From NCBI GenBank assembly GCA_040767965.1, contig JAXGNR010000013.1, forward strand, positions 1 through 48,900: a stretch of 48,900 nt of DNA, read 5' to 3'. The stretch's first letter is position 1. Each line of letters starts with the position of its first letter. Positions 1 through 48,900 of this stretch are shown in pieces. The position numbers were made by a program, and so were the translations under genes. The notes under the pieces were generated by a model. The model was not told where the DNA came from and made no database searches. It worked only from the letters and a program-made list of their open reading frames with translations. This DNA is from Atribacterota bacterium (GTDB lineage: Bacteria; Atribacterota; Phoenicimicrobiia; Phoenicimicrobiales; Stramentimicrobiaceae).

Positions 1-2137
1 TTTTTCTGATTCTATCCCTAAAGGTAGAAGTAATAACATTCTTGTTCTCCCTTATATCCAATATGTCCTTATCTATGGACATGACCTCTAAAATATCTTT
101 TTGTAGTCTGGTTATATTGACAAATATCAAGCATTTACCTATACCTTCATACTTTTCTTTTACAAATTTTTCGGTGTACTCTGCACTAATAACAGAATCA
201 GAGATTACAATAACAGGATGAACTCCTTCTTTTAAAAGTCTGCTATCTAACAGTGCATCTTTTAATCTATCTTCATCCTTACCCCATATAATATCTACTA
301 TTCTGTCCTCGTGAACATCAAGATAAGGTCCTCCTTCTACCTTGGTCCTGACACATTCAACGCCATTGATGGTATAGAAACTTTCTTCTGGGTAGTTTAT
401 TTCCAATGCCCTGCAGGCACCTGAAAGAACCCTTTTTACTTCCTCTTTTCTATTTTTGCTTCTTTCTTTTACTAACGCTTCAATCTCTTTGTTTTTTTCA
501 GTATCTGGAACGTAGCCAAAATCATCTTTTTCTACTCTATACCTTTTATCAAGGCGGATTAAATAGGCAAAGTTTGGTCCGATATATTCTGCTTCTTTTA
601 TATCTTCTTTTTCTATTTTTTCAAGGATGTATCCATAGATATATCTTGCTGATTCTTCAATATCATCCTTCGGATACAACATCCTGACCTGGTCTAAAAA
701 TGTTTCTTCTTCCTTCCCCACAATATACTCATTTTCTTTTACATTGAGAGAAAAAGTTTTTAGGCTTCTCAAAAGTATGCCTAAATCAAAACTGCTTCCG
801 AAATTATTAACAAATATATCTCCCGTTTCTCTTTTGTAGCCTTGAGAATTGAGGTAAACCGCCAAATCATCCTTTTCTAATTTCACACAGTAAAACTCTT
901 TGAATAACTTTTCGCCATCTTCTGCCTTTGCATCCATCATGGCATTTATTTCTTCCGGAGAATAGTTTGTTTTCTTCTGAGGGATTTGCTCTAAAAGAGC
1001 ATGCTTAAGAATCTGCCTGAACCTATCATCACACTGGATATAGTCAAAAGCAGGCTTATCAATCAAACTTTCTTTGAAACGGTTGCTGGAGTTTAATATG
1101 GTTTCAAAGATATGTCCCGTATCCTTTTTGACAGAACTATCCTCCATCTTTTGGTCTACGTTATGCATAATAACGTTAAACCAGCCAAAATTACCTCCTG
1201 CTATGGTATAGGCTGCTTCTATCAGCCCTTTTGGATAATCGGGTATCATACCCTTCTTGTTAAGATAAGCGATATAATCCGATATATCTGCAAAGGAATT
1301 CTGAAGCATTTCATACATTTCCGTTCTTCTGTCTAAAGCACCTATCCCCTGGATACTTCCTCCTATAACTGTAGAACACAAAAGAAGATAGGAAACCTCT
1401 GGATATTTCTTTCTCGGGTCTTCATGTTTTATAGCACTTGTAATTACCTGAATTGCTTCTCCATCTATTTTGTTTACCAGTTCCTTCTCTTTTTCAATTC
1501 CATACTTTGCAATTTCCCCCGCTGTTTCTAATTCATCACAGACAATAAGGAAATGTTCAATACCGAATTGCTTAACATACTCCATTCCTTTTCGGGTTAG
1601 TTCATCCAATTTTTCTTTGCTTATAACCAGTTCACTTAGATTTACCCTGTCTACTTGCAGTAAATCTCCAAGGATGCTTCTATCAAACCCTACAGGAGAT
1701 AAGGCATCTTGAATGGCTTCCATAATCTTTCCTTGAATGCTTCCATCGGATTCTCTGCTTAAATAGGACAGCGCTGTATAAATGCCGTAAGCCACCCAGT
1801 TATCTCCAATTAAATCAGGATGGCACATTTGGGAATACCTTATGTATAACGGGAGAACCTTATCTTCAAAATTATGTTTAAAAATTCTGACTTCTTTTTG
1901 CTCACCATCCTCATTAATAATCCACCCTTTATCCATTCCAAGGGGTTCCGAGATAAGTTCGAAACCGATACGGGATTTACCTACACCCCATTTTGAAATG
2001 AGTGGGAATATTGTTGCCATCCCTGCACTTTTCATAGTCTTCGTAAAGCCTTTAAAAATTTCATAAAACTCTTTCTGCCCTACCATCGGCTGATTTAAAG
2101 GAAAATCACTGGTACCGAAAGGAGCCCATATAGACAT
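1..2137 (-). CDS. Large P-loop ATPase, N-terminal part (continues across the window junction to 46976; about 1353 aa in total)
   Basis: Absent from the ORF track, translated by hand. RBS AGGAGG, then ATG at 2137 (or 2143): MSIWAPFGTSDFPLNQPMVGQKEFYEIF...LISKWGVGKSRIGFE (Walker A-like)...HFLIVCDELE (Walker B-like). The frame is open to position 1 and joins 48900 in frame (RDRIRK-I-RDHFNLK). Confidence 0.85.
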   Translation of the reverse strand, partial: MSIWAPFGTSDFPLNQPMVGQKEFYEIFKGFTKTMKSAGMATIFPLISKWGVGKSRIGFELISEPLGMDKGWIINEDGEQKEVRIFKHNFEDKVLPLYIRYSQMCHPDLIGDNWVAYGIYTALSYLSRESDGSIQGKIMEAIQDALSPVGFDRSILGDLLQVDRVNLSELVISKEKLDELTRKGMEYVKQFGIEHFLIVCDELETAGEIAKYGIEKEKELVNKIDGEAIQVITSAIKHEDPRKKYPEVSYLLLCSTVIGGSIQGIGALDRRTEMYEMLQNSFADISDYIAYLNKKGMIPDYPKGLIEAAYTIAGGNFGWFNVIMHNVDQKMEDSSVKKDTGHIFETILNSSNRFKESLIDKPAFDYIQCDDRFRQILKHALLEQIPQKKTNYSPEEINAMMDAKAEDGEKLFKEFYCVKLEKDDLAVYLNSQGYKRETGDIFVNNFGSSFDLGILLRSLKTFSLNVKENEYIVGKEEETFLDQVRMLYPKDDIEESARYIYGYILEKIEKEDIKEAEYIGPNFAYLIRLDKRYRVEKDDFGYVPDTEKNKEIEALVKERSKNRKEEVKRVLSGACRALEINYPEESFYTINGVECVRTKVEGGPYLDVHEDRIVDIIWGKDEDRLKDALLDSRLLKEGVHPVIVISDSVISAEYTEKFVKEKYEGIGKCLIFVNITRLQKDILEVMSIDKDILDIRENKNVITSTFRDRIRK

Positions 2138-2148
2138 ATCCATCCCTC

Positions 2149-3204
2149 CTAATCTCTAATCTCCAACTTAATTAATTGATAATCTTTTTTCCCCAGCAAG
2201 CCCCTGCCGTGCCTGGGCTGTCCCTGCTCATGGTCTTTAATTATAAACTTTCCTTTGTTTATACCTGTAACAAAGTAATGGTCAATCCATTGTTCTTCTG
2301 CCATGGTATTCTCACTGTCAACCTTCTTTTTCAATATGGAGCCTACTATTCCTATTGGGAAAAATCCCCTTGCATCTGAGTATTCCTCAATTAATTTATG
2401 TAGTATTTCTATATCATCCACATCGGCTTCATTTACTAAACTTTCATATACATCAATACCTACATCCTCTTTTATCTTATGTTTATCTAAGATGTACCTT
2501 CTATCTTCGCTTTCAACAATCCAACCTAAATAATCAAATAACAGCATTGGTATTTTCAAATAAGTACTCATAGAACCTAAAGAAGGATAATCTTTATTAA
2601 CGCCCCTAAATTCTATTTCTTCCCCATCTCCAATATCAAGTTCCCTTCTCCAGAAATCTCCTAATATCTTTGATTGATTCTCCTTCATTAAACTATTAAT
2701 GTTCATTTCATCGGGCTTGTTGCTGAAAATGTAAAACTTCTTGTCATTTAGGGTTATATAAGCCTTTGCGAAGTTTTCCATATATCCTTTTTCAAAATAG
2801 AGATATCCTCCATTTAGCATCGCATAAGCAATGGTCCTAATTCTTATGGAATACTTTAATAATTGACTTCCCAATACCTTTTCCCATTCTTCATTATGTT
2901 TAAATCTTTCTACCAGTTCATTGGCACCCTCTGTAAGTTCATATCCATCTTCAATTTCCTTTATAAAGTTACATCCAACAATAGTTAAAGAGTCTTTATC
3001 TTTTTCTGCACCAAACAGACCATATACCTCATCAGCATTAACAATTCTTCCGCTCTCATCAACCTTATAGCCCAGATAATCTCTGGCTAAATCTTTTTTA
3101 CTGCTGCAGGGTATTTTCTTTGGTAAGGATTTTAAAATTTCTGCCCATCTTTCTATATTGGATGCCTTTACCCAAAATCTGTCCGTACCTATTTTTATAA
3201 TCAT
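2149..3204 (-). CDS. Hypothetical protein (351 aa) in the defence operon
   Basis: Long ORF with a 4-bp ATGA overlap with the upstream gene; its stop codon overlaps the ATPase RBS. No motif recognised. Confidence 0.8.
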   Translation of the reverse strand: MIIKIGTDRFWVKASNIERWAEILKSLPKKIPCSSKKDLARDYLGYKVDESGRIVNADEVYGLFGAEKDKDSLTIVGCNFIKEIEDGYELTEGANELVERFKHNEEWEKVLGSQLLKYSIRIRTIAYAMLNGGYLYFEKGYMENFAKAYITLNDKKFYIFSNKPDEMNINSLMKENQSKILGDFWRRELDIGDGEEIEFRGVNKDYPSLGSMSTYLKIPMLLFDYLGWIVESEDRRYILDKHKIKEDVGIDVYESLVNEADVDDIEILHKLIEEYSDARGFFPIGIVGSILKKKVDSENTMAEEQWIDHYFVTGINKGKFIIKDHEQGQPRHGRGLLGKKDYQLIKLEIRD

Positions 3205-4265
3205 AATGTATTCCTCAACTTTTCTACATAGTCTTTAAGGGTGCTTTTAAACTTTCTGGAGCGGTTTTTTATAATAATATCCTTTGAGTATATCAAGTCT
3301 TTAAACTTTTCATTAAGGACATATTCCCCATCTTTAAAATCAATTTTCTGCTCATCCATCATATCAAAAACCACCTTGTCTACTTCAGGAGCCTTATCTG
3401 GGAAAAGGTACATATCATTTTCCATGCAAAACTCATATACAAAATCATTGAGCCTTCCTACCCTAACTTCCCTGCCCTTTGTATTGAAGATGTAAAAGTC
3501 TAAAGGCTGGGTTGCATAATAGTTGGTGTGGTCTGTAGGTCTTATGGATAATCCTTCAAAACCAGCGGTCTGGTATTCAAGGGCTACCATTGATAGTATT
3601 GTTAAAAAAGTTTTCCATGGGTAAGAAAGAACCTCCGCTACTTTCTCTTCCACTGGAAAATCCCTGTATTCATAGGGAGTAAAGGTGTATTTATTTTTAT
3701 CCTTTAACTTCGGGAGATTTACAGATGAAGTTATCCTCCTGCCCTGCACCCATATTTCATTAGGATTATTACCCATCGGTGATAACTCCACATCCTCTGT
3801 ATCCTCCGCCAACTGCATGGTTTTTAGTTTTCTAAGGATTGAAGGATATTGAGGATAACCATTAAATACAGCCTGATAAAAGGACTTTATTTCTTCCGTT
3901 TCTTCTATATCTCTATCCTTAATGTTTAACATAGTTTCAGCAAATTCAGGGATGCTGTCTATAAACTCATATAAGGCCTTACCGTCTCCCCTTTGACCTA
4001 TAATACAAGCCTCTTCGTATACTTTTTTCAGCAACCTATGTAACAGATGTGGATAGAAACAAAGAAGTGAAGATATAAAATCTTCCCTGCTTACCTTTCC
4101 GCTGAACTTAATCCATTTTTTTGTGATAATCAGCCTGTCCTCTATGAGCCTAATAAAGTTTTGGTCTATAAGGTATTGTAAATCAGTGTTATTTTTTATT
4201 TCTCCGTAGTCGTATAGGCTATTTAAACTTTTAACTAACTCATTTATATTTATCAAAGGTCTCAC
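3201..4265 (-). CDS. Hypothetical protein (354 aa) in the defence operon
   Basis: Long ORF, GTG start, 19 bp after the hsdS-like gene; overlaps the next gene. Confidence 0.8.
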   Translation of the reverse strand: MRPLININELVKSLNSLYDYGEIKNNTDLQYLIDQNFIRLIEDRLIITKKWIKFSGKVSREDFISSLLCFYPHLLHRLLKKVYEEACIIGQRGDGKALYEFIDSIPEFAETMLNIKDRDIEETEEIKSFYQAVFNGYPQYPSILRKLKTMQLAEDTEDVELSPMGNNPNEIWVQGRRITSSVNLPKLKDKNKYTFTPYEYRDFPVEEKVAEVLSYPWKTFLTILSMVALEYQTAGFEGLSIRPTDHTNYYATQPLDFYIFNTKGREVRVGRLNDFVYEFCMENDMYLFPDKAPEVDKVVFDMMDEQKIDFKDGEYVLNEKFKDLIYSKDIIIKNRSRKFKSTLKDYVEKLRNTL

Positions 4266-4284
4266 CTGCCTTTGTCTTAAAACT

Positions 4285-5658
4285 TTAACTATTCGCCTTC
4301 ACTTTTGACATATCAAAGTTACCCTCAATTAGGTCTTCTACATCTTGCTTGGCTTCTTCAATTAGTTTTTTTGATGTATAAATATTATCAATTATTCTTC
4401 TATAATTCTCTGTAATTTTATTAATTTGATTTTCAGAATACATTGGAATAAATACTTTTACAACATCATCTTCATTAATAGTAGGGTAAGTTGAACCTGC
4501 ACAATAACGTTCAAATTGAATTCCTACAAAATTTGTTCTTAATACAGCAGTTAAAAATTCTACTGGAACTTTACCCTTTGATTGTAAAACTGCAAACCCA
4601 CCTGTACATATAGCATTATCATATTCTTTTGTAACAATTGATATTGCCTTCCTCGTAGGTCTAACAAGAGATACCAAAATATCTCCTTCTTTCACTTGGT
4701 ATTTTGCGCTTGTTGGAATCTCTTCAGGACGCAACTCTTCTACTTCATCAATTGTACCAAAACTATTATTAATACTACTTATCTCGATATATTTATTTAT
4801 ATTTCCTGTTTGATATCTTATTTTAGTTATTCTTACATATTTTTCTAACCTTACCTTGTTGTTACCTAATTTTTCAATTGTCGATATATACTTCTTCTGG
4901 TAAAAATTTGGGTCAATTCTATCTTCTATATTAATTTCGTTAGTCCAATTTATTTTTGAATCATAAATATTATATACTTTATCAGTTTCTTCTTTTAGTA
5001 ACATGTCCACTTCTAGCAATATATCAATTTCCTTCTGTAAGGTTTTCGCTTCTTCTCTCAACTCTTCTGCTTTTCTAACCTTATCTCCTATGTATTTTTG
5101 GATTTCAGGAGATGGGATGGGAACTTGAAACTCTCTTATCTTACTAATTGTCAAAAATTTTCTAGCAGTATTTGCAATGTTCCGCTTTATTGAGTTTTGT
5201 CCAATATTAGAATTAAAATAGGCAAATGCATATTCTTTATCAATTATTTCATCTTTCAATTTTATTATTGAAATATTACCTGAAACATTCTTCCCTTTGT
5301 AGCAAGGAAAAACCGATGCAAAAGTACCACTTGAATTTCCCACTCTACTAACCAACAATTCATTTCCTTCTAAATGTGAGTTTTTAAATATATCTTTATG
5401 ACAAGTCTCTGAAATTGCCCTAAAATTACCTTCAATTCCATTTAAAGTTATATTTTCAATCATAATCATTTCAAAATCCGACTTATCAACAAATTCAGGA
5501 GCAGTATGTGGAGGGTCAAAAATCCTCCTTGAAATATTTCCTAGCGTTTCTATTCTAAACTGATTGATTTTTTTCAAAGATTTTATGTATTCAGGAGTAA
5601 AAAATTGAGCATCTATTCTATCATCTATAATTTCTGAATGGATGTATTCAAAATACAT
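4285..5658 (-). CDS. hsdS: HsdS-like restriction-modification specificity subunit (two TRDs)
   Basis: Two repeated TRD blocks starting RIDAQFF and RIDPNFY, a VPIPSPEIQKYI conserved helix, coiled-coil spacers and GDILVS/YPTINEDDV motifs. 1-bp overlap with the MTase gene. Confidence 0.85.
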   Translation of the reverse strand: MYFEYIHSEIIDDRIDAQFFTPEYIKSLKKINQFRIETLGNISRRIFDPPHTAPEFVDKSDFEMIMIENITLNGIEGNFRAISETCHKDIFKNSHLEGNELLVSRVGNSSGTFASVFPCYKGKNVSGNISIIKLKDEIIDKEYAFAYFNSNIGQNSIKRNIANTARKFLTISKIREFQVPIPSPEIQKYIGDKVRKAEELREEAKTLQKEIDILLEVDMLLKEETDKVYNIYDSKINWTNEINIEDRIDPNFYQKKYISTIEKLGNNKVRLEKYVRITKIRYQTGNINKYIEISSINNSFGTIDEVEELRPEEIPTSAKYQVKEGDILVSLVRPTRKAISIVTKEYDNAICTGGFAVLQSKGKVPVEFLTAVLRTNFVGIQFERYCAGSTYPTINEDDVVKVFIPMYSENQINKITENYRRIIDNIYTSKKLIEEAKQDVEDLIEGNFDMSKVKANS

Positions 5659-7544
5659 TATTGTTCCTCCTCTGGCATACCCTTCTTATAAGCCTCCACA
5701 ATCTTTAATAAGTCGTTGTGGTCATCGCCTAACTGTACCTCTACATTCTGTTTTACAGTAAATCCTACTTCATCTGCTACCGCCATAAATACTGGACCCT
5801 GTTTTTCTCCTGGATGTTCCTTCTTTTTTAAGTATAACAGCGAAGTCTTTGCACCTGCTCCTGACAAAGCAAAGGTTTCCTGCGGAAGGCTTATAACCGC
5901 TTTCAGTATTGCTTTGCCGCCTTCAAATTCACCTGTTACAGGGTTTTTCTTACCCATGATGTATTCACGTACATATTTATCCCCTGAATTTGAAAGAATT
6001 CCATCTGGTACAACTATCATGAGAAGTCCGCCTGGTTTTAGTAATTGAAGGTTTCTGTCAATAAATAACACTGCTGGGTCTACCGAATTTACTTCTTTCC
6101 ACTTACCTCTGCTATCTGGCTTTGACCCAAGAGATAAACCATAAGGACTCATTCTATTTTGCCCATCCTCATCTATGTCAGAAGAGTAATATTTGATAAT
6201 TTCAGCACCTTCTGGGTTTTCTACGGTTGTTTTACCTTTCTTAATTTTTTTTGAAACTCCGGTTTTGGAAAACGGAGGATTTGTCAGAATGGCATCAAAG
6301 GTTCCCGGCTCAAGCCTTGTATTCATCAATGAGTTTCTAGTTTGGAAAATAGGACACTTAGGCGCTCCATGCAATGCCATATTGATTCTTGCCTTGAGAA
6401 CCATTCCTGGAGCATTATCCGCACCAATAAAACAGTGTTCCTTCATTTGTTCAAAAAGTTCTTCATACTGCTTCTTGTCTCCTGTCAATTTGTTTAGAAG
6501 GTAGTGCTCTATCTTCTGAAGCATCTTTATTAAAAATCCTGCCGAACCACAGCACAAATCACCTATGCGGAGGGTAGGTATTCCTGTTTTGGGGTCTTTA
6601 CCTATTAGTTTTGCTGCCCCGTCTTTGGTAAGGTCGTGTAAAACAATTTCTGCTGCTGCTTCCGTTACCTGTCTTGGGGTAAGATAGATACCCATACCGC
6701 CTTTATTCTCAAACTTTCCACGAAGCAGTACATCAAAAACCCTGCCCAATACATCCCCTGTTAAATCCCTTAAAGTGGCAGGTCTCTCTACACCGTCAAT
6801 TTTTATCGGTCCTAAATCCTGGAGAGCCTTTAAAACAGCAATATAGATGTTTGGATTCTCCAGTTTTATATATTCATCTGCACTAAATATGTTTGCCTTT
6901 TCCCCATTATCCAAAATAGCAACATAATCTGCATGGTCTTTTATTTCTTTAAAGGCTTCCCTTATCTCCTGGACTGCCTTATCCTTATGTTTTTCTACAT
7001 ATTCGTATCTATATATTTCGTTAAATAGTTTCCCTGTTACATTACCCTTAGTTAATCTATATTCAGGATGATAAAGCCTGAAGGTCTCCAAAAATATAAG
7101 TTTGCTGAATTCATCGATTACATCATTGGAGTTATTTACATGGTCCTTCATTCCATAAATCATCTCATGAAGGCCATCGAAGGTCTCTTGCAGTTCTTGA
7201 TATTTTCTTAGTGACCATTTGTCCCTATCGGTAAGTTCTCTTTTCCATGCATATAAGTTGCTTTCATCTTCAAAAACCGATGGAATTTCGGAAATAGCCT
7301 TTTCTTCTGCTACAAGCACATAGGCATTGCTTGTGCCATTTGTAACCCAAACATATGTAGAAATAGGGTCAGTGACCATTGCTTCATAGGTTATGACTGT
7401 TACCACTTCTGGCTTTAACTGTTCTTCGTCTACTTTTTTTACATACACATATGTATCCTTATGACTGGCTACAAATGTAGTCTCATCAATATCCTTTATA
7501 GTTCCATAGCCAAGTTTTGTTATTTTGCTCTTTAATTCTTGCAT
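5658..7544 (-). CDS. hsdM: N6-adenine DNA methyltransferase (HsdM/N6_Mtase-like)
   Basis: GIYLTPRQV, motif I DLCCGSAGFL, motif IV ILTNPPF, LKPGG...IVVPDGILSN and AVISLPQETF. Confidence 0.92.
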   Translation of the reverse strand: MQELKSKITKLGYGTIKDIDETTFVASHKDTYVYVKKVDEEQLKPEVVTVITYEAMVTDPISTYVWVTNGTSNAYVLVAEEKAISEIPSVFEDESNLYAWKRELTDRDKWSLRKYQELQETFDGLHEMIYGMKDHVNNSNDVIDEFSKLIFLETFRLYHPEYRLTKGNVTGKLFNEIYRYEYVEKHKDKAVQEIREAFKEIKDHADYVAILDNGEKANIFSADEYIKLENPNIYIAVLKALQDLGPIKIDGVERPATLRDLTGDVLGRVFDVLLRGKFENKGGMGIYLTPRQVTEAAAEIVLHDLTKDGAAKLIGKDPKTGIPTLRIGDLCCGSAGFLIKMLQKIEHYLLNKLTGDKKQYEELFEQMKEHCFIGADNAPGMVLKARINMALHGAPKCPIFQTRNSLMNTRLEPGTFDAILTNPPFSKTGVSKKIKKGKTTVENPEGAEIIKYYSSDIDEDGQNRMSPYGLSLGSKPDSRGKWKEVNSVDPAVLFIDRNLQLLKPGGLLMIVVPDGILSNSGDKYVREYIMGKKNPVTGEFEGGKAILKAVISLPQETFALSGAGAKTSLLYLKKKEHPGEKQGPVFMAVADEVGFTVKQNVEVQLGDDHNDLLKIVEAYKKGMPEEEQ

Positions 7545-7556
7545 AGAAAGTCCTCC

Positions 7557-7925
7557 CTATTCTTTATTCCTTATTAAAACAGCCCCATTTGGGTGAAGTT
7601 TGTATTTTCCACTATGTTCTGCAATCTTTGATATCTCTTCCGCACTAATAGTAATATGATTTGGAACATACTCCATAATCTTTCTTATAGGCGCAACAGG
7701 TTTCCCATCCATTACTTTATCTACCACATCCAGTACGATAGAATTTATACTATTTCCTCCTGTGCTGTATAAATCCCCTGTCTTATTAATATTGCTATCC
7801 ATAAGAAATAATAGTTGTAATTGTGCTTTATTCCATTTCACTCCAGACTCTTTTAACCTTTGGTGCAATTCTTCAACAGACTTAGGGGTTTTCAGTTGTT
7901 CATATATTATTTCTACCATCAGCAT
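7557..7925 (-). CDS. Hypothetical protein (122 aa), possibly winged-helix
   Basis: RBS GGAGG and operonic spacing; the helical pattern is only suggestive of a wHTH. Confidence 0.7.
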   Translation of the reverse strand: MLMVEIIYEQLKTPKSVEELHQRLKESGVKWNKAQLQLLFLMDSNINKTGDLYSTGGNSINSIVLDVVDKVMDGKPVAPIRKIMEYVPNHITISAEEISKIAEHSGKYKLHPNGAVLIRNKE

Positions 7926-7934
7926 CCACCTCCA

Positions 7935-8165
7935 TTAATGTTCCTTATCTTTTGGTGGACACGGGTCATTTCCATAACTGTCTTTACTCCTGATTTTGCC
8001 GTCTCTTCCTTGGATAATAAGTTCCGATTTCTGGTTTTGGGCAATTCCCTTTGCTACATTTATTGCTTGTTTTTGAGTATCAGTAACTTTAGTTGCTCTT
8101 TCGTTGTCTTCACCTTTAACAGCCCATTTGTCGCCATGTCTTACAACCCATTGATTTTTACCCAT
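7935..8165 (-). CDS. DUF2188 family small protein
   Basis: QWVVRHGDKWAVKGE...TQKQAINVAKGIAQNQKSELIIQGRDGKIRSKDSYGNDP is the typical DUF2188 pattern. Start placed at ATG 8165 after GAGGTG. Confidence 0.85.
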   Translation of the reverse strand: MGKNQWVVRHGDKWAVKGEDNERATKVTDTQKQAINVAKGIAQNQKSELIIQGRDGKIRSKDSYGNDPCPPKDKEH

Positions 8166-8179
8166 ATATAACACCTCTT

Positions 8180-9463
8180 TTAAAATTTGTTTTGTAACAC
8201 ACTTAAATAATTCATCATTTTATCTACTATTTGTTCTTCCAAACTACTTTCCAGTCTTGGAATTTTGATTTTTTCAAAGTCATTTCTTTGAATGAGTTTA
8301 TATAGTGTCCCTTTAGTAAACATGTTTACCTGGTTTAGAATTATTGGTTGTTTAAATAAAAACAGAAGATAGTAAGGATTAATTCTTCTGGGGACCAAGT
8401 TATATAGAGCATCTGTTGTAACCAAACCGTCAAATTTTTCTGTAATAAGTGCTGTTGCATGTCCCTTAGTCCCTGTGGCACTGCCTCCTTTGGCAGTTAC
8501 TATTTCTCCCCTCCTCACAATATATCTCATCCGATTGCTTAAATTGCCGTAAAAATCCTCATGTGTTTCTTTTATAATTGAAAAGTTTGGGTCTATATCC
8601 GCTAACAAAAAATACTTTACTTTTTGATTCTCACTTATTTCGGGCTTATCTGCTTTTTTTATTTCTACAAGTTCTCCAAGTTCCTGCCATTTTACATCAT
8701 CAAAATTCTTGTGAATTACCCTATACAGTTCGGTGTAAAAGTTCGAGTAATACTCAGGGTCTAATCTGTGACTGTCAAGGTATTCTGTCACATAAAAGTG
8801 TTTAAGATTCTTTTCTTCACCTTTATAATCAAATACCCTGTAAAATATGTTTTCTGCAGACCTGTATAGTTTTTCAGCCTCTGCATATCCTGTAGAATCA
8901 TCAGAACAATCTTCCTGATATGTATCAAAGTTCTCAGGAATTAGTAAATTCTCAACATCCTCCACAAAAATTTTATTTAAAATCCCTATTTTAATAGAGT
9001 TTAACAGCATTTGTCCTATGCTGCTTTTTAAAAAACTATATAGCCTTATACCTTTATCCCTATCCCTTAATGTTATTTTAATAATATCCGATGTTACTAC
9101 ACATCCTTCTAATGCTTCATTTACATAAATTACCTGTCCTGATTTGCCCGAGGCTGTAATCAATATATCTCCACTATTTATAATATCTTTTTCTTTTACT
9201 ACTTCAGGCTGTATTACTTTAAGTTCATTAATATATATAATTTCATTTCTTATGTCCCCAGGAGCAATAATCTTATATCCGTTTTTATTTGTATAATACT
9301 CTTTCTTAACCCGAATCCCACTTGTAATTTCTTTACAAATATTACTTAATGCTATAAGGGGATGTCCCTGTAGTAATCGCTGTATTTCATATTGCTGTAC
9401 TACATAATCATAAGAAATTCGCTTTCCATCCATTTTATCTGGCGTAATAAACATGCAATTCAC
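8180..9463 (-). CDS. hsdS: Second HsdS-like specificity subunit
   Basis: Two TRD-like halves (LSNICKEITSG...SGDILITASG; HRLDPEYY...LGELVEI...FEKIKIPRLESSLEEQI). Confidence 0.75.
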   Translation of the reverse strand: MNCMFITPDKMDGKRISYDYVVQQYEIQRLLQGHPLIALSNICKEITSGIRVKKEYYTNKNGYKIIAPGDIRNEIIYINELKVIQPEVVKEKDIINSGDILITASGKSGQVIYVNEALEGCVVTSDIIKITLRDRDKGIRLYSFLKSSIGQMLLNSIKIGILNKIFVEDVENLLIPENFDTYQEDCSDDSTGYAEAEKLYRSAENIFYRVFDYKGEEKNLKHFYVTEYLDSHRLDPEYYSNFYTELYRVIHKNFDDVKWQELGELVEIKKADKPEISENQKVKYFLLADIDPNFSIIKETHEDFYGNLSNRMRYIVRRGEIVTAKGGSATGTKGHATALITEKFDGLVTTDALYNLVPRRINPYYLLFLFKQPIILNQVNMFTKGTLYKLIQRNDFEKIKIPRLESSLEEQIVDKMMNYLSVLQNKF

Positions 9464-9520
9464 TTAACTCACCATCGTTCTGTAACATAATTTCCCCTCA
9501 TATTCGCTTCTCTTGTAAAA

Positions 9521-9549
9521 ATAATATTACTATTTTCAGGAAAAGTCAA
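9521..9549 (-). promoter_or_regulatory. Sigma-A-type promoter for the defence operon
   Basis: Minus strand TTGACT (9549-9544), 17 bp, TATTAT (9526-9521), upstream of the first hsdS-like gene. Confidence 0.55.
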
Positions 9550-9598
9550 TAGTTTTGTTTCCAATTAATTATTAATCACGCAATATCAAATCTCTGTA

Positions 9599-10490
9599 TT
9601 ATGCACAAAAATAAAAACAGGCAAATGCAACCTGTTTTCTATAAATGTGATTCACCATAATCCTTTCCTCTACTCCATTATTATAAACAAAAATCAATTT
9701 TTCTCCTGACAAAAACAGGTCTTGCCCTATGAATAATCCGATGATGATTGGGACAAATAATAACCTGATTTTCTGGGTTATTATTGAGTGATTCAACAAA
9801 GGGGTCTATATGGTGAGATTCTACAATATTGACTCCATACCTTGCACTAATATTTTCTCCACATATCTGGCAGCGATAATTATAAAGAAGTTTTAGGCTC
9901 TCCCCTATTGCCCTGTTAAGTTTCCGAATCTTTACTATTTGGTTCACTGCAGCAATAGTAGCATCAGGGTCAACAGTGTTATAGTTAATATTCGCTTCAT
10001 ACTCATGCTCATCTTCATGAACCATTGTTTCCTTTATTATCTTTGTATCCTCCAGCGTTATACATTCAAGCAAATATGTATCTGGATAGTCTGTTGTATA
10101 TATAACCAGGTATTCTTTTTGTTCGTCGGGAACTTTTATGAATTTACGTTGATTTTCAGGCAGGCTATTTCTCTCCTCTAATATATACCTGTAACTTACA
10201 GCAAAAATGCTTCTAAGTCTTTCCGCAATCTCACTTTGTGGATGATACCTTATTTGCAGTATATCTTTTCTGTTTGGATATTTTCTCTCATCAAATTTCT
10301 GGTTTACAAGCCTTGCCTTATAAGTCTTTCCTTCCAGTACCAGATAAATATCTTTAGACTGACCTCTTGGCAAAAACTTATTTATAGTAGTTTGGAAAAC
10401 TACCTGTATGATTACAGGAATGCTTACACCCTGGTGCAGCACCGACCAGTCCACTTCTTTTTTATATACATAACAGTTGTTATCAAGCAA
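9599..10490 (-). CDS. HNH endonuclease (McrA-like) with a frameshift near the C-terminus
   Basis: CQICG...ESHHIDPF...NNPENQVIICPNHHRIIH is an HNH/Zn motif. The ORF ends at 9681, but a plausible tail (KLIFVYNNGVEERI) continues in another frame after an A-run at about 9700. Confidence 0.8.
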
Positions 10491-10582
10491 CCTATCATTC
10501 CTTATATCTTTAAACTGTTTATCTTATTTTATTTATTCAATAATTGCAAATAAAATCCTTTTTGATTCCTAAATTTTCCCAC

Positions 10583-10620
10583 ATAAAAAGCACATACCAG
10601 TTAAGGTATGTACTTTTTAT
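10583..10620. terminator. Intrinsic terminator-like hairpin
   Basis: ataaaaagcacatacc-agttaa-ggtatgtactttttat inverted repeat with A/T tails. Confidence 0.55.
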
Positions 10621-10924
10621 TTAAGCCCATATCTTTGATAAATAAACTATTTCTAGTTGGTTGTTGTCCAGTGCATTAAAATAATCCAAAATAGTCTCAA
10701 AGTCTGTATCTTTTATTCTCACAACGTCTCCAAACCAATTTAAGTTATCACGGTGAAAATAATCTTTTTTAGAGTTTTTATGCATCTATATCTCATTCTG
10801 TAAAATAAAGACATAGGTTAATTGCTGTCAAACACATTTGCAATTCTCCCAAAAGGGAATTGTGATACGACTATTCCCCTTTGAGAGAAAAGATGATTTT
10901 AATTTGGAACCTCTTTAATTTGTC

Positions 10925-12407
10925 CTAACTTACAAGGCTGGTATCGGTAAATCGATTATTATTTTGTGCAAATATTCTAATACCTGCTGTAACTGAATTA
11001 TTGTTGATAAAAAAAATATCCAGTTTCTTTTTCCTCACTATATTAATTGTCTTATAGAAAAGCGCATGGGAACAATATGCAGTATTAAAATATATTCTCT
11101 CAGCGTTTTCAAGTACTTTAGTGTCATAGTTCAATTCATGCGCTTCTATGAATTTGTAGTGCGGGACAATTGATTTCATATTCTGCTGCCACTGAGGGCT
11201 GCCCCCTATAATTACTCCTTTTGTCACTTTTGGTATATCATTTATTATTTGTTCTTCATTAGCATAATGATTGCCTTGTAGCAAATCTTCTATAACTGTC
11301 TTTAACGCTTCATTTTCTTCTTTATATCTTTCTATCGTGTCTGCCATTTCTTGGATACTCGATTCATATTGTCGCTTAATCTTTATAATCTCTTGTGCTT
11401 CATGTTTATTTTGCTCTTCTTTCATTTTTCTGAGTTCTTCTTTCAATTCTTGGTTTTCAGATATAAGTTTTTCATTAGTTTTCTTCTGTTGCTCAATTTT
11501 GTTGTTTAAATCAATCTCATTTATTAAACTAATTTTATATAATTTCATATATTCTTTATATAAAATTTTGTATTTCTTTATCAAACCTGAAGGAAACGAG
11601 CGGTTATTATAAAATCTGCTATGTCTCTTTTTTTAATATCACTACTTAAAATATCATTAAATGAATTTTGGGAACAAACTGTATAAATATTTAACAGTTC
11701 TTTGTCATTTTCTTCTAATTTACCTGAAATACTTAACTCTGCTATTTCATCATTTAAACTAATATTGTAAGATTCAAGTAAAGAATACAGAGCAAAAACC
11801 ATATTTTTATTTTTTTCCGCAACCAGTCTGTTTTCTAAAATATTTTCTTGATTCATTTGCACTAAAGTTTTTGACAATCCTCATCATTTATTTTATATAA
11901 TTCATTTAAATCAGGACTGTCACCTATTATCGACATCCGCCATTTGTCAAAGTTTTGTATAAAAATTTTACCTTCATTTGTTTCATTATATACTTTCTTT
12001 TCAAAAATCATACATAATAAAATAACTATATAGAACAAATAGTTATCTAAACCTTGCGATTGATATCCTTTTACTTTTGCAATTTTATCATAAATGATTT
12101 TGTTACTATTCTTGATATAAGCATAAAGTTGAGGCCAACCTTCTTGCAGTATTTTATTAAGGAACCATTCTCCATTTGGAGATAGTAGTATACCCGTAAG
12201 TTTTATCGCATAATTTATCATTGATTCAGGAATAATATCAAATTCCTTATTTTTAAAGATTCCACTTTTTAATGCTTTTTCATCATAAGTTGTTTTATTC
12301 TTGCTATATTCTTCATCTATTAAACTATAAATCCTAGAATTTTTTAATATGCTTATTATAATTACAGGATAATCTTTTGAATTTATAATTTGTGAAATCA
12401 TAGGCAT
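10925..12407 (-). pseudogene. Coiled-coil protein with a C-terminal DUF2325-like domain, split into three ORFs (11862-12407, 11581-11877, 10925-11584)
   Basis: The three ORFs overlap and the two downstream ones have TTG starts with no clear RBS. The C-terminus VIIGG...YFNTAYCSHALFYK resembles DUF2325. Confidence 0.5.
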
Positions 12408-12628
12408 TCTCCTTCCAATTTTTACTGATAGACCTGCTTATTATTTATTTTTTTAAAGTTCATTAACTGACACAATAACCATAAAGGCAATATTATATTT
12501 AATATTAAAAAATTTACTTTTAGTTCTGTGATTTTATATGCAAAGGTAATTGTTTTCCCACTGTTCATATCAGGTTTTGTCTGTTATAATTTTCTATAGA
12601 TTAATTTTTATAAGTACATATTTTACTT

Positions 12629-12672
12629 ACAGAAGGAGCATTTTGCAAAATGCTGCCTTCTGTTTTTTCTTT
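12629..12672. terminator. Terminator-like hairpin
   Basis: acagaagg-agcattttgcaaaatgct-gccttctgt followed by a T-run on the + strand. Confidence 0.55.
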
Positions 12673-12689
12673 TATAAGGACATTTTTTA

Positions 12690-13016
12690 TTAATCTAAAC
12701 GTTGCACAGAAATATTTATTGCTCTTAAAAGTTCTTCGCCCAATACATTTGCAAAATATCTTTCAATCGCTGTAATACGGTCAATTCTATCTAGCCAATT
12801 ATATACATCATGCGGTTTTAACGGAATAATGTCTTCACGCCCTTCATATTCTGTATATATCCCGCCAGAATAGTATAAAAACATATCACCAGTTTCAGTC
12901 TTATAAAGCCTTTCAACATGGTAATAGTTGTCGTTTTTTTCACGACCGTTCCAATATTCTTTTATCAATTCGGCTGTTTCAGTATTATACATTTTGTTGT
13001 TGATAAATTTTTTCAT
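12690..13016 (-). CDS. Conserved phage/plasmid-type hypothetical protein (108 aa)
   Basis: RBS AGGAGAG; MKKFINNKMYNTETAELI...ERLYKTETGDMFLYYSGG is a pattern I associate with mobile-element proteins. Confidence 0.7.
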   Translation of the reverse strand: MKKFINNKMYNTETAELIKEYWNGREKNDNYYHVERLYKTETGDMFLYYSGGIYTEYEGREDIIPLKPHDVYNWLDRIDRITAIERYFANVLGEELLRAINISVQRLD

Positions 13017-13231
13017 GTTTCATCTCTCCTTAATTTTGATATAATATTGATTAACAAATTAATTTATTTTCAATATCACAGGGGCATTCGGCAAAATACT
13101 TCTCATTTTCTTTTATTAGGTGCTCTAATATCAATCACAAAACCACCTCCCTTAATTACCTCATATCGTTAGAGCAAACTGTATTTCTAAAACCAGAGGG
13201 GTGTAAACCTTTTAAATTTTATTTGAACCAT

Positions 13232-13490
13232 TTAAACCCTACATTATAAGTATAGCACATACAATTTTTGGTTATTTTTATAAGCATTTTCACCCCTCTA
13301 TTGATAGTTTAACATATAAGAAAATTGAGATTTTTTTAACCATATCTCCCTTCACTACTAAGCATAACATATTGTAATATAGAAAATTTTTCCTTTATTT
13401 CCACATTTGTAGTATAATTCATAAGAAATTTGAGTTTTTTTAAACCTTACCCCTCTATAATTGAGTATAACACATGTAAAAATTTGTAAA
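13232..13490. repeat. Five degenerate tandem units of 50-57 bp
   Basis: Core AG(T/C)(A/T)TA(A/G)CA-like motif at 13249, 13306, 13361, 13411 and 13464, each preceded by a CC(C)T-rich box and followed by an AAATTT-like run. Confidence 0.6.
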
Positions 13491-13864
13491 ATTGATTTGC
13501 CATAGGACTAAATTTCTTATACCTTGCACCCATCTCGCCTGTAATTGGCAATAAAAAACTGCCTACTTTTATTAGTAGACAGTTTAGTAAGATGGGCATC
13601 AATGATGAAACCAGTTTTTACTGAAGCGTTTTATATATAATTAATTATTCATGTCAAGTATATTTTTTCTCTAAAATTTATCTAATCACCTACCTCTTAC
13701 CCCTAATCCCAATCCCTTAACCCTATAAATATATGTATATTAGTGAGTCAGGGCAAAGGCTTATGGTTTAAGGGGTTTGGTGAATTTTTATGCGACAAAA
13801 ATTATACTCCTGCCCCAGATATCAACCTTATAACTAATTCCTTAAACCTTCCCCCCCTCTAACC

Positions 13865-13907
13865 AAAAAGGCTGACAGGTTAGTATACTACAACTACCCG
13901 ACAGCCT
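13865..13907 (-). terminator. Terminator downstream of the dndB-like gene
   Basis: Minus strand AGGCTGTCGGGT...ACCTGTCAGCCT followed by TTTT. Confidence 0.6.
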
Positions 13908-13923
13908 AGTTAAAAAATGTAAA

Positions 13924-14991
13924 TTATTCAGTCTTTTCGTTTAATAGTTTTTTAAACATTCTTTCTATCTTGTTTTTAAACTTCTCCCTGCTTTCACTGG
14001 TATTAATAATAGAATATCCTCTTTCCTTTCCACCCTTTATCACTTCACCATACCATATTTTAGAGGATTTTAGCAGGTCAAGTTCATTTATAAGGGGCAG
14101 ATACTCCTTCCAATTCTCCTTATCCCGTAGCACCTTACTTATGGCCACGTATCCGTAAAACATAAAGTTCTCCCCTATTAGCGATGTTTCCTTGCTTTGT
14201 GCCCTCTTTTCAAAGTTGTATAATTCAGGAATAAGATTTATCAGTTCGTTAAAAAATTCTGCAAGGTATTTAGATAATTCCATCACCTGAACCCTTGTCT
14301 CTAAATCCTTGTAAACTATCTGTATAGCGTTTACAAGTGTAGCAAAGGTTACGATATGTCGTTCATCGTTTTTTGGTATGGAATTTCTTACCACTTCCAC
14401 CCTGCCTGCGAGGTCGCTGCTTTTCATAAGTTCCCTTACTACAATGTTAGCAAGCCCAGTCTGATTAAAATATTCTGAACGACTGGAACTTATTTTAAGC
14501 CCCTGGGAGAACTGGTGAAATTGCTGCTGGGCAGTCTGCACATCATAATTGGTGATTTTTACAGGGAATTTAAGTTCAGACAAATCAAAGGCTGTATTCC
14601 CTTTTTCGTTTCCTTCGAGAATCATAGCCAAAGCCCTGATTCTGTGCTGTCCATCAGAAATGTTTATTTCACCTTCTACAGTAAGGTTCCCCTCATCATC
14701 AAATTCAATCTTTTCACTTCCGTCTTCAAGTACATTTAATGTAATCATATCTGTGAAATATTGGCCTGACAGCATAGAAGTATAGATTTTTTTCACATTT
14801 GCTTTGCTGAACACAGCAACCTCAGTTTCCGTGTTGTCCTTTCCCCTTTTAACCTTTGTTCCTCTCTGAATCTCTGGGTTATATGTTATTATCCCATCCC
14901 TCCACATCTGTGCTAATTCCTGCCCATCGATTACTGTCTGGTATTCCTTTTCGCCTATCTGGTTTACATCCCTGAACACATATTCCGCCAT
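13924..14991 (-). CDS. DndB/DGQHR-domain (ParB-like fold) protein
   Basis: YNPEIQRG and ISDGQHRIRAL motifs. Start moved to ATG 14991 after RBS GGAGG. Confidence 0.8.
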   Translation of the reverse strand: MAEYVFRDVNQIGEKEYQTVIDGQELAQMWRDGIITYNPEIQRGTKVKRGKDNTETEVAVFSKANVKKIYTSMLSGQYFTDMITLNVLEDGSEKIEFDDEGNLTVEGEINISDGQHRIRALAMILEGNEKGNTAFDLSELKFPVKITNYDVQTAQQQFHQFSQGLKISSSRSEYFNQTGLANIVVRELMKSSDLAGRVEVVRNSIPKNDERHIVTFATLVNAIQIVYKDLETRVQVMELSKYLAEFFNELINLIPELYNFEKRAQSKETSLIGENFMFYGYVAISKVLRDKENWKEYLPLINELDLLKSSKIWYGEVIKGGKERGYSIINTSESREKFKNKIERMFKKLLNEKTE

Positions 14992-15252
14992 ATGTACTTT
15001 TCCTCCCTTGTTTTTTACATTTATAATAATACAGCAAACTTTTCCAATACTAAAATTATGGACAATATTTTCTGGTTGCATTCTATCAGATTGAGGTCAA
15101 AGGCTCAAGGGAAAAGTTGATTTTGTTGCCTATACCATAAAAATGTCTGACTACCTGTAAAGAAAGTTTACAAAATAAAAAGTGCAGGATTCTCTCCCAC
15201 ACCTTACCCCTTATTCCTTATCCCTTATATACCTAATTTCTATTTATCCCTG

Positions 15253-16143
15253 CTATTCATCTTTTAAGTACCTTGCAATAAGTCCATCCAGTCTCTGGCT
15301 TAGTTTCAACGCCTCTTCATTGTTTATTCCTTTGCCCTCGAGGGTAACTTTTTTATTCAACTCATCTCTTAATTTCTCTATTTCCTGAAGCAAATGCTTC
15401 AATTTCTTACTATCCTGTTTGTCTTTAGATTTTTTTACTCTTTTCTCTTTGTACAAATCTCTATCTGCCATTTTTATTATGTCCCCCATGTTTCGTAAAC
15501 AATCATAATAGGCTGCTCCTGCACTAATTTGAATATTCATCCCTTGTCCTGCTGCTAATTTATTAATCTCTTTTCTTATTCTTTCTATTACTCTATAAGC
15601 AGCCTTTTTATCCTGGTTAAAAAGTAAAATTATGAATTCATCGCCCCCGTACCTTAGTCCTGCATCCTCCTTCCTTATACACTTTTTTATCGCTTGTCCT
15701 ACTATTTCAATGACCTTATCTCCTGCTGTATGTCCATATGTATCATTAATTTCTTTTAAATTATCCACGTCAATAAGTATTAAGGAAAAGTTTTGGGTTC
15801 TAGGGTGAAGAGTTACATCGCTGATAATCTGCTCCCAATAGTTACGGTTATATAGTCCTGTAACTGCATCTATTAATGCTTTTCTGCAATCTTCACACTT
15901 AGGGTATTTTAATACAGCAGTAATCACATAGTACATATTGCCAGTAATATTAACCTCATCAATAATGACATGATAATTCTCCAAATCATATTGGACAGGT
16001 AAATCATCAAGCAATCTATTTGCGATATCCAGTTTTTTAATATAATCTATAGCATTTTGATTGTCTATGCTGGCATATTGAATATCATATCCTTTGTTTA
16101 ATACAATGCGGATTATCTCTTCATTTTTATCTTCCTTGCACAT
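15253..16143 (-). CDS. GGDEF diguanylate cyclase with a C-terminal Spo0E-like domain
   Basis: DAVTGLYNR, IDVDNLKEINDTYGHTAGD and RYGGDEF; C-terminal IEKLRDELNK...ALKLSQRLDGLIARY matches the Spo0E SQxLD signature. Confidence 0.85.
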   Translation of the reverse strand: MCKEDKNEEIIRIVLNKGYDIQYASIDNQNAIDYIKKLDIANRLLDDLPVQYDLENYHVIIDEVNITGNMYYVITAVLKYPKCEDCRKALIDAVTGLYNRNYWEQIISDVTLHPRTQNFSLILIDVDNLKEINDTYGHTAGDKVIEIVGQAIKKCIRKEDAGLRYGGDEFIILLFNQDKKAAYRVIERIRKEINKLAAGQGMNIQISAGAAYYDCLRNMGDIIKMADRDLYKEKRVKKSKDKQDSKKLKHLLQEIEKLRDELNKKVTLEGKGINNEEALKLSQRLDGLIARYLKDE

Positions 16144-16170
16144 AATAATAAGCCTCCAAATTTTCTGTTC

Positions 16171-16517
16171 GTTCTTTATTAGAACATATTATTGCATAAC
16201 TTCGGATAAAATACAACTGTTCCAATAAAGAACATAAGGTGGTGTGATTATGAAATTAATACTCGATTCCGAGGAACGCAATATTGCGGGTTCCAGGGTT
16301 AAAATCGCAAGATTAAAAAATAATCTGACACAACAGGAACTGTCGGCGAAACTTGAAACACTGACTGTCTATGTTGACAGGGCAAGTATTTCAAAAATTG
16401 AACAACGCAAAAGGATAATTACTGATATTGAACTTTTAGCCTTATCCCAAGTGCTAAATGTAAGTGTCAATTGGTTATTGGGTCTAGAAAAATAAGTTTT
16501 TGTTCTAATAAAGAACA
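16171..16517. promoter_or_regulatory. Three copies of an operator-like dyad TGTTCYAATAAAGAACA around the XRE gene
   Basis: 16171-16186 (reverse), 16218-16234 and 16501-16517. Confidence 0.65.
16244..16495 (+). CDS. XRE-family HTH regulator
   Basis: GSRVKIARLKNNLTQQELSAKL...RASISKIEQRKR...LSQVLNVSVNWLLG. Confidence 0.9.
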   Translation: MIMKLILDSEERNIAGSRVKIARLKNNLTQQELSAKLETLTVYVDRASISKIEQRKRIITDIELLALSQVLNVSVNWLLGLEK

Positions 16518-16644
16518 TTATAATATATATCCTTATTTTTGTAAATTCAACAGCCCCTTTTTCCTTCTCTTACACCCTATACCTTATATGCGTTCAAATG
16601 CACACAACTTGTTTGTTATATATTTAACCATATTTTTCAGAGTG

Positions 16645-16712
16645 CAAACAAAAACACACCTCTCCTCTGCGTTATGCAGTATAAGAGAAGTGTGTCCCTT
16701 TCGGCTGTATGC
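16645..16712 (-). ncRNA. Candidate small RNA of about 65 nt
   Basis: Promoter TTGTAC-17bp-TAATAT with a TG extension (16745-16717), then a hairpin ACACAC...GTGTGT with an inner stem and a T-run; no ORF on this strand. Confidence 0.35.
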
Positions 16713-16754
16713 CATCATATTACCATATTTTAGTTATGAGTACAAGAATTAATA

Positions 16755-17042
16755 TTATTTTCCCTTTGCAATCAATGTCCACCGAATGGCAGTCTTACTA
16801 ATTGGCTGTATATCATTTCCTGCTGTGTTTACTTTAACGTAATATGGCCTCAAATTAAACCTATACCCTTTACTCACCAGATATTCAACCGCTTGTATAA
16901 GGGCTTTCACTGTCATATATGTTGCCTTTATTCCTATTGCATCAATATGGACAATGCCATCCTCAACTACGTATTTATTAATTGTATCAGCAATAGCGTT
17001 TATATTACCATTTCCTGAAACCTTTAATACCTGTATACCCAA
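16755..17042 (-). CDS. spoVS: SpoVS-like protein (divergent)
   Basis: VLKVSG...AIA...IDAIGIKATYMTVKALIQA...KTAIRW aligns by eye with SpoVS (LKVS, QAIGAGA, VKA, RTAI). RBS AGGAGG. Confidence 0.7.
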   Translation of the reverse strand: MGIQVLKVSGNGNINAIADTINKYVVEDGIVHIDAIGIKATYMTVKALIQAVEYLVSKGYRFNLRPYYVKVNTAGNDIQPISKTAIRWTLIAKGK

Positions 17043-17123
17043 TATAAAATCCCTCCTTAATGCTGGTTTTGAGCATTATAGGAAGGGATTGCTCATAATT
17101 TCAAGTTTCTTGGTTTCTTACAT

Positions 17124-17240
17124 TTATGTAATGAAGTATTAATTAAAATACTTAAAACCTATACTTCATTACGAAAGAGAGGAATTTGGTTAATCTCTCC
17201 TTTTCGTAATGAAGTACTTGTTTAATACTTCATTACATAA
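17124..17240. repeat. Nested inverted repeats; four copies of GTAATGAAGTA in alternating orientation
   Basis: A perfect 19-bp IR (17124-17142/17222-17240) encloses a perfect 15-bp IR (17162-17176/17202-17216). Confidence 0.9.
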
Positions 17241-17427
17241 GTTATTATAAAGCCCAAAAACTTTTTGTCAAATTTTCACGGCTATTTTTTTTATTAAATT
17301 TTTGTTACAATTCTTGAAAAGTTTTTTATCCAAAAAGTTGATTTTTATTTATTTCAAAGTATAATGCCGTCATCATTTAACACACCGTCAAATGGCGTTT
17401 TATTTTTATGTGTTACTTTTTAATTAG

Positions 17428-19434
17428 ATGATAAATTTCTACGAAAGGATGATGGCAATGAATATCAATGAAATTATAGAAATCAAAATCAAATATGAAA
17501 TGGGACAACTGTATAATTACCTAAATGAAATAGAGAATACTTATATATCATCTCAGATAACTGGGGAAAATTTAGTTAAATTTTATAACCTGAATGCAAC
17601 TAATCAATATGGACACTGGCGATGTGTATGTCCTTTTCACCAAGGCGCATCAAATAGAACTGAGTTTATATTTAACGATAACGAAAAAAGTTTTACATGC
17701 TTTGCCTGCAAAACCAGTGGAACCTACTTAAAGTTTATTGCATTAATGCAGGGATTTACTTCAAATGCTCTTAATGAAGCCAAAATATTTGCTGCAGTAC
17801 ATTTTGCTCATTTGAACCTTGCTTTTAATTCAATAAGTGATTATAGAGAAAAAATAAAGCAGAAAGTCATAAAAAGATATGAGGCAACAAAAAGTTTAGA
17901 CATTAAGGATTATTATGATATCTCAATATTACCCGATAAATCTGCTTTACCGGTCAATACAGTAACGAGAAAACCAGATAATTCTTCTGTGAATAACAAA
18001 AATGAATTTCCTATTGAATCATCTTCGAAGAAAGATGCTGAACATAATATTTATATACAAGCGACAGAAGACGCAAAAAACAGTATATTGCTGCATGAAA
18101 TCCTGTTAAATAAAGAACAGTTCAATTCAATTGATAAATTGCAGGATTTCATGCATAAAAAGTATTATATTTCTGGCGGTATTATAGAAAAATATGGACT
18201 TATTTATTTTGACAGACAAAGCCAAAGTAAACTTACTCATCCTAATTTTTATGGACTTAGTGATAGAGTAATATTCCCATTCAAAGACCATAACTCAGGC
18301 ATAATAGTAGGGCTTCATTGCAGACACGTCTTATACAAAAAAGAAGAAGGCAAAAGTAAACAATGGGGGAAGTATTCAAATATTCTTGATTATGGTGAAC
18401 TCAAAACTAAAGACAATGGATATCAGTATTACGGTATAAAATCTTTTTCCATAGGCCAGTTTTTGTTTAATTTATTTGAAATTAAAGACAACAAAGTAAC
18501 CAAATTATGGATTACTGAAGGTGTTGCCGACTGCCTGAAACTAATATCCTTAGGATATATTAGTGCAGTTTCCCCCGGTCAATCTAACCTCACTGACGAA
18601 CAGATAAATCTTTTAAAACACTATTTTGGCTGTGAAATTGAAGTACTGCTCTTTTTTGATAATGATAATAATAACATAGGACAGTGCAATAGCATCCAAA
18701 TAGCCTATAAGTTATGGAAAAGCGGATTTAGAAATATAAAAATTGTCCGCACCTTTCCTGGACAAGGAAAGGATTTGACGGATGTTGCTGTTGCAATCCA
18801 GAATGATAGCCAACTGCGGATGCTGATTGACTTGTGGGAAAAGAATGCTTATGCTTTCTCGCCTGCACCACAGGAACATATAAATATACTTTTGAACTCT
18901 GGATATTATACTGATTCCGAAGTATATTCAATAGACCCTAGAAATATAGAAGATGAAATCGCAAAAGTTAAACTTCTTAAAAAACTAAGCAAACATCCCG
19001 ACTTGGATATCAAAGAATTAAAAGGGATAAAAGATATTAATATTACATCAATCACTGAACCTGATATGAATAATGCTAAAAACAATACAAATAATTGTAA
19101 ATTTGAATTAAATAGAACAGACCCTCTACCTCCCTCTCCTCGTAGTGAAGCAGAGTTATGTGAAACGGATTCTTCCCAGAATCCTGAATGCTGTTTTATG
19201 AACATTTCAGATGCCCAGTTGTATCGGCTTAAGCAGAAATTTGATATGGATACAATTAAAGAAATTGATGAAAAATGTACAAAAGAACAAATTATTGATA
19301 TCGTGGGTAAGATAATAAGTGGCATTCCGTTTGAACTTGATGAATATCTTTCTCCCGAAAAATGTACACCACCTATTTTAGTAGACGAAAATTTAAATCC
19401 AATCATAGTTGAACCTGAAGATATACCATTTTAG
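17428..19434 (+). CDS. DnaG-like primase (CHC2 zinc finger + TOPRIM) with a long C-terminal extension
   Basis: CPFH...FTCFAC zinc finger; RVIFP; ITEGVADC, FFDND and GKDLTD TOPRIM motifs; ends EPEDIPF. Confidence 0.88.
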   Translation: MINFYERMMAMNINEIIEIKIKYEMGQLYNYLNEIENTYISSQITGENLVKFYNLNATNQYGHWRCVCPFHQGASNRTEFIFNDNEKSFTCFACKTSGTYLKFIALMQGFTSNALNEAKIFAAVHFAHLNLAFNSISDYREKIKQKVIKRYEATKSLDIKDYYDISILPDKSALPVNTVTRKPDNSSVNNKNEFPIESSSKKDAEHNIYIQATEDAKNSILLHEILLNKEQFNSIDKLQDFMHKKYYISGGIIEKYGLIYFDRQSQSKLTHPNFYGLSDRVIFPFKDHNSGIIVGLHCRHVLYKKEEGKSKQWGKYSNILDYGELKTKDNGYQYYGIKSFSIGQFLFNLFEIKDNKVTKLWITEGVADCLKLISLGYISAVSPGQSNLTDEQINLLKHYFGCEIEVLLFFDNDNNNIGQCNSIQIAYKLWKSGFRNIKIVRTFPGQGKDLTDVAVAIQNDSQLRMLIDLWEKNAYAFSPAPQEHINILLNSGYYTDSEVYSIDPRNIEDEIAKVKLLKKLSKHPDLDIKELKGIKDINITSITEPDMNNAKNNTNNCKFELNRTDPLPPSPRSEAELCETDSSQNPECCFMNISDAQLYRLKQKFDMDTIKEIDEKCTKEQIIDIVGKIISGIPFELDEYLSPEKCTPPILVDENLNPIIVEPEDIPF

Positions 19435-19519
19435 AACTAAATTTATGAAAAAAATAGTTGACTCTTATATTTATCCTTTCCTATAATGCCATAAAACTTT
19501 GGAAAGGAGATGGTGCTTT

Positions 19520-19807
19520 ATGAAGAATAAGCATCTTAAATCAGAAATCAAAACCTTATTAAGTAGTGTTGAAAAAGCCTTTGGTAAAGACTCTTTGCAG
19601 TATGAAAATCTCGATTACTACCTTGACATAATAGAATCCGTTTATGAATACAATTACAATAGTGAAAGGGATTTGTTAGAAGAATTGAAAGCACTTCTGA
19701 TACAACTTTCAGGTAAAATGCCAGAACTGACTCCTGAACAGTTTAAAGAAAAATACCCCAACATAAGCGAAATGATTGATTACCTGGATAAATGGCTAAC
19801 AGACTAA
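19520..19807 (+). CDS. Hypothetical protein
   Basis: RBS AGGAG upstream of MKNKHL; has its own TTGACT/TATAAT promoter-like pair and a downstream terminator. Confidence 0.7.
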   Translation: MKNKHLKSEIKTLLSSVEKAFGKDSLQYENLDYYLDIIESVYEYNYNSERDLLEELKALLIQLSGKMPELTPEQFKEKYPNISEMIDYLDKWLTD

Positions 19808-19816
19808 TTATCTTTC

Positions 19817-19852
19817 AAGGCTTCCCAGTTTTCTTGCTGGGAAGCCTTTTTT
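19817..19852 (+). terminator. Intrinsic terminator
   Basis: aaggcttcccag-ttttcttg-ctgggaagcctt followed by tttt. Confidence 0.8.
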
Positions 19853-20545
19853 CTATAGATTTTTAATAAGATTTAATGGGTAAGAAAAAACAATATTTTT
19901 AATAGTTACTATCATATTATATAGTTACGAATTCCAAGACTCCTATCCCCTTTAACCTATAATCCCCCTACACCTGCCTTTTTCAATTTTAGAATCACTT
20001 TTTTACCCCTTTATCCCTTAGAACCGTTTCTAACCCTTTTGCCTATTAAAAACCTACTTATTTGCTCCGTTTCTAATGTAAAAAGAACGAATTCTAAATA
20101 ATTATCTTATCAGTTTTCTATATAAAGGAAACCATTTCTAAAACCGGGTTTTACGCTTCTATTACACTCTTGATGAAAAAATTACTTTATATAAAAACAA
20201 AATAGAGAAAGAAACTGCAATAAAGCAATCTCTTCCCCTATTTTGCCCGTTTACCAACTACATTTCCCAGAATGCATATTAAATATAGCATATCCTAGAG
20301 TTACCTGTAAAGAAGTATATCTTTTATTTAATTATCCTCAAATTATAGTTCCTTTTAGTTCCTAACTTTTTATTCCAGTTCTTTTTGGGACTGTATATTA
20401 TAGAATGAGGAATTAGGAGAAAGGAACAGGGAGGAATAAGGCTTAACCTAAGGTAATTTATGCTTATTCAATGTCTCTCCACCTATACTTTTATATAAGA
20501 AAAAAGCAGGAAGTCTTAAACTTCACTGCTTGTAAAAGTTAAAGT

Positions 20546-20836
20546 CTATAGATTGTCAAACATATCAAATATATCGTCAGGCAATTCATGTTGTATGCAA
20601 CTATCATTCTCTTTTCCCTTGTTTTCTATGGTAATTCCTCCACACTCTGCTATTGCCTCCTTTACAGCCTGTTTTATTGCTTCCTTGCCTAAATCCTTAT
20701 CCCCTTTTCCTGTAAAACTTAACACTGCCTTAATGACATAATCTGTTTTATATTTCTGCTTTGATAGTATGTTAAATACTTCTAAATCATCTTTCCTATC
20801 TAATGAAAAAGATAGATTAATCCTTTTTACAGCCAT
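20546..20836 (-). CDS. parR: ParR-like partition adaptor (probable ribbon-helix-helix)
   Basis: Small gene directly after parM, with an N-terminal KRINLSFSL beta-strand then helices and an acidic tail. Confidence 0.6.
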   Translation of the reverse strand: MAVKRINLSFSLDRKDDLEVFNILSKQKYKTDYVIKAVLSFTGKGDKDLGKEAIKQAVKEAIAECGGITIENKGKENDSCIQHELPDDIFDMFDNL

Positions 20837-20840
20837 AAAA

Positions 20841-21751
20841 TCACCTTCTTATTTCCTGCTCCAGCAAAATCTTATAGCCCTTAGCATTTGCAAACTGGTC
20901 AAGGTTTTCAATATACCTTATCTTATCCGATGATTCTATATATTTTCTTAACATCATACCCCCACCACCAGCAACTATTGTCGGGTTCCTGAATTCAAAA
21001 CCGTATTCTAAAATCTTTGTCAGCAAATTTTCTACATATTCCTTTGCTTTTATTTCTATCATTTTATTTATATCTGCATCAAATAGAACTGGCTGCTTAC
21101 CTAAGATAATATCCTGTATCTGCTTTTCTGTCAGATTAATATTTATTTTTAATAATTCCTGCTGTATGGATGCAACCAATGTGATTGTACCGTTCGGTAG
21201 TGAATAGCAGGATGCTGTATTAATTATCCGTTTTCTACTATAAAAAAATCTGTAGTATAGCCACCAATGTCAATCACATTTACCAAAGCAATATCTTTAT
21301 AATCTTTAAAAATATTAATAAATGCAGCATAACCCTGGGGATAGACTCTGCAATCTTTAATGCTGATTGTATAGTCTATTCCTAAATAGTTGAAATTAAT
21401 ATTATTACACAAAAAATACTCTCTGAATTTTGCTTTCATTTTACCGTAGTGAATGATAGGAAGCCCCACACCTAAAAATACATCTGCTTTCTGTTCTATT
21501 CCTGCCTTGTTAATTGCATCTGCTATTGCAGCCAAAGATATTATAAAAGCATCCTGAGTCTGAGTCTTATCTAATTGAACGCTCGACCTGTTGTTTCCTA
21601 TGCTGTAATAAATACCTTGATAAATAAGCAGATTTTGTTTTGTAATAGGCTCTACATCAGATTTTGTAAAGCCCGACTGACAACTAAAACCCTCACTGCT
21701 TTTGGTATAAGCATTTCCATTGTCTAATCCTAAGATAATTTTATTCTCCAT
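20841..21751 (-). pseudogene. parM: ParM/StbA actin-like partition ATPase, frameshifted at about 21225
   Basis: LGLDNGNAYTK, GVGLP, VYPQG and IDIGGYTTD lie in the first ORF; AGGGG and QFANAKGY lie in the second. Adding one base in GGATAA restores ENGIINTASCYSLPNGTITLVASIQ. Confidence 0.85.
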
Positions 21752-22276
21752 AGAAATTCCTCCATTTCTTTAATAAATTTAAGTTCGTTATAGTTCTTTT
21801 AATAAAGGATTCTTTAAAAATTCAAGTCTGTTTTGCAAAAAAATTGCTTACCTGAATTGGTAAGCATAATAAAAATATAAACAATACGGAGGTTTTTAAT
21901 GATGTTAGAGTAAAATGCCTTATTATTCGTAAACGTTTATTTTATATTAAATCATTTTATACAAAGTCAAGTGTTTTTTATCCTCTCTTTTTATCTTAAC
22001 CTAATCCCTTTCTTCTTTCTCCCTTTTATCCTTCCACTTATATATATGTATTTAGTAAAATCCCTTAACCTCCTGAAACTACTGCATTCATATAGATTTT
22101 AATGCGACAAAAACTAGTTTAGGGTATTAGGCACGAGGTACATGGACTAAGGATTAATAATGTATTATAAGCCCCTTAACCCTTTTACCCTTCAGTAATT
22201 ACTTTATAAAAATTCTAACATCAGAATTTGACTTATCCCTAACCCTTTATATAATGTAAAAAATTGATTTGAAAGG

Positions 22277-22693
22277 ATGAGTTATATGTCTGAAAATTTA
22301 CTCATAAAGGATTTTAAGACGCTTAAGGTTTGGCAGAAGGCGAATGTATTGGAACAGGAAATAGGAGAATTGGTTAAAGGGTTTCCGAGTTATGAGCAAT
22401 ATAGGCTTACAGACCAGTTAGTAAGGGCTGTTAGGAGTATAGGAGCAAATATTGCAGAAGGAAATACACAACTGTTTATCAAACGAGAATTATTTCATGC
22501 CAACGCTGCCCTTGGCAGTTGTGGTGAAACGAGAAACCACCTGTTAACCGCATATCAGAATAACTATATAAGTAAGGAACTGTATAGTATTTTGGATGAG
22601 AAATTTTGCGAAATAATAAAAATGCTTTATGGTTACATAAAAAGGCTAAAATCTAATTTAGATAATGAATCTGATGCTGCTACTAATTGGTAG
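22277..22693 (+). CDS. Four-helix bundle protein (23S rRNA IVP/Avd-like family)
   Basis: FKTLKVWQKA...FPSYEQYRLTDQLVRAVRSIGANIAEG...ALGSCGETRNHL. Confidence 0.9.
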   Translation: MSYMSENLLIKDFKTLKVWQKANVLEQEIGELVKGFPSYEQYRLTDQLVRAVRSIGANIAEGNTQLFIKRELFHANAALGSCGETRNHLLTAYQNNYISKELYSILDEKFCEIIKMLYGYIKRLKSNLDNESDAATNW

Positions 22694-22786
22694 AATTAAA
22701 ATGTCTTTACTTATTCCTAATCCCTTTAACCCCTTGTATCATCTCTATAAAATAGCGTAAAATATCCTTGGAAAGGAAGTGTAAAT

Positions 22787-23356
22787 ATGACTCCTGAAAA
22801 GAAAATTGTAAGCCTTGAAGAGTTTTTGCAGATGGATAAAGAAAACGAACATAGATTAGAATATTTTGATGGTGAAGTAGTTTACCTTGAACCTCCGTCA
22901 GTAAAACATCAACAGGTTTTATTAAACATTGCTGCAGAATTCAGGAATTATTTCAAAGGCAAATCTTGTGAGGTATTCATCTCCCCACTGGATGTCTGGT
23001 TAACAAATAAAGAAAAAACTGCTAAAGTAAAAGTTCAACCTGATTTAATGGTCATTTGTGATAAAACTGGATTAATGGAAAACGCATATGAGGGTGTACC
23101 AGTCCTAGTTATTGAAATAATTTCCACTTCTAATCAAACCCATGACAGAATAAGAAAATACAGTACTTATATGGAATTTGGCATAAATGAATATTGGATG
23201 GTAAATCCAGAACTTAAAACAGTTGAGGTATATGTATTAGAAGAAAATGAGTACAAGCAGGCTGCTATTTACAAAGGTAGTGATTGTGCTGCATCTCAAA
23301 CTTTTAATGAACTTAAGATTTGCTTAGAAGAAATTTTCCCAAGTAATAATAACTAA
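22787..23356 (+). CDS. Uma2 family endonuclease-fold protein
   Basis: LEYFDGEV...PSVKHQ...QPDLMVIC...PVLVIEIIS...DRIRKY...GINEYWMVNP. Confidence 0.9.
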   Translation: MTPEKKIVSLEEFLQMDKENEHRLEYFDGEVVYLEPPSVKHQQVLLNIAAEFRNYFKGKSCEVFISPLDVWLTNKEKTAKVKVQPDLMVICDKTGLMENAYEGVPVLVIEIISTSNQTHDRIRKYSTYMEFGINEYWMVNPELKTVEVYVLEENEYKQAAIYKGSDCAASQTFNELKICLEEIFPSNNN

Positions 23357-23631
23357 TCCATCCGTCATACTTAAGTGTTATTTACCAACTATCCAAATAA
23401 TTCATCTCACTTAAGTATCCAAATTCTTGTGGAAAGAATCCTTTATCAACGTATACATCAAAATAAATATTAAAGACGCTTTGCTATAAAGCATGATTAT
23501 AGTCTCATTTATCGACTAATAATCTTTTAATACATTAATTCATTAACTAATATGAAACTCCCGTAATGTACCTTAAATGCCCTCAAATAGGGATAAGTTT
23601 TGAGGATTAATGATTTTGGATAACAATGTTG

Positions 23632-23988
23632 TTATATCCCATAGTGAATTAAATACTTGTTTCCTGTTATAGCCTCAGTTATTTTTTCAGTGAGAAGTTG
23701 AAGTTCTTTTGCCTTGAAGTGATTATTTGCCTTTATAATAATATCCTTGAATTGTTTGAGGGATTCTGGAGGGATAAGCGTCACACCGCAATAATCTAAT
23801 CCAGTACCTGGCTGGGTTGTAACCTGAAAATATGTCTTTATTGCCATTAATTCTTCATTATACTTTATAATTAATTCTTCAACTAAATCGTCGTTGACAG
23901 AAATACAATTATATTTTTCAGGTTCGTAATCACTATACCATTTGTTTTCTTCGAATGAATCTATTATTCCAAACTCATGCTTTGCCAA
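23632..23988 (-). CDS. Hypothetical protein
   Basis: Start moved to TTG 23988 after GGGAGTG; ends GLDYCGVTLIPP...YLIHYGI. Confidence 0.65.
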   Translation of the reverse strand: MAKHEFGIIDSFEENKWYSDYEPEKYNCISVNDDLVEELIIKYNEELMAIKTYFQVTTQPGTGLDYCGVTLIPPESLKQFKDIIIKANNHFKAKELQLLTEKITEAITGNKYLIHYGI

Positions 23989-24049
23989 ACTATCACTCCC
24001 ATGCAAGTATGTATAACCTCTTAATACATATTTTATAGAAAGTTTTGAC

Positions 24050-24436
24050 CTAAATAATCTCTGCAAAAATTTCATGTATATTGCCATCTGGGTCTGCAAA
24101 TAATGCTGTTCTTTGATTCCAGGGCATATTTTGAGGTTGATGAACAGGAGTTGCTCCCATCGTAACTAACTTTTTAAATGCTTCATCTACATCATCAGGA
24201 TTTTCACATGGAAAGGCCAATTCAAAAGCCTGACCAACTACTTTTTTCCTATACTCATCACTATATGAATACATAACATTTCTCATACATATAGCAAATC
24301 TTACTCCATTATTTTCAAATTCAACATAATTGCCAAGGTCATTTTTAATTCTAAATCCAAGGACTTGATTATAAAAATTTCTCATCCTGTCAATTTTATC
24401 TGTCCAAATTGTAATAAGGTTAATCTCTGCTTTCAT
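24050..24436 (-). CDS. VOC/glyoxalase family protein
   Basis: FYNQVLGF...DVDEAFKKLVTMGA...MPWNQRTALFADPDGNIHEI. Start at MKAEI after AGGAGG. Confidence 0.9.
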   Translation of the reverse strand: MKAEINLITIWTDKIDRMRNFYNQVLGFRIKNDLGNYVEFENNGVRFAICMRNVMYSYSDEYRKKVVGQAFELAFPCENPDDVDEAFKKLVTMGATPVHQPQNMPWNQRTALFADPDGNIHEIFAEII

Positions 24437-24503
24437 TATAAGTTCCTCCTTCTTAATTTCTCGTTTGTAGTTCGTAATATAAGTTCTATACAAAATGATT
24501 TTA

Positions 24504-25337
24504 TTACTTAACAAGAAGGATTTCTGTTTCAGAAATAAGTTCCTTAAGCATATTTATCCCTTCTCTTGTAGTATCTCTATCAGCGGAAAGTAATGTAATA
24601 ATCTTATCTATTCTATTTTTATAATCCCTGGGCTTTATAAAAAAGCCATCAATCATCCTGACCGCTTTTTTCTCATTAATGCAGTATTCTTCATTCAAAG
24701 CAAATAAAACTTGATTTAAGCAAGAAATACTTCTGAAACAATGTCCACATACATAATAAATGTCATCCTTATCGACATTATCCTCAGCAAACATTAAGGA
24801 AAAGGAGGCCTCAAACATAAAATATTGAACTATTGCATCTTTTAAAGTTTGAGGATATGGCTTGGTTCTGGATTTTAATTCTGAAATTTTACCCCTAGGG
24901 TCAACAAGTATTTTGCAAACGGAAATTTCGCCCATATACATTACATTTAAATATGCATGGGGATGACCAGTTTGGTAATGAGCAGATACTTTTCCTGACA
25001 AACAATCATCAACAACCTGAGACACCCTTTTTATGTCACGTAATATAAAGTCTACATGATATCCTTTAACAACAAGCCATCCGCCCGCATTTACCCAAGG
25101 TCCCCATCCACCTATTTGTGTAATTAAATTTTCTCTATGCTCATCATCTAGTTTTGAAGCAACCTTGCCTAATTCTCTGATATCAAAGCCCTCTGTTTCG
25201 TCATAGTATATTCCGATATCTATGTCGGACTTTTCATGATTGGTACCTCTTGCTCTTGAGCCTCCTAAAACTATACCTATAATGCCTGGTATGCCTTCCA
25301 ATTCTCTGGTGATTTGATTCAAAATATTTTCTACCAT
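24504..25337 (-). CDS. Nucleotidyltransferase-domain protein
   Basis: LGGSRARG...SDIDIGIYY polymerase-beta-type NTase motif. Confidence 0.88.
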   Translation of the reverse strand: MVENILNQITRELEGIPGIIGIVLGGSRARGTNHEKSDIDIGIYYDETEGFDIRELGKVASKLDDEHRENLITQIGGWGPWVNAGGWLVVKGYHVDFILRDIKRVSQVVDDCLSGKVSAHYQTGHPHAYLNVMYMGEISVCKILVDPRGKISELKSRTKPYPQTLKDAIVQYFMFEASFSLMFAEDNVDKDDIYYVCGHCFRSISCLNQVLFALNEEYCINEKKAVRMIDGFFIKPRDYKNRIDKIITLLSADRDTTREGINMLKELISETEILLVK

Positions 25338-25368
25338 CGCAGCACTCCACCTCCGCCTTCATTTTGTT

Positions 25369-26109
25369 CTAATATAACTTCTTTCTTGCTGACACAAGCA
25401 GCATCATCGGCCGGCGCAGTTCATCCTGCATCCCAGGTACTGTGTTGAGCATATTTTCTGCAGGCTTTGGTTCGACAACACCTGTTATTTCAAAGCCTAT
25501 TTTTATGAGACTGTTTAAGTATGTAGTAAGTGTCCGATGATATTTAATAACTTCCTCACCTAGAAATTTAGCATTGCGAATGCCTTCTGTGAAATAATGG
25601 TCAACTGGCCAATGCAGAATATTGCCCTTATCATCATAATACCAATCCTGAGGGCCTTGGGCAGTAAAAATGGGATGCTCTACAGAAAATATAAAATCTC
25701 CACCCCTTGAAAGGCATTTATATACTCTATCTAAAACATCCTCAAAGGATTTAATATAGTGAAGCGCCAGGGAACTGATAACAACATCAAAGGATTCTTC
25801 AGGAAAATCTATGTCTTCTATTGGCATACAGATATACTCGATATTTCCACACTTTGTTTTACTCTTTGCTTCACTTAACATTTTTTGTGAAATATCAATT
25901 CCAATTACTGACCTGGCACCGTTCTCTACAGCATAGCGACAATGCCATCCAAACCCGCAGCCTAAATCCAAAACCCTTTTATCTTTGAAGTCAGGCAGCA
26001 TATTTTTCAGTTCATGCCACTCCCCCGCACCTTCAAGACCATTTTTCGACCTATCCATATTACTATATTTATTAAAAAAGGTGTCATCATCGTATTTGTT
26101 TTGTTTCAT
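25369..26109 (-). CDS. Class I SAM-dependent methyltransferase
   Basis: VLDLGCGFG, GIDISQKML and FDVVISSLALHY. Confidence 0.92.
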   Translation of the reverse strand: MKQNKYDDDTFFNKYSNMDRSKNGLEGAGEWHELKNMLPDFKDKRVLDLGCGFGWHCRYAVENGARSVIGIDISQKMLSEAKSKTKCGNIEYICMPIEDIDFPEESFDVVISSLALHYIKSFEDVLDRVYKCLSRGGDFIFSVEHPIFTAQGPQDWYYDDKGNILHWPVDHYFTEGIRNAKFLGEEVIKYHRTLTTYLNSLIKIGFEITGVVEPKPAENMLNTVPGMQDELRRPMMLLVSARKKLY

Positions 26110-26183
26110 TATAAATTTCCCTTTCTATCTATTTGTTCTTCTTTTCATTTCAAGTTATATGCAAACAAAAACACCCTATCCTC

Positions 26184-26498
26184 CTACTTTGACGTTTTGT
26201 CTCGATATGCAATCAGAGTAATTGCATTTAATATGATAGTAACAGTGAGAAGAATAATAGCGGCAAACGCCGCAGCACCAGTAGTGTCCATAAGAGCAGA
26301 CCAGTCCTCAATCTTTACTAGATGGTAGCCATAAAGAATCTGGAAACATAGTGAAATAGCACAAGCGCTGATGCTCATAATAGAAAGAAAAACCCAATTC
26401 CTGTTGCCATGATTCTTATATCGCATAAGATTGACAACAGGAAGTATCCAGGCAATTACTCCAAGCACTAGGCTACCAAGATTAAGCAAACCAATCAT
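26184..26498 (-). CDS. Small membrane protein (3 TM)
   Basis: MIGLLNLGSLVLGVIAWILP...EDWSALMDT with hydrophobic segments; RBS GGGGG. Confidence 0.75.
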   Translation of the reverse strand: MIGLLNLGSLVLGVIAWILPVVNLMRYKNHGNRNWVFLSIMSISACAISLCFQILYGYHLVKIEDWSALMDTTGAAAFAAIILLTVTIILNAITLIAYRDKTSK

Positions 26499-26697
26499 AA
26501 CATATCCCCCTTTTAGATTTTTTGGACAGCATAAATAAGAGTTCACCTTTATCGCAGCCGATGTCAAGGCAAGTATTAACATTATCTGGAATAAGTTTCA
26601 TGAGTTGTTTGAAATAACAGTTATTATGATTCCATTTCGGGTCATCAAGTTCTGGTATTTCATTAAAATCATTTTTCACAGCATTATAATTTTCCAT
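26482..26697 (-). pseudogene. N-terminal fragment of a class I SAM methyltransferase
   Basis: WNHNNCY...CLDIGCDKGEL, then truncated where it runs into the next gene's RBS. Confidence 0.65.
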
Positions 26698-26701
26698 ATA
26701 T

Positions 26702-26935
26702 TTATGGTAATAACAAAAAAACTATTATGCCGCCAACTCCAACAATTGAAAAAAAACCGCCTACAACACGAGTTATTTTTATATAAAAATCTGAAGGTTC
26801 TGCTGCGGCATATGATTTCCATGATTCTGTAATTTGCCACCATGTATCTGGACTAATCAACATGATAATCCCTATAATTAAAATAAAAATGCTCAACAAT
26901 ATCATCATATAATGTTCTCCTTCATTATTTCGCAC
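26702..26935 (-). CDS. DUF6199-like small membrane protein
   Basis: TM helix, then PDTWWQITESWKS...EPSDFYIKITRVVG, then a second TM helix. Confidence 0.7.
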   Translation of the reverse strand: MRNNEGEHYMMILLSIFILIIGIIMLISPDTWWQITESWKSYAAAEPSDFYIKITRVVGGFFSIVGVGGIIVFLLLP

Positions 26936-27209
26936 TATAATACTATTATGACCTTAATATAACATAACTTCATTTTCAATTAAACAAGTTTTGCTCCTTT
27001 TGATAGTATATTTTTTATGACAGTATATTTTTATTTTTGTAATTATTCTTCTATCATTAAAAGAAAAGGGCTTTTAACCTTTAACTATAATTATGTGATT
27101 AAAATCTTAACATAACTTTATTATCTATTTGATGTGACTTTATTATTTTTAACACAAGTTTTTTATTCTCCACCCTTACCTCTTTACCCTTTTTAGAATA
27201 AAACTTAAT

Positions 27210-27311
27210 CCTAACTATGTATACACATAAAAATTCATGTCAAACCCCCACACTCCTAAAACCCTTGTCCCTTCTCACCTTAACCCTATTTCCCCAACTC
27301 TTTCCAGATAA
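27210..27311 (+). repeat. Dispersed direct repeat, copy 1 (copy 2 at 33360-33461)
   Basis: Blocks CCTAACTATGTATA, AAACCCTTRTCCCTTCTCACCTTAACCCTATT and TTCCAGATAA all recur at an offset of exactly 6150 bp. Confidence 0.85.
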
Positions 27312-27417
27312 AAACAAGTCACGGTTTTAATAAGGTTTTTACTCTTATTTTACCGTGACCTTTACTAATTCTTTAATTTTTGATAAGTTTGTGTGGCATA
27401 AGATTGCTATTGTACAA

Positions 27418-28302
27418 CTACACCTTATAAATATTATCAAATTGTGAATATTTATCTATAAATGCTTTATTTGCAGCCTGGAGTTTTCCAAAATACTCCC
27501 TATATGAGTCGCTCAATATTTTTAAATTTTCAATAAATATATCGTAATATCCGCTCTCTTGCTGAAATTTCAATAATAATTGCTGTATTTTACAGACTGG
27601 TGATTTTTTATATTCATCTGAGTTTCTGTATTCCAAATATTTTTCAATGTCTTCTTTATTTTCTTCTAAATACATATCTATATTGTTTACTGAATCTATT
27701 ATAGATGAATTAATTCTCTGCATATCTGCTTCTTCCATCTGTCCAAGACCCTGCTGCAAAAATTCTTCCAGTTCTTTGGGAAATTCTATTTCTTGAATCT
27801 TATCCAAATAATCAACAATTTTATTATATGCCCTTTCTTTTTCCTCAGTATCAATTCTCCCATTAAGAAACTGTCCAAAATGTACACATAAATACATCCC
27901 ATAACCTCCTGGAAATGCTTGCAGCAGTTTCTCTTTAATTGTGAAATGCTTCTCAATGTCTTCTTCAATATAGGTAATTGCTTGCTCAATGTCATAGTCT
28001 TTTATTAACTGTTCCAGGCATTTTTTCTTAGCCATTGCTTTTTCAACTTCTAAATCCATCTTATATTTGCACTTTGCCAGAGCAGCGGCTTTATTTGTAC
28101 TTGCAAGAATATCTTTGATTTCAGCAATGCTGATGCCTAATTTCCTTAAAACTCCAATTTCTTTTAATACAGAAATATCTTCATCACTGTAATTTCGATA
28201 ACCATTATCCTCTACCCTTGGAGATATCAATCCCTGCTGTTCATAATACTCAACTGCTTTCTTCGTCAATTTACATTCTCTACATACATCTTTAATTAAC
28301 AT
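27418..28302 (-). CDS. MerR-family transcriptional regulator
   Basis: MLIKDVCRECKLTKKAVEYYEQQGLISP...NGYRNYS...LRKLGISIAEIK. Confidence 0.92.
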   Translation of the reverse strand: MLIKDVCRECKLTKKAVEYYEQQGLISPRVEDNGYRNYSDEDISVLKEIGVLRKLGISIAEIKDILASTNKAAALAKCKYKMDLEVEKAMAKKKCLEQLIKDYDIEQAITYIEEDIEKHFTIKEKLLQAFPGGYGMYLCVHFGQFLNGRIDTEEKERAYNKIVDYLDKIQEIEFPKELEEFLQQGLGQMEEADMQRINSSIIDSVNNIDMYLEENKEDIEKYLEYRNSDEYKKSPVCKIQQLLLKFQQESGYYDIFIENLKILSDSYREYFGKLQAANKAFIDKYSQFDNIYKV

Positions 28303-28320
28303 TCTTATCACCTCGTAATT

Positions 28321-28351
28321 ATCATAGGCTAACACCTAAGGTGATAGTCAA
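28321..28351 (-). promoter_or_regulatory. MerR-type promoter with a 19-bp spacer and dyad operator
   Basis: TTGACT (28351-28346), 19 bp containing CACCTTAGGTG, then TATGAT (28326-28321). Confidence 0.7.
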
Positions 28352-28371
28352 TACCTATTTTGTATAAAGTT

Positions 28372-28556
28372 TAAAATGCTTCTTTTTCTTTTGACAGCGT
28401 TAAAACAACTATTTTCGGGATGATTGAAAAGCCTTTGTGGAATAATGCTGTTTCCAAGTCCCCTGCTTACAATCATAGTGCAGTTCCCTCTTTTGTATTC
28501 TCCTGATGTATATTCTGGGAAAAATCCCTGATTCGGCGCAATTAATCCTCTTATAA
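28372..28556 (-). pseudogene. C-terminal remnant of a metallophosphoesterase
   Basis: Hand translation: GLIAPNQGFFPEYTSGEY...MIVSRGLGNSIIPQRLFNHPE; no start. Confidence 0.7.
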
Positions 28557-28587
28557 TCTGGTTAATTTAACACCCTTTTTATCCTGT

Positions 28588-28740
28588 TTAAAAGTAAACA
28601 GCGCTTTTAGGACAACTTTTCACACATTCCATGCATAAAATGCACTCTGTTCCATTTTCCCTGCTTCTTTTGCTGTCTAAAATATCTACATTCATGGGAC
28701 ATACTCTTTTGCATTTTCCACAAGAAATACACCTCTTCAC
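28588..28740 (-). pseudogene. C-terminal remnant of a 4Fe-4S dicluster protein
   Basis: Hand translation: RCISCGKCKRVCPM...ECILCMECVKSCPKSAVYF*. Confidence 0.75.
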
Positions 28741-28775
28741 TGCTAAAAAGCAAATTCCCTGTTCCTTTGTTAGTG

Positions 28776-29540
28776 CTATTTCATAAGTATGTTTAACATC
28801 TTCTGCGTATTGTTTAAGAAACTTCTCATTATCTGGTAATGTTCCGTTTCTTCATATTTGACTACTTTAATACCTTCTTTTATTTCATATATAATTGCAT
28901 CTGGGTATGCCATTAAAATAGGAGAATGTGTTGCTATTATAAACTGTGAGTTCTTCCCAACCAACTGATGAATCCTGCTAATCATCGACATTTGCCTTGT
29001 AGGTGATAATGCTGCCTCAGGCTCATCCAATATGTAAAGTCCGTTTCCCCTAAACCTGTTCATAAACACGGCAAAAAAGGATTCTCCATGAGACTGCTCA
29101 TGAAGTGAATGTCCACCATACGAGTCAATAATTCTTGCACCTCCCCCGCTTTTATCCAGTTCTTCAATTGCGGTTGCAAGATTATAGAAACTTTCTGCAC
29201 GAAGGAAAAACCCGTCTTTAGGTCTTCTGATTCCTTTAATTATCCTGATATAATTATATAATTCAGAATGAGACGCTCTTGAAGAAAAGTGGAAATTCCT
29301 GGTCCCACCTTCAGGATTAAACCCGCAGGCTGCGGCAACAGCCTCTAAAATGGTTGACTTTCCTGTTCCATTCTCTCCAACAATAAATGTCACTTTAGGG
29401 TGCAGGTCAAGAATTGATAATCCCCGAATAACTGGAAGACAGAATGGATATTTTTCAAAAGATTCCACCCTTTTTCTGTCAAGTTCTATTTGCCTTATAA
29501 ATTGGTTATTCTCTAACATTTCTAATATCAGCGCCCCCAT
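28776..29540 (-). CDS. Stand-alone ABC/AAA-type ATPase
   Basis: GENGTGKST, SHGESF, LDEPEAALSP and IATHSP. Confidence 0.9.
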   Translation of the reverse strand: MGALILEMLENNQFIRQIELDRKRVESFEKYPFCLPVIRGLSILDLHPKVTFIVGENGTGKSTILEAVAAACGFNPEGGTRNFHFSSRASHSELYNYIRIIKGIRRPKDGFFLRAESFYNLATAIEELDKSGGGARIIDSYGGHSLHEQSHGESFFAVFMNRFRGNGLYILDEPEAALSPTRQMSMISRIHQLVGKNSQFIIATHSPILMAYPDAIIYEIKEGIKVVKYEETEHYQIMRSFLNNTQKMLNILMK

Positions 29541-29754
29541 TATCCCGAAATACTCTATCTAGTGTTCATCTGCATCAGTTTCAAATTCCATAAATTCCCC
29601 TTCTTTTTAAGGGTCAATCCTTAACAATGTATAAAAGTCTAACACTTCTTTCGAAAATGTTTTACAATTCCTGCAAGCAAACCTTCTTCATCATAGTATT
29701 TATTCCTTTAAGTTTCCTTTATTCTTATTAATTTTTATACATTGCATACTTCTT

Positions 29755-30381
29755 TTATAATCCGCCAATTATATAGGACAACACATCAAATTTACTGAGT
29801 AATACTGATGTTAATATTGTAAATATCAATACCTTTAAATATTGATATTTATTTTTGGGTAAAATGCAAAACAGTATAATGGCAGCAATCAAATAAAATC
29901 CTGAAACTGGAGAAAACGTATAAAGAAAGTTATAGCCTTCTGAAGCCAGTAATCCAATAGGAAAAGCGGCACATAATGCTGCAGGCCATCCACTTCTTCT
30001 GCTAAACCAAACTACATAACACATAAGTGGAGATAGTAATGCAATTAATCCCCAGCGAATAAAATAATATACTGGAAAGAAATTAAATAATTTCATTGAA
30101 TAAATATAGTAAGCAATTAGCATACCATCAAAAAAAGCAAAAACATGCACTGCCCCTGCTTTGGGTGTTCTGCTCCATGCAGCAATAATAGTAGCAATAA
30201 ACACCCATATTCCAATTCTTGAACTTATATTGCTAATTATATTAATCAAACTGCCAATTGCACCATTAGAAGGTATGGTGTCAACGTATTTTGCCAGGAA
30301 TCCAGAAAAGATTCCGAAAATAAAAAATAATATAATTCGGATTGCTTTTCCCTTGATATTTGGCATGACATCATTCCCCAT
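29755..30381 (-). CDS. Multi-pass membrane protein
   Basis: Several hydrophobic segments. Confidence 0.75.
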   Translation of the reverse strand: MGNDVMPNIKGKAIRIILFFIFGIFSGFLAKYVDTIPSNGAIGSLINIISNISSRIGIWVFIATIIAAWSRTPKAGAVHVFAFFDGMLIAYYIYSMKLFNFFPVYYFIRWGLIALLSPLMCYVVWFSRRSGWPAALCAAFPIGLLASEGYNFLYTFSPVSGFYLIAAIILFCILPKNKYQYLKVLIFTILTSVLLSKFDVLSYIIGGL

Positions 30382-30518
30382 TCTACTAAAAGTAATAACT
30401 TATGAATTAACATTTTGATGATATGTAAGTTTATCCATTATATGCGCTGGACAGTCAATAATATCAGCATCAACACAAAACCGTGCTACTACTTTCATCT
30501 ATATCCTCCATTTCCTAT

Positions 30519-30962
30519 TTATATTCTTGTTTTATATACCTTATCGCAGTAGTTTTTAAAAGCCAAAACATCATCATAAAATTCTGTTTTAAATACCAAA
30601 ATGCTTACTGCTGTAATAATTATGGCTGGGACAACCAAATATAAAGCACCGCCAAAAGCATCTAAAATATTTAGCATGCGCAGCAGTCCCAAAACCAAAT
30701 AGACAGGCAGTAAACCAAAGATAAAAATATAAACTCCTGAAAGTAAAAACATTGTTATTTTAAATGCTATCCTGTTGCCTTTACAGTACAAAAATATGAT
30801 AAATAGAATTATTCCGCTAATAAATGTTTTTCCCGTTAATCCTTTAATGCCGTTAGATACTAAACTTATAGCAATATCTGCAAGTAAAAGAAAAATTAAA
30901 ATAATTATACCTGTATTTACGATTTTCCTGCCCCTGTTAACCTGTTCACTGCTAAAAAGCAA
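30519..30962 (-). CDS. Membrane protein (4 TM)
   Basis: Hydrophobic segments; RBS GAGGGG before a TTG start. Confidence 0.75.
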   Translation of the reverse strand: MLFSSEQVNRGRKIVNTGIIILIFLLLADIAISLVSNGIKGLTGKTFISGIILFIIFLYCKGNRIAFKITMFLLSGVYIFIFGLLPVYLVLGLLRMLNILDAFGGALYLVVPAIIITAVSILVFKTEFYDDVLAFKNYCDKVYKTRI

Positions 30963-31057
30963 AATTATCTACCCCCTCTAATAAACTAATTGGAAAATTA
31001 CTTAACCCCATATTACCATATATAACCAATAAATCTTAAAAACTTCCAGCATTTCTA

Positions 31058-31318
31058 TTATTTGACATTTAACGATAAATAAAATGCTTTCAATTCATCC
31101 TTGATATCCTGTGATAAATAATGCCATCTTATATTTCGTATAGCACCTTCAAAGGCATACAACCTGTTTATGCAAGCACTACTATCAATAGTTCTAATCC
31201 GCAGAAATGCTTCTTTACTTCCTAATTCTATTAACTGTCCAGGCGTTTCCACTCCTGCTTTTTTTAATTGCTTTTCTAATTCTTTGCCTATATTCGGCAT
31301 ATCGCTTAATTTAATCAT
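31058..31318 (-). CDS. TfoX/Sxy C-terminal-domain protein
   Basis: LSDMPNIGKELEKQLKKAGV...LGSKEAF...LYAFEGAIRNIRW. Confidence 0.88.
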   Translation of the reverse strand: MIKLSDMPNIGKELEKQLKKAGVETPGQLIELGSKEAFLRIRTIDSSACINRLYAFEGAIRNIRWHYLSQDIKDELKAFYLSLNVK

Positions 31319-31483
31319 TTCGCCTATCTCCTTTACTGAAATGCATTTTAAACATAACTTTATATTTTATAGAAAACCTTTTTTATTGCTTATTTATAAG
31401 TTCTTTCAATTTAGTTCTTCCTTATCTTGTGGCGGCATAAAATTTTACATTGATATTAACTATTTGCATTTTCTGAATACTTA

Positions 31484-32329
31484 CTATTTGCTGTGAGCCA
31501 AAATCATGAGGAAATGAACTTTCTCATAAATATAGACTCCTATCGTTACAGATATGATGTCTGCCATAGTTCTTATGACTAAATCAGCAATATCTGATTC
31601 GAACACCAAAGTAATGAAAAAATTGAAAAGAAAAAGGTTAATTCCGAAGACTATAATGCCAAAAAATAGTGATTTCACCATCGGAGATTCTATCTTAATG
31701 CCTTGTCCAAGAAATAAATACAAAACCCCTATCCAGATACCTGATGCAACTGCCCATATCATTGTTCCTAACGGATTGGCAGTAAAAGAGGAATAAATAT
31801 GAACTATACTATAACAAAATACTCTCAGTACCAGGAAACATACAGGTATTGCCATTAACGGTACAATGTTAAGATTAATGTATACTTTCCCTGACAATTG
31901 AGAATCTACAGCAACGAATTTTCCTAACAGCAATCCTAAAAATACAAGTGATATTCCATCCACTATTGGATAAGCAAAAAGTTCGGTCAGTGATGTGCTT
32001 GAAACGTGAGGTAAAGGCTCAAATAAGTATATACACCACATCATGCAGAATAAAAAACCGAACATTAAACCTTTTTTAATCTTTGTTCCTGGTAGACGAC
32101 CCTGTATTATAACGAATACTACCGCTAATAAAAAATAGGTTATTAGTGCATAAATCGTAAAAGAGGGGATTAATAATCCTGCTTTGACGATTGCACTCGG
32201 AGGAAAAGGATTACTACCGCTTGAAGGGATAAAAGCCTGCAGTATTAATCTAAATATTGTTGCTGATAATGCTACTAAAAATAGCGTCAACCATTTTTTC
32301 TTGTTAATTTCAAAAAGCATTGATTTCAT
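31484..32329 (-). CDS. Multi-pass membrane protein
   Basis: About 8 hydrophobic segments in two similar halves; RBS GGAGG. Confidence 0.75.
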   Translation of the reverse strand: MKSMLFEINKKKWLTLFLVALSATIFRLILQAFIPSSGSNPFPPSAIVKAGLLIPSFTIYALITYFLLAVVFVIIQGRLPGTKIKKGLMFGFLFCMMWCIYLFEPLPHVSSTSLTELFAYPIVDGISLVFLGLLLGKFVAVDSQLSGKVYINLNIVPLMAIPVCFLVLRVFCYSIVHIYSSFTANPLGTMIWAVASGIWIGVLYLFLGQGIKIESPMVKSLFFGIIVFGINLFLFNFFITLVFESDIADLVIRTMADIISVTIGVYIYEKVHFLMILAHSK

Positions 32330-32408
32330 AGAGTTTGACCTCCAGTATAAATTTTAAATCTATTACGAGGTAATAACTTTTTTTCATCTTATCCATATTA
32401 AAATTATA

Positions 32409-33056
32409 TCATAGAGTTTGAAGCATCTTCCATCCGCTGCTTATAAAATAGATTGAAAATGCTGTAATAAATATACCTAACAACAAAATAATCCAGCGAT
32501 ACACTACATCACTTATCAGTTTCTTGCCTCTGGAAAATGCCGTGGGAATTGCTGAATACCATACAAAGTCGGATAAAACATGTCCGATGAAAAAGAAAAA
32601 TACACCAATTAAACCTGAAGTATAAGATTGGCGTATTGATTCCATCCCCGTTGACGCCCACCAGAGAATGAAGTAGGGATTAGTAGCGCTTACAAGTGCT
32701 CCCGCCAATACAAGATTTCTCATGCCTGCACTATTCCCTGCTCCTTGATTCTCTAAAGAAACCGACTTATTTATACTGGACTTTATCATTCCATACCCCA
32801 TCCATGCAAGAAAAGCACCACCAAATAATCCGATAAATCCTGCAACTGTCGGATTAGAGAAGAAATCTTTAAGCCCGAATGTCATGATGATAATTAATAT
32901 AAGTTTCAGGATTCCGTGTCCTAATACTGTCAAAGGTCCTGCTGTCCACCCTTTTTTAAGACTGCCGTCAATCGTGACCCCCAGCATAGGCCTAGGCATC
33001 ATTGCTCCTGAAAAGCCTATTAAAAAAGCACTAACAAAAATTCCCCACAAAACCAT
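32409..33056 (-). CDS. LysE family translocator
   Basis: GFSGAMMPRP...GPLTVLGHG...NPYFILWW...GHVLSDFVWY; the usual PGP and HGxxE residues appear altered. Confidence 0.85.
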   Translation of the reverse strand: MVLWGIFVSAFLIGFSGAMMPRPMLGVTIDGSLKKGWTAGPLTVLGHGILKLILIIIMTFGLKDFFSNPTVAGFIGLFGGAFLAWMGYGMIKSSINKSVSLENQGAGNSAGMRNLVLAGALVSATNPYFILWWASTGMESIRQSYTSGLIGVFFFFIGHVLSDFVWYSAIPTAFSRGKKLISDVVYRWIILLLGIFITAFSIYFISSGWKMLQTL

Positions 33057-33220
33057 GTTAATTAACCCCTCATATTATCAAAATACTTTACTATCAAAAT
33101 CGGCTCTATTTTTAGTATCCATGCACATAAATATAATAACAATAAATTTCAATTTAATTAATTTTTATTTTAATAAAATCTTACCGTTTATGAAAGCACT
33201 AACAGCATCATTCTCTTTAA

Positions 33221-33320
33221 AGAACTAACTTTATTCTTATAGAGCCAACTTTATTATTACAGAATCGACTTTATTATTATAGAACTAACTTTATTATCAC
33301 AGAGCATACTTTATTATTTT
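33221..33320. repeat. Five tandem 20-bp direct repeats (iteron- or centromere-like)
   Basis: agaactaactttattcttat / agagccaactttattattac / agaatcgactttattattat / agaactaactttattatcac / agagcatactttattatttt. Confidence 0.9.
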
Positions 33321-33359
33321 ATATACAGCCCCTTATTCCTTATCCTAAAAATCCATACC

Positions 33360-33461
33360 CCTAACTATGTATATTTAAAATAAACTCCGCTCCAAACGAC
33401 TTTCCCTCAAACCCTTATCCCTTCTCACCTTAACCCTATTCTCCAAATCTCTTCCAGATAA
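33360..33461 (+). repeat. Dispersed direct repeat, copy 2
   Basis: Colinear with 27210-27311. Confidence 0.85.
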
Positions 33462-33789
33462 TAATGTCCGCTCTAAAATTCAATATTTTCATTCCATTTA
33501 ATAACATTTCTTCCTTAATTCTTGTAGTAATTTTTAAAATAAAGTCGGTTCCGAATAGGGATAAGGTGCAAGGGAAAAGGTATAAGGTTGCATTTTCTCA
33601 TTCGCTTTTTCTAATGCTTTTTATCAATCCTGGTATCAATATTTAAATCAATATAGTACTCTCAATCTCTTTAAAATCAATGCCTTTAGCCGTATTCCTT
33701 AATCCTAACATACACCTTATCCCTCTCCCCCTAAAAATCAAAAATCCCGCAGCCAATCAGGATTTATCCTGCATCTACTACGGGATTTT

Positions 33790-33849
33790 GGAATGAACTT
33801 TATTTTTATAGAGCGAAGTTTATTATTACGGAGTGGAGTTTATTTGTAT
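33790..33849. repeat. Three further degenerate copies of the 20-bp repeat
   Basis: ggaatgaactttatttttat / agagcgaagtttattattac / ggagtggagtttatttgtat. Confidence 0.75.
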
Positions 33850-33917
33850 TATTCATAGTTAGGTTCATGGAGCAAGGGAGTAGATATAAAGGATTATATT
33901 GCAAAAATTCATATGTG

Positions 33918-34496
33918 TCATCTTACACTTGTTATACCTAAATATCTTTCCCAGCCATTTCTGCTAAATCTCCTCATAGCCTTTCTGTACTGGTCATCAA
34001 AAGTATCTTGAGTCGGATATGTTAGTTGGCTATTTATTCTATCAAAAATATCTTCTGCCTCACTTTGCTCAATATTACCGAAATAAACGCATAGAGTTAG
34101 AATATTTCCATGCGTTAATGTTATAAACTCATCCATCCATTTAAATTCTGTATAATTATCTGATATTATGATAGGTATTCTCAATGCATGAGCATAACCT
34201 GCGCATTCGCTTTCTCCTGGTCCTATAACTTTTCTCATCTCTTCAATTATATCTTTCGCAAGTATATTTATAGACTTATCCTTCTTTCTATCTAACACAC
34301 GAAATATGCTCCCGTCTTTATTAATAGCGTGATTTATTGTGCTGTAATACCTTCCTGCTTTCTTCTTAATTTCAAAATCATATACATATTGAGGAATAAT
34401 TATTTTTTTAAATAAATAATCCAAAACATCCAATCTATTAACCTTGGCTAAATTGATTAAAATATCAGTGTCGGAAATTGCACCTATATAGCGCAT
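33918..34496 (-). CDS. PIN-domain protein
   Basis: AISDTDILINL, IPQYVYDFE, GPGESEC and IIISDN form the acidic PIN pattern. Start moved to MRYIG. Confidence 0.75.
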   Translation of the reverse strand: MRYIGAISDTDILINLAKVNRLDVLDYLFKKIIIPQYVYDFEIKKKAGRYYSTINHAINKDGSIFRVLDRKKDKSINILAKDIIEEMRKVIGPGESECAGYAHALRIPIIISDNYTEFKWMDEFITLTHGNILTLCVYFGNIEQSEAEDIFDRINSQLTYPTQDTFDDQYRKAMRRFSRNGWERYLGITSVR

Positions 34497-34497
34497 T

Positions 34498-35307
34498 TTA
34501 ATATTCCTCTTCCTGGGGATATTCATATCCGAAATCATCAGGTGTTAACCCGATGAACTCAAAACTGCTTTTCATATTCTCATATGAAATATTCCCTCTC
34601 TCGTAATTGTTTTTCACAAACTCAATATACTCTTTAGAAATACATGTTACTTTTGAAGGAGTAATTAAGTCTGTGCTATAGCCTTCCCGTTTGGTTAAAG
34701 ATTGGAGTTTTTCTGTATTTTCTATAGAACAAATCTTAACAAGTTCCTCATATTTATCTATAGAACACAGGCTAAGTTGAATAAGCCTTTTTAACATTGC
34801 TTTATAACTTACTTTAAAATAATTGTGCATTCTTATTATATGCCGTGGTAAAACACTGTTTTTATCTACATTAATGATTTTGTAAAAAATTTCTTTTACA
34901 TAATCTTCTGGCATTAAAAATTCGGAGGCAAATACATCCGCTGCCACTTCTTCTTCCTTATATTTCTCTTTGTCTAAAATAACCTTTTCCTTTTTTAATA
35001 TATCTGGATTATATATAATATGATACAATTCATGGGCTCCTGTAAATCTTTCATGACCTAAAGTAAAATTACTGTTTAAAAATACGATGAACTGCTCCTC
35101 AAAATAAGTGCTAAACCCTGAAATCTCATTTGTTTCCATAGGTTTTCTTATTAAAAATGCAGCCTCAGCAAGAACGTCAAATATATCAGAGAGCCCTTTT
35201 TTAGCAAATTTTATTCTTACTTCTTCTGCCAAATCTTTGATTTGCAGTCTGAAGGATTCTTCTGGGAGATTCAAATTATTCTTTTGCAATATTAACACTC
35301 CTCCCAC
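34498..35307 (-). CDS. ImmA/IrrE-family metallopeptidase
   Basis: ERFTGAHELYH (HExxH), EVAADVFASEFLMP and FKVSYKAMLKRL; the true start is probably TTG 35289. Confidence 0.9.
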   Translation of the reverse strand: MGGVLILQKNNLNLPEESFRLQIKDLAEEVRIKFAKKGLSDIFDVLAEAAFLIRKPMETNEISGFSTYFEEQFIVFLNSNFTLGHERFTGAHELYHIIYNPDILKKEKVILDKEKYKEEEVAADVFASEFLMPEDYVKEIFYKIINVDKNSVLPRHIIRMHNYFKVSYKAMLKRLIQLSLCSIDKYEELVKICSIENTEKLQSLTKREGYSTDLITPSKVTCISKEYIEFVKNNYERGNISYENMKSSFEFIGLTPDDFGYEYPQEEEY

Positions 35308-35681
35308 AGTGGCTTTCTCTTTTGTGGTTTAAACTCTCCATCGTATATTTTCTTTTGGTAAATGAACATCTTTATTATATCCTGGAGTTTCTCAACTTCT
35401 TTAACGGTTTTTTCCGAAAAATTTTTCTTCCTGAATAGTGTAACTAAATCGTCGTCTTCTTCATCTTCAAAAAGAATGTTTATATCTATATTCAGAACTT
35501 TGCATATGGCATTTAACTCCACAGCCGATACAGTCCTGTTGCCGTTTTCTATTTTGCTCAATGTTTCCCTGCTCATGTTAATCCCCTTTTCAGCAAGTCT
35601 TTCTACTGCCTCAATCTGGCTTAATCTCCTTGCCTCTCTAATAGCCTTTATTTTTAATCCAATAGGAATATCCTTTGACAT
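35292..35681 (-). CDS. XRE-family HTH regulator
   Basis: GLKIKAIREARRLSQ...SRETLSKIENGNR. Confidence 0.9.
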   Translation of the reverse strand: MSKDIPIGLKIKAIREARRLSQIEAVERLAEKGINMSRETLSKIENGNRTVSAVELNAICKVLNIDINILFEDEEDDDLVTLFRKKNFSEKTVKEVEKLQDIIKMFIYQKKIYDGEFKPQKRKPLWEEC

Positions 35682-35879
35682 CTTTAATCCCTCCTTTTTG
35701 TAATATTATATTACACCAACATTGGTTTTGTGTCAATATTTTATGCATTTATGTAATATTTTATTACCTTTGTATAAAGTTATACTTAATTCGTTAAATA
35801 AAATTTTTGCACTGATTTTTTGATTTTCTATGAACTCACCTATATAATACCCGAAAATCTCTTGCGAGGAGTGGTTATA

Positions 35880-36176
35880 ATGATAAACTTAGAAGTTTTT
35901 AGGCTGGAACTGAATTACCTGAAGCAAGTTGTAAAGGGTATATTAGGGGATAAGGTTTCAGGGGAAATAGGCGAAGCAATTGAGGCCTTAACCCTTTATT
36001 TTCTTAACCCTGCTACCTATAATTCCTTGTCCCTATCTAACATCCAAACAATTGAACAGTATTTAAAACAAACTCAGCAAAAATTAATACCTTATGAATA
36101 TAAACAAATGCTTAACAACATCCCTACAATAAGGAATTTTATAGAAAAAGTAAAATTTGAAATGCCTAAATGCTAA
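35880..36176 (+). CDS. Hypothetical protein
   Basis: RBS GAGGAG before MINLEVF; followed by a hairpin terminator. Confidence 0.65.
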   Translation: MINLEVFRLELNYLKQVVKGILGDKVSGEIGEAIEALTLYFLNPATYNSLSLSNIQTIEQYLKQTQQKLIPYEYKQMLNNIPTIRNFIEKVKFEMPKC

Positions 36177-36179
36177 TAC

Positions 36180-36224
36180 AATAAGGCTTTGTAGGATATA
36201 TTGTCCTATCCCCAAAGCCTTATT
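36180..36224. terminator. Hairpin between convergent genes
   Basis: aataaggctttg...caaagccttatt inverted repeat. Confidence 0.65.
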
Positions 36225-36248
36225 CCTTTATCCTAATTTTCCTTATCC

Positions 36249-36515
36249 TCAATCACCTTGTTCCCTTATAAACTGAAATAAGTCTGAATTATCCATTTCC
36301 CTAAAATCATCGGCTTTTATAATATTTGTTAGTACTATCGAGTTATTGTTTTTACTCATTTCACCGACTAGAGTAAACCTAAAATCTTTATCATAGGCAA
36401 TTACAAAATCCTGGTCTTTTTCTATTTTAATCGTTTCTAGTTGTTTTATAATGTTTTCTCTACTTAATTCATATTCATCAATGAGAGTATCACATTCAAT
36501 TAAAACCTTATTCAT
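36249..36515 (-). CDS. Hypothetical protein (88 aa)
   Basis: RBS AGGGG; acidic protein. Confidence 0.65.
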   Translation of the reverse strand: MNKVLIECDTLIDEYELSRENIIKQLETIKIEKDQDFVIAYDKDFRFTLVGEMSKNNNSIVLTNIIKADDFREMDNSDLFQFIREQGD

Positions 36516-36653
36516 ACCGTCATATCCCCTTTTTCATATATCACTTACTATATTATATGAACTTACTATCTCTAAATCAAATCTGAATAAATCCTTGCAA
36601 TTTCCTTTGACACTATACTTGTTCCTTATTCCTATTACTCCTTAACATACTTA

Positions 36654-37385
36654 TTAATCGGCTGCAATATCAAACTTCCCGTCCTTATACTGATACACTT
36701 TATCTGAAATCCTATTCGGGTCTGTATCTATTGTCATTAATGACTTTAATATCGAAATATATTCAGGACGAAATTTGGCTATGATAAGTGTAGTTGAAGA
36801 GGGAATTGCAAAAAGATATTCCCGCCCTATCTTTTTGCATATCTGATTCTGTAGTGCAGTACTTAACAACAGGGTCGAGTTATAATCTGTTGTAAATTTC
36901 AAAGTATATATTTCCAGCACCTTGTCTAATTTAACTAAGGGATTTCTCATTTTATTTAAATTTTCCCATGCTGCTTTTTTCACCATATCAAAATTCACAT
37001 CATCGGTTTTTAATACAAATCTAAAAACTTCTCCTGCATCTGTAACATAAAGTGTATCTAAATCGGCAAAGGCTTCCTCTCTATAAAAATCTAAATCTTT
37101 TTCTCCTTTCCCAAACATCCTACTCTTTAGCATCGGGTAAACATTGGTATAGTCAATTTTGAATTTATATTGGTTCAAAATGTCACTAATAATTCTAATA
37201 TATGATGTTAAAGTTTTTCCATAATCCTTAATTTCCTGATATTCCCTATAAATACTACTAACAGGTATAGACACACTGTTTGGTTCCGACTCTACGACAA
37301 CATACTTTCCCTCCAACCTGGCTTTAGGAAATGTTTTATTTAAATCCAAAATTATTTTACTCGAAAAATTAGCAAAACTAAGCAT
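36654..37385 (-). CDS. DUF1444-like protein
   Basis: VYPMLK, LYVTD, AAWENL, YNSTLLL, LFAIPS and ISDKVYQYKDGKF pattern; RBS GAGGAGG. Confidence 0.6.
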   Translation of the reverse strand: MLSFANFSSKIILDLNKTFPKARLEGKYVVVESEPNSVSIPVSSIYREYQEIKDYGKTLTSYIRIISDILNQYKFKIDYTNVYPMLKSRMFGKGEKDLDFYREEAFADLDTLYVTDAGEVFRFVLKTDDVNFDMVKKAAWENLNKMRNPLVKLDKVLEIYTLKFTTDYNSTLLLSTALQNQICKKIGREYLFAIPSSTTLIIAKFRPEYISILKSLMTIDTDPNRISDKVYQYKDGKFDIAAD

Positions 37386-37638
37386 TGTCTACCTCCTCAA
37401 TACTCTATAAAATATGAAAAGAGCATACTCCCTCTTACGTTTCCTCCAGCATATACTGGCCGTATAAGAGAATATGCTCTCAATCTGTATACTTATATTT
37501 TACGTTATACTATTAGTAAGCACAATATATATTTTTGATTAAATATTGCCTTGTATCCCCTTTTACCCTTTACTCCTTAAATCTTATTCCTTATGAACTT
37601 GATTCAAGACCAAGGTTCTATTATTATATTATAAATGC

Positions 37639-38151
37639 TTATTGCCTATCATCAATAAGTCCTAAATACGGTAAAATAACCTTCCACTGGTCTAACTTAT
37701 CTTTGAATCGTATGGCTTTTGCTGGGCTGGTAGACGGCAGTCTATAAAATAATAAGCCTTCTTTAAGATTCATTTTCCCTATTACCAATTTTCTAAATAA
37801 TTCCTCTGCTTTACTTCCATTAAAAAATACTGCTTTTATATCAGTATACTGATTGAAAAAAGTTTCAAAATCATTAGGAACAGGGTTAATTATTTTGGAA
37901 TCACTGCTCCCTTCTCTATCACAACTTTTCAACACATCCCAAATAGCAATGTGGTGGTTCAATAAGAATATCTTCCTATTTTCATAATATTCTTCAACGT
38001 CTTTATTAAAAAGCCCGTATATTATCTTCCAGAACTGATTTTGCTTATTTCCATAATATTGCTGATTTTCAAGAGACTTTACACTGGGCATAGTCCCCAT
38101 GACTAGTATTTTGCAGTTTTTATCAATAATTGGTTCAAAAGATGTAATCAT
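37639..38151 (-). CDS. DNA-deoxyinosine (hypoxanthine) glycosylase, UDG superfamily
   Basis: ILVMGTMPSVKSL...YYGNKQNQFW...IAIWDVL...GSSDSKI...FFNGSKA...LPSTSPA. Confidence 0.88.
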   Translation of the reverse strand: MITSFEPIIDKNCKILVMGTMPSVKSLENQQYYGNKQNQFWKIIYGLFNKDVEEYYENRKIFLLNHHIAIWDVLKSCDREGSSDSKIINPVPNDFETFFNQYTDIKAVFFNGSKAEELFRKLVIGKMNLKEGLLFYRLPSTSPAKAIRFKDKLDQWKVILPYLGLIDDRQ

Positions 38152-38178
38152 TTTCTTCCCTCAAATCGAATATCATAT

Positions 38179-38760
38179 CTACTCTGTAGGTTCTATAATC
38201 TCTAACTTAAAGTTCCATCCTTCACAAGACATCATCATCCTACCGAATTCTTCTAGGCTGTATTCCTGACCGTCTATGATAAATTTGGGTGTTCTGTCAT
38301 CATATCTATCATCCCATTCAATACGTCCTTCTACTATATTACCTTTAAAAGAGATAAGTTCATGTCCTTGAAATACTTCTCTTTTTATGAACTTTTGTGA
38401 TAATCCTTTTCTTATCTTTTTATAAAGCCTTTTTAAGGCATCATTTGAATCTTCTTCAAAATCCTGATGTACCTCAAAGGAATACCCTACTTTATCTACC
38501 CCAATAAACTCTACTGCCTCCCAGCAAATACCTGTTGGATGAATTTTCTTTCTTATTTGAAAGCAGTGTTCTATTCCATCGCAGTCTGTAAAAGTTGCTT
38601 CTTTTTCATAATCTTTATAATCTTCAACTCCAAGTATATCTGCCATGTATCTATTGTAGCAGTCTTCACATATAGACTGGGACGGCTCATCTTCTTTTAT
38701 AGTTAGAACTACCATGCCATAACCACTGGAGTTTTTACCACACCATTGACACCTATACAT
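38179..38760 (-). CDS. Conserved hypothetical protein with an N-terminal C4 zinc finger
   Basis: CQWC...CEDC; C-terminal GRIEWD...IIDGQEYSLEEFGRMM..EGWNFKLEI. Confidence 0.75.
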   Translation of the reverse strand: MYRCQWCGKNSSGYGMVVLTIKEDEPSQSICEDCYNRYMADILGVEDYKDYEKEATFTDCDGIEHCFQIRKKIHPTGICWEAVEFIGVDKVGYSFEVHQDFEEDSNDALKRLYKKIRKGLSQKFIKREVFQGHELISFKGNIVEGRIEWDDRYDDRTPKFIIDGQEYSLEEFGRMMMSCEGWNFKLEIIEPTE

Positions 38761-38802
38761 ACAAATTCTCTCCTTAAAATCACCTTGAATTAACCTTGAT
38801 TC

Positions 38803-39690
38803 CTATACTTCTATTATCCTCTTTGCAATAGAAATTAACTGGTCTTTAACCAATATCTTTTCCTTCCATCTATCAGGGATAGCATTGTATCCATAGTATA
38901 CCCCAGCCATTCCTCCTGTAATAGCGGCTATAGTATCCGCATCTCCTCCAAGGTTGGCTGCTTCACATACAGCATCCTCAAAGGTAGAAGTGTTAATAAA
39001 ACACCATAATGCACATATCAAAGTATCAAACACATATCCCGTTGGCTTCAATTCTTCTTTTGATACCTGAAATACCTGCTTATACTCTGGATACTTTTCA
39101 ATATGTTCTCTTATAGCAGGTACTTTAGGCTTATCATTTAGATAATCATAAACTAACAGATTATAAAACTGGCAGGCATCCGTTGCTTTCTGGTCATAAT
39201 GGGTAAGAACACTTTGGGAGGCAGTTATCTCCAGCATTTTTTCAACATCATTGTAATATAATGCAACCGGCAAGCATCTCATAAGTGAACCATTTCCAGC
39301 ACTCATGCCACCTGTTGCCTGATGAGCGTAGTAGGCAGTTTTCATCCAGTCATTGCTTCGCTTGTATTCACCAAGTGCAATTCGGATAATGTTGCCGATA
39401 TCTTTAGGTTTGCTATCATACCATTCAATAAAGTGTTTTCCGATATCTTCGACAGGATTCTCTGGATTGTCCAGGATGCCTTCTGCGACAGCAATAGTCA
39501 TCATAGTATCATCGGTCACTTCTCCAGGTTCCAAGTTCCAACAGCCTCCACCTATAATATCTTTTAAATATCCATATTTCCTTTCAATCTCATCCTTTGA
39601 CATGAATTCCAACGTTCCGCCAAGGGCATCTCCACAGGCAACACCAAAAAGCCCTCCGAGTATGCGTTCATATCTATCCATGAAACACAC
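38803..39690 (-). CDS. ADP-ribosylglycohydrolase (DraG/ARH family)
   Basis: GDALG, TDDT, GNGSLMR, TH and GGDADTIAAITG. Confidence 0.93.
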   Translation of the reverse strand: MCFMDRYERILGGLFGVACGDALGGTLEFMSKDEIERKYGYLKDIIGGGCWNLEPGEVTDDTMMTIAVAEGILDNPENPVEDIGKHFIEWYDSKPKDIGNIIRIALGEYKRSNDWMKTAYYAHQATGGMSAGNGSLMRCLPVALYYNDVEKMLEITASQSVLTHYDQKATDACQFYNLLVYDYLNDKPKVPAIREHIEKYPEYKQVFQVSKEELKPTGYVFDTLICALWCFINTSTFEDAVCEAANLGGDADTIAAITGGMAGVYYGYNAIPDRWKEKILVKDQLISIAKRIIEV

Positions 39691-39714
39691 TTCCTTTAAA
39701 CTCAGTATCTATGA

Positions 39715-40158
39715 TTATTTATTTGTGCAAAAGTATTTTGCAATGCTGCATATTGCTTCATCAAATTTACATTTCCAACCCTCATTTGTATCCTCTTTGC
39801 TGTTAAATGTAATTTCTTCTACCTTTTCTTCAAAAAGCAAAGTTAACCTATAGTCGCCATAATCATCTAAAGGACATTCATAAGTAACACTCTTAATTTT
39901 GTTTATATTAAAATATTCTATAACTATATGCTTATCACCATTAATCCAAACTTTAATAAATTTGTTGTTCTTTAAGACAAAATATAACTGTAAAGTTTGT
40001 TCATCAACAAATAAGTATTTTGGATAAAAATATAATATATCATTCTCGTCAATTATTTGTGAAACTTTTTCAAACATACCTGCATATTTACGAGCAGTAT
40101 TATCGCTGTAACGGTTGTTATAAAAGTAATCCTTAATTTCTTTAAAATCTACACTCAT
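39715..40158 (-). CDS. Hypothetical protein, possibly DUF3908-like
   Basis: FYPKYLF...FNSKEDTNEGW pattern recalled from memory; RBS AGGAGG. Confidence 0.55.
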   Translation of the reverse strand: MSVDFKEIKDYFYNNRYSDNTARKYAGMFEKVSQIIDENDILYFYPKYLFVDEQTLQLYFVLKNNKFIKVWINGDKHIVIEYFNINKIKSVTYECPLDDYGDYRLTLLFEEKVEEITFNSKEDTNEGWKCKFDEAICSIAKYFCTNK

Positions 40159-40183
40159 CTTAAATCCTCCTATTTATTATGAG

Positions 40184-41158
40184 TTAGTAGCCTAAATATT
40201 GAACAATCTGTTTCCATATTTTAACAGCAATTCTATATGCATCGCTAGCATTATTTCCCGTCATAAAATTCATTGTCATTTTTAATTTTAAATCTTTAGT
40301 TTTAGTTACTTCACATTCAATTACATCATTAAACGAATTATCGCTATCAATACTAAATCTCCCGTATGACAAATAAATACTTTGGTTTTTACCACCAAAT
40401 AAATTTCCGAGCCAAATCTTAACTGCATATTTTTCCATACCGTTTATATAGAATCTTATAATAGCCTTTTGATTGTGTATATTATCTTTTTCAAAATCAA
40501 AATTACTATTTTTTTGTCTGGTCTGCTCCGCAAAGTCAGATAAATAGGACAATATTTCAGCATAACTTTGTTTCATAAATTTATTTTTATCTAAATCTGT
40601 TATTTCTTTAAAATTAGGTATTATAACAGTAGTTCCATTTACTACTCTATCATAAATAATTTTCTTTGGTTCTAATTTTGGTTTTGCACCTACTTTAGGT
40701 ACATCCATTACATCAACCTGAAAAATCCTATGTAGTAATTCATCAAACTTAATATCAAACTGGCCATCATCTGAAAAATCAATGAAATGAAAACCTTCCA
40801 GATAAAATGGAACGGCTTTTCTATAGTTTCCTTTATGTCTCATTATTAAGATTATTTTATCTAAATTATCTTTTATATAGCGTATTAACAAATTTGTCTC
40901 ATACCCCACTCCACCTTGAAAAGTATCTGCTTTCTTAGCGTAGTTTTCAGTAAGAATAAGTAAGATATTATCACTATTTTTTATTTTTTCTACCATCATC
41001 CTATTCAAGTTAACAGTCTTGCTTTGTGTTTCAAATTTATCAATCGTTGCATCAACACCATTTTCCCTTAATTTAGCCGCTAAGAATGTTACCCAGTTTT
41101 CGTGTTCCTCACTATCCCAACTATAACTGATAAATACCGAAGGATGTTCTTTTGACAT
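40184..41158 (-). CDS. TIR/SEFIR-domain protein
   Basis: VFISYSWDSEEH..WV..LA.KLRENGVDA.ID, GGVGYE (putative catalytic Glu) and FIDFSDD. Confidence 0.88.
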   Translation of the reverse strand: MSKEHPSVFISYSWDSEEHENWVTFLAAKLRENGVDATIDKFETQSKTVNLNRMMVEKIKNSDNILLILTENYAKKADTFQGGVGYETNLLIRYIKDNLDKIILIMRHKGNYRKAVPFYLEGFHFIDFSDDGQFDIKFDELLHRIFQVDVMDVPKVGAKPKLEPKKIIYDRVVNGTTVIIPNFKEITDLDKNKFMKQSYAEILSYLSDFAEQTRQKNSNFDFEKDNIHNQKAIIRFYINGMEKYAVKIWLGNLFGGKNQSIYLSYGRFSIDSDNSFNDVIECEVTKTKDLKLKMTMNFMTGNNASDAYRIAVKIWKQIVQYLGY

Positions 41159-41227
41159 TTTTATCCCCTCATCCCTTTCAAGACTTTCATAAGAAACTTG
41201 ATTTCTACCAAAGTTAAATAATCCTGC

Positions 41228-42688
41228 CTAATAACTAAGATAATTCAAATACTTATTATATTCTTCCAGCCTGCTCCTAATTAGCATGTCGTTCGGGTCT
41301 AAACGTATGGCATAATTAAAATAAGCCCTTGCCTTTCTAAAGTCTTTTCTCTGGTCATATGCATGACCAAGTTTTTTTACTATATAAAGCATTCCGGGTG
41401 TCTTTTTATTAATATCTTCCAGAATTTCAATTGATTTTTCCTGTTCATTATTTAAGCCATAAGCACATGCTAGTTTATATCTATAGTTCAAGTCATCTGG
41501 ATTCCTTGATACCAATTTTTCATAAACTTTGACTGCTTCCTCATATCTTTTTAGTTCAAAAAATAATTTTCCTTTTAAGTATAGAAGGTTATCTTCTAAA
41601 GCCTCTCTTCTGACATCCTCTATCTCTTTAATATCTATACCGTTTAATACATCCATGCTTTCAAAATATCTTCCCTGCTGAAAATATGTATAAGCAATGT
41701 GATATAATATGTCAGCAGATTTATTTCCATTCTCATACTCCGTTTTTAGCAGTAATTCTGCCTTATCAAATTCTTTATTCTTATAGTATCGGATTACTCT
41801 TTCTATCCAATCAGTATCCTCATATCTTACTTCAACCCGCTCATTGTAAGAAATAATATTGTTATTTCCTTTTCTTAATACCTCTTCGAAATCCCTTTTT
41901 ACTTCCCTTACATTCTGATACCTTTCTTCAGGGTTTCTTTTAAGTAATTTCATGATAATTTCTTCAACCGATTCAGGTATATTATCATTTATCTCCCTTG
42001 GTTTTGGATAAGGCATATTATTTATAAGTTGATTAGCAGTTTCATGAGGAGTCCTGCCAGTTAAAAACTTGTATAAAAGCACTCCCAATGCATATATATC
42101 CGAGTTAAGATACCTGCGGTTTGACCCAGCCACTTCTGGAGCCATATAAGCCCAGGTGCCTCCACCATCAATTGTCTTTATAAATAAATCTTCTATCAAT
42201 TTACTTGTACCAAAATCCGTTATTTTCACTATCTTCCCATCCGTTAGAATATTCTGAGGCTTTATATCCCCGTGGCAAATATGCTTTGAATGTATATATT
42301 CTATACCATCCAATATTTGAAAAAACAAGTTGTATATTTCATCAAATGTTCTTGGACTCTTAAATCCCGTTTCACATAACTCGTCTGATAGTTTATGCCC
42401 ATTAAAGTACTCCATTTCTATCAGAAAAACCCCATCTACCCGCCCCATCCAATATATAAAAATAACATTCGGGTGATGACTCCTGATGAATTCTTTTCCT
42501 TCCGATAAGGTGTTGTCTCCCCGTTCCTGGTCCTTGGGTATTTTGAGCGCCACTGTTTGCCTATTATCAAGGTTTACCGCTTTCCATACATAACCAAAGG
42601 AACCTTCATCAATAAACTCTTTCAATAAATATTTATCTCCTATACTCATATCTACTTGCGGATGAAAATTAACTGCTTTTTTCTTCAT
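41228..42688 (-). CDS. Hanks-type Ser/Thr kinase with C-terminal TPR repeats
   Basis: EGSFGYVW, VALK, HGDIKPQN, DFG, YMAPE and DIYALG, followed by TPR helices. Start moved to MKKKA. Confidence 0.93.
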   Translation of the reverse strand: MKKKAVNFHPQVDMSIGDKYLLKEFIDEGSFGYVWKAVNLDNRQTVALKIPKDQERGDNTLSEGKEFIRSHHPNVIFIYWMGRVDGVFLIEMEYFNGHKLSDELCETGFKSPRTFDEIYNLFFQILDGIEYIHSKHICHGDIKPQNILTDGKIVKITDFGTSKLIEDLFIKTIDGGGTWAYMAPEVAGSNRRYLNSDIYALGVLLYKFLTGRTPHETANQLINNMPYPKPREINDNIPESVEEIIMKLLKRNPEERYQNVREVKRDFEEVLRKGNNNIISYNERVEVRYEDTDWIERVIRYYKNKEFDKAELLLKTEYENGNKSADILYHIAYTYFQQGRYFESMDVLNGIDIKEIEDVRREALEDNLLYLKGKLFFELKRYEEAVKVYEKLVSRNPDDLNYRYKLACAYGLNNEQEKSIEILEDINKKTPGMLYIVKKLGHAYDQRKDFRKARAYFNYAIRLDPNDMLIRSRLEEYNKYLNYLSY

Positions 42689-42690
42689 AA

Positions 42691-43332
42691 TTAACCTACC
42701 TCTACCCATTGATTTAGTGTCAAATTATCAATATTGCCTGAAGCAACACAGCGATAAACCAGATAGGTCGTTTTCAAAGCATTTATTCCTTGTACATAGG
42801 TACCATCACTTCTTTTAAAGCCATTATCCAGTATTGATATATATTCTTCAATATCCCCTGGATTTTCCCCAGCATAACTCCAATATACAAACAATATAAT
42901 AGGTACATTCCCGCCCAACTGGTGATAAGCAAGAAGCAGATTTTGTATCTTTTCCTTGATTTTTAAATCTTTTCGTCTATTCTTTTCATATCTTTCAAAT
43001 TCACAAATCAGTATAGGACTATTATCCTCTTTCGAATACCAAATAGAATCTGGTCTTACTTCGTTAACTTTTATTTCGTAACTGGCCTGGCTCTCTGCAA
43101 CCATTTGTCCATAGTGGCTTCTTTCAGAATATGGAAACACAGGACATTCAGAAAGGGATGTAACCCCGTCAACAAATCTTCCTATTGCGGTTATATAATT
43201 AAGACCTACAGTATGGACAGTTTCTGAATAGTCCCTTATTCCGAATTTTGTCATCATAGGAAACATTTCGTTTCTAATTTTTCCTTCTTTAAATTCTTTT
43301 TTTATGAAATCAATGATTGTTTCCTTATTCAT
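42691..43332 (-). CDS. Putative PD-(D/E)xK-like nuclease
   Basis: SECPV...VRPDSIW...ILICEFER...KIQNL. Start moved to MNKET, overlapping the herA stop. Confidence 0.55.
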   Translation of the reverse strand: MNKETIIDFIKKEFKEGKIRNEMFPMMTKFGIRDYSETVHTVGLNYITAIGRFVDGVTSLSECPVFPYSERSHYGQMVAESQASYEIKVNEVRPDSIWYSKEDNSPILICEFERYEKNRRKDLKIKEKIQNLLLAYHQLGGNVPIILFVYWSYAGENPGDIEEYISILDNGFKRSDGTYVQGINALKTTYLVYRCVASGNIDNLTLNQWVEVG

Positions 43333-45019
43333 TGAATACGCCCCATTCTTTGATAACTTCAGGGGACTCTCCGCCATGTATCAACGCTTTTGTTCCTATT
43401 TTCACAAGCAGCGGCGCTGGTATCGACCTCCCGTTTATCAACGCTTCACCCGTAGATAAGGATGGCAGTTCTTCAATATCAGATGTTGAAAACATATCCG
43501 ACGTTTTTGCAATAAACCTCTGGTCGTCTGGATTCTTTAGTCTCATTGTAATGATTGTATTACATTGCGACGTAACATCAGGGTCCAGTTTTGACGGCCT
43601 TTGAGAAATAATCGCAAAGCCAGTACCAAACTTTCTTCCTTCCGCCGCAATCTTCTTAATAATTTTTTTAGATATGCTCGGAATGCCTGCTGGTGCAAAA
43701 TTATGCCCCTCTTCATAAACAAGGAAGCATGGCCTTATTTGCCTTTTTTTATCTGATGCTGCCCTCATAATCTCACTGGATATCAACGCTGTTATAATTT
43801 GTTTAGCATCATCAGATAAACCTTGCAAGTCTATTATTACAAGCCTTCCCACGTTATTTCCCTTTTCTCCGACCATCTTATAAATATCTGTCGGTTCACC
43901 AATAGCCCTTGTATAAAAACTCTTTGCTTCATTGATTACTCGGGTTAATTTCATGGAAGCCACTGCTGCGCTTCTATTATTCAGGGCTTTTGCCTCACCT
44001 TCCGTCAAATTGTCCCAATTCTTTAGTTCCTCAAGCCCCTGTTCGTCAGAAAGGAGATATGTTAAATCCTGAATATCCCGAGGCGGATTATTATATTTTG
44101 CTTTCCAATACCTGATTGCAACATCCAATACTCTTTCCTGGGCTTCTGTCAAACCTGGAAGAATAGAAGATAAATCATCCATGTCAAATCTATCGAATTG
44201 AAGCGCCAGGTGATGATTTTTTGCGCTGTATTTATAATCAAAGGAATCCATTTGTGGAGTATATACTTTAATTCCTCCACCAGCCTTTATTAATTTTAAT
44301 AATTGTTCCTGAATTCTCTGGATACTCTTCTTTTCCCTCTCATCCTCAATAAAATCAAGATTGTTATTAAAATGTATCTCTCCCTTTTCAAATGCTTTTC
44401 CATATTCTCCATGGACATCAAATACAACTACTGTGCCATTCATCTCTGCTACAAGTCTTTCAATAATTCTGCCCACAGTATATGATTTCCCTGAACCTGT
44501 CATTGCCAGCACAGCCAAATGTTCTGTAACCAGTTTGTTTACATCAAGATAAACAGGGACTATATTACTTCCCTTGTCGTATCCAATCAAATTACCTATG
44601 TTAATGCTTGTATTCTCATCAAACTTATAAAACTTTGACAAAAACTCATAGTCAACACCATATACCTTTTCCCCTGGGTTGAGGGGTCTCCTGGGTATTT
44701 TTATCTGCCCATAGTTATCCCTGTATCCCACCAGTTCTATGGTCCCAAATAAAGTCTCCCCAGTAACTTGTGCACCTGGTAGTATCTCAAGAGATGACAG
44801 CCCCTCCCCTATATTGGAGTTATATAGAATATTGCTTCTGGATATGGATACAATTCTCCCGAGAACATATGTATCCCCATCTTCTTCCGATTCTCTATGC
44901 TTGATTTTTACAAACTCTCCTCTTTTAGCAGAAAAACTGTTTTCGAGAGCAATCTTTAAATCATTAGGATTGCCTGTATTGCCGATAAGTTTGCCTATAT
45001 ATTTATCCACTGAAATCAC
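43325..45019 (-). CDS. herA: HerA-family ATPase/DNA translocase
   Basis: N-terminal HAS-barrel-like region, HLAVLAMTGSGKS, FDVHGEY, EEGHNFAP and EGRKFG...SQRPS. Confidence 0.92.
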   Translation of the reverse strand: MISVDKYIGKLIGNTGNPNDLKIALENSFSAKRGEFVKIKHRESEEDGDTYVLGRIVSISRSNILYNSNIGEGLSSLEILPGAQVTGETLFGTIELVGYRDNYGQIKIPRRPLNPGEKVYGVDYEFLSKFYKFDENTSINIGNLIGYDKGSNIVPVYLDVNKLVTEHLAVLAMTGSGKSYTVGRIIERLVAEMNGTVVVFDVHGEYGKAFEKGEIHFNNNLDFIEDEREKKSIQRIQEQLLKLIKAGGGIKVYTPQMDSFDYKYSAKNHHLALQFDRFDMDDLSSILPGLTEAQERVLDVAIRYWKAKYNNPPRDIQDLTYLLSDEQGLEELKNWDNLTEGEAKALNNRSAAVASMKLTRVINEAKSFYTRAIGEPTDIYKMVGEKGNNVGRLVIIDLQGLSDDAKQIITALISSEIMRAASDKKRQIRPCFLVYEEGHNFAPAGIPSISKKIIKKIAAEGRKFGTGFAIISQRPSKLDPDVTSQCNTIITMRLKNPDDQRFIAKTSDMFSTSDIEELPSLSTGEALINGRSIPAPLLVKIGTKALIHGGESPEVIKEWGVFNE

Positions 45020-45028
45020 CCCTCCTCC

Positions 45029-46189
45029 TTAATCCTCAAACACATCCAAATCTTCTTTCCAAATGCTCTCCAATGCCTCACTTTGGAGCATCTCCCTGGC
45101 TTGTGTTTTATAGTATTCTAAAATCACATTTTTCCCATTGTTTGTGGCCTCGACTGGCTTTAAAGCATATTTGGCATACCATAATGGCAGTGGCAGTGCT
45201 TTTTTTTGGTCAAATGCAATCAGGGATATAATTTGAGAAGCCAGTTTATCCAGCATTTCAGATGACCAATCTTTTACGCCCCCTAATACTTCTACCAAAA
45301 GTGGCGGTGTAGTGTTTCCCGCCTTAATATGCATGCCTATTAATCCCACATCTCGTAAAGTTTCAGGCTCCAGCCTGTTATCCTTATTTAAGCCATCATA
45401 TTGAAATGCTGCTGTCCTTGTTCTTTTTACAAGAATACCTGTTAGCAGCCTTTTAATACCTACATCTTGAATTTTGGGCATTAGTTCTTCCATCTTTTTA
45501 ATTATACTATTGTCCACATCATCTGGAATATAGACTAAATTATCCTCAGTAAGTGCATATATAATTGCACCAAACCTTTTTGTTCCTACTGATGCGATTT
45601 TAATTCCATTTTCATTAAACGGGTATACCATATCCTTATATTTATCCCAGAAAAACTTTATGGTCTCCCTGCATTTATCATAAACTTTTATAGTATCCTT
45701 TCTATCTTCAAGGGGAGCATCCGAACGCTCAAGTACTAAAGGTACATCAACCAAAACGAGTTCAGGCTTTTCATCATCTTCCATTAAGTCAGACAGGAGT
45801 TTATAGACATTGATAATATCTATAAACTTCAACTTTTTCTGATTATCCAAGTCATCTATCTCATCTACATCAACGATACTTTCCTGTCTTGTTTTATAAA
45901 TAGAACCTTCATCTATAAGGATGTCCTGTCTTACTGACCCAGCAACATATAACATCCCGCCAAATGCACTGGAAGTCCTATTGGTTGCCGCAATACCTGA
46001 TGCCTTGATAGTGAGAGGGGCTATTAATTCTATATTTCTAACCACCCCACTTTCCTTTAGGGCAGGGGCTATTTTATCAATAAACCGCATTTTCGACGAT
46101 AACCTGGAAACTGTGGCTGGAAGACCTAATTGAATATTAGCCACTATGCTTTGGGATATTGGAGTACTATTTTCCTTAAATCCATCCAT
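45029..46189 (-). CDS. nurA: NurA-like protein (probably catalytically degenerate)
   Basis: Lies directly upstream of herA; LVLVDVPL and LPLPLWYA resemble the NurA llDGsL and YPxxLxxAH motifs. Confidence 0.6.
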   Translation of the reverse strand: MDGFKENSTPISQSIVANIQLGLPATVSRLSSKMRFIDKIAPALKESGVVRNIELIAPLTIKASGIAATNRTSSAFGGMLYVAGSVRQDILIDEGSIYKTRQESIVDVDEIDDLDNQKKLKFIDIINVYKLLSDLMEDDEKPELVLVDVPLVLERSDAPLEDRKDTIKVYDKCRETIKFFWDKYKDMVYPFNENGIKIASVGTKRFGAIIYALTEDNLVYIPDDVDNSIIKKMEELMPKIQDVGIKRLLTGILVKRTRTAAFQYDGLNKDNRLEPETLRDVGLIGMHIKAGNTTPPLLVEVLGGVKDWSSEMLDKLASQIISLIAFDQKKALPLPLWYAKYALKPVEATNNGKNVILEYYKTQAREMLQSEALESIWKEDLDVFED

Positions 46190-46979
46190 CTTCTTTTTCT
46201 CCCCTTTGTTTTACAGCATTGATAAAGGATTTCAATTTCCTTTCTTTAACTACAGTCATACCCTTGCTCAACAATCCATTCTCGTTAATATATTGATTTG
46301 CTATCAGGTCTTGATATCCTTGCTTAGCAGTTTCTTCATCAATCAAAACTCCAAAATATTTATGAATTATACTTGACAGACACTGACTTAAGTCAATACC
46401 AGCCCCTGTCAGGATAATCAAATAAATATGAATATCATCTAATATAAAATCTTTTGTTTCTACCAAGGATTCTTGTTTAACATCCTCAGCAAGGAGCAGG
46501 GAATTAAAAAGAGCCTTTAATTTATCTTCTAACTGAATCATTTTATAGTCCAATAACGGTAGTGTGACTACCGTTATCAGACCTGTTCCTGTATTCTTCC
46601 TGTAATGAATCCCAAATTTCTTCCCATTTTGTTGAAATATAACATCTTTTACAGTAGTATCAATCAAAAAGCCTATCGGAATTCCCTCATAATTATCATC
46701 TGTTCTATTTATTCTTATATCTACCGATGAGTGAAGAATTTCCTTTAAATTCATTTCGGTCCAGGAAGGTGTAAGTATTAACTGGTTTTTATTATCCTCC
46801 AGCCATGCATTAAGTAAGTCTAAGTTTTGTTTGCCCAGTTTACTTAATAGAATCCCAGGCAGAACTAAAACCCCAGTTTGCAGTGAATTCATCTGGGCTA
46901 CCTGGCAGTCATAAAAATCCTTAAGAAGCCTGTATTCTGTTCTATTCTTATATTCATCTAATATTTGAATAGCCATCAC
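46176..46979 (-). CDS. Hypothetical protein (267 aa) in the defence operon
   Basis: Overlaps both neighbouring genes. Confidence 0.8.
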   Translation of the reverse strand: MMAIQILDEYKNRTEYRLLKDFYDCQVAQMNSLQTGVLVLPGILLSKLGKQNLDLLNAWLEDNKNQLILTPSWTEMNLKEILHSSVDIRINRTDDNYEGIPIGFLIDTTVKDVIFQQNGKKFGIHYRKNTGTGLITVVTLPLLDYKMIQLEDKLKALFNSLLLAEDVKQESLVETKDFILDDIHIYLIILTGAGIDLSQCLSSIIHKYFGVLIDEETAKQGYQDLIANQYINENGLLSKGMTVVKERKLKSFINAVKQRGEKEDGWI

Positions 46980-48900
46980 AGTACCTCAACCTTTGTCCGA
47001 ATTAGTTTCACCGATTCTAACTCACGCTTTTCCTCAAGGTAGTCATCCCAGTTAATATCCCCATCCTTTTCTACTACCTGCTTAAAGAAACTAAAGGTAG
47101 TTTTCCTAATCAATGGTGAGTTTTTAAAGAATGATTCACCTTCACTTGCAAGCAAATTCATTTTATTCTGTATCGCTTCTTTTGTAGAAGCATAAGTTTC
47201 CTCTTTTGGGTACTCTTCCGTATTTATCTGTGCGGATACGGGAGGTTTCCCCTGTACTCTGCATATCTTATCTATGGTACTTATCAGCAAATTATCATAA
47301 AACTCATTCTTCTTTGTCCTTGCTAGATTCATTACGTTCATTTTATACCCCTCAATAAGCCCTACATACTGCTGCATATCTTCAACACTCTTTTTAAGAA
47401 GTGCCAAAAATTCATCAGGTTTACTCAGCATAACAGGCTCGTTATCTTCAATCTCTTGTTCAAGACCGCCGTTAACAAATAACTCTATTTCCTTAATACA
47501 GTTGCTTAAATTCTTCACCTCGGTATGATTCCTTAATTTTTCTGGTGCATTTGAAAAATAATCAACCCACCTTTTGCTTTCAGGTAATTTCTTATAACAG
47601 TCAATGATAGAAGTAAAATTCTTATAAATAGCCTTATACTCACCTATTATTCCTCTATCATTAGCCCACTTTAATTCATTGTTTTCAATAGGCTCTAATC
47701 CACAGGCATCAAGAATATCTTCAATTCGCTTATATGCTCCACTAAAATCTCCATCTTTTAACTTGTATGCTAATGTATTTATATAGGAAACCATAGTCCC
47801 TGTACCTGATATAGTCATCTTCTCGTAATCTGTTGAGTTCTCCAGTTCATTACAATACTTTTGCAATATATTCGTTATCGGAGAAATAGGGAGCATGAAT
47901 CCGCCATACTCACAATTTTTCTTGATTTCTGCAATTTTATCCGTAATGCTCTTTACTGCTGGGTCCTTTAAGGTATTAATATAGTCTATAAACAATCTTA
48001 TATGCCTTACCCTAAACCACAAAGGCTTCTCCTTATCATCAATTTTAATATCCTTTATGATGTTTGGATTATAGGTTTTGATGTTATTCCATCCATCACT
48101 GTCATATACTTGGTAGCAAACTCCTAAGAATTCCTCAATCTTCGAAATAACATCTCTGAAGTTTTCCATATTCTTATCATCTTTTTCTGATAACTTATCA
48201 ACATTAATGCTATCCTTAATTTTTTCAGCCTCTTGAAGTTGAACTTTATAATAAGGTACTTGATTCTTCTCAAGGACATCCAAATAAGGACCGTTTATAA
48301 CCTTCTTCATGCTGTCAATTTCTTTTTTGCAGTCATCTTCCAGCCATTTTTTAACTACAGAATACTTGCCGTCCAACTCATAATTGGATATTCTCTCAAT
48401 AAAACCGTCCTTGGTTTTTAGCAAAAGATTTAGCCCCATCATAAACTCTATCCACTGCTCTAAAGTGCGTTTCGGCTTTACCTCGTGTATAAGGCTGAAG
48501 AAAAATTTACTGCTGTAATCAGCCATGGATTTGTTGCTGTTTCCATTAAACTTCAGTATTCTGTTCATACAGGCTGGTATATTTATGCTGTATCTATTTT
48601 CATCCTCATGAATGAATAAACCTGTTTCCTTATATCCTTTTCCCTCATTCATTTTCCCTATGGCAGTTGATTTCAAAACGTTCTTTAACTCCGTATATTC
48701 TGCATCTGATAATCTAACATTTTTTTTGCTTCCAAGTTCCTCAAAATCAATGCCGTGGATGAGCATCCGCTTATAGGCCTTTGACAGTAATGCTATTTGT
48801 TTCTCATCATGTTTCTTATAGATGATAGGTCTTAATATCCAGCCTTCCTCATCTAATTTTTCAAACCATTCTCTTGCCTTTAAGTTAAAATGGTCCCTGA
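46976..48900 (-). CDS. Large P-loop ATPase, C-terminal helical part (continuation of 1-2137)
   Basis: The frame stays open from 48900 to the track's Met at 48766 (44 more codons, no RBS) and is in phase with the ORF leaving position 1. Confidence 0.85.
   Translation of the reverse strand, partial: RDHFNLKAREWFEKLDEEGWILRPIIYKKHDEKQIALLSKAYKRMLIHGIDFEELGSKKNVRLSDAEYTELKNVLKSTAIGKMNEGKGYKETGLFIHEDENRYSINIPACMNRILKFNGNSNKSMADYSSKFFFSLIHEVKPKRTLEQWIEFMMGLNLLLKTKDGFIERISNYELDGKYSVVKKWLEDDCKKEIDSMKKVINGPYLDVLEKNQVPYYKVQLQEAEKIKDSINVDKLSEKDDKNMENFRDVISKIEEFLGVCYQVYDSDGWNNIKTYNPNIIKDIKIDDKEKPLWFRVRHIRLFIDYINTLKDPAVKSITDKIAEIKKNCEYGGFMLPISPITNILQKYCNELENSTDYEKMTISGTGTMVSYINTLAYKLKDGDFSGAYKRIEDILDACGLEPIENNELKWANDRGIIGEYKAIYKNFTSIIDCYKKLPESKRWVDYFSNAPEKLRNHTEVKNLSNCIKEIELFVNGGLEQEIEDNEPVMLSKPDEFLALLKKSVEDMQQYVGLIEGYKMNVMNLARTKKNEFYDNLLISTIDKICRVQGKPPVSAQINTEEYPKEETYASTKEAIQNKMNLLASEGESFFKNSPLIRKTTFSFFKQVVEKDGDINWDDYLEEKRELESVKLIRTKVEVL

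Follow-up and report, generated by a model that had tools for sequence, protein, structure and literature searches.

Several described systems resemble the locus analysed here. In BREX, the ATPase BrxC/PglY (PDB 9zll and 9zdx) exceeds 1200 amino acids, combines an N-terminal ORC-like AAA+ domain with a long C-terminal extension and belongs to a methylation-based multi-gene system, where its operon partners are PglZ and PglX/BrxX (PMC12839542). MADS, the methylation-associated defence system, combines an N6-methyltransferase and an S subunit with a Ser/Thr kinase and with a HerA-like ATPase that is partnered by a nuclease, and lacks HsdR; the detection model of its authors makes the MAD6 kinase, MAD7 and MAD8 mandatory, and the same preprint (Maestri et al., bioRxiv 10.1101/2023.03.30.534895) reports from P. 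aeruginosa a 'MADS-like' system (madl1-11), an eleven-gene operon with an N6-methyltransferase. The HerA/FtsK-Orc/CDC6 'capture' neighbourhoods (Nucleic Acids Res 2024; PMC10853773) are mobile and have been proposed to intercept invading DNA; described for them are an inactive REase domain that sits as an insertion between AAA+ core and C-terminal winged helix, along with an active REase and a wHTH protein.

The window, i.e. the whole stretch of DNA under analysis, is an entire contig (C13) of 48,900 bp, and its two ends fall inside one gene. The first-pass annotation had proposed that 2137 nt at the left end and 1925 nt at the right end make up 4062 nt, or 1354 codons, and this is what we found: on the minus strand, positions 2137..1 followed by 48900..46976 form one frame encoding 1353 amino acids and a stop codon. 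The gene, here called BIG, starts at ATG 2137 with AGGAGG 7 nt upstream, and its homologues start with MSIW. Its N-terminal part (1..2137, minus strand) comprises codons 1-712 and the first base of codon 713; its C-terminal part (46976..48900, minus strand) comprises the last two bases of that codon, codons 714-1353 and the stop TGA (46978-46976). The split codon, ATC, is made of base 1 plus bases 48900 and 48899 and encodes Ile713.

Each half was translated separately: 2143..2 (minus strand) gives 714 stop-free amino acids, and 48898..46976 (minus strand) gives 640 amino acids followed by TGA. Both align to the same homologue, P0003 (1353 aa, ~97% identical overall), with residues 1-712 of the latter matching residues 3-714 of the left translation (694/712 identical, 0 gaps) and residues 714-1353 matching residues 1-640 of the right one (623/640 identical, 0 gaps). 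No extra sequence is present near residue ~713, where such a comparison had been called for: P0003 leaves exactly one residue between the halves, I713, within ...RDRIRKIRDHFNLK..., and this is the residue that the suggested junction codon A+TC supplies. Judged from these alignments, the in-frame join of the two ends is far beyond chance, and the contig ends rejoin into one intact gene for a predicted 1353-aa P-loop ATPase, which had been taken from the outset to be split by the cut. The gene is uninterrupted in 28 of 33 related genome loci, the remaining 5 being cut by contig ends. Single megablast alignments cross the junction in 7 related loci (e.g. 12,088 bp at 94.8% and 8,990 bp at 96.8%). 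Spanning sequence was also found in metagenomes: each of 4/4 runs (4 studies) has a contig that spans the corresponding site without an indel at that point, these runs representing a close variant that matches the window allele at 28 of the 40 variant letters listed, differs at 12 and has 57 further differences.

Neither a direct terminal overlap of 10-299 nt in the contig nor the sequence of either end in other contigs of the assembly was found. A complete contig whose ends do not overlap is most simply read as a trimmed circle, and ends that abut base for base are best explained by a cyclic assembly path; we thus infer a closed circle, as had been proposed. The contig is probably a plasmid-like replicon, circular and 48,900 bp long, that the assembler linearised inside a gene. 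Its backbone carries a gene for a primase-like protein with a CHC2 zinc finger and a Toprim domain (17428..19434, plus strand), a candidate replication gene of the circle, and a ParM/actin-like partition gene (20841..21751, minus strand) that is split in two ORFs (21751-21224 and 21179-20841). The tetranucleotide correlation of the backbone with the chromosome is 0.969, versus 0.994 +/- 0.002 for chromosomal pieces (minimum 0.986, n = 28), and the BIG gene is present in 0/40 relatives. In 14 runs from 11 studies, 0.75-0.94 of the words of backbone positions 14001-24000 were found. GC skew along the contig shows no origin-like switch. A phage identity of the contig was considered and dropped, no structural genes having been found.

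It is also conceivable, though we consider it unlikely, that the ends abut through an assembly artefact or that the DNA exists in a non-plasmid state (as a tandem duplication, as a linear element that is circularly permuted or terminally redundant, or as an integrated island in its excised form) and not as a free circular plasmid. The split partition gene would fit such a state, as would an ImmA/IrrE-Xre regulator pair at 34498-35681, typical of integrated elements, the chromosomal location of the island in other genomes and the lack of any match in PLSDB, whether to the backbone DNA (megablast, 12000-36000) or to protein (tblastn, N-terminal half of BIG). However, a trimmed cyclic path is expected to leave just such a junction, exact and free of overlap, neither end recurs on another contig, and no phage structural PHROGs or integrase were detected among the ORFs scanned.

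The halves of the BIG protein gave nothing meaningful in Pfam (E<=1) and no match in PADLOC (E<=1), NCBIfam (E<=0.01) or PHROGs (E<=0.001), and a profile search of the PDB with a 20-sequence alignment returned one chance-level match (ATP synthase subunit d, E 0.031). The Walker A-like and Walker B-like motifs pointed out in the first-pass annotation are both present and their key residues are invariant in the 20-sequence alignment: W50, G51, G53, K54, S55 and R56 in the Walker A region (KWGVGKS), E202 and E204 in the Walker B region (LIVCDE). The structure model of the N-terminal half (pLDDT 82.9) was compared with known structures using VIA-align, which gave Z 11.3-12.0 for ORC/Cdc6 (244-258 residues aligned), Z 10.2-11.0 for TnsC and Z 9.2-9.4 for BrxC. 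Individual matches include 7jgr_G (Z 12.0, 244 aligned, rmsd 4.4), 1fnn_A (Z 11.6, 257 aligned), 7ufi_1 (Z 11.0, 257 aligned), 9zll_A (Z 9.4, rmsd 6.0, 341 aligned) and 9zdx_A (Z 9.2, 345 aligned). Foldseek found 13 matches at E<=0.001 for this half, including TnsC (3.6e-5) and BrxC (4.2e-4). The N-terminus of BIG is, on the modelled structure, an AAA+ ATPase of the ORC/Cdc6-TnsC-MuB kind. Residues 1-360 of BIG have their best fold matches among these matchmakers (230-270 aligned), the values of Z 10-12 applying to about 250 of the 714 residues of the N-terminal half; BIG differs from them in sequence (identity about 10-15%), in having roughly 1000 extra residues and in genomic context.

The C-terminal half is predicted to consist mostly of long helices, in agreement with the long helical C-terminus expected from the sequence. 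Foldseek against the PDB gave no match to it at E<=0.001 (best E 0.26), and VIA-align against 48,161 chains returned generic helical bundles only (best Z 8.9, over 88 residues of a designed helical protein). With an alpha/beta region at 587-676, the modelled layout of BIG is an N-terminal AAA+ ATPase, middle alpha/beta domains and a helical C-terminal half of some 640 residues.

BIG is, by gene order and annotation, the central gene of a little-studied conserved operon of 11 genes, all on the minus strand, in the order g122, type I-like methyltransferase, S, g354, g351, BIG, g267, NurA-like, HerA, g228 and kinase-TPR. The unit begins with g122 (7557..7925), a small conserved gene without a family, followed by a type I-like N6-adenine DNA methyltransferase (5658..7544; PADLOC MTase_I PDLC03024, 1424 bits) and a type I-like specificity (S) subunit (4285..5658), which is hypervariable between otherwise near-identical islands. 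Two conserved genes without a family come next, g354 (3201..4265) and g351 (2149..3204), the latter with an invariant C-terminal GQPRHGRG motif and a TAG stop that overlaps the ribosome-binding site of BIG. Beyond BIG lie g267 (46176..46979), with a GTG start and a C-terminal winged-helix hint (wHTH E 0.014 and 2e-4); g386 (45029..46189), directly upstream of HerA, a putative nuclease called NurA-like because 30/30 named Atlas clusters point that way (score up to 0.98); a HerA-type ATPase (43325..45019; HAS barrel 3e-14, DUF87 1.1e-47); g228 (42691..43377), conserved and without a family; and a Ser/Thr protein kinase with C-terminal TPR repeats (41228..42709), the last gene of the unit. The RPD...EFE...K pattern of g228 resembles a restriction-endonuclease-fold motif, from which a nuclease might be read. 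In the window, a bSEFIR/TIR gene and an HNH gene flank the operon. A second, conserved S-subunit gene lies upstream of the unit (8180..9463, minus strand; Bacillota loci), and a search for repeats shared by the two S genes, which a shufflon requires, found none. Seven of the 11 genes, BIG included, have no Pfam family match; for the six other uncharacterised genes, 51 homologues scanned in Pfam yielded no consistent family, and profile searches of the PDB had no hit under E 0.01. As a system the operon is recognised by none of the defence-system libraries, and literature searches found no paper describing it.

All 11 genes occur in order in 22 of the 33 genome loci (22 complete Bacillota loci). 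BIG, the NurA-like gene, HerA, g228 and the kinase are found together in 32/32 metagenome loci of at least 20 kb, where the methyltransferase is present in 30/32 and S in 29/32. Four islands share 92-98% identity in the genes next to S, whereas S itself is only 30-36% identical among them. The operon was found in over a hundred loci, which belong to several phyla. It also resides on large chromosomal records (a 5.09-Mb complete chromosome and a 4.69-Mb contig), so that plasmid carriage is no property of the system. Between thermophilic anaerobes that are only distant relatives the operon is 92-97% identical in DNA, an indication that it has recently spread horizontally.

The size and layout of BIG resemble those of a BrxC/PglY protein, and the family guess made from the sequence, hedged between BrxC/PglY-type and STAND-like ATPases, was a reasonable one. 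Its BREX part is backed by BrxC N-terminal structures having the longest structural overlap with BIG (341-345 residues over model residues 1-525, Z 9.2-9.4); moreover, the kinase weakly matches PglW models and one source labels a BIG homologue 'BREX system P-...'. A divergent BrxC/PglY and a new BREX subtype might be read from this, a reading that we find improbable: ORC/Cdc6 and TnsC score above BrxC in the structure comparison, 0/20 full-length family members match any PADLOC BrxC or PglY model (E<=0.01), the halves have no NCBIfam match, and the BIG profile search reached 139 representative clusters only and never ran into the BrxC family. The composition of the operon differs as well. No operon gene matches PglZ, BrxA, BrxB or BrxL; neither PglZ nor PglX was matched by any operon ORF or by the 51 homologues of uncharacterised genes; and in place of PglX there is a type I-like methyltransferase whose S subunit is separate. 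With no sequence-family match and no PglZ/BrxA/BrxB/BrxL, BREX membership was rejected. The STAND part of the guess retains some footing in distant family members, 7 of 18 of which match AAA_16 (18.9-31.1 bits), with further matches to ATPase_2 and nSTAND3; all of these are sub-threshold (the AAA_16 cut-off is 32.6) and the BIG of the window has no match to AAA_16, ATPase_2 or AAA_22. Atlas features of BIG point to 'archaeal ATPase' clusters.

With MADS the operon shares its logic, i.e. a methyltransferase, an S subunit, a kinase and a HerA-like ATPase without HsdR, and weak matches to the MAD2, MAD5, MAD6 and MAD8 models were obtained. That it is a canonical MADS system (mad1-8) is nevertheless very unlikely, since the scores against NCBIfam MADS equivalogs are far under the cut-offs (MAD2 118.9 versus 720, MAD5 128.5 versus 400, MAD6 136.6 versus 460), MAD7 is not matched, generic HerA models match the HerA gene better (1.7e-59) than mad8 does (5.5e-28), and gene order and number differ. 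The MAD3/MAD4 pair of OLD-like ATPase and Toprim nuclease is likewise missing from the operon, the only mad3-like ORF of the window (28776-29540) lying outside the conserved unit, and, compared with the MADS set, the operon has in addition an ORC-like ATPase of 1353 aa and another four genes without a family. The mandatory MAD6/MAD7/MAD8 set was not found, and canonical membership was rejected. The operon may instead be the 11-gene 'MADS-like' system of the single preprint cited above, with which it was compared by gene count and methyltransferase alone, the features drawn from the available text. The operon resembles MADS and BREX and belongs to neither.

The capture systems, as far as the available part of PMC10853773 goes, share with this operon an Orc/CDC6-type AAA+ ATPase coupled with a HerA/FtsK ATPase, winged-helix proteins and nucleases; here, the Orc/CDC6-type fold (BIG) and HerA are linked in one neighbourhood in 32/32 long metagenome loci. 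The methyltransferase-S pair, the kinase and the NurA-like gene, in contrast, are not named for the capture systems in that part of the text. Beside the REase and wHTH proteins described there, we note the g228 motif and the two winged-helix hints of g267 (E 0.014 and 2e-4).

BIG and g267 are predicted partners. The TGA stop of the former and the GTG start of the latter overlap as GTGA, and a complex of the two proteins was predicted with a score of 0.70 (runs 0.69-0.71), versus 0.00 for the best control; this score is the model's own confidence, obtained from custom alignments, and its mark is reached by 116/157 solved complexes and 2/215 mismatched pairs. Agreement between runs is 100% and the partner pLDDT is 81. 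The predicted docking site comprises residues 466-507 of the C-terminal half of BIG and, on the g267 side, the invariant R13-Y16 and T139-D144 regions, so that g267 is predicted to bind the C-terminal helices of BIG.

Taken as a whole, we think it likely that the contig is a circular plasmid-like replicon whose BIG-centred operon serves as a methylation-guided anti-phage-like system with BIG as loader. In such a system the methyltransferase-S pair would mark host DNA, at a target sequence set by the variable S subunit. BIG, like the ATPases of its clade, would assemble on DNA in an ATP-dependent manner and act as a matchmaker or loader, a role suggested by analogy with TnsC/MuB/ORC-Cdc6. Through its C-terminal helices and the adaptor g267 it would recruit the HerA-NurA-like translocase/nuclease, and possibly also g228, to unmodified incoming DNA, while the kinase would regulate the response.

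ORC/Cdc6 and HerA/FtsK folds also act in replication and segregation. Given these folds and the location of the gene on a plasmid-like circle, BIG and HerA could serve the replicon itself, as an ORC-like initiator and a DNA pump in plasmid replication or segregation, and not defence. Against this, the same operon is present in chromosomes, it is linked to a methyltransferase-S pair whose S differs sharply between near-identical islands, bSEFIR/TIR and HNH genes flank it here, and the backbone has its own primase and ParM-like genes. We hold such a service role to be highly improbable and retain methylation-guided defence as the preferred reading.

More tentatively, and with less confidence than in the defence reading itself, BIG may found an undescribed family of giant ORC/TnsC-like matchmakers, which together with g267 would load a HerA-NurA-like motor on unmarked DNA; the operon might then constitute a distinct class of methylation-guided immunity apart from BREX and MADS, present in many phyla and moving between thermophilic anaerobes on circles such as this one. 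A practical lesson is that ordinary annotation misses a gene when the arbitrary starting point of a circular contig falls within it; here the largest gene of the element was hidden in this way. If the operon is an immune system, it would join methylation-based self-marking, ORC/TnsC-type DNA-loading ATPases and HerA-NurA DNA processing, so far studied separately, and would also be a tractable candidate for experiments.

The window covers an entire 48,900-bp contig, one of 30 in a 2.33-Mb assembly. On its minus strand a left frame (2143..2; 714 aa) runs stop-free to the contig end and a right frame (48898..46976) encodes 640 aa and closes with TGA; the split codon ATC is made up of base 1 together with bases 48900 and 48899. 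The likely start is the ATG at 2137, which is preceded at a distance of 7 nt by AGGAGG (2150-2145, overlapped by the stop of the preceding gene), and homologues likewise begin with MSIW. The joined frame (2137 + 1925 = 4062 nt, i.e. 1353 codons plus a stop) matches the figure of the first-pass annotation, which had proposed that a ~1353-aa ATPase (called BIG hereafter) was hidden across the contig junction.

A search limited to longer proteins returned 211 relatives (E ≤ 0.001); of the 120 listed, most measure 1340–1360 aa. The closest among the matches listed, P0003 (1353 aa), aligns without gaps to both halves (residues 1–712, 694/712 identical to the left half; residues 714–1353, 623/640 identical to the right half). 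The residue between the two aligned segments is one isoleucine, in RDRIRKIRDHFNLK, the same as A+TC encodes; therefore, the junction has neither lost nor gained a base, and the homologue shows no gap at residue ~713. The gene is uninterrupted in 28 of 33 related loci from named genomes, the other 5 being cut by contig ends, and the rotated window gave single megablast alignments spanning the junction in seven loci (e.g. 12,088 bp at 94.8% for locus L001 and 8,990 bp at 96.8% for locus L006). Sequencing runs were examined with L006 as a proxy: its junction-equivalent site (12137/12138) was bridged by one contig in 4/4 runs (4 studies), with no indel listed there. Among 40 listed variant letters (57 more lie beyond these), 28 correspond to the window allele and 12 differ, so that the four runs hold close variants of the island, the operon-bearing region, and not certainly the window's own molecule.

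No terminal overlap of 10–299 nt was found in the contig, and neither end sequence is shared with the other contigs of the assembly. Two ends that meet exactly within a gene suggest a cyclic assembly path trimmed of its overlap, in line with the proposal that the window is a closed circle. On the backbone between the island edges (about 10.6–38.2 kb) lie a primase-like gene (CHC2 zinc finger and Toprim), an ImmA/IrrE-Xre regulator pair and a ParM/actin-like partition gene (20841-21751, minus strand) in two ORFs covering positions 2–190 and 212–323 of profile phrog_691; the split reflects a frameshift or else an error in sequencing. The ORFs scanned included no phage structural protein, and the backbone had no match in the plasmid collection. 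Plus-strand GC skew is negative or near zero in all 2-kb bins (1-48900) with no sign switch, in agreement with near-uniform minus-strand coding.

The host is uncertain. The chromosomal RpoB fragment of the assembly has its nearest named match in Atribacterota (92% identity; Bacillota records ≤75%). A Thermoanaerobacterium protein shares 84% identity with the backbone primase, and island DNA is 92–97% identical to loci of Herbinix, Tepidanaerobacter, Thermoanaerobacteraceae and others. There is thus a taxonomic mismatch between the circle and the chromosomal contigs. The backbone is also an outlier in tetranucleotide composition (r = 0.969 versus 0.994 ± 0.002 for chromosomal pieces), and 0/40 relatives carry the BIG gene. 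The contig may have been mis-binned: a plasmid that crossed phyla is no more likely than a Bacillota plasmid that was placed in an Atribacterota bin. Of the words sampled from backbone sequence 14001-24000, 0.75–0.94 are present in 14 runs from 11 studies of digesters, sludge, wastewater and soil.

Neither half of BIG matched any model in NCBIfam, PADLOC or PHROGs, and Pfam yielded just two chance-level matches (E 0.09 and 0.17), both to the right half. The Walker A and B-like LIVCDE motifs noticed earlier are present, with invariant columns that include W50, G51, G53, K54, S55 and R56 of Walker A and E202 and E204 in LIVCDE. Run against 1.84 billion representatives, a profile built from residues 1–540 retrieved just 139 clusters at E ≤ 0.001, full-length members being about 1270–1645 aa. 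AAA_16 was matched by 7/18 distant members, all below its cut-off, and BrxC/PglY models by 0/20 members. Given the few clusters and the lack of family-model matches, the family is, at the sequence level, small, isolated and unnamed. Two members (P0140 and P0143; 1644–1645 aa) have an N-terminal extension of ~317 residues, without a Pfam match, ahead of the conserved ATPase domain.

The model of the N-terminal half (pLDDT 82.9) resembles initiator-type AAA+ ATPases: Cdc6/ORC structures (Z 11.3–12.0, 244–258 residues aligned), TnsC (Z 10.2–11.0) and MuB (Z 9.0–9.2). The N-terminal part of Acinetobacter BrxC (Z 9.2–9.4) gave the longest overlap, 341–345 residues across model positions 1–525; Foldseek E-values were 3.6e-5 for TnsC and 4.2e-4 for BrxC. 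The C-terminal half is predicted to consist mostly of long helices (pLDDT 90.9), as the first-pass annotation had it, and its comparison with solved structures was uninformative (best Foldseek E 0.26; best VIA Z 8.9 over 88 residues).

An eleven-gene order was found in 22 of the 33 genome loci, the remainder being cut by contig ends: g122 (g with a number denotes a conserved gene without a family name), a type I-like N6-methyltransferase, an S subunit, g354, g351, BIG, g267, g386, HerA, g228 and a Ser/Thr kinase-TPR gene. Most genome loci have a second S gene upstream. In a divergent BIG clade from many phyla (proteins of about 1410–1440 aa), BIG, g386, HerA, g228 and the kinase are kept in 32/32 metagenome loci ≥20 kb long, the methyltransferase in 30/32 and S in 29/32. 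For g122, g354, g351, g267, g228 and g386, neither the window proteins nor 51 homologues could be assigned to a Pfam family, and profiles of g354, g351, g267, g228 and g386 found no solved relative among PDB sequences. It appears that g386 is NurA-like: PF09376 occurs in 30/30 named Atlas clusters (scores up to 0.98), with just 12–34% of members carrying it and a recognition value (2273) slightly below the usual bar of 2300. The NurA-like gene adjoins HerA except in four loci with an additional 0.9–2.1 kb (L006 16003-18105; L008 15977-18121; L014 15996-16904; L028 16015-17074), perhaps through insertion of a gene or a mobile element. g228 carries an RPD...EFE...K pattern, which we take to be PD-(D/E)xK-like, making it a possible nuclease.

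The S subunit (4285-5658) shares 30–36% protein identity with its counterparts in L001–L004 (about 6450-7850), whereas flanking genes share 92–98%, as one would expect if diversifying pressure acted on a specificity determinant; it looks like swapped target-recognition domains. The S subunit of L006 is 69% identical.

The GTG start of g267 overlaps the TGA stop of BIG, and the C-terminus of g267 gives a hint of a winged helix (E 0.014 and 2e-4). The predicted complex of g267 with the C-terminal half of BIG scored 0.70 (runs 0.69–0.71; best control 0.00), a mark attained by 116/157 solved complexes and 2/215 mismatched pairs, with 100% agreement of contacts between runs and a partner pLDDT of 81. 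The predicted interface joins residues 466–507 of the C-terminal half to g267 regions holding invariant R13, T14, E15 and Y16 and T139–D144. This modelling supports binding of g267 to that half at the level of prediction.

A minus-strand block adjoining the operon (38803-41158) encodes bSEFIR/TIR-domain (PADLOC bSEFIR 4.5e-54), DUF3908, ADP-ribosylglycohydrolase (4.6e-73) and DUF7685/7686/7713 proteins, and portions of it accompany the island in L001–L003 and L006. The backbone (9681-16143, minus strand) has more genes of a defence or signalling type: an HNH endonuclease (9681-10490), an orphan DndB/DGQHR-like gene without other dnd genes (13924-15081) and a GGDEF-Spo0E-like fusion (15253-16143).

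The operon has in common with the methylation-associated defence system MADS a methyltransferase, an S subunit, a kinase and a HerA-like module; however, all MADS models score far under cut-offs on the operon proteins, and neither MAD7 nor the MAD3/MAD4 pair was found in the operon. The MADS preprint (bioRxiv 10.1101/2023.03.30.534895) mentions an 11-gene 'MADS-like' system in 10/444 P. aeruginosa islands. The operon agrees with it in gene number and may be that system, which is the chief reservation about its novelty. A 2024 comparative study (PMC10853773) outlines HerA/FtsK-Orc/CDC6 'capture' neighbourhoods that include nucleases and winged-helix proteins; the operon fits this theme and brings to it a methylation module, a kinase and a NurA-like gene. 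Among large solved proteins, the nearest analogue of BIG is BrxC; BREX membership fails on sequence (0/20 against BrxC/PglY models) and on partners. No characterization of the operon was found in the libraries and literature searched, and we group it, as a variant, with defence systems of the methylation-associated, multi-ATPase type.

ORC/Cdc6, TnsC and MuB form ATP-dependent oligomers on DNA that recruit a partner enzyme, and HerA and NurA are a translocase-nuclease pair. From this behaviour, and beyond the parts list, fold class and conservation observed here, we infer a three-step mechanism. Self DNA would be marked by the methyltransferase-S pair; on unmarked DNA, BIG would assemble and use g267 and its own helical arm to bring in the HerA-NurA-like pair and perhaps g228; the response would be tuned by the kinase. 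The overall reading of the first-pass annotation is upheld and its observation confirmed. The circle itself is ordinary, and the interest lies in the rejoined BIG gene and its operon.
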